From positions 76,384,001 to 76,448,000 of the forward strand of contig OZ024747.1 of the NCBI GenBank assembly GCA_964016885.1: DNA of 64,000 nt, read 5' to 3'. The first letter of the stretch is position 1. Each line of letters begins with the position of its first letter. The stretch comes from Eledone cirrhosa (Eukaryota). Positions 1 to 64,000 of the stretch are shown in pieces. A program made the translations under genes and the position numbers. The notes below the pieces were generated by a model. That model saw only the letters and a list, made by a program, of their open reading frames with translations, did not search any database and was not told the origin of the DNA.

Positions 1-3000
1 TTGACAGTATATGTAGAATGTATTGGTAGTATCTGTAGAATGTATTGGCAGTATATGTAGAATGTATTGGCAGTATCTGTAGAATGTATTGACAGTATAT
101 GTAGAATGTGTTGACAGTATATGTAGAATGTATTGACAGTATATGTAGAATGTATTGGCAGTATATGTAGAATGTATTGACAGTATCTGTAGAATATATT
201 GACAGTATATTTAGAATGTATTGACAGTATCTGTAGAATGTATTGACAGTATCTGTAGAAAGTATTGACAGTATCTGTAGAATGTATTAACAGTATATGT
301 AGAATGTAGTGACAGTATCTGTAGAATGTATTGACAGTATCTGTGGAATGTATTGACAGTATATGTAGAATGTATTGGCAGTATATGTAGAATGTATTGA
401 CAGTATATGTAGAATGTATTGGCAGTTTATGTAGAATCTATTGACAGTATCTGTAGAATGTATTGACAGTATATGTAGAATGTATTGACAGTATATGTAG
501 AATGTATTGGCAGTATATGTAGAATGTATTGACAGTATCTGTAGAATGTATTGACAGTATATGTAGAATGTATTGACAGTATATGTACAATGTATTGACA
601 GTATATGTAGAATGTATTGGCAGTATCTGTAGAATGTATTGACAGTATCTGTAGAATGTGTTGACAGTATCTGTAGAATGTATTGACAGTATATGTAGAA
701 TGTATTGACAGTATCTGTAGAATGTGTTGACAGTATCTGTAGAATGTATTGGCAGTATCTGTAGAATGTGTTGACAGTATCTGTAGAATGTGTTGACAGT
801 ATCTGTAGAATGTATTGACAGTGTATGTAGAAGGTATTGACAGTATCTGTGGAATGTATTGACAATATCTATAGAATGTATTGGCAGTATATGTAGAAGG
901 TATTGACAGTATCTGTAGAATGTATTGACAGTATCTGTAGAATGTGTTGACAGCATCTGTAGAATGTATTGACAGTATCTGTAGAATGTATTGTCAGTAT
1001 CTGTAGAATGTATTGGCAGTATCTGTAGAATGTATTGACAGTATCTGTAGAAAGTATTGGCAGTATCTGTAGAATGTATTGACAGTATCTGTAGAATGTA
1101 TTGACAATATCTATAGAATGTATTGGCAGTATATGTAGATGGTATTGACACTATCTGTGGAATGTATTGACAGTATATGTAGAATGTATTGACAGTATCT
1201 CTAGAATGTATTGACAGTATCTGTAGAATGTTTTGACAATATCTGTAGAATGTATTGACAGTATCTGTAGAATGTATTGACAGTATCTGAAGAATGTATT
1301 GACAGTATCTGTAGAATGTATTGACAGTATATGTAGAATGTATTGGTAGTATCTGTAGAATGTATTGGCAGTATATGTAGAATGTATTGGCAGTATATGT
1401 AGAATGTATTGGCAGTTTCTGTAGAATGTATTGACAGTATATGTAGAATGTATTGACAGTATCTGTAGAATGTATTGACAGTATCTCTAGAATGTATTGA
1501 CAGTATCTGTAGAATGTATTGACAATATCTGTAGAATGTATTGACAGTATCTGTAGAATGTATTGACAGTATCTGAAGAATGTATTGACAGTATATGTAG
1601 AAGGTATTGACAGTATCTGTGGAATGTATTGACAGTATATGTAGAATGTATTGGTAGTATATGTAGAATGTATTGACAGTATATGTAGAATATATTGACA
1701 GTATATGTAGAATGTATTGACAGTATCTGTAGAATGTATTGACAGTATCTGTAGAATGTATTGACAGTATATGTAGAATGTATTGACAGTATATGTAGAA
1801 TGTATTGGCAGTATATGTAGAATGTATTGACAGTATCTGTAGAATATATTGACAGTATATTTAGAATGTATTGACAGTATCTGTAGGATGCATTGACAGT
1901 ATCTGTAGAATGTATTGACAGTATCTGTAGGATGCATTGACAATATCTGTAGAATGTTTTGACAGTATCTGTAGAATGTATTGACAGTATCTGTAGGATG
2001 CATTGACAGTATATGTAGAATGTATTGACAGTATATCTAGAATGTATTGGTAGTATATGTAGAATGTATTGACAGTATATGTAGAATGTATTGACAGTAT
2101 CTGTAGAAAGTATTGACAGTATCTGTAGAATGTATTAACAGTATATGTAGAATTTATTGACAGTATCTGTAGAATGTATTGACAGTATCTGTGGAATGTA
2201 TTGACAGAATATGTAGAATGTACTGGCAGTATATGTAGAATGTATTGACAGTATATGTAGAATGTATTGGCAGTTTATGTAGAATGTATTGACAGTATCT
2301 GTAGAATGTATTGACAGTATATGTGGAATGTATTGACAGTATATGTAGAATGTATTGGCAGTATATGTAGAATGTATTGACAGTATATGTAGAATGTATT
2401 GGCAGTATATGTAGAATGTATTGACAGTATCTGTAGAATATATTGACAGTATATTTAGAATGTATTGACAGTATCTGTAGGATGCATTGACAGTATCTGT
2501 AGAATGTATTGACAGTATCTGTAGGATGCATTGACAGTATCTGTAGAATGTATTGACAGTATCTGTAGGATGCATTGACAATATCTGTAGAATGTATTGA
2601 CAGTATCTGTAGAATGTGTTGACAGTATCTGTAGAATGTATTGACAGTATATAAAGAATGTATTGACAGTATATGTAGAATGTATTGACAGTATATGTAG
2701 AATGTATTGACAGTATATGTAGAATGTATTGACAGTATATGTAGAATGTATTGACAGTATCTGTAGAATGTATTGGCAGTATATGTAGAATGTATTGACA
2801 GTATCTGTAGAATGTATTGACAGTATCTGTAGAATGTATTGACAGTATCTGTAGAATGTGTTGACAGTATCTGTAGAATGTATTGACAATATCTGTAGAA
2901 TGTATTGACAGTATCTGTAGAATGTATTGACAGTATCTGTAGAATGTATTGACAGTATCTGTGGAATGTATTGACAGTATATGTAGAATGTATTGGTAGT

Positions 3001-6000
3001 ATATGTAGAATGTATTGACAGTATCTGTAGAATGTATTGTCAGTATATTTAGAATGTATTGACAGTATATGTAGAATGTATTGACAGTATATGTAGAATG
3101 TATTGGCAGTATATGTAGAATGTATTGACAGTATCTGTTGAATGTATTGACAGTATATGTAGAATGTATTGACAGTATATGTAGAATGTATTGACAGTAT
3201 CTGTAGAATGTATTGACAGTATATGTAGAATGTATTGGCAGTATCTGTAGAATGTATTGACAGTATATGTAGAATGTATTGACAGTATCTGTAGAATGTA
3301 TTGACAGTATCTGTAGAATGTATTGACAGTATATGTAGAATGTATTGGCAGTATCTGTAGAATGTATTGACAGTATCTGTAGAATGTGTTGACAGTATCT
3401 GTAGAATGTATTGACAGTATATGTAGAATGTATTGACAGTATATTTAGAATGTATTGACAGCATATGTAGAATGTATTGGCAGTATATGTAGAATGTATT
3501 GACAGTATATGTAGAATGTATTGGCAGTATATATAAAATGTATTGACAGTATCTGTAGAATGTATTGACAGTATCTGTAGAATGTATTGACAGTATATTT
3601 AGAATGTATTGACAGTATATGTAGAATGTATTGACAGTATATGTAGAATGTATTGGCAGTATATGTAGAATGTATTGACAGTATCTGTTGAATGCATTGA
3701 CAGTATATGTAGAATGTATTGACAGTATATGTAGAATGTATTGACAGTATCTGTAGAATGTATTGACAGTATATGTAGAATGTATTGGCAGTATCTGTAG
3801 AATGTATTGACAGTATATGTAGAATGTATTGACAGTATATGTAGAATGTATTGGCAGTATCTGTAGAATGTATTGACAGTATCTGTAGAATGTATTGGTA
3901 GTATATGTAGAATATATTGACAGTATATGTAGAATGTATTGACAGTATCTGTAGAAAGTATTGACAGTATCTGTAGAATGTATTGACAGTATCTGTGGAA
4001 TGTATTGACAGTATATGTAGAATGTATTGGTAGTATATGTAGAATGTATTGACAGTATATGTAGAATGTATTGACAGTATCTGTAGAATGTATTGACAGT
4101 ATCTGTACAATGTATTGACAGTATATGTAGAATGTATTGGCAGTATCTGTAGAATGTATTGACAGTATCTGTAGAATGTATTGACAGTATATGTAGAATG
4201 TATTGACAGTATATTTAGAATGTATTGACAGTATATGTAGAATGTATTGACAGTATATGTAGAATGTATTGGTAGTATATGTAGAATGTATTGACAGTAT
4301 ATGTAGAATGTATTGACAGTATCTGTAGAAAGTATTGACAGTATCTGTAGAATGTATTGACAGTATATGTAGAATGTATTGACAGTATCTGTAGAATGTA
4401 TTGGCAGTATCTGTAGAATGTATTGACAGTATCTGTAGAATGTGTTGACAGTATCTGTAGAATGTATTGACAGTATATGTAGAATGTATTGGCAGTTTAT
4501 GTAGAATGTATTGACAGTATCTGTAGAATGTATTGACAGTATATGTGGAATGTATTGACAGTATATGTAGAATGTATTGGCAGTATATGTAGAATGTATT
4601 GACAGTATATGTAGAATGTATTGGCAGTATATGTAGAATGTATTGACAGTATCTGTAGAATATATTGACAGTATATTTAGAATGTATTGACAGTATCTGT
4701 AGGATGCATTGACAGTATCTGTAGAATGTATTGACAGTATCTGTAGGATGCATTGACAGTATCTGTAGAATGTATTGACAGTATCTGTAGGATGCATTGA
4801 CAATATCTGTAGAATGTATTGACAGTATCTGTAGAATGTGTTGACAGTATCTGTAGAATGTATTGACAGTATATAAAGAATGTATTGACAGTATATGTAG
4901 AATGTATTGACAGTATATGTAGAATGTATTGACAGTATATGTAGAATGTATTGACAGTATATGTAGAATGTATTGACAGTATCTGTAGAATGTATTGGCA
5001 GTATATGTAGAATGTATTGACAGTATCTGTAGAATGTATTGACAGTATCTGTAGAATGTATTGACAGTATCTGTAGAATGTGTTGACAGTATCTGTAGAA
5101 TGTATTGACAATATCTGTAGAATGTATTGACAGTATCTGTAGAATGTATTGACAGTATCTGTAGAATGTATTGACAGTATCTGTGGAATGTATTGACAGT
5201 ATATGTAGAATGTATTGGTAGTATATGTAGAATGTATTGACAGTATCTGTAGAATGTATTGTCAGTATATTTAGAATGTATTGACAGTATATGTAGAATG
5301 TATTGACAGTATATGTAGAATGTATTGGCAGTATATGTAGAATGTATTGACAGTATCTGTTGAATGTATTGACAGTATATGTAGAATGTATTGACAGTAT
5401 ATGTAGAATGTATTGACAGTATCTGTAGAATGTATTGAGAGTATATGTAGAATGTATTGGCAGTATCTGTAGAATGTATTGACAGTATATGTAGAATGTA
5501 TTGACAGTATCTGTAGAATGTATTGACAGTATCTGTAGAATGTATTGACAGTATATGTAGAATGTATTGGCAGTATCTGTAGAATGTATTGACAGTATCT
5601 GTAGAATGTGTTGACAGTATCTGTAGAATGTATTGACAGTATATGTAGAATGTATTGACAGTATATTTAGAATGTATTGACAGCATATGTAGAATGTATT
5701 GGCAGTATATGTAGAATGTATTGACAGTATATGTAGAATGTATTGGCAGTATATATAAAATGTATTGACAGTATCTGTAGAATGTATTGACAGTATCTGT
5801 AGAATGTATTGACAGTATATTTAGAATGTATTGACAGTATATGTAGAATGTATTGACAGTATATGTAGAATGTATTGGCAGTATATGTAGAATGTATTGA
5901 CAGTATCTGTTGAATGCATTGACAGTATATGTAGAATGTATTGACAGTATATGTAGAATGTATTGACAGTATCTGTAGAATGTATTGACAGTATATGTAG

Positions 6001-9000
6001 AATGTATTGGCAGTATCTGTAGAATGTATTGACAGTATATGTAGAATGTATTGACAGTATATGTAGAATGTATTGGCAGTATCTGTAGAATGTATTGACA
6101 GTATCTGTAGAATGTATTGGTAGTATATGTAGAATATATTGACAGTATATGTAGAATGTATTGACAGTATCTGTAGAAAGTATTGACAGTATCTGTAGAA
6201 TGTATTGACAGTATCTGTGGAATGTATTGACAGTATATGTAGAATGTATTGGTAGTATATGTAGAATGTATTGACAGTATATGTAGAATGTATTGACAGT
6301 ATCTGTAGAATGTATTGACAGTATCTGTACAATGTATTGACAGTATATGTAGAATGTATTGGCAGTATCTGTAGAATGTATTGACAGTATCTGTAGAATG
6401 TATTGACAGTATATGTAGAATGTATTGACAGTATATTTAGAATGTATTGACAGTATATGTAGAATGTATTGACAGTATATGTAGAATGTATTGGTAGTAT
6501 ATGTAGAATGTATTGACAGTATATGTAGAATGTATTGACAGTATCTGTAGAAAGTATTGACAGTATCTGTAGAATGTATTGACAGTATATGTAGAATGTA
6601 TTGACAGTATCTGTAGAATGTATTGGCAGTATCTGTAGAATGTATTGACAGTATCTGTAGAATGTGTTGACAGTATCTGTAGAATGTATTGACAGTATAT
6701 GTAGAATGTATTGACAGTATATGTAGAATGTATTGACAGTATCTGTAGAATGTATTGGCAGTATATGTAGAATGTATTGACAGTATCTGTAGAATGTATT
6801 GGCAGTATCTGTAGAATGTGTTGACAGTATCTGTAGAATGTATTGACAGTATATGTAGAATGTATTGACAGTATCTGTAGAATGTATTGGCAGTATCTGT
6901 AGAATGTATTGACAGTATCTGTAGAATGTATTGACAGTATCTGTAGAATGTGTTGACAGTATCTTTAGAATGTATTGACAGTATATGTAGAATGTATTGA
7001 CAGTATCTGTAGAATGTATTGGCAGTATGTGTAGAATGTATTGGCAGTATCTGTAGAATGTATTGACAGTATCTGTAGAATGTATTGGCAGTATCTGTAG
7101 AATGTGTTGACAGTATCTGTAGAATGTATTGACAGTATATGTAGAATGTATTGACAGTATCTGTAGAATGTATTGACAGTATCTGTAGAATGTATTGACA
7201 GTATATGTAGAATGTATTGGCAGTATCTGTAGAATGTATTGACAGTATCTGTAGAATGTATTGACAGTATATGTAGAATGTATTGACAGTATATTTAGAA
7301 TGTACTGACAGTATATGTAGAATGTATTGACAGTATATGTAGAATGTATTGGTAGTATATGTAGAATGTATTGACAGTATATGTAGAATGTATTGACAGT
7401 ATCTGTAGAAAGTATTGACAGTATCTGTAGAATGTATTGACAGTATCTGTGGAATGTATTGACAGTATATGTAGAATGTATTGGTAGTATATGTAGAATG
7501 TATTGACAGTATATGTAGAATGTATTGACAGTATCTGTAGAATGTATTGACAGTATCTGTAGAATGTATTGACAGTATATGTAGAATGTATTGGCAGTAT
7601 CTGTAGAATGTATTGACAGTATCTGTAGAATGTATTGACAGTATATGTAGAATGTATTGACAGTATATTTAGAATGTATTGACAGTATATGTAGAATGTA
7701 TTGACAGTATATGTAGAATGTATTGGTAGTATATGCAGAATGTATTGACAGTATATGTAGAATGTATTGACAGTATTTGTAGAAAGTATTGACAGTATCT
7801 GTAGAATGTATTGACAGTATATGTAGAATGTATTGACAGTATCTGTAGAATGTATTGGCAGTATCTGTAGAATGTATTGACAGTATCTGTAGAATGTGTT
7901 GACAGTATCTGTACAATGTATTGACAGTATATGTAGAATGTATTGACAGTATATGTAGAATGTATTGACAGTATCTGTAGAATGTATTGTCAGTATATGT
8001 AGAATGTATTGACAGTATCTGTAGAATGTATTGGCAGTATCTGTAGAATGTGTTGACAGTATCTGTAGAATGTATTGACAGTATATGTAGAATGTATTGA
8101 CAGTATCTGTAGAATGTGTTGACAGTATCTGTAGAATGTATTGACAGTATATGTAGAATGTATTGACAGTATCTGTAGAATGTATTGGCAGTATCTGTAG
8201 AATGTATTAACAGTATCTGTAGAATGTATTGACAGTATCTGTAGAATGTGTTGACAGTATCTTTAGAATGTATTGACAGTATCTGTAGAATGTATTGACA
8301 GTATCTGTAGAATGTATTGGCAGTATCTGTAGAATGTATTGGCAGTATCTGTAGAATGTATTGACAGTATCTGTAGAATGTATTGGCAGTATCTGTAGAA
8401 TGTGTTGACAGTATCTGTAGAATGTATTGACAGTATATGTAGAATGTATTGGCAGTATCTGTAGAATGTATTGGCAGTATATGTAGAATGTATTGACAGT
8501 ATATGTAGAATGTATTGACAGTATATGTAGAATGTATTGGCAGTATCTGTAGAATGTATTGACAGTATATGTAGAATGTATTGGCAGTATCTGTAGAATG
8601 TGTTGACAGTATCTGTAGAATGTATTGGCAGTATCTGTAGAATGTATTGACAGTATATGTAGAATGTAATGGCAGTATCTGTAGAATGTATTGACAGTAT
8701 CTGTAGAATGTATTGGCAGTATCTGTAGAATGTATTGACAGTATCTGTAGAATGTAATGGCAGTATCTGTAGAATGTATTGACAGTATCTGTAGAATGTA
8801 ATGGCAGTATCTGTAGAATGTATTGACAGTATCTGTAGAATGTATTGACAGTATCTGTAGAATGTAATGGCAGTATCTGTAGAATGTAATGGCAGTATCT
8901 GTAGAATGTATTGACAGTATATGTAGAATGTATTGGCAGTATCTGTAGAATGTATTGACAGTATCTGTAGAATGTATTGACAGTATCTGTAGAATGTATT

Positions 9001-10267
9001 GGCATTATCTGTAGAATGTATTGACAGTATATGTAGAATGTGTTGACAGTATCTGTAGAATGTATTGACAGTATCTGTAGAATGTATTGACAGTATCTGT
9101 AGAATGTATTGACAGTATCTGTAGAATGTATTGGCAGTATCTGTAGAATGTATTGACAGTATCTGTAGAATGTATTGGCAGTATCTGTAGAATGTATTGA
9201 CAGTATCTGTAGAATGTATTGACAGTATCTGTAGAATGTATTGGCAGTATCTGTAGAATGTATTGACAGTATATGTAGAATGTGTTGACAGTATCTGTAG
9301 AATGTATTGACAGTATCTGTAGAATGTATTGACAGTATCTGTAGAATGTATTGACAGTATCTGTAGAATGTATTGACAGTATCTGTAGAATGTATTGACA
9401 GTATCTGTAGAATGTATTGGCAGTATCTGTAGAATGTATTGACAGTATATGTAGAATGTGTTGACAGTATCTGTAGAATGTATTGACAGTATCTGTAGAA
9501 TGTATTGACAGTATCTGTAGAATGTATTGACAGTATCTGTAGAATGTATTGACAGTATCTGTAGAATGTATTGACAGTATCTGTAGAATGTATTGGCAGT
9601 ATCTGTAGAATGTATTGACAGTATATGTAGAATGTGTTGACAGTATCTGTAGAATGTATTGACAGTATCTGTAGAATGTATTGACAGTATCTGTAGAATG
9701 TATTGACAGTATCTGTAGAATGTATTGACAGTATCTGTAGAATGTATTGACAGTATCTGTAGAATGTATTGGCAGTATCTGTAGAATGTATTGACAGTAT
9801 ATGTAGAATGTGTTGACAGTATCTGTAGAATGTATTGACAGTATCTGTAGAATGTATTGACAGTATCTGTAGAATGTATTGACAGTATCTGTAGAATGTA
9901 TTGGCAGTATCTGTAGAATGTATTGACAGTATCTGTAGAATGTATTGACAGTATATGTAGAATGTGTTGACAGTATCTGTAGAATGTGTTGACAGTATCT
10001 GTAGAATGTATTGACAGTATCTGTAGAATGTATTGACAGTATCTGTAGAATGTATTGACAGTATCTGTAGAATGTATTGACAGTATCTGTAGAATGTATT
10101 GGCAGTATCTGTAGAATGTATTGACAGTATATGTAGAATGTGTTGACAGTATCTGTAGAATGTATTGACAGTATCTGTAGAATGTATTGACAGTATCTGT
10201 AGAATGTATTGACAGTATCTGTAGAATGTATTGGCATTATCTGTAGAATGTATTGGCATTATCTGCA
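1..10267 (+). repeat. 22-bp tandem satellite (consensus TTGACAGTATCTGTAGAATGTA), about 466 copies in window, running off the left edge
   Basis: Continuous 22-nt period. The unit starts at position 1 and still starts in register at 9901 (450 x 22). Variants are point changes (GAC/GGC, ATCT/ATAT, TGTA/TGTG). Confidence 0.99.
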
Positions 10268-10376
10268 GAGTATCAGCCAACATCTTTGTGAAATAGACTG
10301 GAGTCACATTCAAGTCCCACCGATGTTAAATTTGCTTTTCATCCTTACGGGGTCGATAAAATAAATCACCAGTAAC
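10268..10376 (+). mobile_element. Body of tRNA-derived SINE (B-box and central region) fused to the end of the 22-bp satellite
   Basis: TTCAAGTCCCACCGATGTTAAATTTGCTTTTCATCCTTACGGGGTCGATAAAATAAATCACCAGTAA matches the SINE copies at 17944, 19674 and 22346. Confidence 0.85.
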
Positions 10377-11365
10377 GTCCATCTTCTCGACTTTGATGGC
10401 CTTGCGCTTAAATCATTATTTTACTACGAAGGTCGTTTCATAGGAAGTATCCATCGAGCTTCAGGTAACTATTATCTTATGTTTTGTTGGTTTAATCGTA
10501 TTCCTCCACAATACACTTATATTACATACATTTTCAATAGTTGTATGAATACTTCTAATTACAACATGGACAACATATCCAAACTAATTACAAATTAACT
10601 GCACTTATTATGAATACTGGCAATATTTCTGGTTAATTTTTCCATTTAAAAGGAGAATGTTACAACAATAATGATTAAAGTACATAGAAGAAATCTCTTC
10701 TGAGAAAGCTGGTACAAAGGAAAGAAAACAAAGTGATTTTCTTGCCAAGTTTTTTAGTTAGAAAGTGTACAGATAGCACGTCTCCTAGGAGCAAAGCAAA
10801 ACTGCACATGCTGAGAAGTAAATTATGATTGTCACTATTTATCCATGCGTATGGAATAAAAAAAACTGAATGGAACTCACTATTTAGACAAAATTGAATT
10901 TTTTTCAGAATCTTTATGCAAACAGCAATCACTTCTTCAAAAGACGTTCGTAAAAGTACAATCGAAACTAAATCAAGCCATAATGCGTTCGATATTGGAA
11001 AGAATGTGAAACTATATATTGAAGGTGAATCTCTGAGACGAGTGACTATATGAAGTTGCACTTAAACGAAGTGTAATTCCTGAAAAAAGATTCATATTGT
11101 TTGAGAATATTATTTTATCAAGGATGACAGCTTCTTGTATGAAAAATTACTTAGCTAAAGGCATCTACGAATGTGTTTTTACTAAGCAGCATCACAATTT
11201 GTATGTCATTCTAGAACTTCAGATGAGACAATCTCTATTGTAAATATGGCCCTGTTGGCTATGTTTATACAACTGCAACTTTTACTGTACGATATGTATC
11301 TGCTTTAAAATATCGATGCATGGGAATACCATATATACATACATACACACACACACACATGTATG

Positions 11366-11430
<65 letters not shown>

Positions 11431-11757
11431 CAAAGAGTGTGTGGTAAGATACCTGTTGGCATAGTTTGGATCTAGCCAAACGGCCGGAGTTAAGTCGTCG
11501 GGGTCCTGACTCTTTTCCTGAGCATTGAATATTAGATTAGTATTAGAATTATGAAGGCCATGTGTGTCTATTTTTTTTATTCATCATTTTAGAACTGTAA
11601 TTATTTTGACATTTAACATTAGGTTACTCTCAGCATCCATGAAATAATTTCTTCCTGGAGTTTAGGGTTGGATTTTTGCTGTAGTGAGTCAATTGTATAT
11701 TGACTGTTTGTTTATGCTTCTCCACTATTATAGCTTTCATTAATAGCCATGTGCGAT

Positions 11758-11986
11758 TTAACCCTTTAGCATTTACATTACTCTATATATACTATTATAT
11801 TTTCGTGGTAAAGGCTTTATCTCACATAATTATCTCACATAATATCGAATCTATGAGATTTTGGTATTATTTATTTTGAGAACAATACCTTAATATCAGT
11901 ATGAGAGGCTGGTTACAGCTGGTTTGAACAGAAAGAGGTGAGAGAATTCTGGCCTGATATGTCCGGTTTAAATGCTAAAGGGTTAG
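11758..11986. mobile_element. Non-autonomous TTAA-type (piggyBac-like) MITE
   Basis: TTAA-CCCTTTAGCATTTA at 11758-11775 and TAAATGCTAAAGGG-TTAG at 11969-11986 give 14-bp TIRs beginning CCC, with TTAA/TTAG flanks. Confidence 0.75.
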
Positions 11987-12989
11987 ATAAATATCTATAG
12001 AGGGTTGCTGTGTTATAAAAGAAATATGTTATATCTATTTTAGAACAGGTAGTAGTTTCATATATTTACATAATGAATTGAGTCGTTATTTGTCCTCCAT
12101 ATTTGAAGTATAACTCATATATTATGTTTGACATTGTATCCTTAACGTTCTTTATATTAATAGTACCTCTTTATGATATATGAGTGGCCTGTTTAAAAAG
12201 ATATTCCGTGTTTCACGAGATGTTCAATAAACTGCTCATGTATTCAGAAACCTGTAAGCGCTTCGTTCATGTAATTCATGTTATATGTGGTGTGCTTTTA
12301 CTGGATGTTATGTCTTATTTATGTATTTGCTTCTGTATTGTTGTATAGTTTTCTCTACTAGATTATTTGAATATCCGTCTTTAAAACTTACTTCTTGTTT
12401 ATTCTTTAAATTTCGTGTACATCATTTGTGAAGGATAATCTAAATTCTGTTCTAATGAGGTATTTTATAACTGACGTTTTATGCCTATGCTGACATTCAC
12501 TATATACCTGCATGCATAAGCTTTTATTGGTGTATTTCGTGTATAGCGCGGACATATATTCTTCTCACACACATACAGCACACTTTGAAGATATAACGAC
12601 AGTTTATAATGAATGAGAAACAGAAATAAAATCGCTCCCGTTATTCTCATTTATCTACAATAAAAACTGCAGAAAAGATCATTTAATCCAGAAGGCAAAG
12701 CTAGGACGATTTTGATATTGCAAATGATATATCTCCTCAGAAATGTAGTCCTCTAAAGAAAACGATAACCGCATATTAGAGGGATATGAAAATAAACGCA
12801 CCTTGCTAGTACAACGGCTTTATGACTGAGAAGATCTTCATAATTCCATTTCTGAATATATTAACTGTTACACACCTTCATAAAAATAAACGAAAAAACT
12901 TGCGAATCTAAATATTTGCTTAAAAGAAAATAATAATTCTTGCTTAAAAGAAAATAATAATTCTCATGGAAAATAATTCGAAATTGCGC

Positions 12990-13028
<39 letters not shown>

Positions 13029-13095
13029 TGAATGTATAAACACAAACGCGACGCCAAGCAGTTTCAGCTTGTGTTCATCAAACTGTGTGCTGAAA

Positions 13096-13411
13096 ATTTT
13101 GAAAGTAGGTTTATAAGTATGAATTTTCAACAGATTCTCGTAGTTGTCTCTGTGGCCTAGCGGTAGGTACTAGAGACGTTGGAGATCCTGACCTTGAGTT
13201 CAATCCTGGTCAAGAGGTACAAGTAAACTTTTTCAGTTTTTATTTTACAACCAATAGAGAAAAGTTGAAATGGTTTACTGGGAACCCCTACTCAAGACCA
13301 GAATCGAACTTCAGACCGGGATAACCACCGTCTATGATTCCTCCAACTAGGCCACCCAGACAGCTACAAATGTACAGTGAAAATTGATAATTATAAACCT
13401 ACTTTCAAAAT
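13096..13411. repeat. Diverged inverted repeat containing tRNA-like (A-box/B-box) heads
   Basis: ATTTTGAAAGTAGGTTTATAA...GTGGCCTAG...GAGTTCAATCCTGGTC (13096-13215) is mirrored by GACCAGAATCGAACT...CTAGGCCAC...TTATAAACCTACTTTCAAAAT (13296-13411). Confidence 0.75.
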
Positions 13412-13703
13412 AAAAGTTTAAAAGACGTGGTGTCGTTCATGGCTTTCCTAGAGCTATTAGTAATATTTAGGGTCGACTTCTGATCATCATTGAAAGTCTC
13501 TGGATTTCGCAAAATACATAATATTTTTTATTGAAGAATGTAAGATTTTTTCTGCAATAATTTGATGGCACTGTTTTGTTTCTACGTGTGTATTTTTCGA
13601 AAATGTTATTTATTCATTATAAAAATTAAATGATAGCATTCTATATGTAGGTGGGCTCCCTTCATCTGCTGGCAGCCAGTATTTTAGACCTAGTCCGCCA
13701 CTG

Positions 13704-13863
<160 letters not shown>

Positions 13864-13872
13864 TATATATAT

Positions 13873-13913
13873 AAGGTCTCGCCAGTGTTCATTTAGAACA
13901 CTGGCGAGACCTT
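13873..13913. repeat. Perfect 18-bp-stem hairpin next to (TA)n
   Basis: AAGGTCTCGCCAGTGTTC-ATTTA-GAACACTGGCGAGACCTT. Confidence 0.95.
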
Positions 13914-14318
13914 CAAGATAGTAAAGAATCATCTGTACTCTACCAACATGCTAAAATAGAATATAATGGTAAATTAGAGAACATAGAAATAAAAATAGAA
14001 TCTACACACAGAAAAGACGCAATGTTTAGACAAATCACAGAGGCAATAAATATAAAAGAATTACAACCAAAATTAAATAGAAAACAGCAACATCACAACT
14101 TACAATTAAGGACAAAATGAAAACACACACGCACATAGAACAAACAACCAACCAGTAACATGTAAATAAATAAATAAATAAATAAATAAACGAATATAAA
14201 CACACACAGACACCCGGATGTGACGCATGCGCAGACTGAGCACACAACACACACACAGAAACAAGATGGCGTAGGACAGAACAAAGGAGAGGCACAAAAA
14301 CAAAGAAAAGAATCCCCA

Positions 14319-14361
14319 GTCATTGAAGAGCTCACAGAATGTGTGACGAAAGAACTTTGAC
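14319..14361 (+). ncRNA. Degenerate minimal hammerhead ribozyme motif
   Basis: GTCA-TTGAAGA-G(C)TCACA gaatg TGTGAC-GAAA-GAAC-TT-TGAC: stem I GTCA/TGAC, stem II TCACA/TGTGA, core C3 changed to T. Confidence 0.45.
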
Positions 14362-14507
14362 AATATATAAACAACCATCTGGTTGTGGAACCAACCAACC
14401 AACCGGAAATTTATAAATTCCTAAATTTATAAATTTATTATAAAAAATTGAAGTGACAGCAACTGCTGCGTGTATTTCTTATTGGCAACATGACACTCCC
14501 AAAGTAT

Positions 14508-14547
<40 letters not shown>

Positions 14548-14774
14548 GTTAAAAATTTTGTCTGTGTGTTTACATACAGAATAGCTGGACACTCACAGTA
14601 AAGTGACCAGTGAAAAAATCGGTACATCTACATATGTATACGTGTGTGTATTCATATGCATACTAGTATTTCAGTATACATATGTGGATGTACATTTTTA
14701 ACTTAATTGTTTAAGCGTCAGTCATACAAAAGTGAGTTACAAACGAAACGAAATTTAATTTCGTTTCGTTATTT

Positions 14775-14852
<78 letters not shown>

Positions 14853-14857
<5 letters not shown>

Positions 14858-15249
14858 TAAACGGAATAGAAAATGCTGACAAATTGTTCACAGTTGAAAA
14901 TGGTTTAATTAGGAATAAAAGAGTATTAGTGATTGTATGGGTAACCGACCAATCAAAATTGTTTTGACCACAAGGATTTTTGCAACACAAAAATAACGCT
15001 GGAGCCACTTTTTTAACATAAAAACAGGTAGAATTCCCAAAACTAATCAGATCAGAGCAAACAGCACGGACACTCTATCTCAAAATTATTTTTGAAAAGC
15101 ATTTAGAAATGCGCAACCGGTAAAAACTTAAAAACTTAAAACCACAACTGAATACTAACCCATACAATCACTAATACTCTTTTATTCCTAATTAAACCAT
15201 TTTTCAACTGTGAACAATTTGTCAGCATTTTCTATTCCGTTTACCAATA
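14853..15249. mobile_element. Foldback element with about 90-bp near-perfect inverted arms at a (TA)n tract
   Basis: 14853-14943 is the reverse complement of 15158-15249 (one 1-nt indel). Confidence 0.9.
15088..15126 (+). ncRNA. Degenerate minimal hammerhead motif in the spacer of the foldback element
   Basis: TTT-TTGAAAA-GCATTT ag AAATGC-GCAA-CCGG-TA-AAAA: hammerhead layout with perfect stem II and palindromic ACCGGT, but three core substitutions. Confidence 0.4.
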
Positions 15250-15286
15250 TATAATAACTTGTGTGTTACACCTCTATTCTTTTAAC

Positions 15287-15321
<35 letters not shown>

Positions 15322-15324
15322 ATA

Positions 15325-15369
<45 letters not shown>

Positions 15370-15387
15370 ATATATATATTATATATA

Positions 15388-15419
<32 letters not shown>

Positions 15420-15453
15420 TAATATTACATATATTATATATATATTATATATA

Positions 15454-15485
<32 letters not shown>

Positions 15486-16186
15486 TAATATTACATATAT
15501 TATATATATATTATATATATATATATTATATATATGTGCGACGCCACCATTGACGTCTTGTCGCTGTTATGGCAGCTATCCTTGCGTTGTCATCTACTCG
15601 AACTTACAGAAAACTTCATATATATATATAGAGAGAGAGAGGGGGGATTGAGAGAGAGATAGAGGGAGAGAGAGATAGGGAGAGAGAGAAGGAGAGAGAG
15701 AAGGAGAGAGAGAAAGAAAGATTCATATATATATGTATGATTGCGTGCACGGTCACGTGATATCTGTGCGTGTAAATGTGTACTTTACGAAGTAGCCGAA
15801 GAATTCTTCATCGTTGCTGTTCGGTATCTTAAGTTTAGGCAATGCCAAACGGAAACCGCAAAATATTACAATACCGCAAACCCTGTATAGTTCGTTATAT
15901 GTATAAATTACGACAATAGGTTTTAGTGCCGGAGAGAACTCAAGTGAAATTCCAGATTTTTCTTTAAAACAAAATACGTTTCCTTGAGACGTTGAAAATA
16001 AAGTTGGCAAATAATACATCTATGACAAAATGCTACAATGATATATTATGTTAACGTATAGCGGAATAACTGGATAGCAGGGATATATGCAATGAATAGC
16101 TTTGGGGCTAATACTGAAGTTGATGTAATTGTTCTTCCCACTATGGTACTATAGTAGACGGCAGCACAGCTGATGTTGTCAGTGTC

Positions 16187-16308
<122 letters not shown>

Positions 16309-16337
16309 TATATATATATGTGTGTGTGTGTTTGTGA

Positions 16338-16369
<32 letters not shown>

Positions 16370-16539
16370 ATACATATACAACCATTTTTGTATAATATAT
16401 ATATGTATATATATATATTTATATATGTAGAATATGAGCTTAACCGGACAGGGATGTGTGGACCACATTATGGTTTGTCGGTTGTGAAGCAGATAAAGAA
16501 AAAGCGCTCAACACTCTGTATAAATGGTCCAAGCCGGAG

Positions 16540-16637
16540 CATTATATATTATTAAAAAGTCAGCCATTATATATTATTAAAAAGTCAGCCATTGTATATT
16601 ATTAAAAAGTCAGCCATTATATATTATTAAAAAGTCA
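16540..16637 (+). repeat. 25-bp minisatellite x about 4 (CATTATATATTATTAAAAAGTCAGC)
   Basis: Direct tandem copies read from the sequence. Confidence 0.95.
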
Positions 16638-16667
16638 TAATCAGTTGATTCAGGTTTATTGAAAACT

Positions 16668-16725
16668 CCGTTATACATATTTCACTGAGGGGTATCAGTT
16701 ATCATAGCCAGAGCTCTTCAGACGA
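16668..16725 (-). ncRNA. Minimal type-I hammerhead ribozyme motif with intact core
   Basis: Minus strand: TCGT-CTGAAGA-GCT...AGT-GAAA-TATGTA-TA-ACGG, then AATAAA 7 nt downstream. Stem III is one C>T away from the palindrome ATACGTAT. Confidence 0.55.
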
Positions 16726-17022
16726 CAAAACCTATGAATATATTGAAAGTTCCTAAATAATTATCTTTAAATTTAAATGATTTTCTTTCCTTGATACAAG
16801 GGGACAGCCAAACGCGTTGTGTTGTTTCTTCGACGGTCGGTCTCTGTATGACTTTAAGAATGTTGGCGGAAGTGTTGGTCAGTTCATCTCCTACGTCACT
16901 ATAGCCGTAGTTCTTCTAGCAATAAAAATAATAACACCTTTTGAAATTTGAACATATAGCCGCCACCATACAAATGAGGTGAAAATAAGAATTTCTGACT
17001 GATAAAATGACAAGTTAGTCAA

Positions 17023-17380
17023 TCATATTGGTGGCCTCCCCACAGCCCCAGTGGACAGAATGGAGAAGGCGTTTCCCCGGAGGATGGCAAGGGAGACGCG
17101 CTGGAAAACCCATTCCAGCTCGCGAGGCTCACACCTGCGGCTGGCCAGCTCAGCGCCTATGGTGGTGAGTAGGGAGGTAGTCCTAGGACCGAGGAGACTA
17201 GAAGTCCCCACTGCCAAGGGTACAACCGCAAACCTGTCGGAGAACGACCGTTATTTGAAGAGTTTGGCCTCCTCAGCCAGACATGCAGCAGAACCTGGGT
17301 TAGTCGCAGACTGCACCAGGTTGCGGCTGGAGAAAGTGTCGGTGCAAGTGGCATCCCAGACGAGGGGTTTACCATCGCCG
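17023..17380 (-). pseudogene. C-terminal restriction-like endonuclease (RLE) fragment of a CRE-like non-LTR retrotransposon
   Basis: Two ORFs in the same frame, split by one stop: DGKPLVWDATCTDTFS...AEEAKLFK*...PLAVGTSSLLG...RELEWVFQRVSLAILRGNAFSI. The WDATC, AE-K and QRxSxAIxRGNA motifs are typical of CRE-clade RLE ends. Confidence 0.75.
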
Positions 17381-17653
17381 TAGTGTAGGAAGTATTGAAA
17401 TAAGTTAGTAGCCCTCCCCCCTCTTCTCGGACAGTCAGTAGTGACAGCCATCTCCTTCCAACCCCATTTAGGAATGACAAGAGTTGAAACTGTTATATAC
17501 TATGTGGTGCCATAGTCATCTTGTAGTAACAATTATTCAAATTCTGAACTGGTTAATTTTGTAAATCGTCATTTCGCTTCTAAAAGAAATATTCTTCTTA
17601 ATTACGAATACATGCGCTTACACACAAACACTCACACATACACACACACACAC

Positions 17654-17753
<100 letters not shown>

Positions 17754-17943
17754 ATATTCATGGATACATAGATGCATGCATACACTCACATACATGTATA
17801 TATATATATACAGTTGAAAATTGCAAACTTGACTGTCACCACACATTATGAACCTGAAGATTGCGAAAGCATGAAAGTACTTGTTCAATTAACACTTAAC
17901 ATTTAATATTCTATCATACTATTTCATTATAATACCATTATAA

Positions 17944-18122
17944 TGGATCGGCAGTATTGGTAGAGGGTTGGACGCCATGCTTTCCAGCATAGTTACGTCC
18001 CTTTATGATCTGAGTTCAAATCCCGCCGAGGTTGACTTTGCCTTTCATCCTTACGGGGTCGATAAAATAAAGTACCAGTAATGCACTGGGTAATTGCTGG
18101 CCTTGTGCCTAAAGTAGAAACA
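17944..18122 (+). mobile_element. Full-length tRNA-derived SINE with 18-bp TSD
   Basis: A-box-like GGCAGTATTGGTAGA and B-box GAGTTCAAATCC. TSD ATTATAATACCATTATAA at 17926-17943 and 18123-18140. Confidence 0.9.
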
Positions 18123-18242
18123 ATTATAATACCATTATAAATTTTAAAGGATTGTAAATAAAACGAGTAAATCAGACAAAGTTGGAATTCCTTTTATTAA
18201 TATAATCTTCTATACACAATCATACACACCCGTGTATATTTA

Positions 18243-18286
<44 letters not shown>

Positions 18287-18291
<5 letters not shown>

Positions 18292-18396
18292 CGATGATTT
18301 GATCAGAGACACACACTGTATTTAAGGTCGAGTGACGCAATTTCGAGGGATTAGCGACTTTTAGACTCACCTGATCAATGAAACAATCGTTAATAC
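18287..18396 (+). ncRNA. Degenerate minimal hammerhead motif abutting (TA)n
   Basis: TATT-CCGATGA-T-TTGATCAG...CTGATCAA-T-GAAA-CAATCG-TT-AATA, then AATAAA at 18401. Perfect 8-bp stem II base; stem III one change from ACGATCGT. Confidence 0.55.
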
Positions 18397-18445
18397 TGTA
18401 AATAAAACCCTTTTTGTACAGCCGACCATGTTATTCTTCACTCTT

Positions 18446-18487
<42 letters not shown>

Positions 18488-19109
18488 CATATACATAGAT
18501 CCATACCAACAGATATATCCACACGTACATGCACAAAAGCAGAATATATACATAAATCTATGCACACTATTCCAGTTTAACAAACATACATACTACTATA
18601 TTGTAATTCGAGTTTAACATGCATGAAGCTCTGACTTTTATTTCACTTAACAAATATGGTATTACAGTTAAGCCACTATAGCCTATTCAGTGCTTTATAA
18701 CTGGTTTACGTATTTCACTCAGCATCTAAGTTGTCATAAGTTCCTTGAAGCTCCTAGTATATTTTCCAAGGCAAATTATAAAGACAAACAGAACAAAACA
18801 AACAAAAACTTTGATTTTTATATAAATCGAAATGCCATTAATAGCTTAAATGCAACGTTCGTATTTATAACCAAAAGCATGCTAGCTACTCCTTCACTTA
18901 TACCGACTTAATCATAACGCTACGTAATACGAAACATATACTAATACAAGAGTCTTGTTTTTTTAATAGCTTGCGAGATAAAAACTATGTACATCTTCAT
19001 GTATTTCAAAGTTGTTTCTCTATGAGTTTTTGTGAGAATAAATGTGTATATATTACAACCTCACACGTTATGTGTCTACATTCACCCCTTCACCCGATTT
19101 ACTCTCCGT

Positions 19110-19188
<79 letters not shown>

Positions 19189-19231
19189 CATATATATATG
19201 TATATATATATGTATATATGTATATATATAT

Positions 19232-19334
<103 letters not shown>

Positions 19335-19410
19335 CATATATACACACACAGACACACACATATATATATATATTATATAATATATATATGTGTGCGTGCG
19401 TGTGTGTGTT

Positions 19411-19503
<93 letters not shown>

Positions 19504-19673
19504 GCATGTATGTATGTATATATACATATCAGTGTTATGTCAACTGATGCAGAATCAGATGCGTGAGGCTGTTTAGAAAAAAGCTAAACGAATATAAACA
19601 CCGCGGTAATGGAATCAGATAAAAACTACAAGAGGAAAATAACATGTACATCAGCATTATTAATAACAACATT

Positions 19674-19846
19674 GGCAGTATCGGTAGAGGGTTGGACGCC
19701 ATGCTTTCTAGCATAGTTACGTCCCTTTACAGTCTGAGTTCAAATCCCGCCGAGGTTAACTTTGCCTTTCATCCTTACGGGGTCGATAAAATAAAGTACC
19801 AGTAATGTACTGGGTATTTGCTGGCCTTGTGCCTAAAGTAGAAACA
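19674..19846 (+). mobile_element. Full-length tRNA-derived SINE with 18-bp TSD
   Basis: Same family as 17944. TSD ATTATTAATAACAACATT at 19656-19673 and 19847-19864. Confidence 0.9.
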
Positions 19847-19864
19847 ATTATTAATAACAACATT

Positions 19865-19895
<31 letters not shown>

Positions 19896-19974
19896 GCTAC
19901 TACTACTACTACTACTACTACTACCAACATTACTACTGCCACTACCACTACTACAACTACCACCATTAATACTG

Positions 19975-21036
19975 ATTTCATTTATTGGCCACAAGGGCCC
20001 ACATATAGGGGACAATACAAAAGACTGGGACAGTGGGGTTTTTCAGAAAAATCGAGTAAACAATATGAATCACAATAACAAAGTAACAATAAAATTACAA
20101 CAAGAAAAAAATTCCCCAATAGGAGGGATGACCACCCAGGGTTCGCTCAGGTACCCCACCAATCCTGAACAACCCGACGCTTCGAGAGCACCCTGGAAGG
20201 GCACCCCTCTCCTCCTCAAATTTACCCACCTACAGCCGCATGACCAGAGTAGGCCCACTCACACGGGCCATTCTCGCCACATTCACCCACCTTTCAGAAA
20301 ATGTACTGGGGGGCAGCACTTCTCTCTCCACCCTCACCTTCCTTTCCAAGTGAAACTTGAAAAAGTTGATGAGGGATTGGCCGAAGAGAAAAGTGTCTGT
20401 CTTCAGTCCTTTCAACCTCGTCCACCATATAACCTCTTTCGCTACTACCACCAGACAGAGGAAAATTGCCTGCCCTTCCTGGCCAAAAGAAGGCGGTGGG
20501 CCGATCTTCACTATGGACTCGGCCGATAGCCGGATCCGTTCTACACGCGACAACAGCTGTTCGACATAACTCCACAAGTCAGTAATGCACAGACACTGGA
20601 CGAGTGCGTGCAGAACAGTTTCGTCGCTCTGCGCGCATCTCGGACAGGTCCGTCTGACAGCACTTCCGTGCCTGTAGAGTTTATCTCGAACCGGCAGTGC
20701 CCCCCGGTAGCACTTCCAAGCGAGGGATTTTTGGAAATTATCCATCGTCCCCGGCCCGAAAGTCCTCCGGTACAGACTGGTTAGTTCGACTTCGTCGACT
20801 CCCAGAGCCTCTCCGAGTGCGTCGTCGCACTTGCCCACATCTAATCCTATAGAACTCGAGAGTGGAAGTTCCACTGACCGCATTGCCCGCCTGGTAGAGG
20901 GAAGTGAGTGCCTGGCAACATTCCAGATGCCAGTCACCCAGTCTCGGTCTCTTGTTGACCCAGGACTGCAGCTCAGTCAAATAGACGAGCTGCGGAAAGG
21001 CCCGTCTGAAAAACGGTGACCGCACCTGTTCACCGT
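19975..21036 (-). mobile_element. 5'-truncated, frameshifted L1/Tx1-clade LINE (ORF2 C-terminus + 3' UTR)
   Basis: ORFs 20738-21025 and 20230-20937 align with the ORF2 end of the full-length element (LTELQSWV, RTFGPG.MDNFQKSLAW.CYRGALPVR, CPRC...ETV.HALVQC, ERWV.VARMARV). The 3' end reads AATAAATGAAAT. Confidence 0.92.
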
Positions 21037-21056
21037 TTAGGCAGAATAATTCTGCT

Positions 21057-21102
<46 letters not shown>

Positions 21103-22345
21103 TATTACTACTACTACCACCAGCATTACTACTGCCACTATAACTACTACAACTAACACCATTAATACTGCCACTATTACTACTACTGAGATCAAAGTGA
21201 GTGAATTTGTCACTACTTTAAAACAATAGCTTACGGTCTTCAAAATGCTTTTAATTAAGCATAAAGTGTATTGCAAAATACATTATATATACATCCATAT
21301 ATATATATATAAGAGCAGTGCGCATGACCATTTTCAAAGATTCGGAGATTGCTTAAATGGAAAGATGATTTCTGAATCTCGAAACTTGACCTAAATGATA
21401 CCAACAGTGTGAATTCTGCTAAAGGCTTCCTGTGATCAGTTGGTGTGTTACGGTATTAGATTAAGTCTACTCCTCCCCAACTAAGCTACAAGACATATAT
21501 GGTAAGGCAATTTGTTCCACTGCCCTGAACTTTTTATTTTGTTGATACAGAATGGATGAACGTTAAATTTGGCCTCAGCTGGATTTGAACTCAGAACACA
21601 GACAGCTGTGACACACTCTTCAACGTATTTTATCCTACGTTATAAAGACTCTACCATACAGTGTAAACACCAAAAGGATTTCAACATTTGTTGATAGTCC
21701 CTGCAACATAGGATATAATCTAACGGGAAAAACAAACACACAAATATTCCTCCAAGGATGTGCAAATGGGCAAATACACAATCCTGTAACTGCTACACTG
21801 CTAGTTAAAATAAAAATTGTGTATGCAACTTTACTCCAACCGTTGCTGGATTAAATACTAGCTTTACTGTGAAGCTGACTACAAATATAACCAGAGCATT
21901 CATGAAAGAAACCAGGACACTAATTCAGTTTCTAATTCTGTGGAATGTATAAAATTCTACAAGAAAACGTATTCTAGCAATATCCGGTTCTTGAGAAATC
22001 TAGCTGTCAGAGAACATACAATGCCAATTGTAATGACAGAGACAGATTCCTCACTATAAAAACGAACCACTGAGAAGGAATATAATCGGTTTCATTCCTT
22101 ACAGAATTACCAGGTTATACAAAAGAAAATTATACGTCGTGTTATCTATTTAAAAGGTTCTCATCTTCACACACAAATTACCTATATTCAAAGAACATTG
22201 ATAAAGAGCAGATAAAGAGAGTTCTGAATAATACACTACACACCAGATGAACAATGAAATGTAGAAACGAATACTTGTATCATGGAGAAGGTGTTGACTT
22301 GTTGTCATATATTAGTTACTCAATACATTTAGACCACATTATTTA

Positions 22346-22520
22346 TTGGCAGTATCTGTAGAGGGTCGGACGCCATGCTTTCCAGCATAGTTACGTCCCT
22401 TTACGATCTGTATTCAAACCCCGCCGAGGTTGACTTTGCCTTTCATCCTTACGGGGTCGATAAAATAAAGTACCAGTAATGCACTGGGTATTTGCTGGCC
22501 TTGTGCCTAAAGTAGAAACA
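22346..22520 (+). mobile_element. tRNA-derived SINE
   Basis: Same family; short TSD ATTATTTA. The head ATTGGCAGTATCTGTAGA is identical to a satellite-1 monomer variant. Confidence 0.9.
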
Positions 22521-22628
22521 ATTATTTAATTATTCTGTGCAGAGATTCAGTATTGTATCAAAGGAACGATCATATCCAGATATATTTGAAAATACAAGAT
22601 GATGTTATTTGACAACTCTAGAAATAAT

Positions 22629-22811
22629 TGTTTCTACTTTTGGCACAAGGCCATCAATTACACAGTACATTACTCGTACTTTATTTTATCGACCCCGTAA
22701 GGATGAAAGGCAAAGTTAACCTCGGCGGGATTTGAACTCAGAATGGCAAGGGCCGTAACTCTATGCGTCAAAGCATGGCGTCCGACCCTCTACCGATACT
22801 GCCAATCCACC
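22629..22811 (-). mobile_element. tRNA-derived SINE with 18-bp TSD
   Basis: Reverse-complement copy. TSD GACAACTCTAGAAATAAT at 22611-22628 and 22812-22829. Confidence 0.9.
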
Positions 22812-22901
22812 GACAACTCTAGAAATAATGATGAAACAAATGTGTTATTGTTATATAAAACGATAAGCCGTTTGAGCAGTCGATGCTCGCGCAGAGCAGA
22901 G

Positions 22902-23200
22902 TATTATAGATAACGAGGTATAAGTGCTGCATCAAAACACAATTTATTAACATATTACATATGTTTCTCCGACGATCAGCTCAAGGCAGGATCTGTTACA
23001 GATCGAACCTGACTCAGATATGTTTTACGCTTTCAAAGCAATCGGATGAAATGCTTTGAAACATATCGGAGGACCTTGCGAATGCAGAGTCAGGTTCAAT
23101 CTGTAACAGATCCTGCCTTGAGTTGATCGTCGGAGAAACATATGTAATATATTAACAAATTGTATTTTGATGCATCACTGATTCCTCATTATCTATAATA
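22902..23200. mobile_element. Foldback element with about 114-bp inverted arms and a partly palindromic spacer
   Basis: 22902-23015 vs 23087-23200 are reverse complements with scattered mismatches. The spacer has GATATGTTT/AAACATATC and TTTCAAAGCA/TGCTTTGAAA. Confidence 0.88.
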
Positions 23201-23617
23201 TATATATATAGGGATATTCAAATTCATATATTGCTACGTATTTATTTCACTTACTAGGGTTAATAGTTTGGAAAAGGGTTTAGGTTAGTGTTGATAATAG
23301 GGTTGAAATTCTTCCTTAATTGTAGACGAACGCTGATAGCAAAATGGGTGCGCCATTCTCTGTATTACATATAAAATATTTAATAGCTATATGATGTTAC
23401 CACACCATTATTAGAAACAAAATGTAATTACAAATCCAGAATAGTTTATTATCCGTTTTTACTTAGTCGTCGTTTATCTTCTGCGAAACGTAGCCACACG
23501 TCTGTAAGCTGTACACTGGTTAATCTATATGTTTGTCAAGAGTCTTCATTTCTATCTAAATTATTTCTGTCAGCAACAACTTTTATGACAATACACACAC
23601 AGAGACATACACACACG

Positions 23618-23698
<81 letters not shown>

Positions 23699-23728
23699 AT
23701 GTTATATATATATATATATATGAAAATG

Positions 23729-23762
<34 letters not shown>

Positions 23763-24084
23763 CGAAGTAAACGAAGGATGTGTGGTAAGGGTAGTAGAGT
23801 GGGTAATAGGAAAATATTTAACCCCGACGGCAGAGCTCAAGCCGTTTCGACGGTTATTTCTGAGTCCAGACGGACCCAGCATATTTATCAATGCCAGTAC
23901 CGCACTCAATGGGCAATGTAAGATACATTACCAGAGTAATGTAAATCAGTGGTTGGTTGAGAGATAGAGTACTATCTGTTACCAGTTGCTTATCGCTTTA
24001 CCGTGTCGGTTGTCACAAACAGTCATGACCGGCATGGGCCGGTGTTTGGATTCTGTCGATCGATTGGTTACTGATTAGGCGATA

Positions 24085-24194
24085 CCCGCTGATGAAGCCG
24101 CATAAGCCGATTGTGCATTGTTGCATAACATATGCAGACAGATAGTGCAGTGCACTTTACTGTTGCATTAGTGCGGCAAAAACTCGAGTCCGGG
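24085..24194 (+). ncRNA. Minimal type-I hammerhead motif (G12 mutated)
   Basis: CCCG-CTGATGA-A-GCCGCA...TGCGGC-A-AAAA-CTCGAG-TC-CGGG: stem I CCCG/CGGG, stem II GCCGCA/TGCGGC, perfect palindromic stem III ACTCGAGT, GUC cleavage triplet. Confidence 0.65.
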
Positions 24195-24237
24195 AACCTT
24201 AATGGCACCCGTTTTACGTGTGTTGTGTTGAGGCAAA

Positions 24238-24811
<574 letters not shown>

Positions 24812-24855
24812 TGTATGTGTTTCGTGTGTATGTATACAAAGATTGCTAAATATAT

Positions 24856-24942
<87 letters not shown>

Positions 24943-25574
24943 TATATATAATATATAATTATATATATTTATATATATAAAGATAGATACACAAATAGAT
25001 AGTTAAATATGTTTATATATATATATGTATATATGTATATATGTGGGGCGGGGGTATGTGTGTGTGTGATTATGTGCGTATAGTTCCATGTATACTTGTA
25101 TATCAGTGTGTAGATGTTTGTGAGTGTGCACACGTGTATATTTATATCAGTTTACTTATATGGGTGTAAGGTATACAGATTGCTGATGATTATGACGATG
25201 CATTACATTATTCTGTTAACTAGATAGGCGTGTATTTCCTCTTGGTTTAGTTATGAGTTACACTGAACAATAATGGGTTAGTGAATATGATAATGATAAA
25301 GATAATGCATTTTTCCGCTCGGTTTGACAGTTTACAGGTCCTTACACTGATTGTGTTTTTCTTAAGAAAACCCGCAATCTTTGTTTACTTAAGTTGTGAC
25401 GCATCATTACGGGGCTGTTATTTATTTAAACATTTACTTCTCAATTGCTTTGTCTGCTTTCTGAAAGTCTATGGCTTGGAATTTAGGCAATGTCGCCTAC
25501 TTATATTTTATGTCTCCTCGCCTCGTTTTGTTTCTTCTTTGATTTATAGTCATTCAGAAATATACATGTATATT

Positions 25575-25607
<33 letters not shown>

Positions 25608-25744
25608 ATAATAATAAAGACTAAACTCCAAAGAGGGCTCGATAAGGATAAATATATATCAAATATATAAGATCCCTAGAGCAAATAATACAGAACATCC
25701 CGTTAAGGTTGAAAGCAGTGTGTGTGTGTGTGTGTGTATATATT

Positions 25745-25833
<89 letters not shown>

Positions 25834-26507
25834 GATAAATTTCAGAAAGTCGGTAGAATGCGGTAGAAATATATAAAAGGCAAACGATGAGAAATAAAAC
25901 AAAGTAATGTTTTACGCAGTATATATCAAGATGATATTTCAGGGCTAATACCCCCTCTTCATATGTTAAAGGAAAACGGTTCTAAAGAGCTGAGCTGGTA
26001 GAAAGCTGGGAATTTAGAGTTAGTAAGTTCAACAGTTTTTACTATGAAATATAATCTAAGTTCAGCATATAAGCAAGTGGTTCGCAGTACAGGCTTGTAC
26101 AGTGTCATACATTCAGTGTCATTGTACAGTGTCATTGTACATTGTCATATATACGTACATACATACATATGTACATACATACATAGGTACATACATAGAT
26201 CCATACAATTCGAGATTGCAATTAAGTAATTGATAGTCGTCAGCAATATTAAGTGAGTTTTAGGTTGCCATTGAAAGGTTATTGTTGTTTATATCGGTGA
26301 AGAACAATGGATTGTATCTGTTGGTCTGCGGTTTTCCTTGGGAAACGTTTACTCTATCTATCTCGTTATGTTTGGAAGTGTTAATGCTGTATTGTCTGGG
26401 ATGTTCAATACAGGAGTGACTATTGAATATAATATATATAAATATATATATATATATATAGTATAAAAAAACGAAAAGTCAGTGATGCATCTGGACTCAG
26501 TTTATTG

Positions 26508-26598
26508 CGTGTTACAATTGTTTCGCCGGCAGGTAGCTCGAAACATGATCACTGTATGGATCTGGCTGATTCTACGATTGCAGGTTCCTTCGGACACG
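26508..26598 (-). ncRNA. Minimal hammerhead motif (inverted-arm copy)
   Basis: Reverse complement of the 26748-26838 motif. Confidence 0.55.
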
Positions 26599-26747
26599 GG
26601 TAGTTCGTTCGGAGCAAATTTTCTCACTGGGGTGTTATCGTCAAAAAACACCTTCAAAAAACATCTTGACAAGAGTGGAAGATGTTTTTTGAAGGTGTTT
26701 TTTGACGATAACACCCCAGTGAGAAAATTTGCTCCGAACGAACTACT

Positions 26748-26838
26748 CGTGTCCGAAGGAATCTGCAGCCCTAGAATCAGCCAGATCCATACAGTGATCA
26801 TGTCTCGAGCTACCTGCCGGCGAAACAATTGTAACACG
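26748..26838 (+). ncRNA. Minimal hammerhead motif
   Basis: CGTGT-CCGAAGG-...GCAG...CTGCCGGC-GAAA-CAATTG-TA-ACACG, followed by AATAAA at 26840. Confidence 0.6.
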
Positions 26839-27063
26839 CAATAAACTGAGTTCAGATGCATCACTGGTTTTTCGTTTTTTTATACTATCCACACACTACT
26901 CTGTATGAATAGCTACCATTATACACAAGTATATATATGTATGTATGTATATATATATTTCTAGAAAACAAAAGCCAATAGCAAGACAAGAGTGGAAGAT
27001 GATTTTGATGGTGTTTTTTAAAGCTAACACCCCAGTGAGAAAATTTGTTCCGAAAGCATTGCA

Positions 27064-27153
27064 TGTGTCCGAAGAACCCGCAGTTCTAGAATCAGACAGA
27101 TCCATACAATGATCGTGTCTCGAGCTATCTGCCGGCGAAACAATTGTAACACA
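27064..27153 (+). ncRNA. Minimal hammerhead motif (tandem copy)
   Basis: TGTGT-CCGAAGA-ACCCGCAG...CTGCCGGC-GAAA-CAATTG-TA-ACACA, running directly into AATAAA. Confidence 0.65.
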
Positions 27154-27273
27154 ATAAACTGAGTCTAGATGCATCACTGATTTTTTGTTTTATATTATAT
27201 CCCACTCTGCTCTGTAAGAACATAGAGTGCTCAACTGGCATACCGCCTATGGAAGCACCATAGCTACCATTAA

Positions 27274-27320
<47 letters not shown>

Positions 27321-27410
27321 TAACATTAAAATTTAAGCAAACAATCGCTGCTTTCATCCTCTTTGGATTATAGTCTTCACAATTATTATTATTACTATAT
27401 ATATATATGC

Positions 27411-27535
<125 letters not shown>

Positions 27536-28515
27536 AATGGACTAAGGCCTGTGTAATTTGGCCTTCTTTTGCATAGCCTGTGTAATTATAAATGGTAGGG
27601 TATATGAGGTAGTAGGAAATGCTTTATAGCGTACATGATTTCGACTTCCTTATTTTATGGTTTACCAAGCCTCTTTGAAATTTGTTATGGGAGTGAGACC
27701 CATTGGACACGCATGCCCGTCTCTTAGCTGGCTGGTATTGCCGAAGTCAATTTCACATCAGGTGGTTCAGCTAAGATACATTCTTGTTTTTATAATTCAA
27801 ATGATGTTCGAGGATATTAACATGATTGTAGCTGTAGATATTAGACTTTTAGTAGTATGTGGTATAATTAATGGAAATTATGACAGATGTCTTATTGTTA
27901 GTAAGAATGTTGATACAGCGTTAATTATTCTACTGACGTTATTTAGAAAGTGTTGGTGACATTGTTGCTGATGTTCATGATACTCATACTGCATCTATTG
28001 CAGATGGAGAGGAAACGATGTAGCATCTCTGAAACTTAAATCAATGACAAACTCTCCTAAGTATTTACACATTATTTATGTGATAAAATGGAAAGCAAAA
28101 AGACAGAGAACGAAAAATAAACATTTTAAAAGATAAAAATAGCATGAGTGAGATAGAAAAGATTTTAAACCTCGCTATTAATAGATAATCTTATACAAAT
28201 TTTAAAAAAAATACTTACATAAGGAAAGATGTCAATATACAGAGAGAAGTTAAAAGTCTTATATTCTTTGATGAATATTAGACATTGATTAAATTCTCCA
28301 TTCTTTATTTCATTTATAAATGGATTGCTTACATAAAGGTAGGGTTTTGCCGATTGTTGGCTTATAATAAGTAATTATAATAGTAATTAACTTCGTATTG
28401 TTGTTATTGAATTTATTTCTGAATCATTCTCACTTATTCCAATGTTTGCTCTCTGCTGCAGTTTTAAGATTTTACACGAGTCGTTTAGATTGCTTTTCTC
28501 AATCTTCGTGGATTA

Positions 28516-28554
28516 TTTCAACAGCTAGTTCTAGTCTAGAACTAGCTGTTGAAA
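28516..28554. repeat. Perfect 19-bp-arm palindrome, 1-nt loop
   Basis: TTTCAACAGCTAGTTCTAG-T-CTAGAACTAGCTGTTGAAA. Confidence 0.95.
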
Positions 28555-29364
28555 CGACAAGAGCTCAGCCATTGGGGCCCCGACATTTTATAATATAACT
28601 CTACTACCTTAAGTATCGAGTACTCTGTTGAGTAATATATACATACATAATGGCTGCAAACTTTTAGGCTACGGCCAGCCACACGAACCTGTAACATATC
28701 CTGAAAAAGCAATGTCTGTGCTTTGAAGGTTTTTTAATTGGGAAAGGCCTTGCACTCGACTAATCCCACTCTCTGAAAACACTACATACATACATACATA
28801 CATACATACATACATACATACATACATACATACATACATACATACATACATACGTATAGGTGAATGAGTGGGGATGTAACATCATACAGTTTCCGTAAAT
28901 AACAATTAGACCATCAGGTGAACTACGCTAAACAGAGCCCCTAAGATTTGAAGCCTCATTATTTCGGATGATGTGTAGTACTAAAGATAGAAGATAAAGA
29001 AAGATTGTTGCATTAGTAGAGTAGCCTCATAACCAACGTTCTCTCATTTCTACTAATATCACATTTTGTTAAGCGAAATCGGAATAACGAAAGACTCCAT
29101 TGACAATGTTATAATTTGAACTGCGATAGTTTTATTGTCCACTTTCCTGTGAATAAGATTTATTCACCACCTTTTCACTGAACTATTGATCTTTCTAAAG
29201 TTAATCTTGGAAATATTGTCGATATTGTATCCGATTAATGATGAGAAGACTGAAATTGTAAGACTTTCTATTTTTACTATAACTTTAACAACACCTATTT
29301 AATGCATATTTTTATTCAGCAAACGTTAATGTATTATTCAACACGTTGTATTTCTTAAGAACGA

Positions 29365-30480
<1,116 letters not shown>

Positions 30481-31520
30481 ATATAAACCAACATTGATCA
30501 TTGTCGGTGGATAAGTAGAAACAGTAAAATGTCAACCAAAAGGCAATTCAGTAATTATTTTCTCCATTCTCTTTCTAATTATGAATCCAGATACCAACTC
30601 CATTTATTAGCATACCGAGACGTGTTCTTAACTTAGACTTCTCGCTAGTATCGAGATCTTGGGGTTCATTTATCAGTTCTTCATAGTTTAAAATATTATT
30701 TTCATAAAATTTCAGTTTACTATGTGGTACTCTAGCGGTCATTTTCTCTCTGTTTCTCTCTATCCCTTTCTTTCTAATTCTTTCTCTCCCCCCCCCCTCT
30801 CTCTCCCTCTCTTTATCTGTCTCTCTCTCCCTCTATCTCTCTCTCTTTCTGTCGCTCTCTCTATGTATATATTACATATATATGTGTGTGTTTGAATAAA
30901 AACACATCTTGTTTTCTCTTATTTTTCTCTTTTTGTGTTAAACACTTTTTATTAAAAAATATATTAAACGAAAAATATAAATGTATCTTGTTATCTCACA
31001 ATAACAATGTTTTCAATCAAGCCTTGACCTTGGCGACGGCGAGGAATTTTCTTTTCCGAACAAAATAAAAGAGCTTTGCTTGCTGGATAGAACAAGATTA
31101 GAGTGACTTTACAGGTCAATCAAATTTCAACATCCATCTTGTATTATTTGAGTAAAAGTCTTATCAAGTTTAATCAAATTTTCAAACTTTTATTTTACTT
31201 TCATATTAACAAAAGAAAAGACAACATTAAATGTGAATGCCTTTATACTACACAAAAAGAAATCATTTTTTAATATTATTTTTTATCTTGTGTATATTCT
31301 GTGTTCGACAATGATGAAGACTTTTTTCATAGATTTCTGTCTGACACAGAGGGGCTTTTTTTTACTCACATATATGAATAAATATTGTTATGAGCACGGT
31401 TTATAACAACTTATTTCGTGAAACTGCACAGTAATTTCTTCAAAAGCCTCTAGCTGTAACTTAACTAATGTCTTGCGAGAAATATTTAGTAGCGAGAAAT
31501 TGTGCTCGAAATATGCATAC

Positions 31521-31595
<75 letters not shown>

Positions 31596-31882
31596 ATGTA
31601 GGAGGTGAGTTTTATTGTAGCACAATAAAGCAATGCAAATATCAGATAAGTAGCACTCAACAGTTTATTGGACTGGAGTATATATAAGATTATAAGACTG
31701 GGGTATATATGTTAATTAGACACTACCTTGCTCACAAGTGATTTTTAAGCTTCATATCAAGTCTCCCTATTTTATCTGATGAGAACGCAAATATCGTCCC
31801 AGGATGATATTTGTTTTTTAAATGCGCATAATAAAATACATGGAACTTTTTTAACCATCTTTTAATTTCTTCTTTTAATTTG

Positions 31883-31980
<98 letters not shown>

Positions 31981-32150
31981 ATAAATGCCATTGTTAAATA
32001 ATAAATAAATCAACTAATACCTTAACACTTCACACAAAGTAAAACATTTTGTTTTAATAATTTTCTAACCCAGAAAAAAGAGAGAGAGAGACAAAAAAAG
32101 GAAAATAATATATATTTTTTTCTTCCTCATAATCGTCTCTTTCTCCCTAT

Positions 32151-32178
<28 letters not shown>

Positions 32179-32186
<8 letters not shown>

Positions 32187-33049
32187 AAGTGAGTCCTTCA
32201 TCAGTGACCCTCCAACCGTCCTCGGCATTTCATCGCTTTAAGGGCCATATGCCTCAGGTTGGTGCGAACAACGGCTAAAAAAAGTCGTTGGGACACGTAA
32301 ACAAAGGGGACGCTAGAGTAACAACAAAAAAGTTTAAGCAACGGAAATGCTGCCTTCGTCTGTTTCGTTCCTTGTATCTTTACCACTTCTAGCAGTCTCT
32401 CTCTCTGTTAGCCTCCTCCTCAACTTTCACTCACTCATTCTCTGTCACTACCTCTCCTCCTCCTCTTTCCTCCTCCTCCTTCAAGTTTGACCTGTGTGTA
32501 ATTCTTTTCTCGCGCGGTCTTGACCGAGCTGGTATGGAATTTTTTTCTCTCTCTCTTTCGTCTGCGACTTCACAAAACTTGCGTTTACCGAATTCGTAGA
32601 CCAGACCCCTTTATCTTCTTCTTCTTCTTCTTCTTCTTCTTCTTCTTCTTCTTCTTCTTCTTCTTCTTCTTCTTCTTCTTCTTCTTCTTCCTCTTCTCTC
32701 CTTTCTCTCTCCCCCCCCCCCCGTCAAACTTGGGCGAAATTCTTTCCTTGCTCACATTTCAACCAGGTTTGATTGTCTTTTGTCTCTTGTTCACGATTTC
32801 ACAGAGTTTATATTCATAGAGATCTGGGACTTGTCTATTTCTACTCACTTTCCGTTGCTTAAACTTTTTTGTTGTTACTCTAGCGTCCCCTTTGTTTACG
32901 TGTCCCAACGACTTTTTTTAGCCGTTGTTCGCACCAACCTGAGGCATATGGCCCTTAAAGCGATGAAATGCCGAGGACGGTTGGAGGGTCACTGATGAAG
33001 GACTCACTTTTTCATATGTATCCCATTTGCAGCGCCGCAGCTCCATTAT

Positions 33050-33050
<1 letters not shown>
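32179..33050 (+). mobile_element. Family A element with 5' inverted copy of its 3' end
   Basis: 32179-32347 is the reverse complement of 32849-33017 (about 169 bp). Internal (TTC)n tract; flanked by (TA)n. Confidence 0.88.
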
Positions 33051-33094
<44 letters not shown>

Positions 33095-33114
33095 GGGGTG
33101 GGTGGGTGTGTGTG

Positions 33115-33176
<62 letters not shown>

Positions 33177-33177
33177 C

Positions 33178-33223
<46 letters not shown>

Positions 33224-33249
33224 ATAAATAAATATATATATATATATAT

Positions 33250-33312
33250 TTTACTCTTTTACTCTTTTACCTGTTCCAGTCATCCGTCTGAGGCCATCCT
33301 GGAGCATCGCCC
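33250..33312 (-). mobile_element. 3' tail fragment of another SINE family
   Basis: (TTTTACTC)n-CTGTTCCAGTCA...GGCCATCCTGGAGCATCGCC resembles, from recall, a common octopus SINE tail in reverse orientation. Confidence 0.5.
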
Positions 33313-34257
33313 TTGTTGCTACACGTTCTATCTCCAGCCTGTGTTGGCTAGCCATTGGTGTAAGAGGGAGTTCGTTGCTGCTGCCCTTAAGTTACCTTCG
33401 TACCGTGCTGTGTCTCATCCGGGATCCTGGATAGCAGAGTGTTAATATATATATATAAACATGATATGAATTAAATTGGTGCAATTGGTGTGTAAACATT
33501 TTCTATAAATACACTTATATAATGTGTAAGCATATAAATAATCTAGAACATACAAATAGATGCGTGTATGTAATAACTTTTGTAATTTAGACATGTCAAC
33601 ATTTTGGGAAATGGGAACAGTCAATTACGCAAACCTCAGTACTTGACTCGTAATTTATTTTTCCGAGTCTCTGAGTAAGAAGGCGAAGGGATATGCTTAA
33701 TATGACAAACGTTTTGATATATATATATATATCATAAATAACTATATTACCACCACCAATTGAACAACGCACGTTTGATAGGATAAATTCTGAAAAAACC
33801 TTCAGAAGTTTTTTGCTGTGGATATTATTAATAAGTGCACATATACAATATCGGAAAAACTTTCTTCTGGAAGGAGGAATACAAAACAGAAAAAATATAA
33901 CGTAAAATATAAAGATGCATCATGTGCAGCAGAGTATAAGAAAAGGGTGAATATTATTACTTATTCGAAGCATTTTAAATAGTATAACTTTAGTATACAA
34001 AATATGCTAAAATGAAAATATAACATAAACCACATTGAAAACCTATCGATTTTTTTCTGTACAATCACATGAACGTGGACAAATACAAATGATAGCGAAA
34101 GTACATTTATATATATGTTTCTCTATATGTGACTGTGTGTATGCTTTCGTGCGTGTGTATGAATATGAAGTTGTTCCAACATTCGTAAATATATATTCTC
34201 CTACATGAATAAAGATGTTTGCATTTATTTGCATATATATGTTACATCATTTATATA

Positions 34258-34306
<49 letters not shown>

Positions 34307-34369
34307 AAATACGTTTATATGAATATATGTATAATGTGTTTACGTATATATATATATATATATATATAC

Positions 34370-35542
<1,173 letters not shown>

Positions 35543-35703
35543 CACATATATCTACATACATTATATACATATATATATGATAAAGATAACCCTCAAACCC
35601 TCCATCTCAATTATGCTTTTCAAAAGCATGAGAACAGTGAAACCGGTAAAGGAAATAAATAAATATTCTTAAAAAGACGCCAGTTGCATTTTCGATTTCT
35701 TTC

Positions 35704-35820
<117 letters not shown>

Positions 35821-35888
35821 TATAAATATATATACACATATATATATATATATATAGTTATATATATATATAATTATATATATATATA

Positions 35889-35933
<45 letters not shown>

Positions 35934-35944
35934 ATATATATATG

Positions 35945-36025
<81 letters not shown>

Positions 36026-36292
36026 GATAGTCTTACGTCAATGCATGCATGCACACTGATGTACATGCATATACATGCATTCTAGTAGTTTCTCTATGAT
36101 TTACACATATATATAAATATACGTGCTCATAATTTACGCAGGTTTATATGCAGCAATATCCATCTCTTTCACTCTCTCCCTTTATCGTCTCTCTTTCTCT
36201 CACTCTCTCTCTCTCGCTCTCTCTCTATATATATATATATGCATCTCTACACCTCTTTAGTTGTATGTGCCTACGTATGATTGTATAAATAA

Positions 36293-36355
<63 letters not shown>

Positions 36356-37362
36356 TAAGTATGTTTTATAAAGGAAATTGTGAATATTATCTGTCAATTT
36401 GTTTTCGGAATTTTCTTTGGTAATCTTCCCTTAATCTAGTTTGCATTCATCTACTTAACTTAGTTAATCAAACTTCAATTCAATATTATCCAATGAAGAT
36501 TGATCATTCTGAACAAATGCCATCGTCGCAACACATACAAATGCAAAAGTGAACGGAATTAATAAAAATAACAATAATATTATTTGTTCGCTTTGTAAAG
36601 TAGATTATTTCCAACTTCTCTGTTTCTTTATTCGTCTTATGTTTTCCTTGTTTCTCTTTTTTGCATTTTTTGCTTGTTCGTTGCTTTTATTATGCGTGTG
36701 AGAAGGTGTTAAACGGAAGCAAATCCAACAAGATTTCAAGTAAGAAGTTTTGAATTGAACGTGTATCGTTGTAAATTTTAAATTATAATATCGCCATTTT
36801 CTTCTATGCTTCCTCATCTGAATTGGCGACATGTTGGATTGTTTTCTTGTTTTGTTCCATGATTTTTTGTGATATTAATCGGGGATGGGGGTCAAAGAAT
36901 TAAACTTCTTTCATGATTTTTCTTATTACAATTCGGGTTGGTGGTGGATCTATAAGAAACTGCAGAGCAAATGTGCTTTACAGAACTTGATTAGTAAAAG
37001 CACATTCGTAACTAAATTTAAAGACTACGTTCAAAATGTTCATAATACCAATGGATTTGGAGTTTATTTCGTGCAAGTTTCACAGTGTCTTTTAGTTTCG
37101 GTGTCTTTTAGTTTCAGAGAAGAGATATCATAACTGTAACGTTTACTGTATGTGTTCTAGTTTGTGGACACTTTTCCTGTGATTTCTGCAGGTATTTGAG
37201 CAGAAACGTACAGACACTGAATATTAATTGTAGCTTGGAATATAGGCCGCCTTCATTATTCTGTTTTCCAAATGCAGGGAATATAAATATTCATATATAT
37301 ATTAAGCTATTTGTAAAATATCCTGATCACCAAATATTTATTTTCTTCTTATTCGAAGGTAA

Positions 37363-37689
37363 TTATACCACATCGATTCCTGATTATATTTGTTTGTTTG
37401 TTCTTTTTAAATATATATTTGAACACCTTTCCTGCTCGAAATATCGAGGTGTTCAAATATATATTCACATTTACTAAATGACAATCTGGAAAGTCGGTCT
37501 TACACTTAGATCAATCGTTTTAACTTCATCAGCCAAGAACTGGAAACAGAAGTTAAAATGTTTGATCTAAGTGTAACACCGACTTTGTAGATGGTCATTT
37601 GGTAGATGTGGATAATATCGAGCAGGAAAGGTGTTCAAATATGCTTTTAAAAATAACAACAAATATCATCAGGAATCGATGTGGTATAA
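37363..37689. repeat. Old diverged foldback/inverted repeat
   Basis: 37363-37527 vs 37549-37689 (e.g. ATACCACATCGATTCCTGAT/ATCAGGAATCGATGTGGTAT; TTACACTTAGATCAA/TTGATCTAAGTGTAA). Confidence 0.85.
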
Positions 37690-38124
37690 ATTCCTTAATA
37701 TCGAGATATTAAAAATAATAATTCTGTGATACTTTTGGCTGAGAATTCAGTTACCCATCTAAGCAGAAAAAATATGTATGTACTGTAATATAGAAATATA
37801 TTTTAAAAAGCTGTTTGATACATTCTTTTGCATGTAAGCTTTTACTTGCATAACTATGAGTAACATAATAATTTTTTTTCCAGTGGAGGTGTCATATGAT
37901 GATATATGAGGGGCATCTGAATAGCTAATAGGCTTAATAGGAAGAATTGATGCTAGAGCTGTGAAGTTTTCCATTTATTAATTTCAACTCTTCTTATAAA
38001 TAACTGCATTCTTTCTCGAGACTATGTTGTAAAATAAATCACATTTGGTCATTCCATGTGAGTATCTTGGTCAACTTGTGAACTGTTCAGTCGACCTTCA
38101 TAGTGTTCTATATATATATATATA

Positions 38125-38808
38125 TATTTACGTGTCCCAACGACTTTTTTTAGCCGTTGCTCGCACCAACCGGAGGTATATGGTCTTTAAAGCGATGAAA
38201 TACCAATGATGGTTGGAAGATCACTGATGAAGGACTAACTTTATTCATATGTAACCCATTTGCAACCACGCAGCACGTTTATTCTCATATTTACACAGAT
38301 TTTTTTCCCCCGCTGTGACCCGTCTATTTCGTTCTTACTGCTTCCTCTTTCTCTGTATCTTTACCCTCTCTAACAGTCACTCTCTCTGTTAGCCTCTTCC
38401 TCACCCTTCACTCACTCACTCTCTGTTACTACCTCTCCTCCTCCTCCTTCTTCCCGTTTGACCTGTGCGTAATTCTTTTCTTTCGCACGCTTGGTCAGGC
38501 TGGTTCGCCTTTTTTCTCTCTCTCGTCTACGATTTCACAGAACTTATGTTTACCGAATTCACGGACTAGATTCCTTCTTCCTCCCGTTAGACCTGTACGG
38601 AATTCCTTCCTTGCTCACATTCCAACCAGGTTTGATGGTCTTTATTCTCTCTCGTTCACGATTTCACCGAACTTATATTCATGGAAATTTGGGACTTGAC
38701 TCGTTCTTCCTCACTTGTCGTTGCTTCACCATCTTTGTTTGTTTACACTCTCGTGTCCCCTTTATTTACGTGTCCCAACGACTTTTTTTAGCCGTTGCTC
38801 GCACCAAC
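38125..38808 (+). mobile_element. Family A element with terminal direct repeat (638-bp period)
   Basis: TATTTACGTGTCCCAACGACTTTTTTTAGCCGTTGCTCGCACCAAC at 38125-38170 and again at 38763-38808; TA-rich flanks. Confidence 0.88.
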
Positions 38809-38928
38809 GAGCATATATATTTTATATATATATAAAATGTTCGCTCTACATGGCTGAATAATGAGTCTTGTTTGCATAATTGCAAACGAATCGAATATTA
38901 TTATTAATATTCGAAAAACTCAGATTAC

Positions 38929-38980
<52 letters not shown>

Positions 38981-39728
38981 ACTGTTTAATACGTTCTTTT
39001 GCATGTATGCATTTACTTGTATAGCTAAGAGTAACATAATAAGAATTCCTTTTCAATGTTTTTTGTATTACATTTCCACTAGAAATGTGTTAAAATGATA
39101 TAGTTCAGCTGTTGTGTGAAATGGAATAGCGAACCGACGAAGGCGTTTTTTTTTTATGTTAACTCTAGCTTAGCTGTGCTCGAAATAACACCTGAATATT
39201 GCTGAAATTATATCATACTGTCTTAAAACAAAAAGGAAGATTTCGTAATATAATTCTAGAGAAGCACTCTGGAAAAATGGTGGATTATTTATGGATATGG
39301 TGTATCAGGTCAGACCAAATGATGATAGAATAAATAAATACTACTTATTTAAAGACGATTTATATTTTGCTTTCGTTATAAAATCCCCATGTACCTCAGC
39401 TTCGTGCAGCAGTTTGTCATGAAGAATAATCACTTTGAAATAGAGCTGTCGTTATCTGAAGGTTTGTAATGTGAGGCTTGTAATATCCCACTCTTTGCAG
39501 AAGAGAAGACATAGATTATAGTTTCAGATCAAAAGCTTTTAATCACTTATTGGGGAACGAGCTAGTGATGTATAGTTTTGCCTACTGAGTAGAAGCAACG
39601 TGATAAGGAATAGAGAGGAAATTATCTCTATACAAAACATTTTCCATTTTAAACATAATCTCTGTACAGCTAATTTACAATGAAAGTTCGTCACTTCATC
39701 TACATGTGTACGTGTGTCTAGACATGCG

Positions 39729-39815
39729 TATGTTAGCATGAGTTTGCATCCTCCTCTGAACTTTCATTGGAGACTAAATTGTATGCAAAAATGGTGCGTG
39801 AATGTATGCAAGTGA

Positions 39816-39899
<84 letters not shown>

Positions 39900-40017
39900 T
39901 ATATAATATATATATATATAATATATATATATATATATAATATATATATAATATATATACATATAACATATATATATAAATATAAATAAATCTATATATA
40001 TATATATTATATATAAT

Positions 40018-40051
<34 letters not shown>

Positions 40052-40198
40052 ATATATATATATATATATTATATATATATATTATATATAATATATATAT
40101 ATATAGATTTATTTATATTTATATATATATGTTATATGTATATATATTATATATATATTATATATATATATATATATTATATATATATATATTATATA

Positions 40199-40256
<58 letters not shown>

Positions 40257-40343
40257 TCACTTGCATACATTCACGCACCATTTTTGCATACAATTTAGTC
40301 TCCAATGAAAGTTCAGAGGAGGATGCAAACTCATGCTAACATA
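39729..40343. repeat. About 615-bp palindrome centred on an AT-only tract
   Basis: Unique arm 39729-39820 is the reverse complement of 40252-40343; the inner AT-rich sequence is also mirrored (TAAATAAATCT/AGATTTATTTA). Confidence 0.93.
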
Positions 40344-40358
40344 TAATATATATATAGA

Positions 40359-40398
<40 letters not shown>

Positions 40399-40540
40399 TA
40401 TATGAATATGTATGTGTGTGTGTGTGCGCGCGCGCGCGTGCGTGAGTGCGGGTGTGTGGGTGGGTGTGACTATGAATACAGCAGATTTCCTCCAGAGAAG
40501 GATAGTGAGTGATGGAATTGAAGTGAGAAAGAGATATATA

Positions 40541-41672
40541 CCGACCCTCAATGGATGAAAGGGAAAGTTGACCTCTCTGGGATTTGGACTCAGAGAGCAG
40601 AGAGCCAAAACGTATACCGCAAAACATTCTATCTGACGTTCTAACGACTGCCATTCTATCTGACGCTCTCACCACTCTACCATTCTATCTGACATTCTCA
40701 CCACTCTACCATTCTATCTGACATTCTCACCACTCTACCATAATATCTGACGTTCTAACCACTCTAGCATTCTATCTGACGCTCTCACCACTCTGCCATT
40801 CTATCTGACGTTCTCACCACTCTACCATTCTATCTGACGCTCTCACCACTCTAGCATTCTATCTGACGCTCTCACCACTCTGCCATTCTATCTGACGTTC
40901 TCACCACTCTACCATTCTATCTGACGCTCTCACCACTCTACCATTCTATCTGACGTTATCACCACTCTACCATTCTATCTGACGTTCTAACCACTCTACC
41001 ATTCTATCTGACGTTCTCACCACTCTGCCATTCTATCTGACGTTCTCACCACTCTACCATTCTATCTGGCGTTCTCACCACTCTACCATTCTATCTGACG
41101 TTCTAACCACTCTACCATTCTATCTGACGTTCTCACCACTCTACCATTCTATCTGACGTTCTAACGACTGCCATTCTATCTGACGTTCTCACCACTCTGC
41201 CATTCTATCTGACGCTCTCACCACTCTACCATTCTATCTGACGTTCTCACCACTCTGCCATTCTATCTGACGTTCTAACCACTCTACCATTCTATCTGAC
41301 GTTCTAACGACTGCCATTCTATCTGACGTTCTCACCACTCTACCATTCTATCTGACGTTCTCACCACTCTACCATTCTATCTGACGTTCTCACCACTCTA
41401 CCATTCTATCTGACGTTCTCACCACTCTACCATTCTATCTGACGTTCTCACCACTCTACTATTCTATCTGACGTTCTCACCACCCTACCATTCTATCTGA
41501 CGTTCTAACCACTCTACCATTCTATCTGACGTTCTCACCACTCTACCATTCTATCTGACATTCTAACCACTCTACTATTATATCTGACGTTCTAACCACT
41601 CTACCATTCTATCTGACGTTCTAACAACTCTACCGTTCTATCCGACGTTCTAACAACTCTGCCAATTTACCG
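40541..41672 (-). mobile_element. tRNA-derived SINE with an internal tandem expansion of its head
   Basis: Minus strand: GGTAAATTGGCAGAGTTGTTAGAACGTCGGATAGAA head, then the array, then CTGAGTCCAAATCCCAGAGAGGTCAACTTTCCCTTTCATCCATTGAGGGTCG body. Confidence 0.82.
40625..41665 (+). repeat. 29-bp tandem satellite (CATTCTATCTGACGTTCTCACCACTCTAC), about 36 copies with a few 27-bp variants
   Basis: Tandem units read directly from the sequence. Confidence 0.97.
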
Positions 41673-42095
41673 ACTTATCATACGCATATAACACACAAAA
41701 TCACAGCTATTCAAAAATAAATTACTCGGTCATTATTCACAAATTGGAGGAACAATAAATGTAATATAATATTTCCAATATCATTGTTGTATGTAGTGTG
41801 CAGTTTCACACGATATCTAATTTTATAGTCCTTAATAGCTACTACTGTTGCCGCTGTAACTGTAGTATTGGTGCTGCATAACCGCTGATTCCCTTTCTAG
41901 TTCTGTAGCTAGATAAATCATGAGACATTCATACCACACTCCTTAAATAATCTTCTCTATCACTTTCTAATCGCACTTCATTTTCTTCTCTCCACCCTAC
42001 CACATCTGTATATATACATCTCTTTATATATGTCGTTCTGTGTTTCTATCTTTCTCCCTCTCCCTCTTTGTATTTATTACTATCTCAATATCTAT

Positions 42096-42268
<173 letters not shown>

Positions 42269-42921
42269 TCTTCTTTATGTCTTGCTCTCTTCATTCTATC
42301 ATCAGTAACTGTTAGATTAATTTTCTCACCGTTGTTATTTGACATGAATCATTGCATGATGGAATAAAGTTATCTAAATCCATATTTCCACTTCACTTTA
42401 ATAAAACAAGCAAAATAAATGAACGCAGTTTTAATACAATTTGAGGGAATACAAAATGTACTTGATGCTAGATAACCAGTTCATATACAGAAAATTTTAC
42501 GAAGGATTCTGTACTCATTTACATATAAAGGAACCTCTGTTCATCTGTTTCATTTCATCAATTCACGGTAAAGTAGGAGGGGTGAAAATGAGGAAAAGAA
42601 AATAACGAGAAAAAATTCTTGGCAATATAGGACATTTTTCTTTTAATCTACTCATGAATATAGATTACAGACATTTTTATATTCTTTTAACTTCTTGATT
42701 ACTTCACCAAAGATTGATAGAATTTAGTGACTTGCTGAAAGTATTGCATAATGTATTATTAATGTGTGTAATGGTAAGAATCCATCGTAATGAAAGAAAG
42801 AAGCATATGGGGAGTATCGACAAATGGTTTTCTACTTTTTTCTGTATAATTCTTTATTTCATTCTTGATTTTACTGTAGGTTGCACCCATAGATATCACT
42901 TTCACTTCATTTATCATCAGA

Positions 42922-42967
<46 letters not shown>

Positions 42968-42991
42968 GGTAATGTATATATATGTAAAAGG

Positions 42992-43290
<299 letters not shown>

Positions 43291-44491
43291 CATATGTGTG
43301 TGTCTGTGTGTCTGTGTTGGTGTGTATCTTGAGACTCTCCGTTGTAATTTACCGATCACTTGCGTTCATATTCAATACTATCCCCCGCCGCCACATTCGC
43401 TATCACAGCTTTCTGTTATCTCTCACTCGTCTACGCCTACAAGGATATATAACCTGTTTACTCATGTTGCTGAGAGCTAGATGGGGATCAGATGACTGTC
43501 CAGTCCTTCTCATAACTCGGATATCCATGCTGAAGAGATCAGGGGCAAATAAACCAGTTACTAACCGCTATAGTTACGTCCTTTAATACCAAGTATTCTT
43601 ATGAATATCTTTGTACTGAGAGACTAGAAAAGTCTAATAGAGCCTCCTCGTCCGCGTTTACATCAGGGTCACCATGCGCTAGTGGAATCCTCAAAGAAAG
43701 ATCTTGTGTTCGGATACTGTTTGGCGCATAAAATTGCACCATCTACAGAGGCGGTTCTTTTAACCTAAGCTTCAAGACGCGAATCCTCCCTCACAATGGC
43801 ATCCATGCATTCCATAACACATTCTGACAACCAAGGACTTAGTCTCCCCACTCTCGGTTGTACTGTCATTTGTTACACCACCTCTGAATAGTGGAGTTTC
43901 CACCCTCCATCCAAATCTATGTTGTCCCAACCATAAATCTTTATAGATGAATCCCCAACTGTATCAAGCTGGTAGCACCTGTCCTCCTTCACTAGTTCCG
44001 GTTCCTTACATGTTAGAGATGTAGCGTTACCAATCCTTAAGGTTTACACTTTTCCGAACCCGTTTTTAGAGTAATAAGATACGCAACATATCTCCATCCC
44101 ATCGCTGATGTTTTCGTCATTAGATGGAGACTGAAACATATGCCCTAATGGTCCCCTTACCTCATGCTCTATAGTGTCCTTTGTTACCCCTCGTGAGGGA
44201 CAATGCAGTACATGGGCATTTATTCAATCTGAGCATCCTGCAAATTTTGGTGGTCGCATGTACGGTAGTCACTAATTTGATAATTTCTCGGACCCCGGAA
44301 AGTCTTGGGTTTTTACTTGCTTATTCATCCCTCCTAGTACCCTACTACAATTTGATCCGGGGCTGATTTTGCATCCATCAGGAACCCAATTGTATCTCGC
44401 CTAACCACCATATCAGGTAAGCCTATTGCTTTCTGCCACCTACGAGACAATCTTGGTCAAAGTATATATATATATATGTGTGTGTGTGTGT

Positions 44492-44537
<46 letters not shown>

Positions 44538-45069
44538 ATGTGTGTGTGTGTGTGTGTGTGTGCATATATGAAGTGACAGAGAGCAAAAGAGAGCACGAAT
44601 GAGAGACACACTCATATATATATATGTGGAGGGGTGTATGTGTGTGTGTGTGTGTGAGAGAGCTTGAGTGCATATAATTACCGGTTAAATATCATGTAAT
44701 TATACTTGTGTTGTCATTGAAAATGACAGCAATTTAGAGTGCATTCATTAGATAAGTATCCTTTAGAGTTATAAAATTATGCTTTTTTATAAAATTTTCT
44801 GTCAAAATTATGCCAAAATTATGGAGGAAAATAAATCAATAATGTAATTATTATTTAATTCTTCATTTTAGTAATTTCTTAGTTTATTTAATTTTATTAT
44901 TTTGGAAATAATCAAGAATTCTATGTGATAAAGAAATATATTTTTTAATTGTTGAAACACGCACAAATGATGTGAAATGTTGTCTCTTTAGCAGTCGTCT
45001 TAGCATTGTATACCTGAATCACTATCAGAATTTATTGGTAAACATTATAAATGAACAACATAAAGGCAA

Positions 45070-45460
45070 TGGATTGGTGATATTGGAAGAGCGTCGAACA
45101 ACAAGCATAGTGGCATAGAGTTACAGCCCTTTACGTTCTGAGTTCAAATGCCTCCAAAGTTAGCTTTGCCTTTCATCATTACGGGGTCGATAAAATAAAG
45201 TACCTGTAGCATACTGGGGCCGATTCAATCGGCTTTCCTCTCCCCTCAAATTGCTGGCCTTGTGCCTATAGTAGAAATCATTATTATTATTGTTATATAT
45301 GCTTTGCCGCATATAGTTATGGCCCTTTACATTCTGAAATTAGCTTCCTCTTTCATTATTCAGGTACAATAAAACAAAGTACCAATAATGCACTGGTGGC
45401 GATTTAATTGATTCCTCTCCCCCTAACTTGTTGGCCTCCTGCTTAAATAAGCAACCGTTA
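45070..45460 (+). mobile_element. Two tandem diverged tRNA-SINE copies
   Basis: TTCTGAGTTCAAATG...GCCTTTCATCATTACGGGGTCGATAAAATAAAGTACC...GGCCTTGTGCCTATAGTAGAAA-(ATT)n, followed by a more decayed copy. Confidence 0.8.
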
Positions 45461-45820
45461 TATAAGTATAACTTATTTCTTGTTGGAGTTCCGTCCATTT
45501 TGACGACGAGTGTTCCGGTTGCTGAAACAAACAGGAAATTGACAATTAATGTTATTGCTATAACTAGAGTTTTCCTTTGTTGATGACCCCTTCCATTTAT
45601 GCGATGTAAACGAAACTGCGTTGCCTCTATCTTGGACGTTTGTAGCTAATAAAGAATCTATTATTATAATTTGTCACTTCCTTTGAATTCTGCTTCTTTC
45701 CCATATCATGCCGAGTGTCAACCTGACACTCGAGGAAAAATCTGCTAATACACACATTTTACAATCAATTGTCTTACAAATACTGCCATAAGGTCATCAA
45801 CAACAGTAAATGCAAGCCTT

Positions 45821-45910
45821 TTAAATGTATAATGCCATTCTCAGGATATGGACAGTGCTAGTCAGCACTATTTTCTGTATCGCTTGCAGAGATGGCTTTT
45901 CATGTATCTG
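45821..45910 (-). pseudogene. Extreme C-terminus remnant of an R4/Dong-type (RLE) non-LTR retrotransposon ORF
   Basis: PSLQAIQKIVLTSTVHILRMAL resembles the conserved (I/L)QKxVLLGTAHILRxxL terminal motif. Confidence 0.5.
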
Positions 45911-48681
45911 ATTCAAATATTTTACTATTGTTAGTATCATTATGATTGTGAAAGTGTGTGGTTTAGAGGTTAGAGCGTTGAGCTCACAATCGTAAGGGTG
46001 TGAGTGCAATTTACTCAGTTGTAGAAATGAGTTGCCAAGTCACTGCTGTCAAACTGTATAGGCCATTGCCTTCCGTGATCGAAGAAGCCCTACGATTATT
46101 GTAGGTATCAGATTCTGCAGTTTTTAGTAGTATATCGGTTGGTAATATTCAGTACCGCTTACAAAAAGGTGAATTATGCAAGCCTATATACTGAACTATT
46201 TTCTCCGAAAATTGTAGACCTTGGCTAAATGCTAGAAATTATATTATTGGTATTATTTCATCAACGAACGAAAGTTGAATCAAGCAACAGAATATTTGAA
46301 CTAGAAACTGAAAAAAATAAACTTGGTAGTTACGTAACCAAACCGTGTAATGCATTACATCTGTCACTTTAGTGTTTCTAACTTCCCAACCATTTGAATA
46401 ATCAATAAAAGTTGTTTTATTGGAGATCCATTTAGATCGTTAAATGGCACTAAAACGAAAAGAAAGAAAATAAAATATGCAATGTTTGGAGATCCATTTT
46501 CGTTGTGGAAAATGTAAATCTAAAAAGTAAAAATGTTTGGTTCATTTTGTAGGGTTTTGCATTTGTTTTCGTCTTCACCTGTTCTTTTTTTTTTAGATTT
46601 TTTATGCTGTTTTATTTTTTTATTTTAGAAATAGTGCTGAAAGAGCAAACGCTGAAATCCAAAACAGTAAAGCTAAAATACAATATATATTAATATTCGC
46701 CTCGTGATAGAGATAACTACATCGGTAATTTATTGCTTAAATTAGGTTTTATAGGAGTAAAATACGTTTCTTTGATTTGTGTGCTACGTTTTTACAGCTT
46801 TGCTACAAATATCTCAGGAAAATCCATAAACTTTGATATAGACGAAGGAGATACTGTGGTGATAATTGAAAACTAACAAGTTCTAATTTTAGCGAACTTT
46901 CAGATATTTGCTCATTTTGAAGGCCATATTAAGCTTTTAGATTTATATTTTCGATTTATGAGTTATGTATAAGGCTAAACAAATGTCAAAATATGGAGCC
47001 TAGGAAATTTACAAAAAAAAAAAATATTTAAAACAGCAATATAGACGACGTAGGTGAGATTATCTGGAATTCTGGAATTCTGGAAGAGTTAGGTAAATAA
47101 GCTAATTGGTTTTAAGACCTGACATTCTGTAGAATGTTTTTGGTATTCACATAAAAGGAATCAAGAAATGTTTTACTCCACGGGGTAAATATTTTCTTCT
47201 TTGAAGTCAACTGAAAAGTAAATGTTAGCGTAAAGTGAATAATAATAAGAAGAATTATATGGATTTGTACATAATCTAGGTTACAATTGTTTAGGGGATG
47301 TTAGCCTTTAGGCTGTTCCTGTTTTCATAGAAAAGCGAGTTTATTCATATGATTTTCGGTATAAATAGTAAAGTTATCAATAAACTTCATTTTATATACG
47401 TTTGGTTAAGATTAATGTCTGGAAGACAACACTTTCTAATCGAATTATCTCAGTATTATAGGAAATAACTAGAGCTTATTTTATCGATATCTGTTGAAAC
47501 TGAAAAGCTGCGCGGAAATTGAATTCCCTATATTAAGTCATATTGTCCGGAATTTTACACATGGAACTATATTTATGTCAATATTCATGCTAGAAGGAAA
47601 ATATATCAACAGTAGGTCAACGGAATATTTTTATCTATATTCTAATGTGTGAAACTGTCATGGAGGTATGTTAATCTTCTCCCGAGCAGAGACCACACAT
47701 ATTTATTGATTTTCTGTTAAAGCAATTTTCACTTCATTTCGTTTCACTTTATTTTCATCAATAAATACCTTTTGAAAGCAGTGTAACTGTCTTCAGTCGA
47801 ATATAGTTCGATTGTTTTCTTGTTTCTAATATGTACTGAGGAGACTTGTCAATGTAATGTTATTGCCCCTATTTCAAGTACAGTTTATCTACATGTCTCT
47901 TTCTAGTATATTTTCTCAATGTCTTTCTTACATATTATGCCCGTCTCCCAATTTCTTATAATGTATTTATATCACTATTTCTAGTACATATTGACAATAT
48001 CCAAATTTCTAATTTATTATGAAATGTTCTTGATATTTTAATTTTCATAATAGGCACAGTGTCTCAAATATTGGAGACCCCTGTTCTTGAAAAACATTTG
48101 CTTCAACGACTGTAGAAAAGTGAAATGCAAATATGGTCTCGGATGGAGTCGAACACTCTAATATATCGGCAACTGAACAACTTTCTAATAGAAAGATCAT
48201 AGAAACTTTAAATATATTCAATTGCTCTTAACGGTGGGTGATTTATCCTTTCATCCTTATTTTGCTTGCTTGCAAACCAAGCGACAACACTTCGTTATCA
48301 CTCTACACACGCTTGAGAAAAGACTAGAGCACGTGAAGCCAAATCCGACATTTCTGGCAATAAATGAGCTTATCGTTTTCTAGAATTATCATGTATATTA
48401 ACATTTGCCGATGCAGACCGTTATTAGTTAGTATCAGAATACGCACATGAGATGTCAATATGTAGCCTGTGAATACGTAAAGGCGTGTTTGTTAGTGTGT
48501 ATAAGTAGTTGTGTTTGTGTGTACATGTATTTTTGAGTGCTTATCTATGACTGTACAGATGAGATCCAATCTAGCTGTCGTCTGTTCTACAGTGTGGATG
48601 TCATTCACTTCGCACAGAAGTTTTGTTCAAATTTATTGAGGAAATTTTGTGAGTTCAAACTTAATTTTGATACAATTGTGT

Positions 48682-48722
48682 AGCTTGACCCTCCGTCTGA
48701 ACTGTCAGGCGGTGGGTCAGCT
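48682..48722 (+). promoter_or_regulatory. Strong hairpin in LINE 5' UTR
   Basis: AGCTTGACCCTCCGTCTGA-ACTG-TCAGGCGGTGGGTCAGCT. Confidence 0.55.
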
Positions 48723-48912
48723 CATCTTTACCCCTCCTAGAGGTGAAAAACCTGTTTTAAAAAAAATTTTGTGTAAAAAATTTCAATCGTCTAACAGAAA
48801 TGTTAAACGCAGCGAACGAAAATAGTGGTGGGGGACAGCGGTAAGAGTTGTAAGCTCGCACGCTTTAGTCCTCCCTTCCTTCCCAACTAACGTCATAGAG
48901 AAGGAAGGAAAA

Positions 48913-50676
48913 ATGAAAATAAAAACGGACGAATCTGCGGAGAAAAAATTAAATGACGAAAACAACGAAAAAAAAAAATTTGAAAAATTGCATGACAATA
49001 CTAATAACACAAACAAAGACACAACAAACAAAAAAATAACAGTTGAAAATAACATAATATCAGAAAACAAAGCAGACGACAAGATTTCATTTGCACAGAA
49101 AACAAAGAAATCTTTGACTTATATAGCGGAAAACATTTCAGATGTGGTACGAAGGATCACGGACGCAAAACAATACATAAGTGAAGGTGAGAATGGTATT
49201 TTATTGGTAAAAATGCCTCAAGAATTCACGAAAGACATTGAAAGCCGAACGGTCAAGTTTCGGACCATCAACAACAGTACAAAAAAACCTGAACAGCCTT
49301 CTCAAGCAGATATCAAAACAGTACTCGCAGAAGTACTGAATGAAACAACTTTCATAAGAAAAGACAGACTGTATGGAAGCCTAGCAATTATCATGAAGAA
49401 CGAATCGGCGGCAAAAAAATGTGCTTTGTCACCGATTCGTTCGAAAAATTTCACCTTTTATCCATCTTATATGGGGAAAAAAACTCAACGCATATGGCTG
49501 GATGCAATGATGCCAGATGTGGACTACTGCTGGCTCATAGCTGGCTTCATCGATCCAGTGAATGACAACGTGATTTCCATTGGGAAAACCACAGGCAATG
49601 CGTTCAGTGGAACAGGTATAGAGCTGGTAGTACAAATGAAGCCTGAACGCATCGCCCAAATACCCGACAGAATCCTATTAGAGGACCACGGGTATATAAA
49701 CATTAGCGTGGAGGGGAGAAGGCCGTCCTGCCATATCTGTGCAGGCAGAGGGCACCTGAAGGCCGCTTGTCCCCAACTCAACAAAAAGAAAACCCTGCTA
49801 CCAACACCAGCTCCACCACCACCACCACAACAGATAAACAAACAACAAAACTCAGTCCCACCCAACCCGTCCCTCAGTAACACCACAACACCACCACAAC
49901 ACAAACAGTCACAACACATTACCCCAAAACAAAATACAGGCCCACCCAACCTCTCACTCAATAAAACAACACAACCACCGCAGACACAACACACAACACA
50001 GTCTAACATAGTGACATCCATCTCCCCCACAAAGAAAACCAACACGGAAACATTACCAGCAAACATACCTCTTCCCTCCAACACTGAAGATAACCCAACG
50101 AATTCGGAGGAAGAAACGGAGTCCTTCAGACAGATTAAAAGGAAAAAAAGAAAACATGTGCAAAACACACAAGGACAAACAACCCCCACCCAAATCGCAA
50201 CACAATCTAACAAAACAGAAAACACCCCTCCAGCAACAAACAAAACCAAACCTGCCCCTCCCCTCTTCGAAACACTCACACCATCGGAAAAAAAGACATT
50301 ACACTATACTTACATCAACAGAAACAATAATAAATTAAATGAACTCATATACAATAATCCTTCGGTACAAACCGAAGGTGTAAACTTTGTTTCATCAGAA
50401 AACCACCCACATTTAAAACTAATAAAAATCCCAATGAACCTCTACCAAAAACTAAAAAAGGATTTTAAGGAGGACGTAGGACCACCCTCTGTCAAACCCA
50501 TAAACCGCGTCCTACTAAAAAGCTTTCCCCCTCCCCTTCCCCTCCCCAACACAACTCCAAACACCCCAACCCCACCACACACCGACGACCCCACACCACC
50601 ACAAGACACCCCTTCACCCAACACCCCCGACCCCATGGAAGTCGTGCAACCCGAACCCCGGGAAGCGGAAAGGTAG
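48913..50676 (+). CDS. LINE ORF1 protein (nucleic-acid binding; CCHC zinc knuckle; Pro/Thr/Gln-rich C-terminal half)
   Basis: 587-aa ORF with CHICAGRGHLKAAC (CX2CX4HX4C), located upstream of the RT ORF. Confidence 0.9.
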   Translation: MKIKTDESAEKKLNDENNEKKKFEKLHDNTNNTNKDTTNKKITVENNIISENKADDKISFAQKTKKSLTYIAENISDVVRRITDAKQYISEGENGILLVKMPQEFTKDIESRTVKFRTINNSTKKPEQPSQADIKTVLAEVLNETTFIRKDRLYGSLAIIMKNESAAKKCALSPIRSKNFTFYPSYMGKKTQRIWLDAMMPDVDYCWLIAGFIDPVNDNVISIGKTTGNAFSGTGIELVVQMKPERIAQIPDRILLEDHGYINISVEGRRPSCHICAGRGHLKAACPQLNKKKTLLPTPAPPPPPQQINKQQNSVPPNPSLSNTTTPPQHKQSQHITPKQNTGPPNLSLNKTTQPPQTQHTTQSNIVTSISPTKKTNTETLPANIPLPSNTEDNPTNSEEETESFRQIKRKKRKHVQNTQGQTTPTQIATQSNKTENTPPATNKTKPAPPLFETLTPSEKKTLHYTYINRNNNKLNELIYNNPSVQTEGVNFVSSENHPHLKLIKIPMNLYQKLKKDFKEDVGPPSVKPINRVLLKSFPPPLPLPNTTPNTPTPPHTDDPTPPQDTPSPNTPDPMEVVQPEPREAER

Positions 50677-50709
50677 GTCTCTACACTCTCCTTTGGCTCT
50701 GCCGCCCAC

Positions 50710-53700
50710 ATGGATGTGTTAAGAGTAGGATGTTTGAATGCACGTGGCCTGGGCTCAACTTGGAAGCAAGCAAAGCTTCTAAATGACCTCAGGTCATGTA
50801 GTATAAATGTAATGGTTATCTGTGAGACTCGAATCAGCGTCATGCGGCAGCTGGCCCCCACCTTCGATGACTTTGAGGTGCATGCATCTCTCTGTCAACC
50901 TGGAGGTGGGGGTGGGGTTGTCGTGCTGCTGCAAAAACACCTGGGTCTTGCCGTACAGGTTGTGCACTCGGACCCGGAGGGTCGTTTGTTGGTGCTAGAC
51001 GTTGGCAGTAGTGAAAGTGCGGCCTTGAGACTGGTCGCCGTCTACTCCCCTTTCGGAGCTGAACGGCCCGACTTCTTCCAGCGTTTGGAGACTTTTCTGG
51101 GAACGTCGCGTTCCCTGCTTCTAGCGGGGGATTGGAATGACATCCTAGATGCACGTTGGGACTATGCAGGAGCATGTCCTAATAGAGGGGGGTGTAACAG
51201 CCTCAAGGGGTTACTCGACCGTTTTAACTTGGTCGATAGATATCGACTAGATTTTACAACTGTGCCTACCTGGACTTGGAGAAACCACAGTGGTCAATCT
51301 AGATCGTACTTAGATAGATTCTTAGTTAGAAGTAAGGATAGGGACATATTAAGCTGTCCAGAAATGCGCACGGTTGGCTACACGGATCACAAATTAGTGA
51401 CCTGCGTGGTCAATCTCGAGAAAACACATAGACAGGGTCCCGGTTACTGGAAACTTAATTTGTCTTTACCGGCAAAAGAGACTTACAGAAACCGGATTAG
51501 CAGATTAGTTAAGGAGAGGTTGACGGGTGCAATCGTCAACAACCGATGGTGGGCATCTCTCAAAAGAGAGATTAGAACAGAATCAATAAGTTATAGCAAG
51601 ATGTTAGCTGCCAATAGGAATAGAAACGAGAAAGAATTAACAGGTAAATTAGAAGAGGCAATCAAGAGCGAAGATGTGGCCAGAGTGCTGGCATCGAGGA
51701 CGGCCTTGAACCAGTTTTTCGATGCAAAGCATGAAGGCTGCGTCATTCGAAGTAAAATACGTGCTCTAGGTAATGAGGGGGCCAAAGCCGTTGGATGGGC
51801 CCGCGTGACAGAAGCTAAAAGTGGAAATCGATCCACCATCCGGTCGTTGCAAGACGAAGATGGACGAGTGATCCGGGAGCCTAAGCAGATGTGCGAGGCC
51901 TTTCAAAAGCACTTTGCCCGATTGTTCGGGGGAGGCGAGGGTCCGGGCCGGGGCGTGGATTTCGGTCCATACCTCGACGGCCTGCCGCGTCTCTCGAACA
52001 AAGAGGCGGAGTCCTGCGAGGGACCAATCTCGGCTGATGAGATCGGAGATGCGCTGAGCCAATGCAGCAGACGCAAATCTCCAGGTCTCGATGGTATACC
52101 TTACGAACTTTATTTAGCAATGCCGGTCTTCTTCTCCGAACTCCTCGAAGCGGTCTACTGCAATTGGCAGCAGAACGGGAGAATTCCTTGTTCTGTAGCC
52201 AAGGGCGTAGTCACGCTGGTGAGGAAGGACGAGAACAAGGGGGATAGTATAAATAATTTTCGGCCCATAACCCTGCTAAACACAGAGTTAAAGATTTTGG
52301 CCAAGGTGTTAGCAAAGAGGTTGGCGCTTGTCGTGGGTGGCCTGGTGGGAGATGCGCAGACATGTGCTATCCCATCCAGGTCCATTCACGATAACCTCCA
52401 CCTCATGCGATACATCATAGAGAGGGTTGGCAACAAACCCGGCTTCGGTGGGGCCCTGATCAACTTGGATCAGTCTAAGGCCTTCGATAGGGTCGACCAT
52501 GGTTACCTGGATGCGGTGCTAGCGGCGGCTGGGTTCGGTCCTGTTTTCAGAGGCTGGATCACTGCCCTACATAGCAACCACATCTGTTCTAGGATCAAGG
52601 TGAACGGCTACCTTTCGAAGCCGTTCGAAATCACACGATCCATTCGACAGGGGTGCCCTCTCTCCTCCCTTCTGTACGTATTGACTCTCGAGCCTTTACT
52701 GAGGAAGTTGGAGTTGTTGCAGGGTATCCCCCTGGAACCAGGATTGAGCAAAGCGGTGTCGGCCTACGCCGATGACGTAACAGTAATGGTATCAACCGAC
52801 TCGGAGATCGAGGCGATCGGTACCTTACTGGAGGAGTACGAAAGGTTGTCAGGAGCGAAACTGAACCGGGAAAAATCCATCGGGCTGCAACTCGGAACGT
52901 GGAGAGGCAGACCGATGCCTCCCGATGGTGTCGTCGGACACTGGACGGAGGGCCCGGTAAAGTTGCTTGGGGTCTGGTTTGGACCGGACCTCCAGGTGGA
53001 AAAGAACTGGAACGAGGTTACGAACAAGGTGTTTGCACTAACCCAGAAATGGGCCAAGTGTAAGCTGTCCCTAAAAGGCCGGGCGGAGGTGGCGAACATT
53101 TACATAGCGTCCGTCACTTACTACCGCCTGACTGTCGTGCCTTGCCCTAAGGAAACACTCACCACCATGGAACGCATGCTCTTCCAATTTCTTTGGAAGA
53201 AGCGTCCTCCTATGGTGAGAAGATCCATCTGCTGCCAACAACCTTCGAAAGGAGGGCTGGGGATGCCGTGGTTGATGATGCGTAGGCACGCATTAAGGCT
53301 ACGGCACCTACTGGTATTCCTCACTGGTCAACCGGTGTGGGCTCCGTTCGTGAAACGAGCCTTTCCGACACTCGTCTCACTCACCGAGCTACAGTCCTGG
53401 GTCAAGCAAAGATCCGGAAAACTGGGAGACTGGCACACTGAGTGTGCTCAGGCGCTCAGGGCTCTCTGGCAAGCGGGCCGGGCCATCGGTGGAGAATCCA
53501 CCTCATCATTCTATAGAGGGCTGGTGGCTAGCAGGGGCGATGACACCCTTGGAGAGTCGCTGGACATGGAAGAAGACGAACTGGCCAGCCTGTTCGGTAG
53601 GACTTTCGGCCCAGGACCAATGGACAACTTCCAGAAGTCACTGGCCTGGCAGTGCTACCGGGGGGCTCTACCCGTTCGAGAGAGGCTCTACAGACACGGG

Positions 53701-54147
53701 CGCCCGGGCAGGGATCCCTCAAAAAAGATTTGCCCTAGATGCGTGCGTCACGAAGAAACCGTAGCGCACGCATTGGTGCAATGTCCGGGCGTGGCTGATC
53801 TGTGGGGCTACGCCGAACAACTGCTGTCGCGGGTGGCGCCGATTAAATTGACCGCCGAGTCCGTGATGACAATCAAACCGCCTCCCCTCTTCACAAAGGA
53901 AGCAAAGGCGGTTTTTCTGTGCGTAATAGCCATGTTGAAAGAGGTTGTTTGGTGGACACGATTGAAAGGTCTGAGGTCAGGCAACTTCCTCTCTGGCCAT
54001 AGTCTGGTCTACTTCTTCCGATATCACTTCGGAAGAAGGATAAGAATGGAGAGAGTGGTGCTTGGCCACAGGCAGTTTTATGAAAGGTGGGTGATAGTGG
54101 CGAGAATGGCTCGTGTAAATGGGCCTTCTCTGTATACCATCCTGTAG
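50710..54147 (+). CDS. LINE ORF2 polyprotein: APE-type endonuclease, reverse transcriptase, C-terminal zinc-binding domain (Tx1-like)
   Basis: 1145 aa: NARGL, GDWN, SYLDRF, TDH (EN); GPGYWKLN, KSPGLDG, FRPITLLN, DQSKAFDRV, QGCPLS, YADD (RT); CPRC..ETVAHALVQC. Confidence 0.97.
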   Translation: MDVLRVGCLNARGLGSTWKQAKLLNDLRSCSINVMVICETRISVMRQLAPTFDDFEVHASLCQPGGGGGVVVLLQKHLGLAVQVVHSDPEGRLLVLDVGSSESAALRLVAVYSPFGAERPDFFQRLETFLGTSRSLLLAGDWNDILDARWDYAGACPNRGGCNSLKGLLDRFNLVDRYRLDFTTVPTWTWRNHSGQSRSYLDRFLVRSKDRDILSCPEMRTVGYTDHKLVTCVVNLEKTHRQGPGYWKLNLSLPAKETYRNRISRLVKERLTGAIVNNRWWASLKREIRTESISYSKMLAANRNRNEKELTGKLEEAIKSEDVARVLASRTALNQFFDAKHEGCVIRSKIRALGNEGAKAVGWARVTEAKSGNRSTIRSLQDEDGRVIREPKQMCEAFQKHFARLFGGGEGPGRGVDFGPYLDGLPRLSNKEAESCEGPISADEIGDALSQCSRRKSPGLDGIPYELYLAMPVFFSELLEAVYCNWQQNGRIPCSVAKGVVTLVRKDENKGDSINNFRPITLLNTELKILAKVLAKRLALVVGGLVGDAQTCAIPSRSIHDNLHLMRYIIERVGNKPGFGGALINLDQSKAFDRVDHGYLDAVLAAAGFGPVFRGWITALHSNHICSRIKVNGYLSKPFEITRSIRQGCPLSSLLYVLTLEPLLRKLELLQGIPLEPGLSKAVSAYADDVTVMVSTDSEIEAIGTLLEEYERLSGAKLNREKSIGLQLGTWRGRPMPPDGVVGHWTEGPVKLLGVWFGPDLQVEKNWNEVTNKVFALTQKWAKCKLSLKGRAEVANIYIASVTYYRLTVVPCPKETLTTMERMLFQFLWKKRPPMVRRSICCQQPSKGGLGMPWLMMRRHALRLRHLLVFLTGQPVWAPFVKRAFPTLVSLTELQSWVKQRSGKLGDWHTECAQALRALWQAGRAIGGESTSSFYRGLVASRGDDTLGESLDMEEDELASLFGRTFGPGPMDNFQKSLAWQCYRGALPVRERLYRHGRPGRDPSKKICPRCVRHEETVAHALVQCPGVADLWGYAEQLLSRVAPIKLTAESVMTIKPPPLFTKEAKAVFLCVIAMLKEVVWWTRLKGLRSGNFLSGHSLVYFFRYHFGRRIRMERVVLGHRQFYERWVIVARMARVNGPSLYTIL

Positions 54148-54579
54148 GTAAAGAAGTAAAGGAGAGGGGAGCACCTTCTCCATGTGCTCCCCGGGCAAAG
54201 GATTGCACACTTTTTCGGGGGTGTGTGCAACCCCCATCACGTCCCCTCCCTTTTGAGGTTATTTTCGATTATTTTCACGTTACACCCTTTTTACTCGATT
54301 ATATGTAAACTCCCCCTTTGTATTTGTCCCTTCTTTTTATGCCTTTATGGTAAATAAAGAAATGTATCTATGACTGTACAGATGGTTAACAATGATCTAT
54401 GTTTTATATTCAAAAGGCAAGAGTAAGAATTTCATACTTAAGTGGTATGTTCATAGGGTTAAAAGATAAGACTGAGATTCTAGAAATTTGATATCCATAA
54501 TTTGAATTGAAATCTGCGATCTATTGACTAGCAATGCATACTAACACACACACGCACACATATATATACATACATACAT

Positions 54580-54655
<76 letters not shown>

Positions 54656-54659
54656 TTAA

Positions 54660-56604
54660 TAGAACTGTTTCAATCGTGAGAAATCATCAGGAAGCTGGCT
54701 GTCCAAGTAGGTAGTGGTATTTATATCTTTTCTTTTCTGGTGGTAGGAGAGGGTGGGGATTGGGATAGATGGAGGTCATTGGTTGAAGGATTTAAAGAAA
54801 AGGGAGTTCATTAAAAGCTAATTTCTAAAGGCAGAAAGCATACTGTAAACAAAATCAAATTTGTAATACCAATTGTAGTTTATCACTTAGACCAGCGGTG
54901 GGCAACCTTTTCGAGAGAGATAGAGGGCCAAACAGCTAGTTTATCACTTAGACCAGCGGTGGGCAACCTTTTCGAGAGAGATAGAGGGCCAAACAGCTAT
55001 GCAGCTGGAGGAGGGCCATGTTATTAAGTATGTAAATAAATTTTCTGGAGGTTTAAAGCAAAACAAGGAATTTAATATAATTTTATTTTACTGCAGGAAT
55101 AACAAAAAAAAGAAAAAAAACTACAAACACATTCAACAAAAAAAAAACAAATTCTTTATTTTACTGCAGGAATAACAGAAAAACAACTACTATCACAATC
55201 AACAAAAAAAAAGCAAATTCCTTGCTACAAACGAAATACAGTTAGAAATGGTAAATGATTTAATGAGACCCTTGTTTCTGCTTATTGTGCGATAACTTCT
55301 CCACATCAGGTGAAATATTTGCCGATGACAGGAGCAAAACATCATCCAGGTGGTCGTCACGCAACCTTGTTCTTAAATGACTTGTAGTATATTTCTAAGT
55401 CTTAAACTAACAATGCCTGTAAGACAGGTGTCTACAGGATGGGTGGGGTTCAATGGTTTAAAGAAAAGGGACATTTTTAGAAGCTAATTCTTTAAGGCTG
55501 GAATAAGGGTGACAAAGTCAGAAAGGGTTCCATCAACAGTTTCAAGTGTTGGGGTGATTCCCCTTATTGTGAAGTTTCTCTTAATATATATTCCAGGTGT
55601 CGACAAGCACATTCACACACTCGCCCATTTACACACGTACACGCACATACACGCACGCACACACACAACAAACATACATAATGGTACATACACACATACA
55701 CATATACAAATATATACACATATATATATACATACATACAATTATGTGTACATACATACGCTAACACACACATGAACACTGCCCGAATTGCATGCACAAA
55801 ATCTTTACAACTTTCAAATACCTTAAGCCAGTGTTAATGCCAGATGGCTAAACAAGATTCCCTTTTTTTAACCCCACCCTACCCCTACCCCTCTTGACCC
55901 GAAACACGGCACTGTGGTCATGTAAGTACTTCTTACTTATCTGCTCTTTCCGCATGTAAAGCGTACTTCATCTTAATACTGTATATATGTGTGTGTGTGT
56001 GTATTTGTGTATATTTATGAGTGTATGTATGTACGTATTTGTATGAGTGGCCGTACGATTGTACGCGTATGTTTGTGTGTACGTGCGTTTATATGTATTT
56101 ACGTATATGTGTATGTATATGTGTGTGTATGTGTGTGTATGAATGTACGTGTGTAAGTGGGCGAGTGTGTGAATGTGCTTGTCGACACCTGGAATATATA
56201 TTAAGGGGAATCAGCCCAACACTTGAATCTGTTGATGGAACCCTTTCTGCCTTTGTCACCCTTATTCCAGTCTTAAAGAATTAGCTTCTAAAGAATTTCC
56301 CTTTTCTTTAAACCATTGAACCCCACCCATCCTATAGACACCTGTCTTACAGGCATTTTTAGTCTAAGTGATAAACTAGGACTGGTATTCCAAATTTGAT
56401 TTTGTTTACAGTATTCTTTCTGCCTTTGTTAATACTAAAGCTTTAAAGAATTAGCTTTTAATGAACTCCATTTTCTTTAAATCCTTCAACCAATGACCTC
56501 CACCCATCCAATCCCCACCCTCTCCTACCACCAGAAAAGAAAAGATATAAATACTTACTTGAACAGCCAGGTCCCTGATGATTTCTCACGAATGAAACAG
56601 TTCT
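54660..56604. mobile_element. Large foldback element (about 600-bp diverged inverted arms) starting at (TA)n; left arm interrupted by a hAT fragment
   Basis: 54660-54892 plus 55402-55760 mirror 56020-56604 (e.g. AGAACTGTTTCA/TGAAACAGTTCT; CCAGGTGTCGACAAGCAC/GTGCTTGTCGACACCTGG). Confidence 0.88.
54893..55396 (-). mobile_element. hAT (Charlie-like) DNA transposon fragment: one TIR + transposase C-terminus
   Basis: CAGCGGTGGGCAACC terminus (duplicated in a 63-bp tandem). Minus-strand KYTTSHLRTRLRDDHLDDVLLLSSANISPDVEKLSHNKQKQGSH* at about 55260-55394. Possible 8-bp TSD ACTTAGAC/TCTTAAAC. Confidence 0.8.
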
Positions 56605-56611
56605 AGTCCTG
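56568..56611 (+). ncRNA. Hammerhead-like motif at end of the large foldback arm (mirror copy at about 54661-54692, minus)
   Basis: CAGGTCC-CTGATGA-T-TTC tcac GAA-T-GAAA-CAGT-TC-TAGTCCTG, then ATTAAA. Core intact, stem I imperfect. Confidence 0.45.
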
Positions 56612-56693
56612 TAGAAGCTCTTCTAAATTAAAACTTCTATACTCTGCTATGTATTGAGTACCTTACTGTGGTTCCCTCCGATTCAACCCGGAA

Positions 56694-56737
<44 letters not shown>

Positions 56738-57069
56738 GTGTGTGTGTGTGTTTGTGTGTGTGTGCGTGTGTGTATGTATGTGCGTGTGTGTGTGCGTGTG
56801 CGTGTGTGTATGTGCGCGCGCGCGTGTGCATGTGTGTGTGCGCGCACGCGTGTGTGTGCATGGTGTGTGTGCGTGTGTGTGTGTTCTGAAATTTGGAAGC
56901 CGTTCTAATGTATATGTTTTAAAGATAACAATGAATTAATATATTTTTAATATTTCGCGTATCTACGGTATTTTGTACACCACTCAAAATGTATGTCTTC
57001 CATTTACCATTATACCCTATTTATTTTTTATTGCTTGTTATGAAATGTATGTTAACCCTCCGAATATCA

Positions 57070-57325
57070 ATGTCTCTCTCTTCCATTCTGTACATATTGA
57101 CTCTTGAGCCTTTACTACAGAAGCTGGAGCTGTTGCAGGGCATCCCTTCCGAATCGGAACATGGAAAGGCTGTGTCACCATGATAGTGTCGAACACCTCG
57201 GAAATCGAGTTGGTTGGCACCTTCTGGGAGGAATATGAAATGTTGACGGGAGCAAAACTAAACCCGGAAAAGACGGTGGGCTTGCAGCTCGGCACCTGGA
57301 AAGGCAAGTCCATGCCGTCCATCAG
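57070..57325 (+). pseudogene. Internal RT fragment of the same Tx1-like LINE family
   Basis: LYILTLEPLLQKLELLQGIP... and EEYEMLTGAKLNPEKTVGLQLGTWKGKSMP match ORF2; the YADD-coding segment is deleted. Confidence 0.85.
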
Positions 57326-57660
57326 AGTCGATGGTTCAAATCGTATAGAGTTCAAATTTACCTTTCATCTTCTAAACCAAATCCAAAACGGAAAAATGCT
57401 TCGTTTGTTCGTAGTCCCTTCTGCCTCCCATTTATATCCGTAATCACAATAAGTGAATCCCTAGTATCTCGCATGATAATCAAGCACAATGTGCTAAGTT
57501 ATGACCAGGGTGACGGTAATTTCCTTGAAATTACAAATAGACCCATGCTGAACAAAGCAAGATTCTTGGCATGCCTATCTTGTACGTGAAGTATATACTC
57601 GGTAATACTGCATAGGAATAACATTTCAAAATGGAATCTCGTATAAAACGAGCGACTTGA

Positions 57661-57795
57661 TAACCCTAATCTTAATCCTAACACAACCATTAACGCTACC
57701 ACTGACACAACCCTTAACCCTACCACTAACATAATCCTTAATCCTACCACTAACACAACCCTTAACCCTACCACTAACACAAGCCTTAACCCGAA
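57661..57795 (+). repeat. 24-bp minisatellite with TAACCC motifs (AACCCTTAACCCTACCACTAACAC)
   Basis: About 5 tandem units read from the sequence. Confidence 0.85.
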
Positions 57796-58067
57796 CTGAC
57801 GGCAGCACAGCTTTGCCTTTTCCAGGAATCAATCTCCTATCAATCGCTTGAGCTACTGGCCAAACTATCAGATGGAATCATTACAACATAATCTATGACA
57901 TTAAAGTTGACCTTATACCAACTTTGCACACTTTTCACACCATATTGTAAAACTTTTGTTCACAAATTATGTCTTCACTGTTTACCTGAAATAGATTTCC
58001 CACTCGTTCATCTTTCAAACACTCACACACACAGAAAAACATACATATACGTGAACGTGTGTGTGTG

Positions 58068-58128
<61 letters not shown>

Positions 58129-59399
58129 GTGTATGTGTGTGTGTATGTATGTACAATAAATATCAACATTTGATTGAAGAATTTCAATAAGAAAGGAATA
58201 CAATTAAATATGAACTCAATGACTTGAGAATGTAGACAAAACAAAAGCCTAATTTAAACGAATGAAATAGCCGTTGGCTGGGAACGATTTTCATCTAATT
58301 ATTCAATGATTTTGATCGAATGAAGACGTATCACAGACAAAAGAATATCTATCCGAACATTATACTAAACGTTGGTCTGATAATCGGGAGTGTACAGAGT
58401 GTAAAGTGCACTTACATGATATAAGCAGACACATAACAAATTATATTATTCTTTGTCAGAAATAAATTGTTTTAAGTTAGGATAACAGAAATATAAATAG
58501 AAATAGAATTGTCGTAAGATTGAATACGAGGTAGTAAATCTCCTAAAACCATTGGGTGTAAGAAGGTAACAACAGACGAGGAATTCAGTATTATGGATGA
58601 AATTCAAATTGTTCAATATTTGATCTCACCCTCTTACCCTCCCTTTCTTTCGTCGCTTGATTCTTTTTCTTGTTTTTTCTATTAATTTATTTTTTTTTGG
58701 ATCCCTTCAATAACGGTTTTTGTTTTTGATTATGGTTTTAATTCAAAGATCCACTCATGTTATAAATTGAGTCATGTACAGATTGATTGAGTCATATACT
58801 TGTTATATTAACATGTAATGGCAAAAGTGTTTCAAAGACACGTGTATCTAATGGAAATTCTCACATCAAATCTACATGATTCAATCTGTAACAAGAACGG
58901 ACCTTTTAAATTCATTTATAATCAAAGCTGTTTATACAAAACATAAAACACACTGTTGATGAACGAAAAGAACAAAAAAAGGAAATGAGAAGAAAAAGAA
59001 AAAAAGAATCAAGTAACGAAAGGAGGGACACACACTACACCCTAAGTCTGGGTGGTGCCTCAGCCGTATCCTGCAGTCCGACGAGTCCGGACACAGGTTC
59101 ACTTACTAATTTGCATCGACGCTTTCACAAGATGCCACACTGTAGGGAAAAAAAACCTGAATCTTATGATGGCGTGGTGATCTTCTTAACTACTCAACCA
59201 TGCTTGAGTCTATAAGGTATGAGAAACATATATAATATGGCAAGGTAAAGAAATAATTTTTTCTTTCTATGTATATCAGGGAGTTATATTTCTACCATAT
59301 GTGTGTGTGTGTGACAGCTTACACCTATGCAGGTTTAGCTGGCCTCATCCAACGTATATCTCGTTAGAGGTGCCTTGGGTAATTTAATGATAGGGACTC

Positions 59400-59536
59400 C
59401 AGTCCTAACATCTCATTTCTACAGCTGAGTAAACTGGAGCAACGTGAAATAAAGTGTCTTGCTCAAGGAAACAACACATCACCCGGTCCGAGAATTGAAC
59501 TCACAACCTTTGTTTGCAAGCTCAATGCTCTAACCA
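59400..59536 (-). mobile_element. tRNA-derived CORE-type SINE fragment
   Basis: Minus strand: TGGCTTAGTGGTTAGAGC...GTGAGTTCAATTCTC...CCTTGAGCAAGACACTTTATTTCAC. Confidence 0.75.
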
Positions 59537-60489
59537 CTAAGCCATGCGCCTTCACATGCACCTACCATATGGTAACTATTTGCTGAATATAATGAGAATG
59601 GAGGGATTTAGTCATGATTTCAATAACTGGGTACCAACTGTCAACACTTTAACACTATAAACTTTATTATCTGAGGCTCTGTTGAATAAGTTATACCTCC
59701 ATTCTACTCACGAATACGACTCTATCTAATTCTAGAAACGTTATTCATGAACACTGTATGATGGATTCTACGATAATATCTTATCCTTAATTGTTGCTAT
59801 ATTTCAGAGTTTAATGTAAACAACCAGGAAGAGCGCACACAATTATGTCTTCCCTTGTTATACATAAGTCGGTTAAACATACAGTATGTTGCCAAATACA
59901 GTATGTTGCCAAATATACTATATATACAAAAGTTGATATGTTTGCTACAAGAAAATAATAGCTAAAAATACATAGTATATATTTTCTTTTCGTGGTTTTC
60001 AAGTATTTATTTTAGAAAACGTTCAGATTGTTCATTGAATTTTTTAAAATATTATTACTAGATATATGATTATATTTATTTCAAAACAAAACATGTTTAT
60101 TTATAAAACAAACATTGTATTTTATTCTGTAACTAGTGACTATAATAGGAACGAAATTAACGTTCTTGTTCTTCGATTTCATCAAGTAATGATAGTGCAA
60201 TGTACTTAAGAAAATACTTCCCCGTGCCAATGCATCATCTATAATCACAAGAGGAGTTATTGTTGCACGTGTTTAGCCACGTGGTTGCACTCGTGTAGGA
60301 GTTCCATGATCACAGTTTATTCCAGTCATGATCATTCCGATTAAATTTGAGTATAGCGTATTTCCAACGATCCTGACCTATACAAACTTTTCTTTTTAAG
60401 AGGTGGGATGACATTTGAGAAACATTTGGCTGCAATATCTCGCAGATTAATCGACCATGTAGAGGTTCATCTGCCGCATCAAACGACTG

Positions 60490-60810
60490 ATTAACCCTCG
60501 TCGATTTCGAAGGAAGTAAGTTCTTAATTTGGGACGCGACGTGCTGCAACTTGTTCTCCGCAACCAGCCTTGTCGCCTCAGCCACAAAACCGAAGTTCAC
60601 TGCCCGCAATGCAGAGGACAGGAAGATAGTTAAACACCGGGGCTTTACCGTCCACTTCTTCTTTGTATCGGTCTCCATCGAGACCTATGGTGTTCTTGGT
60701 CACCGCAATGCTGATTTACTCCGTAAAATAGAAAATACGGCGATCTGCTTGAGAAGGAAGCTCGTGAGGTGAAGTGTCTCTGGCCATTCTCGAAGAGTAA
60801 TGCCTTTGTC
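60490..60810 (+). pseudogene. Second CRE-like RLE endonuclease remnant
   Basis: FEGSKFLIWDATCCNLFSA...AEDRKIVKH...FVSVSIETYGVLG, homologous to 17023-17380. Confidence 0.7.
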
Positions 60811-61540
60811 CGCGGGCCGCAACTAAGACACCGCTCAAACTGGAGTTTTGCGCCTCACTCTCACCCTCACCATTTCTATCGTTGCTTCTATTAATTCCCC
60901 TTTGTGGTTCCCTTTAATAGTGTGTTTTGTTTTACTATAAACATCTTTGTAAGATATAAGTCAAACTGGGAAGAGTAATCTAACAAAGCACTGAGAAATG
61001 TTGGAGTTTAGATCCAATATTTATTTGCACAGTAAGTCATACATATTTCTATTCTGGGTATTATTATAAAGTTTTATTCCACAACAGAACCAATCACAGC
61101 TTGCTTTATTCAATAGGTCTATTATAAATAGTTATATCCCCTAATATTACATTATAAACAGTACCATTCTCGAGTTCTGTATAAATAATTCTATTCCGGA
61201 ATACATTATAGACGTATTACCTTCCTAGAATGAATTCTATATAAAATTGTACATAATAAATTTTATATTGATACATTCCATGATACATCCTACTAGAATA
61301 TATTATAAACAATTCTCTGCTATAATGTAATGTGTTATATTCCAAAATAATATTTCAATTTATGTTTCCTGTATATATTTTAAACAATACCTCTATATAT
61401 ATGTGTGTGTGTGTGTGAATTTATTTACATGTATATATAAATATATGTGTATATATATGTATGTATATGTGTATGTATTTATTTATATGTATAAATATAT
61501 ATATATGCATATATTTATACATATATATACTTACATACGT

Positions 61541-61572
<32 letters not shown>

Positions 61573-61642
61573 GTATATATATATGTAAGTATATATATAT
61601 GTAAGTATATATATATATATGTATAAATATATGCATATATAG

Positions 61643-61799
<157 letters not shown>

Positions 61800-62837
61800 T
61801 TGCAATTGTGCTTGCGTAATAAGATAGAAATAAATATAGATTTCAAGTGCATAGAAAGTTCTATTCTAAAAAAACTATAATCTTCAGTATAGATGTTGAA
61901 TGTCACATTGAACAGGAAATATATGATTGTTTAAATTGTGTTGCTCTAAAGTAAATATAGAGAGAAGCAAGAGTTGCTATGGAGAAGTTAGTGTCTGTAC
62001 GATAAATGCAAGAACAATAATTACTATTATTATTGCCAAAGGTTAACTTTTAAATACTGTGAAAGATAAAGGATTTTCTGTAGCATGAAAATGGTGTATG
62101 CTTTCTGAAGTCTACACATACACATTAGTACGTATATAGTGTTCAATCTACACTAAGCACAGAATTTTCAAATGTATTCATGAAATTGATTCTGAAAAAT
62201 ATCTGAAATAAAATCACAGATTTAATAAAAGGAAGGAACGTTGGATAATGTTGATGTCGGCGTTATATCTTAAAATATGTGATGACCATTGCGATATTGC
62301 ATTTTTCATGATTGGTCGATAAGATCAGGACTGATTTGGGAGGATAAACACAACCGGTGCTACATATGAAGGGCTATCTGGATGTGTAAGGAATGGAGCC
62401 TCTTGAGCTACCTCTCTCAGTCCAGAAAAGCCCTAAGAAATATATACAGACGGTTAGTTACAGCATACTGTGTTTTTACTCTCAAACTCCTTGCTAAGAC
62501 GTACATATCTATGAAAATAACATAGGAACAGTAAATATCGTTAACTGAGACCATCTTCCTTACCAGAATGTACTGACGTAAAGACGAAGCAATAAGTTTG
62601 CTTCTATGATGGAGTCACTATGCTTGCTACATTCGGTGGCTAAATCCCTTACATGTGTTTTCCTGTTATCTAAAACATTTTCGGCATATCACATAAATTA
62701 ATGGTTTCTGATTTAGACACTAGTCCAACAATTTTTGGGGAGGGTAAAGTTGATTAAATCAATATAAATGGATGTACAGAAACAAAACGGCCGTGGTGTG
62801 TCGTTCAGAGACAAACAATCCTGATAATGATAATAAT

Positions 62838-62998
62838 ATTGTTTCTACTTTAGGCACAAAGTACTGGTGCTTTATTTTAACGAACCCGTAAGGTTGAACG
62901 CAAAGTTAACCTGGCGGGATTTGAACCCAGAACGTAAAGAGCCATAACTCCTATGCTGCAAAGCATGGTGTCCGACCCTCTACCGATACTGCCAATCC
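62838..62998 (-). mobile_element. tRNA-derived SINE copy (internal deletion near tail)
   Basis: GGATTTGAACCCAGAACGTAAAG...GTCCGACCCTCTACCGATACTGCCAATCC is the reverse complement of the family head. Confidence 0.85.
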
Positions 62999-63445
62999 AA
63001 TAATAATGCAAGTAATTATTTAAGTGGTGGTGGTGAGAGCGTTGATGTTGATTACTTCTTTTACGATTACAGTCTTTCCCGTTACATTAATAAGAAGGTA
63101 GGAATGTGCCATAATTGTAAGGAATTATTCACAAACAGTACAGTATTAGATGCGAAGAAAAAAAAACGTTAATGATGCTTTGATGAAATCTTAGATAAAA
63201 TATCAATGTAATTTCTACCAAGAATCCAACACGTATATTTTGGATGAAAAAAGAATGATTAAGCATGAGATTGGAAGAAACGGATTGCATCATACTAATT
63301 GCGTATTTAATTATCTTTTAAGCCTTCATAGAATTATGTTGAGACACCTGTCGAAGATGAAATGGGAAATAAATCAAAGTCACACCGTTGAGTGAAGATA
63401 GATTTAAACCATCAATATAATTGCATCAACATGCATAAGAATGGT

Positions 63446-63546
63446 GGTGCCTGGCCTAGTGGTAAGGGTGTTGGACACTTACGATCATAATGTCGTGGGT
63501 TCGATTCCTGCGCTGCATTGTGTGTTGTGTTCTTAAGCAAAACACA
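63446..63546 (+). mobile_element. tRNA-derived CORE-type SINE 5' part
   Basis: TGGCCTAGTGGTAAGGG...GGGTTCGATTCC...GTGTTCTTAAGCAAAACAC. Confidence 0.7.
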
Positions 63547-63892
63547 CGCACTGAGATTAATGCTACACGTGTATGTGTACGTTAACTTCATGAGCAGACT
63601 GTTCTGTTGTTAAAATAACTGCTGCACTCAGGCCTGGAGAGGGATGGGTTCCGCTAGGATATACAGAGAGACAAAGAGAAACAGACAGAGAAAGAGGTAA
63701 AATCCCGGCCGCCGCGGTGCCAATCGGTTTCGGCTCGCGTCTTCAGCAAGCCTTATGAAAACCCAAGCCGAAAACGCCTGAGGCCACGTTCGGTATTTTA
63801 CATATCTCTATACTCACTCATGCATTCAGTACTCCCATGATTAGTGGTGTCCCCGGTTTCAGCACCGCAGACTCTCTCTTTCTCTCTCTCTC

Positions 63893-63930
<38 letters not shown>

Positions 63931-64000
63931 AATATATATATATGTATATATATGTGTGTGTATGTATGTGTGTATATGTGTGTGTGTATATATATATGTG

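Follow-up and report, generated by a model that had tools for sequence, protein, structure and literature searches.

Three hammerhead-bearing ends of a putative Penelope-type element in a TA microsatellite of Eledone cirrhosa

Results and Discussion

Structure of the locus

Three motifs of the type I hammerhead fold, two direct and one inverted, were found at one locus of the analyzed stretch of the Eledone cirrhosa genome (64,000 nt of contig OZ024747.1; hereafter the window). In our assessment, they probably represent three ends of an abundant repeat family, all non-coding and truncated at 5', which a Penelope-type reverse transcriptase would have placed into a TA microsatellite in two insertions; no double cut releasing a 315-nt RNA is predicted. 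This explanation would make the locus an ordinary Penelope-type insertion footprint in a known layout.

The locus is bounded by a (TA)n flank (26428..26460), the likely insertion target, and by a (CA)n(TA)n flank (27273..27315). The three copies between them are termed A (the minus-strand arm, 26458-26667), B (26679-26921) and C (26962-27272). Arm A is an inverted 5'-truncated element end that stops at a tail-less terminus. An unpaired 11-nt spacer at the fold-back (26668..26678, plus strand), which is element sequence common to C at 26985, separates it from arm B, which extends on the plus strand to the same tail-less terminus (26679..26888) and is followed by a tail (26889..26921) that lacks about 40 nt compared with the C tail. 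The segment absent from the B tail lies between ATAG repeats in the C tail. A (TA)/(TATG) microsatellite (26922..26961) separates B from C, which is 5'-truncated near 26962, reaches the tail-less terminus at 27200 (26962..27200, plus strand) and has a tail of about 70 nt (27201..27272, plus strand). B and C terminate at the same base, and in both of them microsatellite sequence comes next.

Motif A (26509..26597, minus strand) has the core CCGAAGGA starting at 26593 and one broken stem II pair. Motif B (26749..26837, plus strand) starts with GTGT at 26749 and continues with the core CCGAAGGA at 26753-26760, GAAA at 26822, CAATTG and a GUA site ending at 26833, after which cleavage is predicted. 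The corresponding elements of motif C (27065..27152, plus strand) are GTGT at 27065, the core CCGAAGA at 27069-27075, GAAA at 27137 and a predicted site ending at 27148. All three motifs of the original prediction are thus present, each one base further along the window than it had placed them. Its spacing of 316 nt between B and C is also correct when measured from start to start; a unit measured from cut to cut would have 315 nt.

The arms A and B, 210 nt each, are 96% complementary. There are 9 differences per 207 positions between A and B, and 28 per 203 positions plus four gap columns between B and C (Fisher p=0.0009); 26 differences against C are common to A and B. The inverted arm is therefore nearly identical to the adjacent one and the tandem copy is more diverged, as had been noticed earlier. 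Conversion within the palindrome could have lowered the divergence between A and B. The centre of the fold-back can also be read as a short palindrome TCTTG-A-CAAGA.

The repeat family in public contigs

Assembled contigs of four public runs, with a best word share of 0.40, were aligned to the window at 80% likeness; X1-X3 represent one sample. Between 3,080 and 3,275 contigs per run align to the stretch in X1-X3, and six in X4; no contig spans the locus. For the 5' end of C, summed contig depth in X1 is approximately 2,000; it increases to approximately 33,000 at the three cores and 390,000 at the three AATAAA regions, and along the tail it declines from 144,000 to 86,000, all of these being depths and not copy numbers. 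This gradient is the pattern of 5'-truncated retrocopies, and it suggests that in most copies of the family the truncation has removed at least part of the hammerhead. Both a high-copy signal with 5' truncation, seen in the depth gradient, and microsatellite flanks, seen in the flank sequence, are present.

Loose contig ends made of (TA)n are concentrated behind 27200 and behind 26888, the latter being the point where A meets its flank. This position is therefore a terminus of the family. Loose contig ends were also found upstream of C. Upstream of the shared start of B and C, the contigs continue in sequence other than microsatellite (18 contigs with an agreement of 0.89 in X1; also in X4), which follows C as far back as about 26962 and, beyond this point, is unlike the microsatellite of the window. 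C is thus truncated there, and its 316-nt spacing from B is probably accidental and probably not a unit of the family. Opposite-strand joints occur at other positions as well, at least two of them among 15 of 45 joints listed. A scan of metagenomes with a 20-mer yielded six loci, none of which matches the element beyond 20-25 nt, and these were discarded as chance hits.

Hammerhead fold and its non-canonical core

A relaxed descriptor of the type I hammerhead, written after the motifs had been seen, found six cores in the window (A, B, C, 18291, 23067 and, on the minus strand, 16721) against a mean of 0.04 and a maximum of one in 200 local dinucleotide shuffles. The core at 23067 belongs to a related two-armed insertion (22861..23200) composed of D, which is on the minus strand, tailed and with the core deleted, and E, which is on the plus strand, tail-less and has the core CGGAGGA; it is a relative with 60-63% identity over the common part. 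Unconstrained RNAalifold on A, B, C and E returned the whole type I fold. Compensatory changes were observed in 8 of the 28 pairs (three in stem I, two in the stem II base and three in the stem II extension), in a set of four sequences of which three are close, with nearly all of the compensation coming from E and the structure taken from the same alignment. The distance from A9 to G12 is 61 nt in A, B, C and E alike. The three-helix junction follows the type I order of the CUGA block, the GAAA block and the cleavage site; GAAA, the A15.1-U16.1 pair and the NUH site are intact, and GAAA CAATTG TA is found in all three copies. Covariation with the 63%-identical relative at 23.1 kb identifies the three motifs as type I hammerhead folds. 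The fold and the palindromic stem III of the original proposal are both supported.

Single-copy folds of the six motifs are no better than those of shuffles (z from -1.7 to 0.5). The Rfam search of the window gave no matches at the gathering score and no hammerhead at E<=10 either; the 25 sub-threshold matches in 26400-27300 include no hammerhead. A permuted (type-SGC) hammerhead was considered and rejected: the block order is canonical and no CUGANGA follows GAAA within the element. The type-SGC form has the block order of site, GAAA and CUGA; permuted types are described in PMC10085705.

The core consensus of the hammerhead in its conventional numbering is CUGANGA, in agreement with the literature. 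It is absent from all three copies: C has CCGAAGA, and CCGAAGGA in A and B can be read with one additional G or with G in place of A9. The extra G disrupts the spacing of G8 and A9, and the first pair of stem II (10.1-11.1) is A·C in A, B and C instead of being paired (usually G-C); both features had been overlooked in the original prediction. The fourth pair of stem II is Y·C in A, B and C, and an unpaired C at this pair is found in A, B, C, E and 16721 but not in 18291. In E, position 4 is G and stem II opens with C·A; the core of D is lost. Among the six descriptor cores, CTGA is present only in 16721; position 4 is other than U in five of them, representing three of four families, and the first pair of stem II is mismatched in five of six.

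Perreault 2011 (PMC3088659) describes a strong loss of activity in vitro with U4C but continued infectivity of a viroid that has this change; of the mismatches at 10.1-11.1, U·U is tolerated best. The original prediction regarded C4, which it saw in the three copies and at 18291, as a possible family variant. C4 is indeed present at all four places, but 18291 belongs to another family, with no BLAST match and no match of model R1 at E<=1. Within the family, C4 is common in contigs, but U4 contigs exist too. The share of U4 in the depth at B is 159/1,316 (12%), 163/355 (46%) and 228/429 (53%) in three runs, with 10, 13 and 11 contigs, respectively. At C, where the depth of neighbouring positions is several thousand units, C>T is absent among 40 of 108 variant rows listed. 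The U4 copies could be decay products, because C4 lies within a CpG. The master state of the family at position 4 may be either C or U.

In their dimensions the motifs resemble the minimal type I hammerheads of metazoan PLEs described by Cervera and de la Pena 2014 (PMC4209133), which have a stem I of 4-5 bp, a stem II base of 7-8 bp and a small palindromic stem III. They differ from them in U4C, in A·C in place of G10.1-C11.1, in the extra G of A and B and in extending stem II by about 45 nt. Hydra-clade hammerheads, including Hydra-1_Obim (Craig 2021, File S2), share the insertion into (TA)n and the frequent mismatch of the first stem II pair, and Penelope-13_HM of this clade likewise has an inverted copy with the motif on both strands. 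In contrast to our copies, the cores listed there are all CTGA and loops 2 have 3-10 nt. The clade itself is recognized by RT/EN motifs (RWK, DKT, no CCHH), which belong to an ORF that the copies here lack. Five 10-12-mer motifs of the A/B/C family have no matches in the supplement of Craig 2021.

The core changes might belong to an active master element, in which the fold would be kept as a protein-assisted ribozyme or as a scaffold to which the Penelope protein binds, would tolerate changes at position 4 and at the first pair of stem II, and would dimerise in trans via stem III; we regard this only as a tentative possibility. The equally tentative picture of the family would be a Penelope-type lineage at high copy with a drifted core (N4 free, the first pair of stem II open and the fourth Y·C) and a 61-nt stem II arm under pairing selection, the RNA being either a ribozyme completed by a protein or a docking site of the retroelement protein. 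The non-U position 4 and the mismatched first pair in several families, the constant distance from A9 to G12 and the pairs changed on both sides are consistent with it. So is the variation in contigs, where position 7 is variable, as expected, and one pair of stem II has variants on each side, unphased (A>G at 27082 in 33, 50 and 13%; T>C at 27130 in 51-58%). On the other hand, A, B and C do not count as independent cases, E is a single old copy, and the share of U4 at B argues against a master with a changed position 4. The comparison with other hammerheads is divided: 14 of the 26 Hydra-clade rows in File S2 of Craig 2021 have a U·U first pair, but all 26 have CTGA, a result bound by the descriptor. 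Folding is divided as well, since two C copies in trans have a lower energy as a double hammerhead (-51.4) than as separate monomers (-48.4), but their best co-fold (-61.7) has a structure other than the hammerhead. An active master is a statement about the family, not about the locus, and is compatible with two insertions. If it were true, standard CUGANGA searches would miss drifted-core elements, and a successful family in which the fold persists without the core would allow the structural role of the hammerhead to be separated from the catalytic one.

Penelope-type origin and insertion history

The end structure of the copies is of Penelope type, as the original prediction held. A and B form an inverted 5'-truncated head-to-head copy; the tail is present at one end only, with two fixed 3' termini (A is tail-less, B and C are tailed); the flanks are (TA)n and the family is abundant and 5'-truncated. 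Head-to-head arms with a one-sided tail recur at D/E and at 32.2/33.0 kb. The scan of 83 of the 96 listed frames of the window revealed no reverse transcriptase or GIY-YIG frame, the 13 omitted frames being those that overlap ORF2 of a LINE; this is as expected for stubs. The assignment to Penelope elements is therefore made from structure, and we consider this origin of A, B and C probable. An inverted pLTR with a one-sided tail, and partial tandems with an adjoining inverted truncated copy, are PLE layouts according to Craig 2021 (PMC8557442) and Arkhipova 2013 (PMC3846280). The 5'-truncated insertions of EN+ PLEs described in these papers and in Frangieh 2024 (PMC11167929) resemble the locus in the head-to-head inverted copy, the tail at one end, the (TA)n target, the strong 5' truncation and the hammerhead near the 3' end. 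They differ in that the ORF is absent here, the tail is about 70 nt compared with 30-40 reported, and the two direct copies belong to different subfamilies, with a microsatellite in between. Penelope expansions were reported in Octopus vulgaris (PMC13282606), in an account in which ribozymes are unmentioned.

We propose that the (TA)n tract would have been nicked by a Penelope-type endonuclease and that reverse transcription would have started from either of two fixed internal sites separated by about 70 nt, with tailed or tail-less ends as the outcome. One event would have halted at 26668, and the mirror arm would have been made by self-priming or by priming from both DNA ends, resulting in A and B. 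C, from another subfamily, would have been inserted into the same tract before or after A and B. The hammerhead fold would be inherited from the parent element and at best weakly active in these copies. Several reported properties of PLEs agree with these steps: internal initiation of reverse transcription occurs in vitro (PMC11167929), junction palindromes have been read as a result of self-priming (PMC3846280), and PLEs tend to insert into or beside earlier copies (PMC6765202). Two insertions into one (TA)n tract would be the simplest reading of the sequence, with the anatomy of A, B and the tail being the same as at D/E and at 32.2/33.0 kb. The unpaired spacer is exactly 11 nt at both fold-backs (26668-26678 and 23041-23051); other spacers are found in contigs, and the coincidence may be due to chance.

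A single insertion is an unlikely alternative to the two events. In this case, read-through RNA of a donor with B-like and C-like copies would have been reverse transcribed from the C tail through the microsatellite to B and then, by fold-back, to A. This would account for the proximity of A to B and the distance of C, and two direct pLTRs plus one inverted are described as the textbook layout of a single event, with DNA captured between pLTRs (PMC3846280). However, A, B and the tail already make a complete two-armed insertion like D/E, and the single event requires a donor locus, none of which was seen. Even then the tandem is accidental in origin.

The proposed dimer ribozyme

The original prediction regarded B and C as a ready-made dimer that releases a unit of about 316 nt, i.e. 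as consecutive retrozyme-like units whose double hammerhead frees a 315-nt linear or circular RNA. We find this improbable. Its starting points are real: B and C can pair with each other through the 8-bp palindrome ACAATTGT (probability about 0.17), the exchanged stems I are complementary, and the spacing is of a length seen in animal retrozymes (150-450 nt; PMC7229834). However, in models that ignore tertiary contacts and protein, the double-hammerhead fold of 26700-27200 is 9.7 kcal/mol above the minimum, and the ensemble probabilities are 0.036 for the C core on the B site (the GUA, 2 kcal/mol from the ensemble), 2e-8 for the B core on the C site and 5e-9 for both. In a double hammerhead the site of one copy is cut by the core of the other, and the 315-nt piece is freed by two cuts. 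A working cis dimer is unsupported because the B core, the worst one, must cut the C site, and B has U4C, the extra G and the least favourable fold.

Arm A makes the dimer still less probable. In a plus-strand transcript from the left, arm A is antisense and pairs with B into a 210-bp hairpin that sequesters it, with a gap of 151 kcal/mol, and the probability of the best site drops to 5e-24; in a minus-strand transcript the same happens to A, with a gap of 137 kcal/mol. The T7 construct of 26700-27200 suggested for an assay omits this arm. Also, the spacer between B and C consists of tail and microsatellite, unlike the upstream sequence of the family, and the steep 3' bias of depth differs from the flat profile that arrays would give. 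Among Xenopus dimers, one of nine was cleaved in vitro according to 10.64898/2026.07.22.740005, and PLE minimal dimers show weak cleavage in PMC4209133, which also describes opposite-strand pairs of minimal hammerheads 100-700 bp apart in Schistosoma. Metazoan non-LTR retrozymes (PMC7229834; bioRxiv 10.64898/2026.07.22.740005) are similar to the locus in being non-coding, in having a type I hammerhead and in their spacing of about 300 nt; the locus lacks their homogeneous tandem units and canonical cores. Consecutive complete retrozyme units are absent here, and the cores are incomplete.

The folding energies are nevertheless compatible with some activity, given the single-site probability of 0.036, the infective U4C viroid and the dependence of the anole PLE hammerhead on protein; the copies might still make one weak cut, or RNAs of the family might dimerise in trans. 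The anole hammerhead cleaves only with its protein, and this protein-assisted cleavage is dispensable for insertion in vitro according to one paper (PMC11167929). Neighbouring hammerheads with a palindromic stem III need not form a functional dimer.

Finally, the 431-nt palindrome with its 210-nt arms at 96% could be read as a miniature DNA transposon or as a selected hairpin RNA gene, but this is very improbable given that the arms are truncated copies whose family also occurs unpaired (C), that opposite-strand joints are found elsewhere in contigs, and that the Rfam miRNA matches are far under the gathering score. A scar of ADAR in the arms was considered and rejected, with one A>G and one T>C only among the eight polarisable differences between A and B.

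Other elements in the window

Two candidate promoter elements were rejected. CCAAT at 26975-26979, present in C and absent from A and B, fails a strict internal-promoter pattern and is not above chance in the window. A CRE-like 8-mer, found upstream in the contigs of the family and upstream of the 16721 motif (16891-16898, minus strand), occurs in the window at the chance rate.

The motif at 16655-16730 on the minus strand is hammerhead-like, with the canonical core CTGAAGA and C·C at the fourth pair of stem II. About 300 nt upstream of it there is a frame whose end presumably resembles the tail of a non-LTR restriction-like endonuclease; it has no Pfam match. An unrelated hammerhead-like motif at 18287-18400 on the plus strand directly follows (TA)n; its core is CCGATGA, its first pair U·U, and its stem II region spans 82 nt. 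In four copies of a further family (24500-24700, 32160-32350 on the minus strand, 32860-33060 and 38110-38300), GAAA precedes CTGATGA; the copies at 32.2 and 33.0 kb form an inverted pair with the tail on one arm.

An apparently intact LINE occupies 48826-54147 on the plus strand and encodes a 616-aa ORF1-like frame and a 1156-aa ORF2 with endonuclease, RT and zf-RVT domains; its 3' fragment, 68% identical, is located at 20245-21034. A dispersed SINE-like repeat of 140-190 nt was found at 17947-18134, 19671-19859, 22345-22526, 22623-22809, 45068-45218 and 62824-63008, and forms an inverted pair at 22345-22809. The window also contains a 22-bp satellite (1-10269, about 467 copies) and a 29-bp minisatellite (40625-41664, 36 copies).

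Follow-up and report, generated by a model that had tools for sequence, protein, structure and literature searches.

A minisatellite of A-box units inside an old SINE copy of Eledone cirrhosa, a putative member of a genome-wide family of SINE-head repeats

We identified a tandem array of 36 units, each derived from the A-box segment of a SINE head, inside an old SINE copy in a 64,000-nucleotide stretch of Eledone cirrhosa DNA (contig OZ024747.1, positions 76,384,001 to 76,448,000; hereafter the window). Sequence comparisons indicate that this array is a member of a genome-wide repeat family that has one unit junction and that is also found in a second species. The parts of the focal copy, listed in the direction of its minus strand, and the two unexpanded copies used for comparison are as follows.

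41665..41671, minus strand: SINE leader, head positions 1-7, single, upstream of the array (ungapped register with other heads)
40627..41664, minus strand: minisatellite, 36 units of head positions 8-36, the A-box segment (TRF and in-register cut)
41636..41664, minus strand: unit 1, closest to the ancestral state, with 4 differences from the array consensus (in-register cut)
40539..40626, minus strand: decayed SINE body (profile match, E 3e-15)
40591-40581, minus strand: mutated B-box of the focal copy (fails the B-box consensus)
40561-40541, minus strand: central conserved motif of the focal copy (sequence)
40468..40538, minus strand: CT-rich tail of the same SINE subfamily, multi-copy and not unique flank (contig depth; similar tail after the copy at 29365)
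29366..29510, plus strand: unexpanded copy, probably of the focal subfamily (CT-rich tail; head differing from the unit at 7 of 29 places; profile)
22622..22811, minus strand: young unexpanded copy with an 18-bp target-site duplication, the reference for head numbering (profile and alignment)

TRF reported a period of 29 with 36.1 copies, 92% matches and a score of 1709 at 40625-41664, and cutting the array in register yielded 36 units, 33 of 29 bp and three of 27 bp, with a total span of 1,038 bp. This bears out the initial annotation, which had described about 36 copies of a 29-bp unit on the minus strand. The intact head that it quoted is present as well, being the leader plus unit 1, the body motifs do follow the array, and the unit indeed derives from the SINE head, since it equals head positions 8-36 in an ungapped alignment. 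However, the array had been taken for an insert between head and B-box, and it is instead the A-box segment itself that has been multiplied; leader, array and body follow one another in register and without interruption. The term satellite was apt for a tandem array, but at this length it is a minisatellite. The units fall into 17 types in a non-periodic order, with a mean identity of 95% to the array consensus and 91% pairwise. An identical 27-bp deletion variant makes up units 13, 18 and 36, and units 1 and 2 have a private change in common. The first and last units are the least consensus-like and the most like single heads, and such ancestral-like edges are the pattern expected if the array grew between its two terminal units. 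G at position 17 (G17) is found in 31 of the 36 units; both terminal units lack it, as do all 10 single heads in the window (heads read by eye). The A-box consensus is matched exactly by 28 units and by no single head of the same family in the window; that is, the focal array fits this consensus better than its parent heads do. The unit strand is 72% purine, and no hairpin was detected in the units, which fold at -0.2 to -1.2 kcal/mol, not better than shuffles; hairpin-driven slippage was ruled out on this ground. The array is most likely selfish or neutral.

A profile constructed from seven copies of the host SINE matched 16 places in the 64 kb outside the interior of a second array (array 1, below), including 12 copies with a head, and contigs beyond the window contain thousands of copy-equivalents of it. 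Target-site duplications of 18 exact bases flank 3 of the 11 copies tested, and one more copy has an imperfect one of 15. The B-box consensus has eight matches in the window, with 0.38 expected, and five of these are copies of the family, the focal copy not being among them. Because of the 18-bp duplications and the B-box matches, we read the family as a tRNA-type SINE retroposon with A- and B-box-like motifs; ARAGORN and Rfam reported no tRNA gene or Rfam RNA in the window. The element presumably resembles the common octopus SINEs, namely, OK, OR1 and OR2. SINE insertions at ATTAT sites with 18-bp duplications were seen at window positions 17940, 19670, 22810, 30025-30500 and 45070-45460, and the copies are arranged in chains, one placed at the tail of the other. 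The 22-bp central motif of the focal SINE has exact counterparts in the tRNA-SINEs of a distant animal, present in an estimated 10,000 or so metagenome stretches. A text search for this motif in the supplements of PMC4824008, PMC11481361 and PMC4758252 (all but one file per paper) gave no match, and by eye the centre of the element is only weakly similar to the 3' part of BivaCORE-SINE2. The window contains another tRNA-headed SINE family at 59380-59550 (minus strand) and 63445-63560 (plus strand); its CORE-like centre is BivaCORE-SINE2-like by eye, and both of its heads are single.

The body of the focal copy, previously regarded as normal, turned out to be decayed: it has 68-71% identity to the four young copies of the window, which are 87-95% alike among themselves, its B-box is mutated, and a segment present in other copies 3' of the central motif is missing just before the CT-rich tail (loose ends at 40538). 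The private letters of this body are rare in the contigs of one sequenced organism (organism A, X1), where 96% of the records differ at 40613 and 92% at 40587. As the body is this distant from the young copies and its private letters are rare among the aligned records, the focal copy appears to be old rather than a young clonal copy. No target-site duplication was found for it. The likeness of the unit to unexpanded heads, which the initial annotation had pointed out, stands in part: the head near 29370 differs at 7 of 29 places, but a head near 30299 is absent from the matches with nine or fewer mismatches.

The second array lies at the start of the window.

1..10269, plus strand: array 1, at least 466 units of 22 bp, approximately head positions 3-26 of another subfamily, its 5' end outside the window (TRF, profile)
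10248..10415, plus strand: terminal unit and SINE body of array 1 (profile, E 1.7e-22)

Among 105 TRF rows, only these two arrays have a period of at least 15 and at least 10 copies, and both are on heads of the focal SINE family. Since SINE heads occupy 0.8% of the non-array DNA, finding both long arrays on heads has p ~7e-5, and given that both lie within a SINE, finding both on the head has p ~0.03; both values are post hoc and come from a window picked for interest. Of the 12 heads in the window, two have given rise to arrays, whose boundaries differ. Because array 1 has a 22-bp unit, different boundaries and another subfamily, head-derived arrays arose at least twice. The earlier contrast between the two arrays in unit length, subfamily and strand is therefore confirmed, and extends to the boundaries. 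However, the focal array is independent with respect to array 1 only, since copies of its unit with the identical junction turn up throughout the genome and in a second species; this suggests a shared seed or exchange. The translation of array 1 had no match among 6,892 candidate proteins.

The window also contains an intact-looking non-LTR retrotransposon and a related fragment.

48826-54147, plus strand: intact-looking non-LTR retrotransposon, ORF1 of ~590 aa and ORF2 of 1,145 aa with endonuclease, RT and zf-RVT domains (domain search)
20230-20976, minus strand: LINE-related fragment (sequence)

The sole named homologue of the LINE protein is from Argonauta hians (59%), an ORF1 search and exact look-ups gave no match, and by eye the LINE has no obvious tail in common with the focal SINE. 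Furthermore, we observed a near-palindromic MITE-like element of ~420 bp at 26460-26890, a 24-bp repeat of telomere-like TAACCC motifs (4.8 copies) at 57678-57792, and tRNA-like A- and B-boxes followed by a partial inverted copy of themselves at 13120-13460. A perfect 952-bp palindrome without spacer at 34414-35365, and a similar inverted duplication around a TA run at ~39740-40340, are possibly fold-back assembly artefacts.

To look beyond the window, we used a bait covering 40450-40715 (body, tail and the last three units), and four of 11 sequencing runs were aligned at 80% likeness. This bait detects only the junction of units with positions 8-36, and it under-detects short arrays from the body side. 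The contigs of organism A contain 87% of a nearby stretch and may come from the assembly's own sample. Their summed depth is ~38,000 on the body vs 0.70-0.78 million across the junction of units 34 and 35 (single-copy depth ~7), and in organism C (X6) the corresponding values are ~44,000 vs 1.9-2.0 million (single-copy depth ~19), giving junction-to-body ratios of 19.5 and 45.6, respectively. Division by single-copy depth gives ~100,000 unit-equivalents, a figure based on summed depth, which is no copy number and to which a few giant arrays could contribute most of the total. With a 31-fold correction for the worst-case overlap of short contigs, at least ~3,400 unit-equivalents are left, vs 36 at the focal locus. 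The signal in organism B is weak, with ~250 unit-equivalents, or 8 after the worst-case correction. Depth peaks across one unit junction, and because it does not dip at the junctions, the records beyond the window are read as tandem. The body is joined to more than one unit, in the same register and with 17-23 other letters, in 3 of the 24 pieces listed (X1 record 8; X6 records 23 and 24), and since these letters differ, the three pieces represent other loci. The exact end of two of them at 40669 is what would be expected of a copy whose upstream unit is ancestral-like. None of the pieces listed spans the whole bait, so the focal locus is unconfirmed from reads.

Three organisms have junction-spanning sequence in their contigs, and another individual has it in raw reads. 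Unrepeated single heads are common too, as indicated by loose ends at 40649 in 459 contigs (X1) and 1,039 reads (X9). Raw RAD reads from another individual cover the last unit at a depth of ~1,620, but the sequence past the junction at ~114 (7%), which roughly, and with bias, hints that a few percent of the subfamily heads are repeated. G17 appears to be the commonest state in organisms A and C, at ~55-65% by an estimate from two rows, under the assumption that one pool is sampled by both bait units. For the 27-bp type, the depth on the last unit is ~0.46 million in organism A, where it is amplified, and ~0.08 million in organism C, where amplification is not clear. A 27-bp variant with a further change at 40651 accounts for 71% of the depth in organism A and less than 2% in organism C, a difference that suggests species-specific turnover of the repeat. 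Neither SINE nor junction patterns were found in viral contigs, a first pattern search of metagenomes gave no matches, and the sole genome-contig match (L122) was a chance match inside a bacterial gene.

The initial annotation had further proposed that the A-box region is a recurrent satellite seed in a general SINE-to-satellite pathway. We retrieved 121 metagenome loci of the distant animal tRNA-SINE with the 22-bp central motif; of 122 anchors, 19 were dropped for having less than 200 bp upstream and 28 for lacking an A-box-like motif. At a threshold of 15 out of 22, positive controls scoring 15 and 16, a tandem head copy was detected in none of the 75 scorable heads, four of which reach 14, in short-read contigs that are biased against arrays. 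One of the 121 loci (L022) contains a head-to-tail partial dimer. Because none of the 75 heads is duplicated, the A-box alone does not obviously seed arrays, and with p ~0.03 post hoc and a bait that sees one junction only, these data do not establish the A-box as the cause of the arrays. Nor is a SINE-to-satellite pathway new, as it has been published for squamates (PMC10702118).

How the focal array came about can be considered in parts. Its growth in place is well supported, because the leader has been kept ~1 kb upstream of the last A-box and the private letters of the body are rare. Given the internal-promoter geometry of Pol III, one transcript would not be expected to contain both the array and a leader that lies so far upstream of the last A-box. 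For the fuller account, namely, that a probably inherited seed junction grew in place at many loci, here after the insertion of the copy, and that exchange followed, we put the chances at about even. According to this account, an ancestral source copy would have duplicated head positions 8-36 once and spread two-unit heads by retroposition, and Pol III could still start at the upstream A-box of such a head. Slippage and unequal exchange may then have multiplied the unit at the focal locus, the terminal units staying ancestral-like and the inner ones being homogenised, as the anatomy suggests; later exchange between arrays may have spread variants such as G17 and the 27-bp deletion type. Strong microhomology was not found at the junction, where the exact match is limited to 2 bp, and lag 29 scores 5 of 8, level with four other lags; repeated origin of an identical junction is unlikely for these reasons. 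However, only two records are compatible with two-unit copies, and this speaks against an inherited seed. A simple two-unit master is also countered by the lack of G17 in both terminal units, and G17 needs convergence or exchange under any reading.

If instead each array arose de novo from its own single head, the A-box segment would have to be prone to duplication, owing to an imperfect flanking repeat of positions 8-36, its purine-rich strand or the binding of Pol III factors. An imperfect GAAT(T)G-type repeat does bracket the unit in single heads (loose end at 40649), and the purine content of the unit, the private change in units 1 and 2, the two arrayed heads with different boundaries, and the positional hotspots known for AluS and LTR12 (PMC3389668, available text) fit such a hotspot. 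However, one junction and shared variants recur in two species, the exact microhomology is so short, the unit has no hairpin, and no head is duplicated in the distant tRNA-SINE, albeit in contigs biased against arrays; we consider this origin possible but doubtful. Alternatively, an existing head-derived satellite may have converted the single head of an old copy by ectopic recombination or template switching, every SINE head being homologous to the unit. Such an import would agree with G17 in the inner units and in neither terminal one, with the 27-bp type at units 13, 18 and 36 and its strong amplification in organism A but not clearly in C, and with an old body beside units that resemble the genome-wide majority. 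On the other hand, both changes are possibly convergent, as one AG may be lost from AGAG, and T11 with G17 gives two identical TGGT sub-repeats, and the abundant 27-bp type of organism A mostly (71%) carries the 40651 change that is absent from the focal array; we regard import as rather unlikely. An extended form of it, in which a head-derived satellite converts the heads of old, dead SINE copies throughout the genome, so that hundreds of dispersed sites come to contain stretches of consensus A-boxes and species-specific variants sweep from locus to locus, seems to us equally improbable. If true, it would amount to dispersed concerted evolution with a built-in homologous target, and possibly to arrays that dock Pol III factors.

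Two other explanations are far less probable. The whole array-bearing element may have been retrotransposed at about its present length, as transposition-propagated tandem repeats have been suggested for LTR12 (PMC3389668, available text) and as the quasi-oligomeric CHRS SINE contains more than 10 repeats of a ~20-nt motif (PMC3531059, available text). However, the focal body is old and private, the distance from leader to B-box is too great for one Pol III transcript, and no target-site duplication was found, making this very unlikely. It is just as implausible that an assembly artefact inflated a short duplication: the perfect palindrome in the window and the lack of a listed piece spanning the whole bait would be in line with this, but the 17 unit types are in a non-periodic order, and sequence spanning the junction was recovered from three organisms, in contigs, and from the raw reads of a further individual.

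Among known systems, the closest are the SINE-derived satellites of squamates, sSat1-3 (Vassetzky, Kosushkin and Ryskov 2023, PMC10702118), which, according to the available text of that study, have units of ~70-290 nt that are uniform across snakes. As in sSats, the tandem units here come from part of a tRNA-SINE and the terminal units continue into SINE sequence; also as described there, a few unit types dominate a genome and may be common to related species, and long sSat arrays are homogeneous. Where an sSat calls for at least four middle monomers derived from a SINE part and a terminal unit running into the SINE, the focal array has 34 middle units and both termini continue. The use of one homogeneous unit at many loci is likewise seen here, in the 91% pairwise identity, the junction depth, and the 3 of 24 pieces listed that come from other loci. 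However, the unit is not one of ~70-290 nt from Squam1-3, but a 27-29 bp unit with the A-box only, whereas the main snake unit consists of box B and body (PMC10702118, available text). Furthermore, both SINE ends are kept here, while copies retaining both ends are called uncommon among sSats (PMC10702118, available text), and the host here is an invertebrate. The focal array works like an sSat without being a member of sSat1-3.

Alu-derived minisatellites were reportedly described by Jurka and Gentles in 2006 (as cited in PMC9659126). In those analysed by Ahmed and Liang (2012, PMC3389668), a short internal SINE segment was likewise expanded in place, with positional hotspots at AluS 59-137 and 176-206; unlike the present case, Alu is 7SL-derived, the units are mostly locus-specific, and an A-box unit is not named in the available text. 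The mouse B1-derived VNTR family (Bois et al. 1998, as cited in the available text of PMC9659126) is similar in that one motif inside a SINE expands to arrays, but its unit is the 6-bp (GGCAGA)n, on a microsatellite scale. Quasi-dimeric and quasi-oligomeric SINEs such as B1 and CHRS (SINEBase, PMC3531059, available text) inherit an internal duplication of the source copy, which is the seed proposed here; however, their repeats travel with the element, and the long array here probably does not. We found no report of short A-box-unit SINE arrays in cephalopods in the full-text literature, mostly papers outside subscription, and the unit may be catalogued in Repbase, Dfam or SINEBase. No SINE-head arrays are reported in the available text of PMC6279123, PMC9795677 and PMC4758252, and the 2026 repeat annotation of Octopus vulgaris, in its available text, lists 80 satellite families without a SINE link (PMC13282606). 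SINE-derived tandem repeats themselves are known from squamate sSats, Alu and B1, and what appears to be new here is a short A-box-only unit embedded in SINE copies that retain both ends, in a cephalopod host.

The squamate study, in its available text, did not settle whether SINE-derived satellites exist outside squamates, nor by what route a few seeds rise to dominance (PMC10702118). In the family described here, each locus has its own clock, the SINE body, beside the array, so that an inherited seed, recurrent origin and conversion between loci would be separable with one genome. The array family also offers multi-locus VNTR markers, and it may explain part of the 3.1% satellite fraction given for Octopus vulgaris in the available text of PMC13282606.
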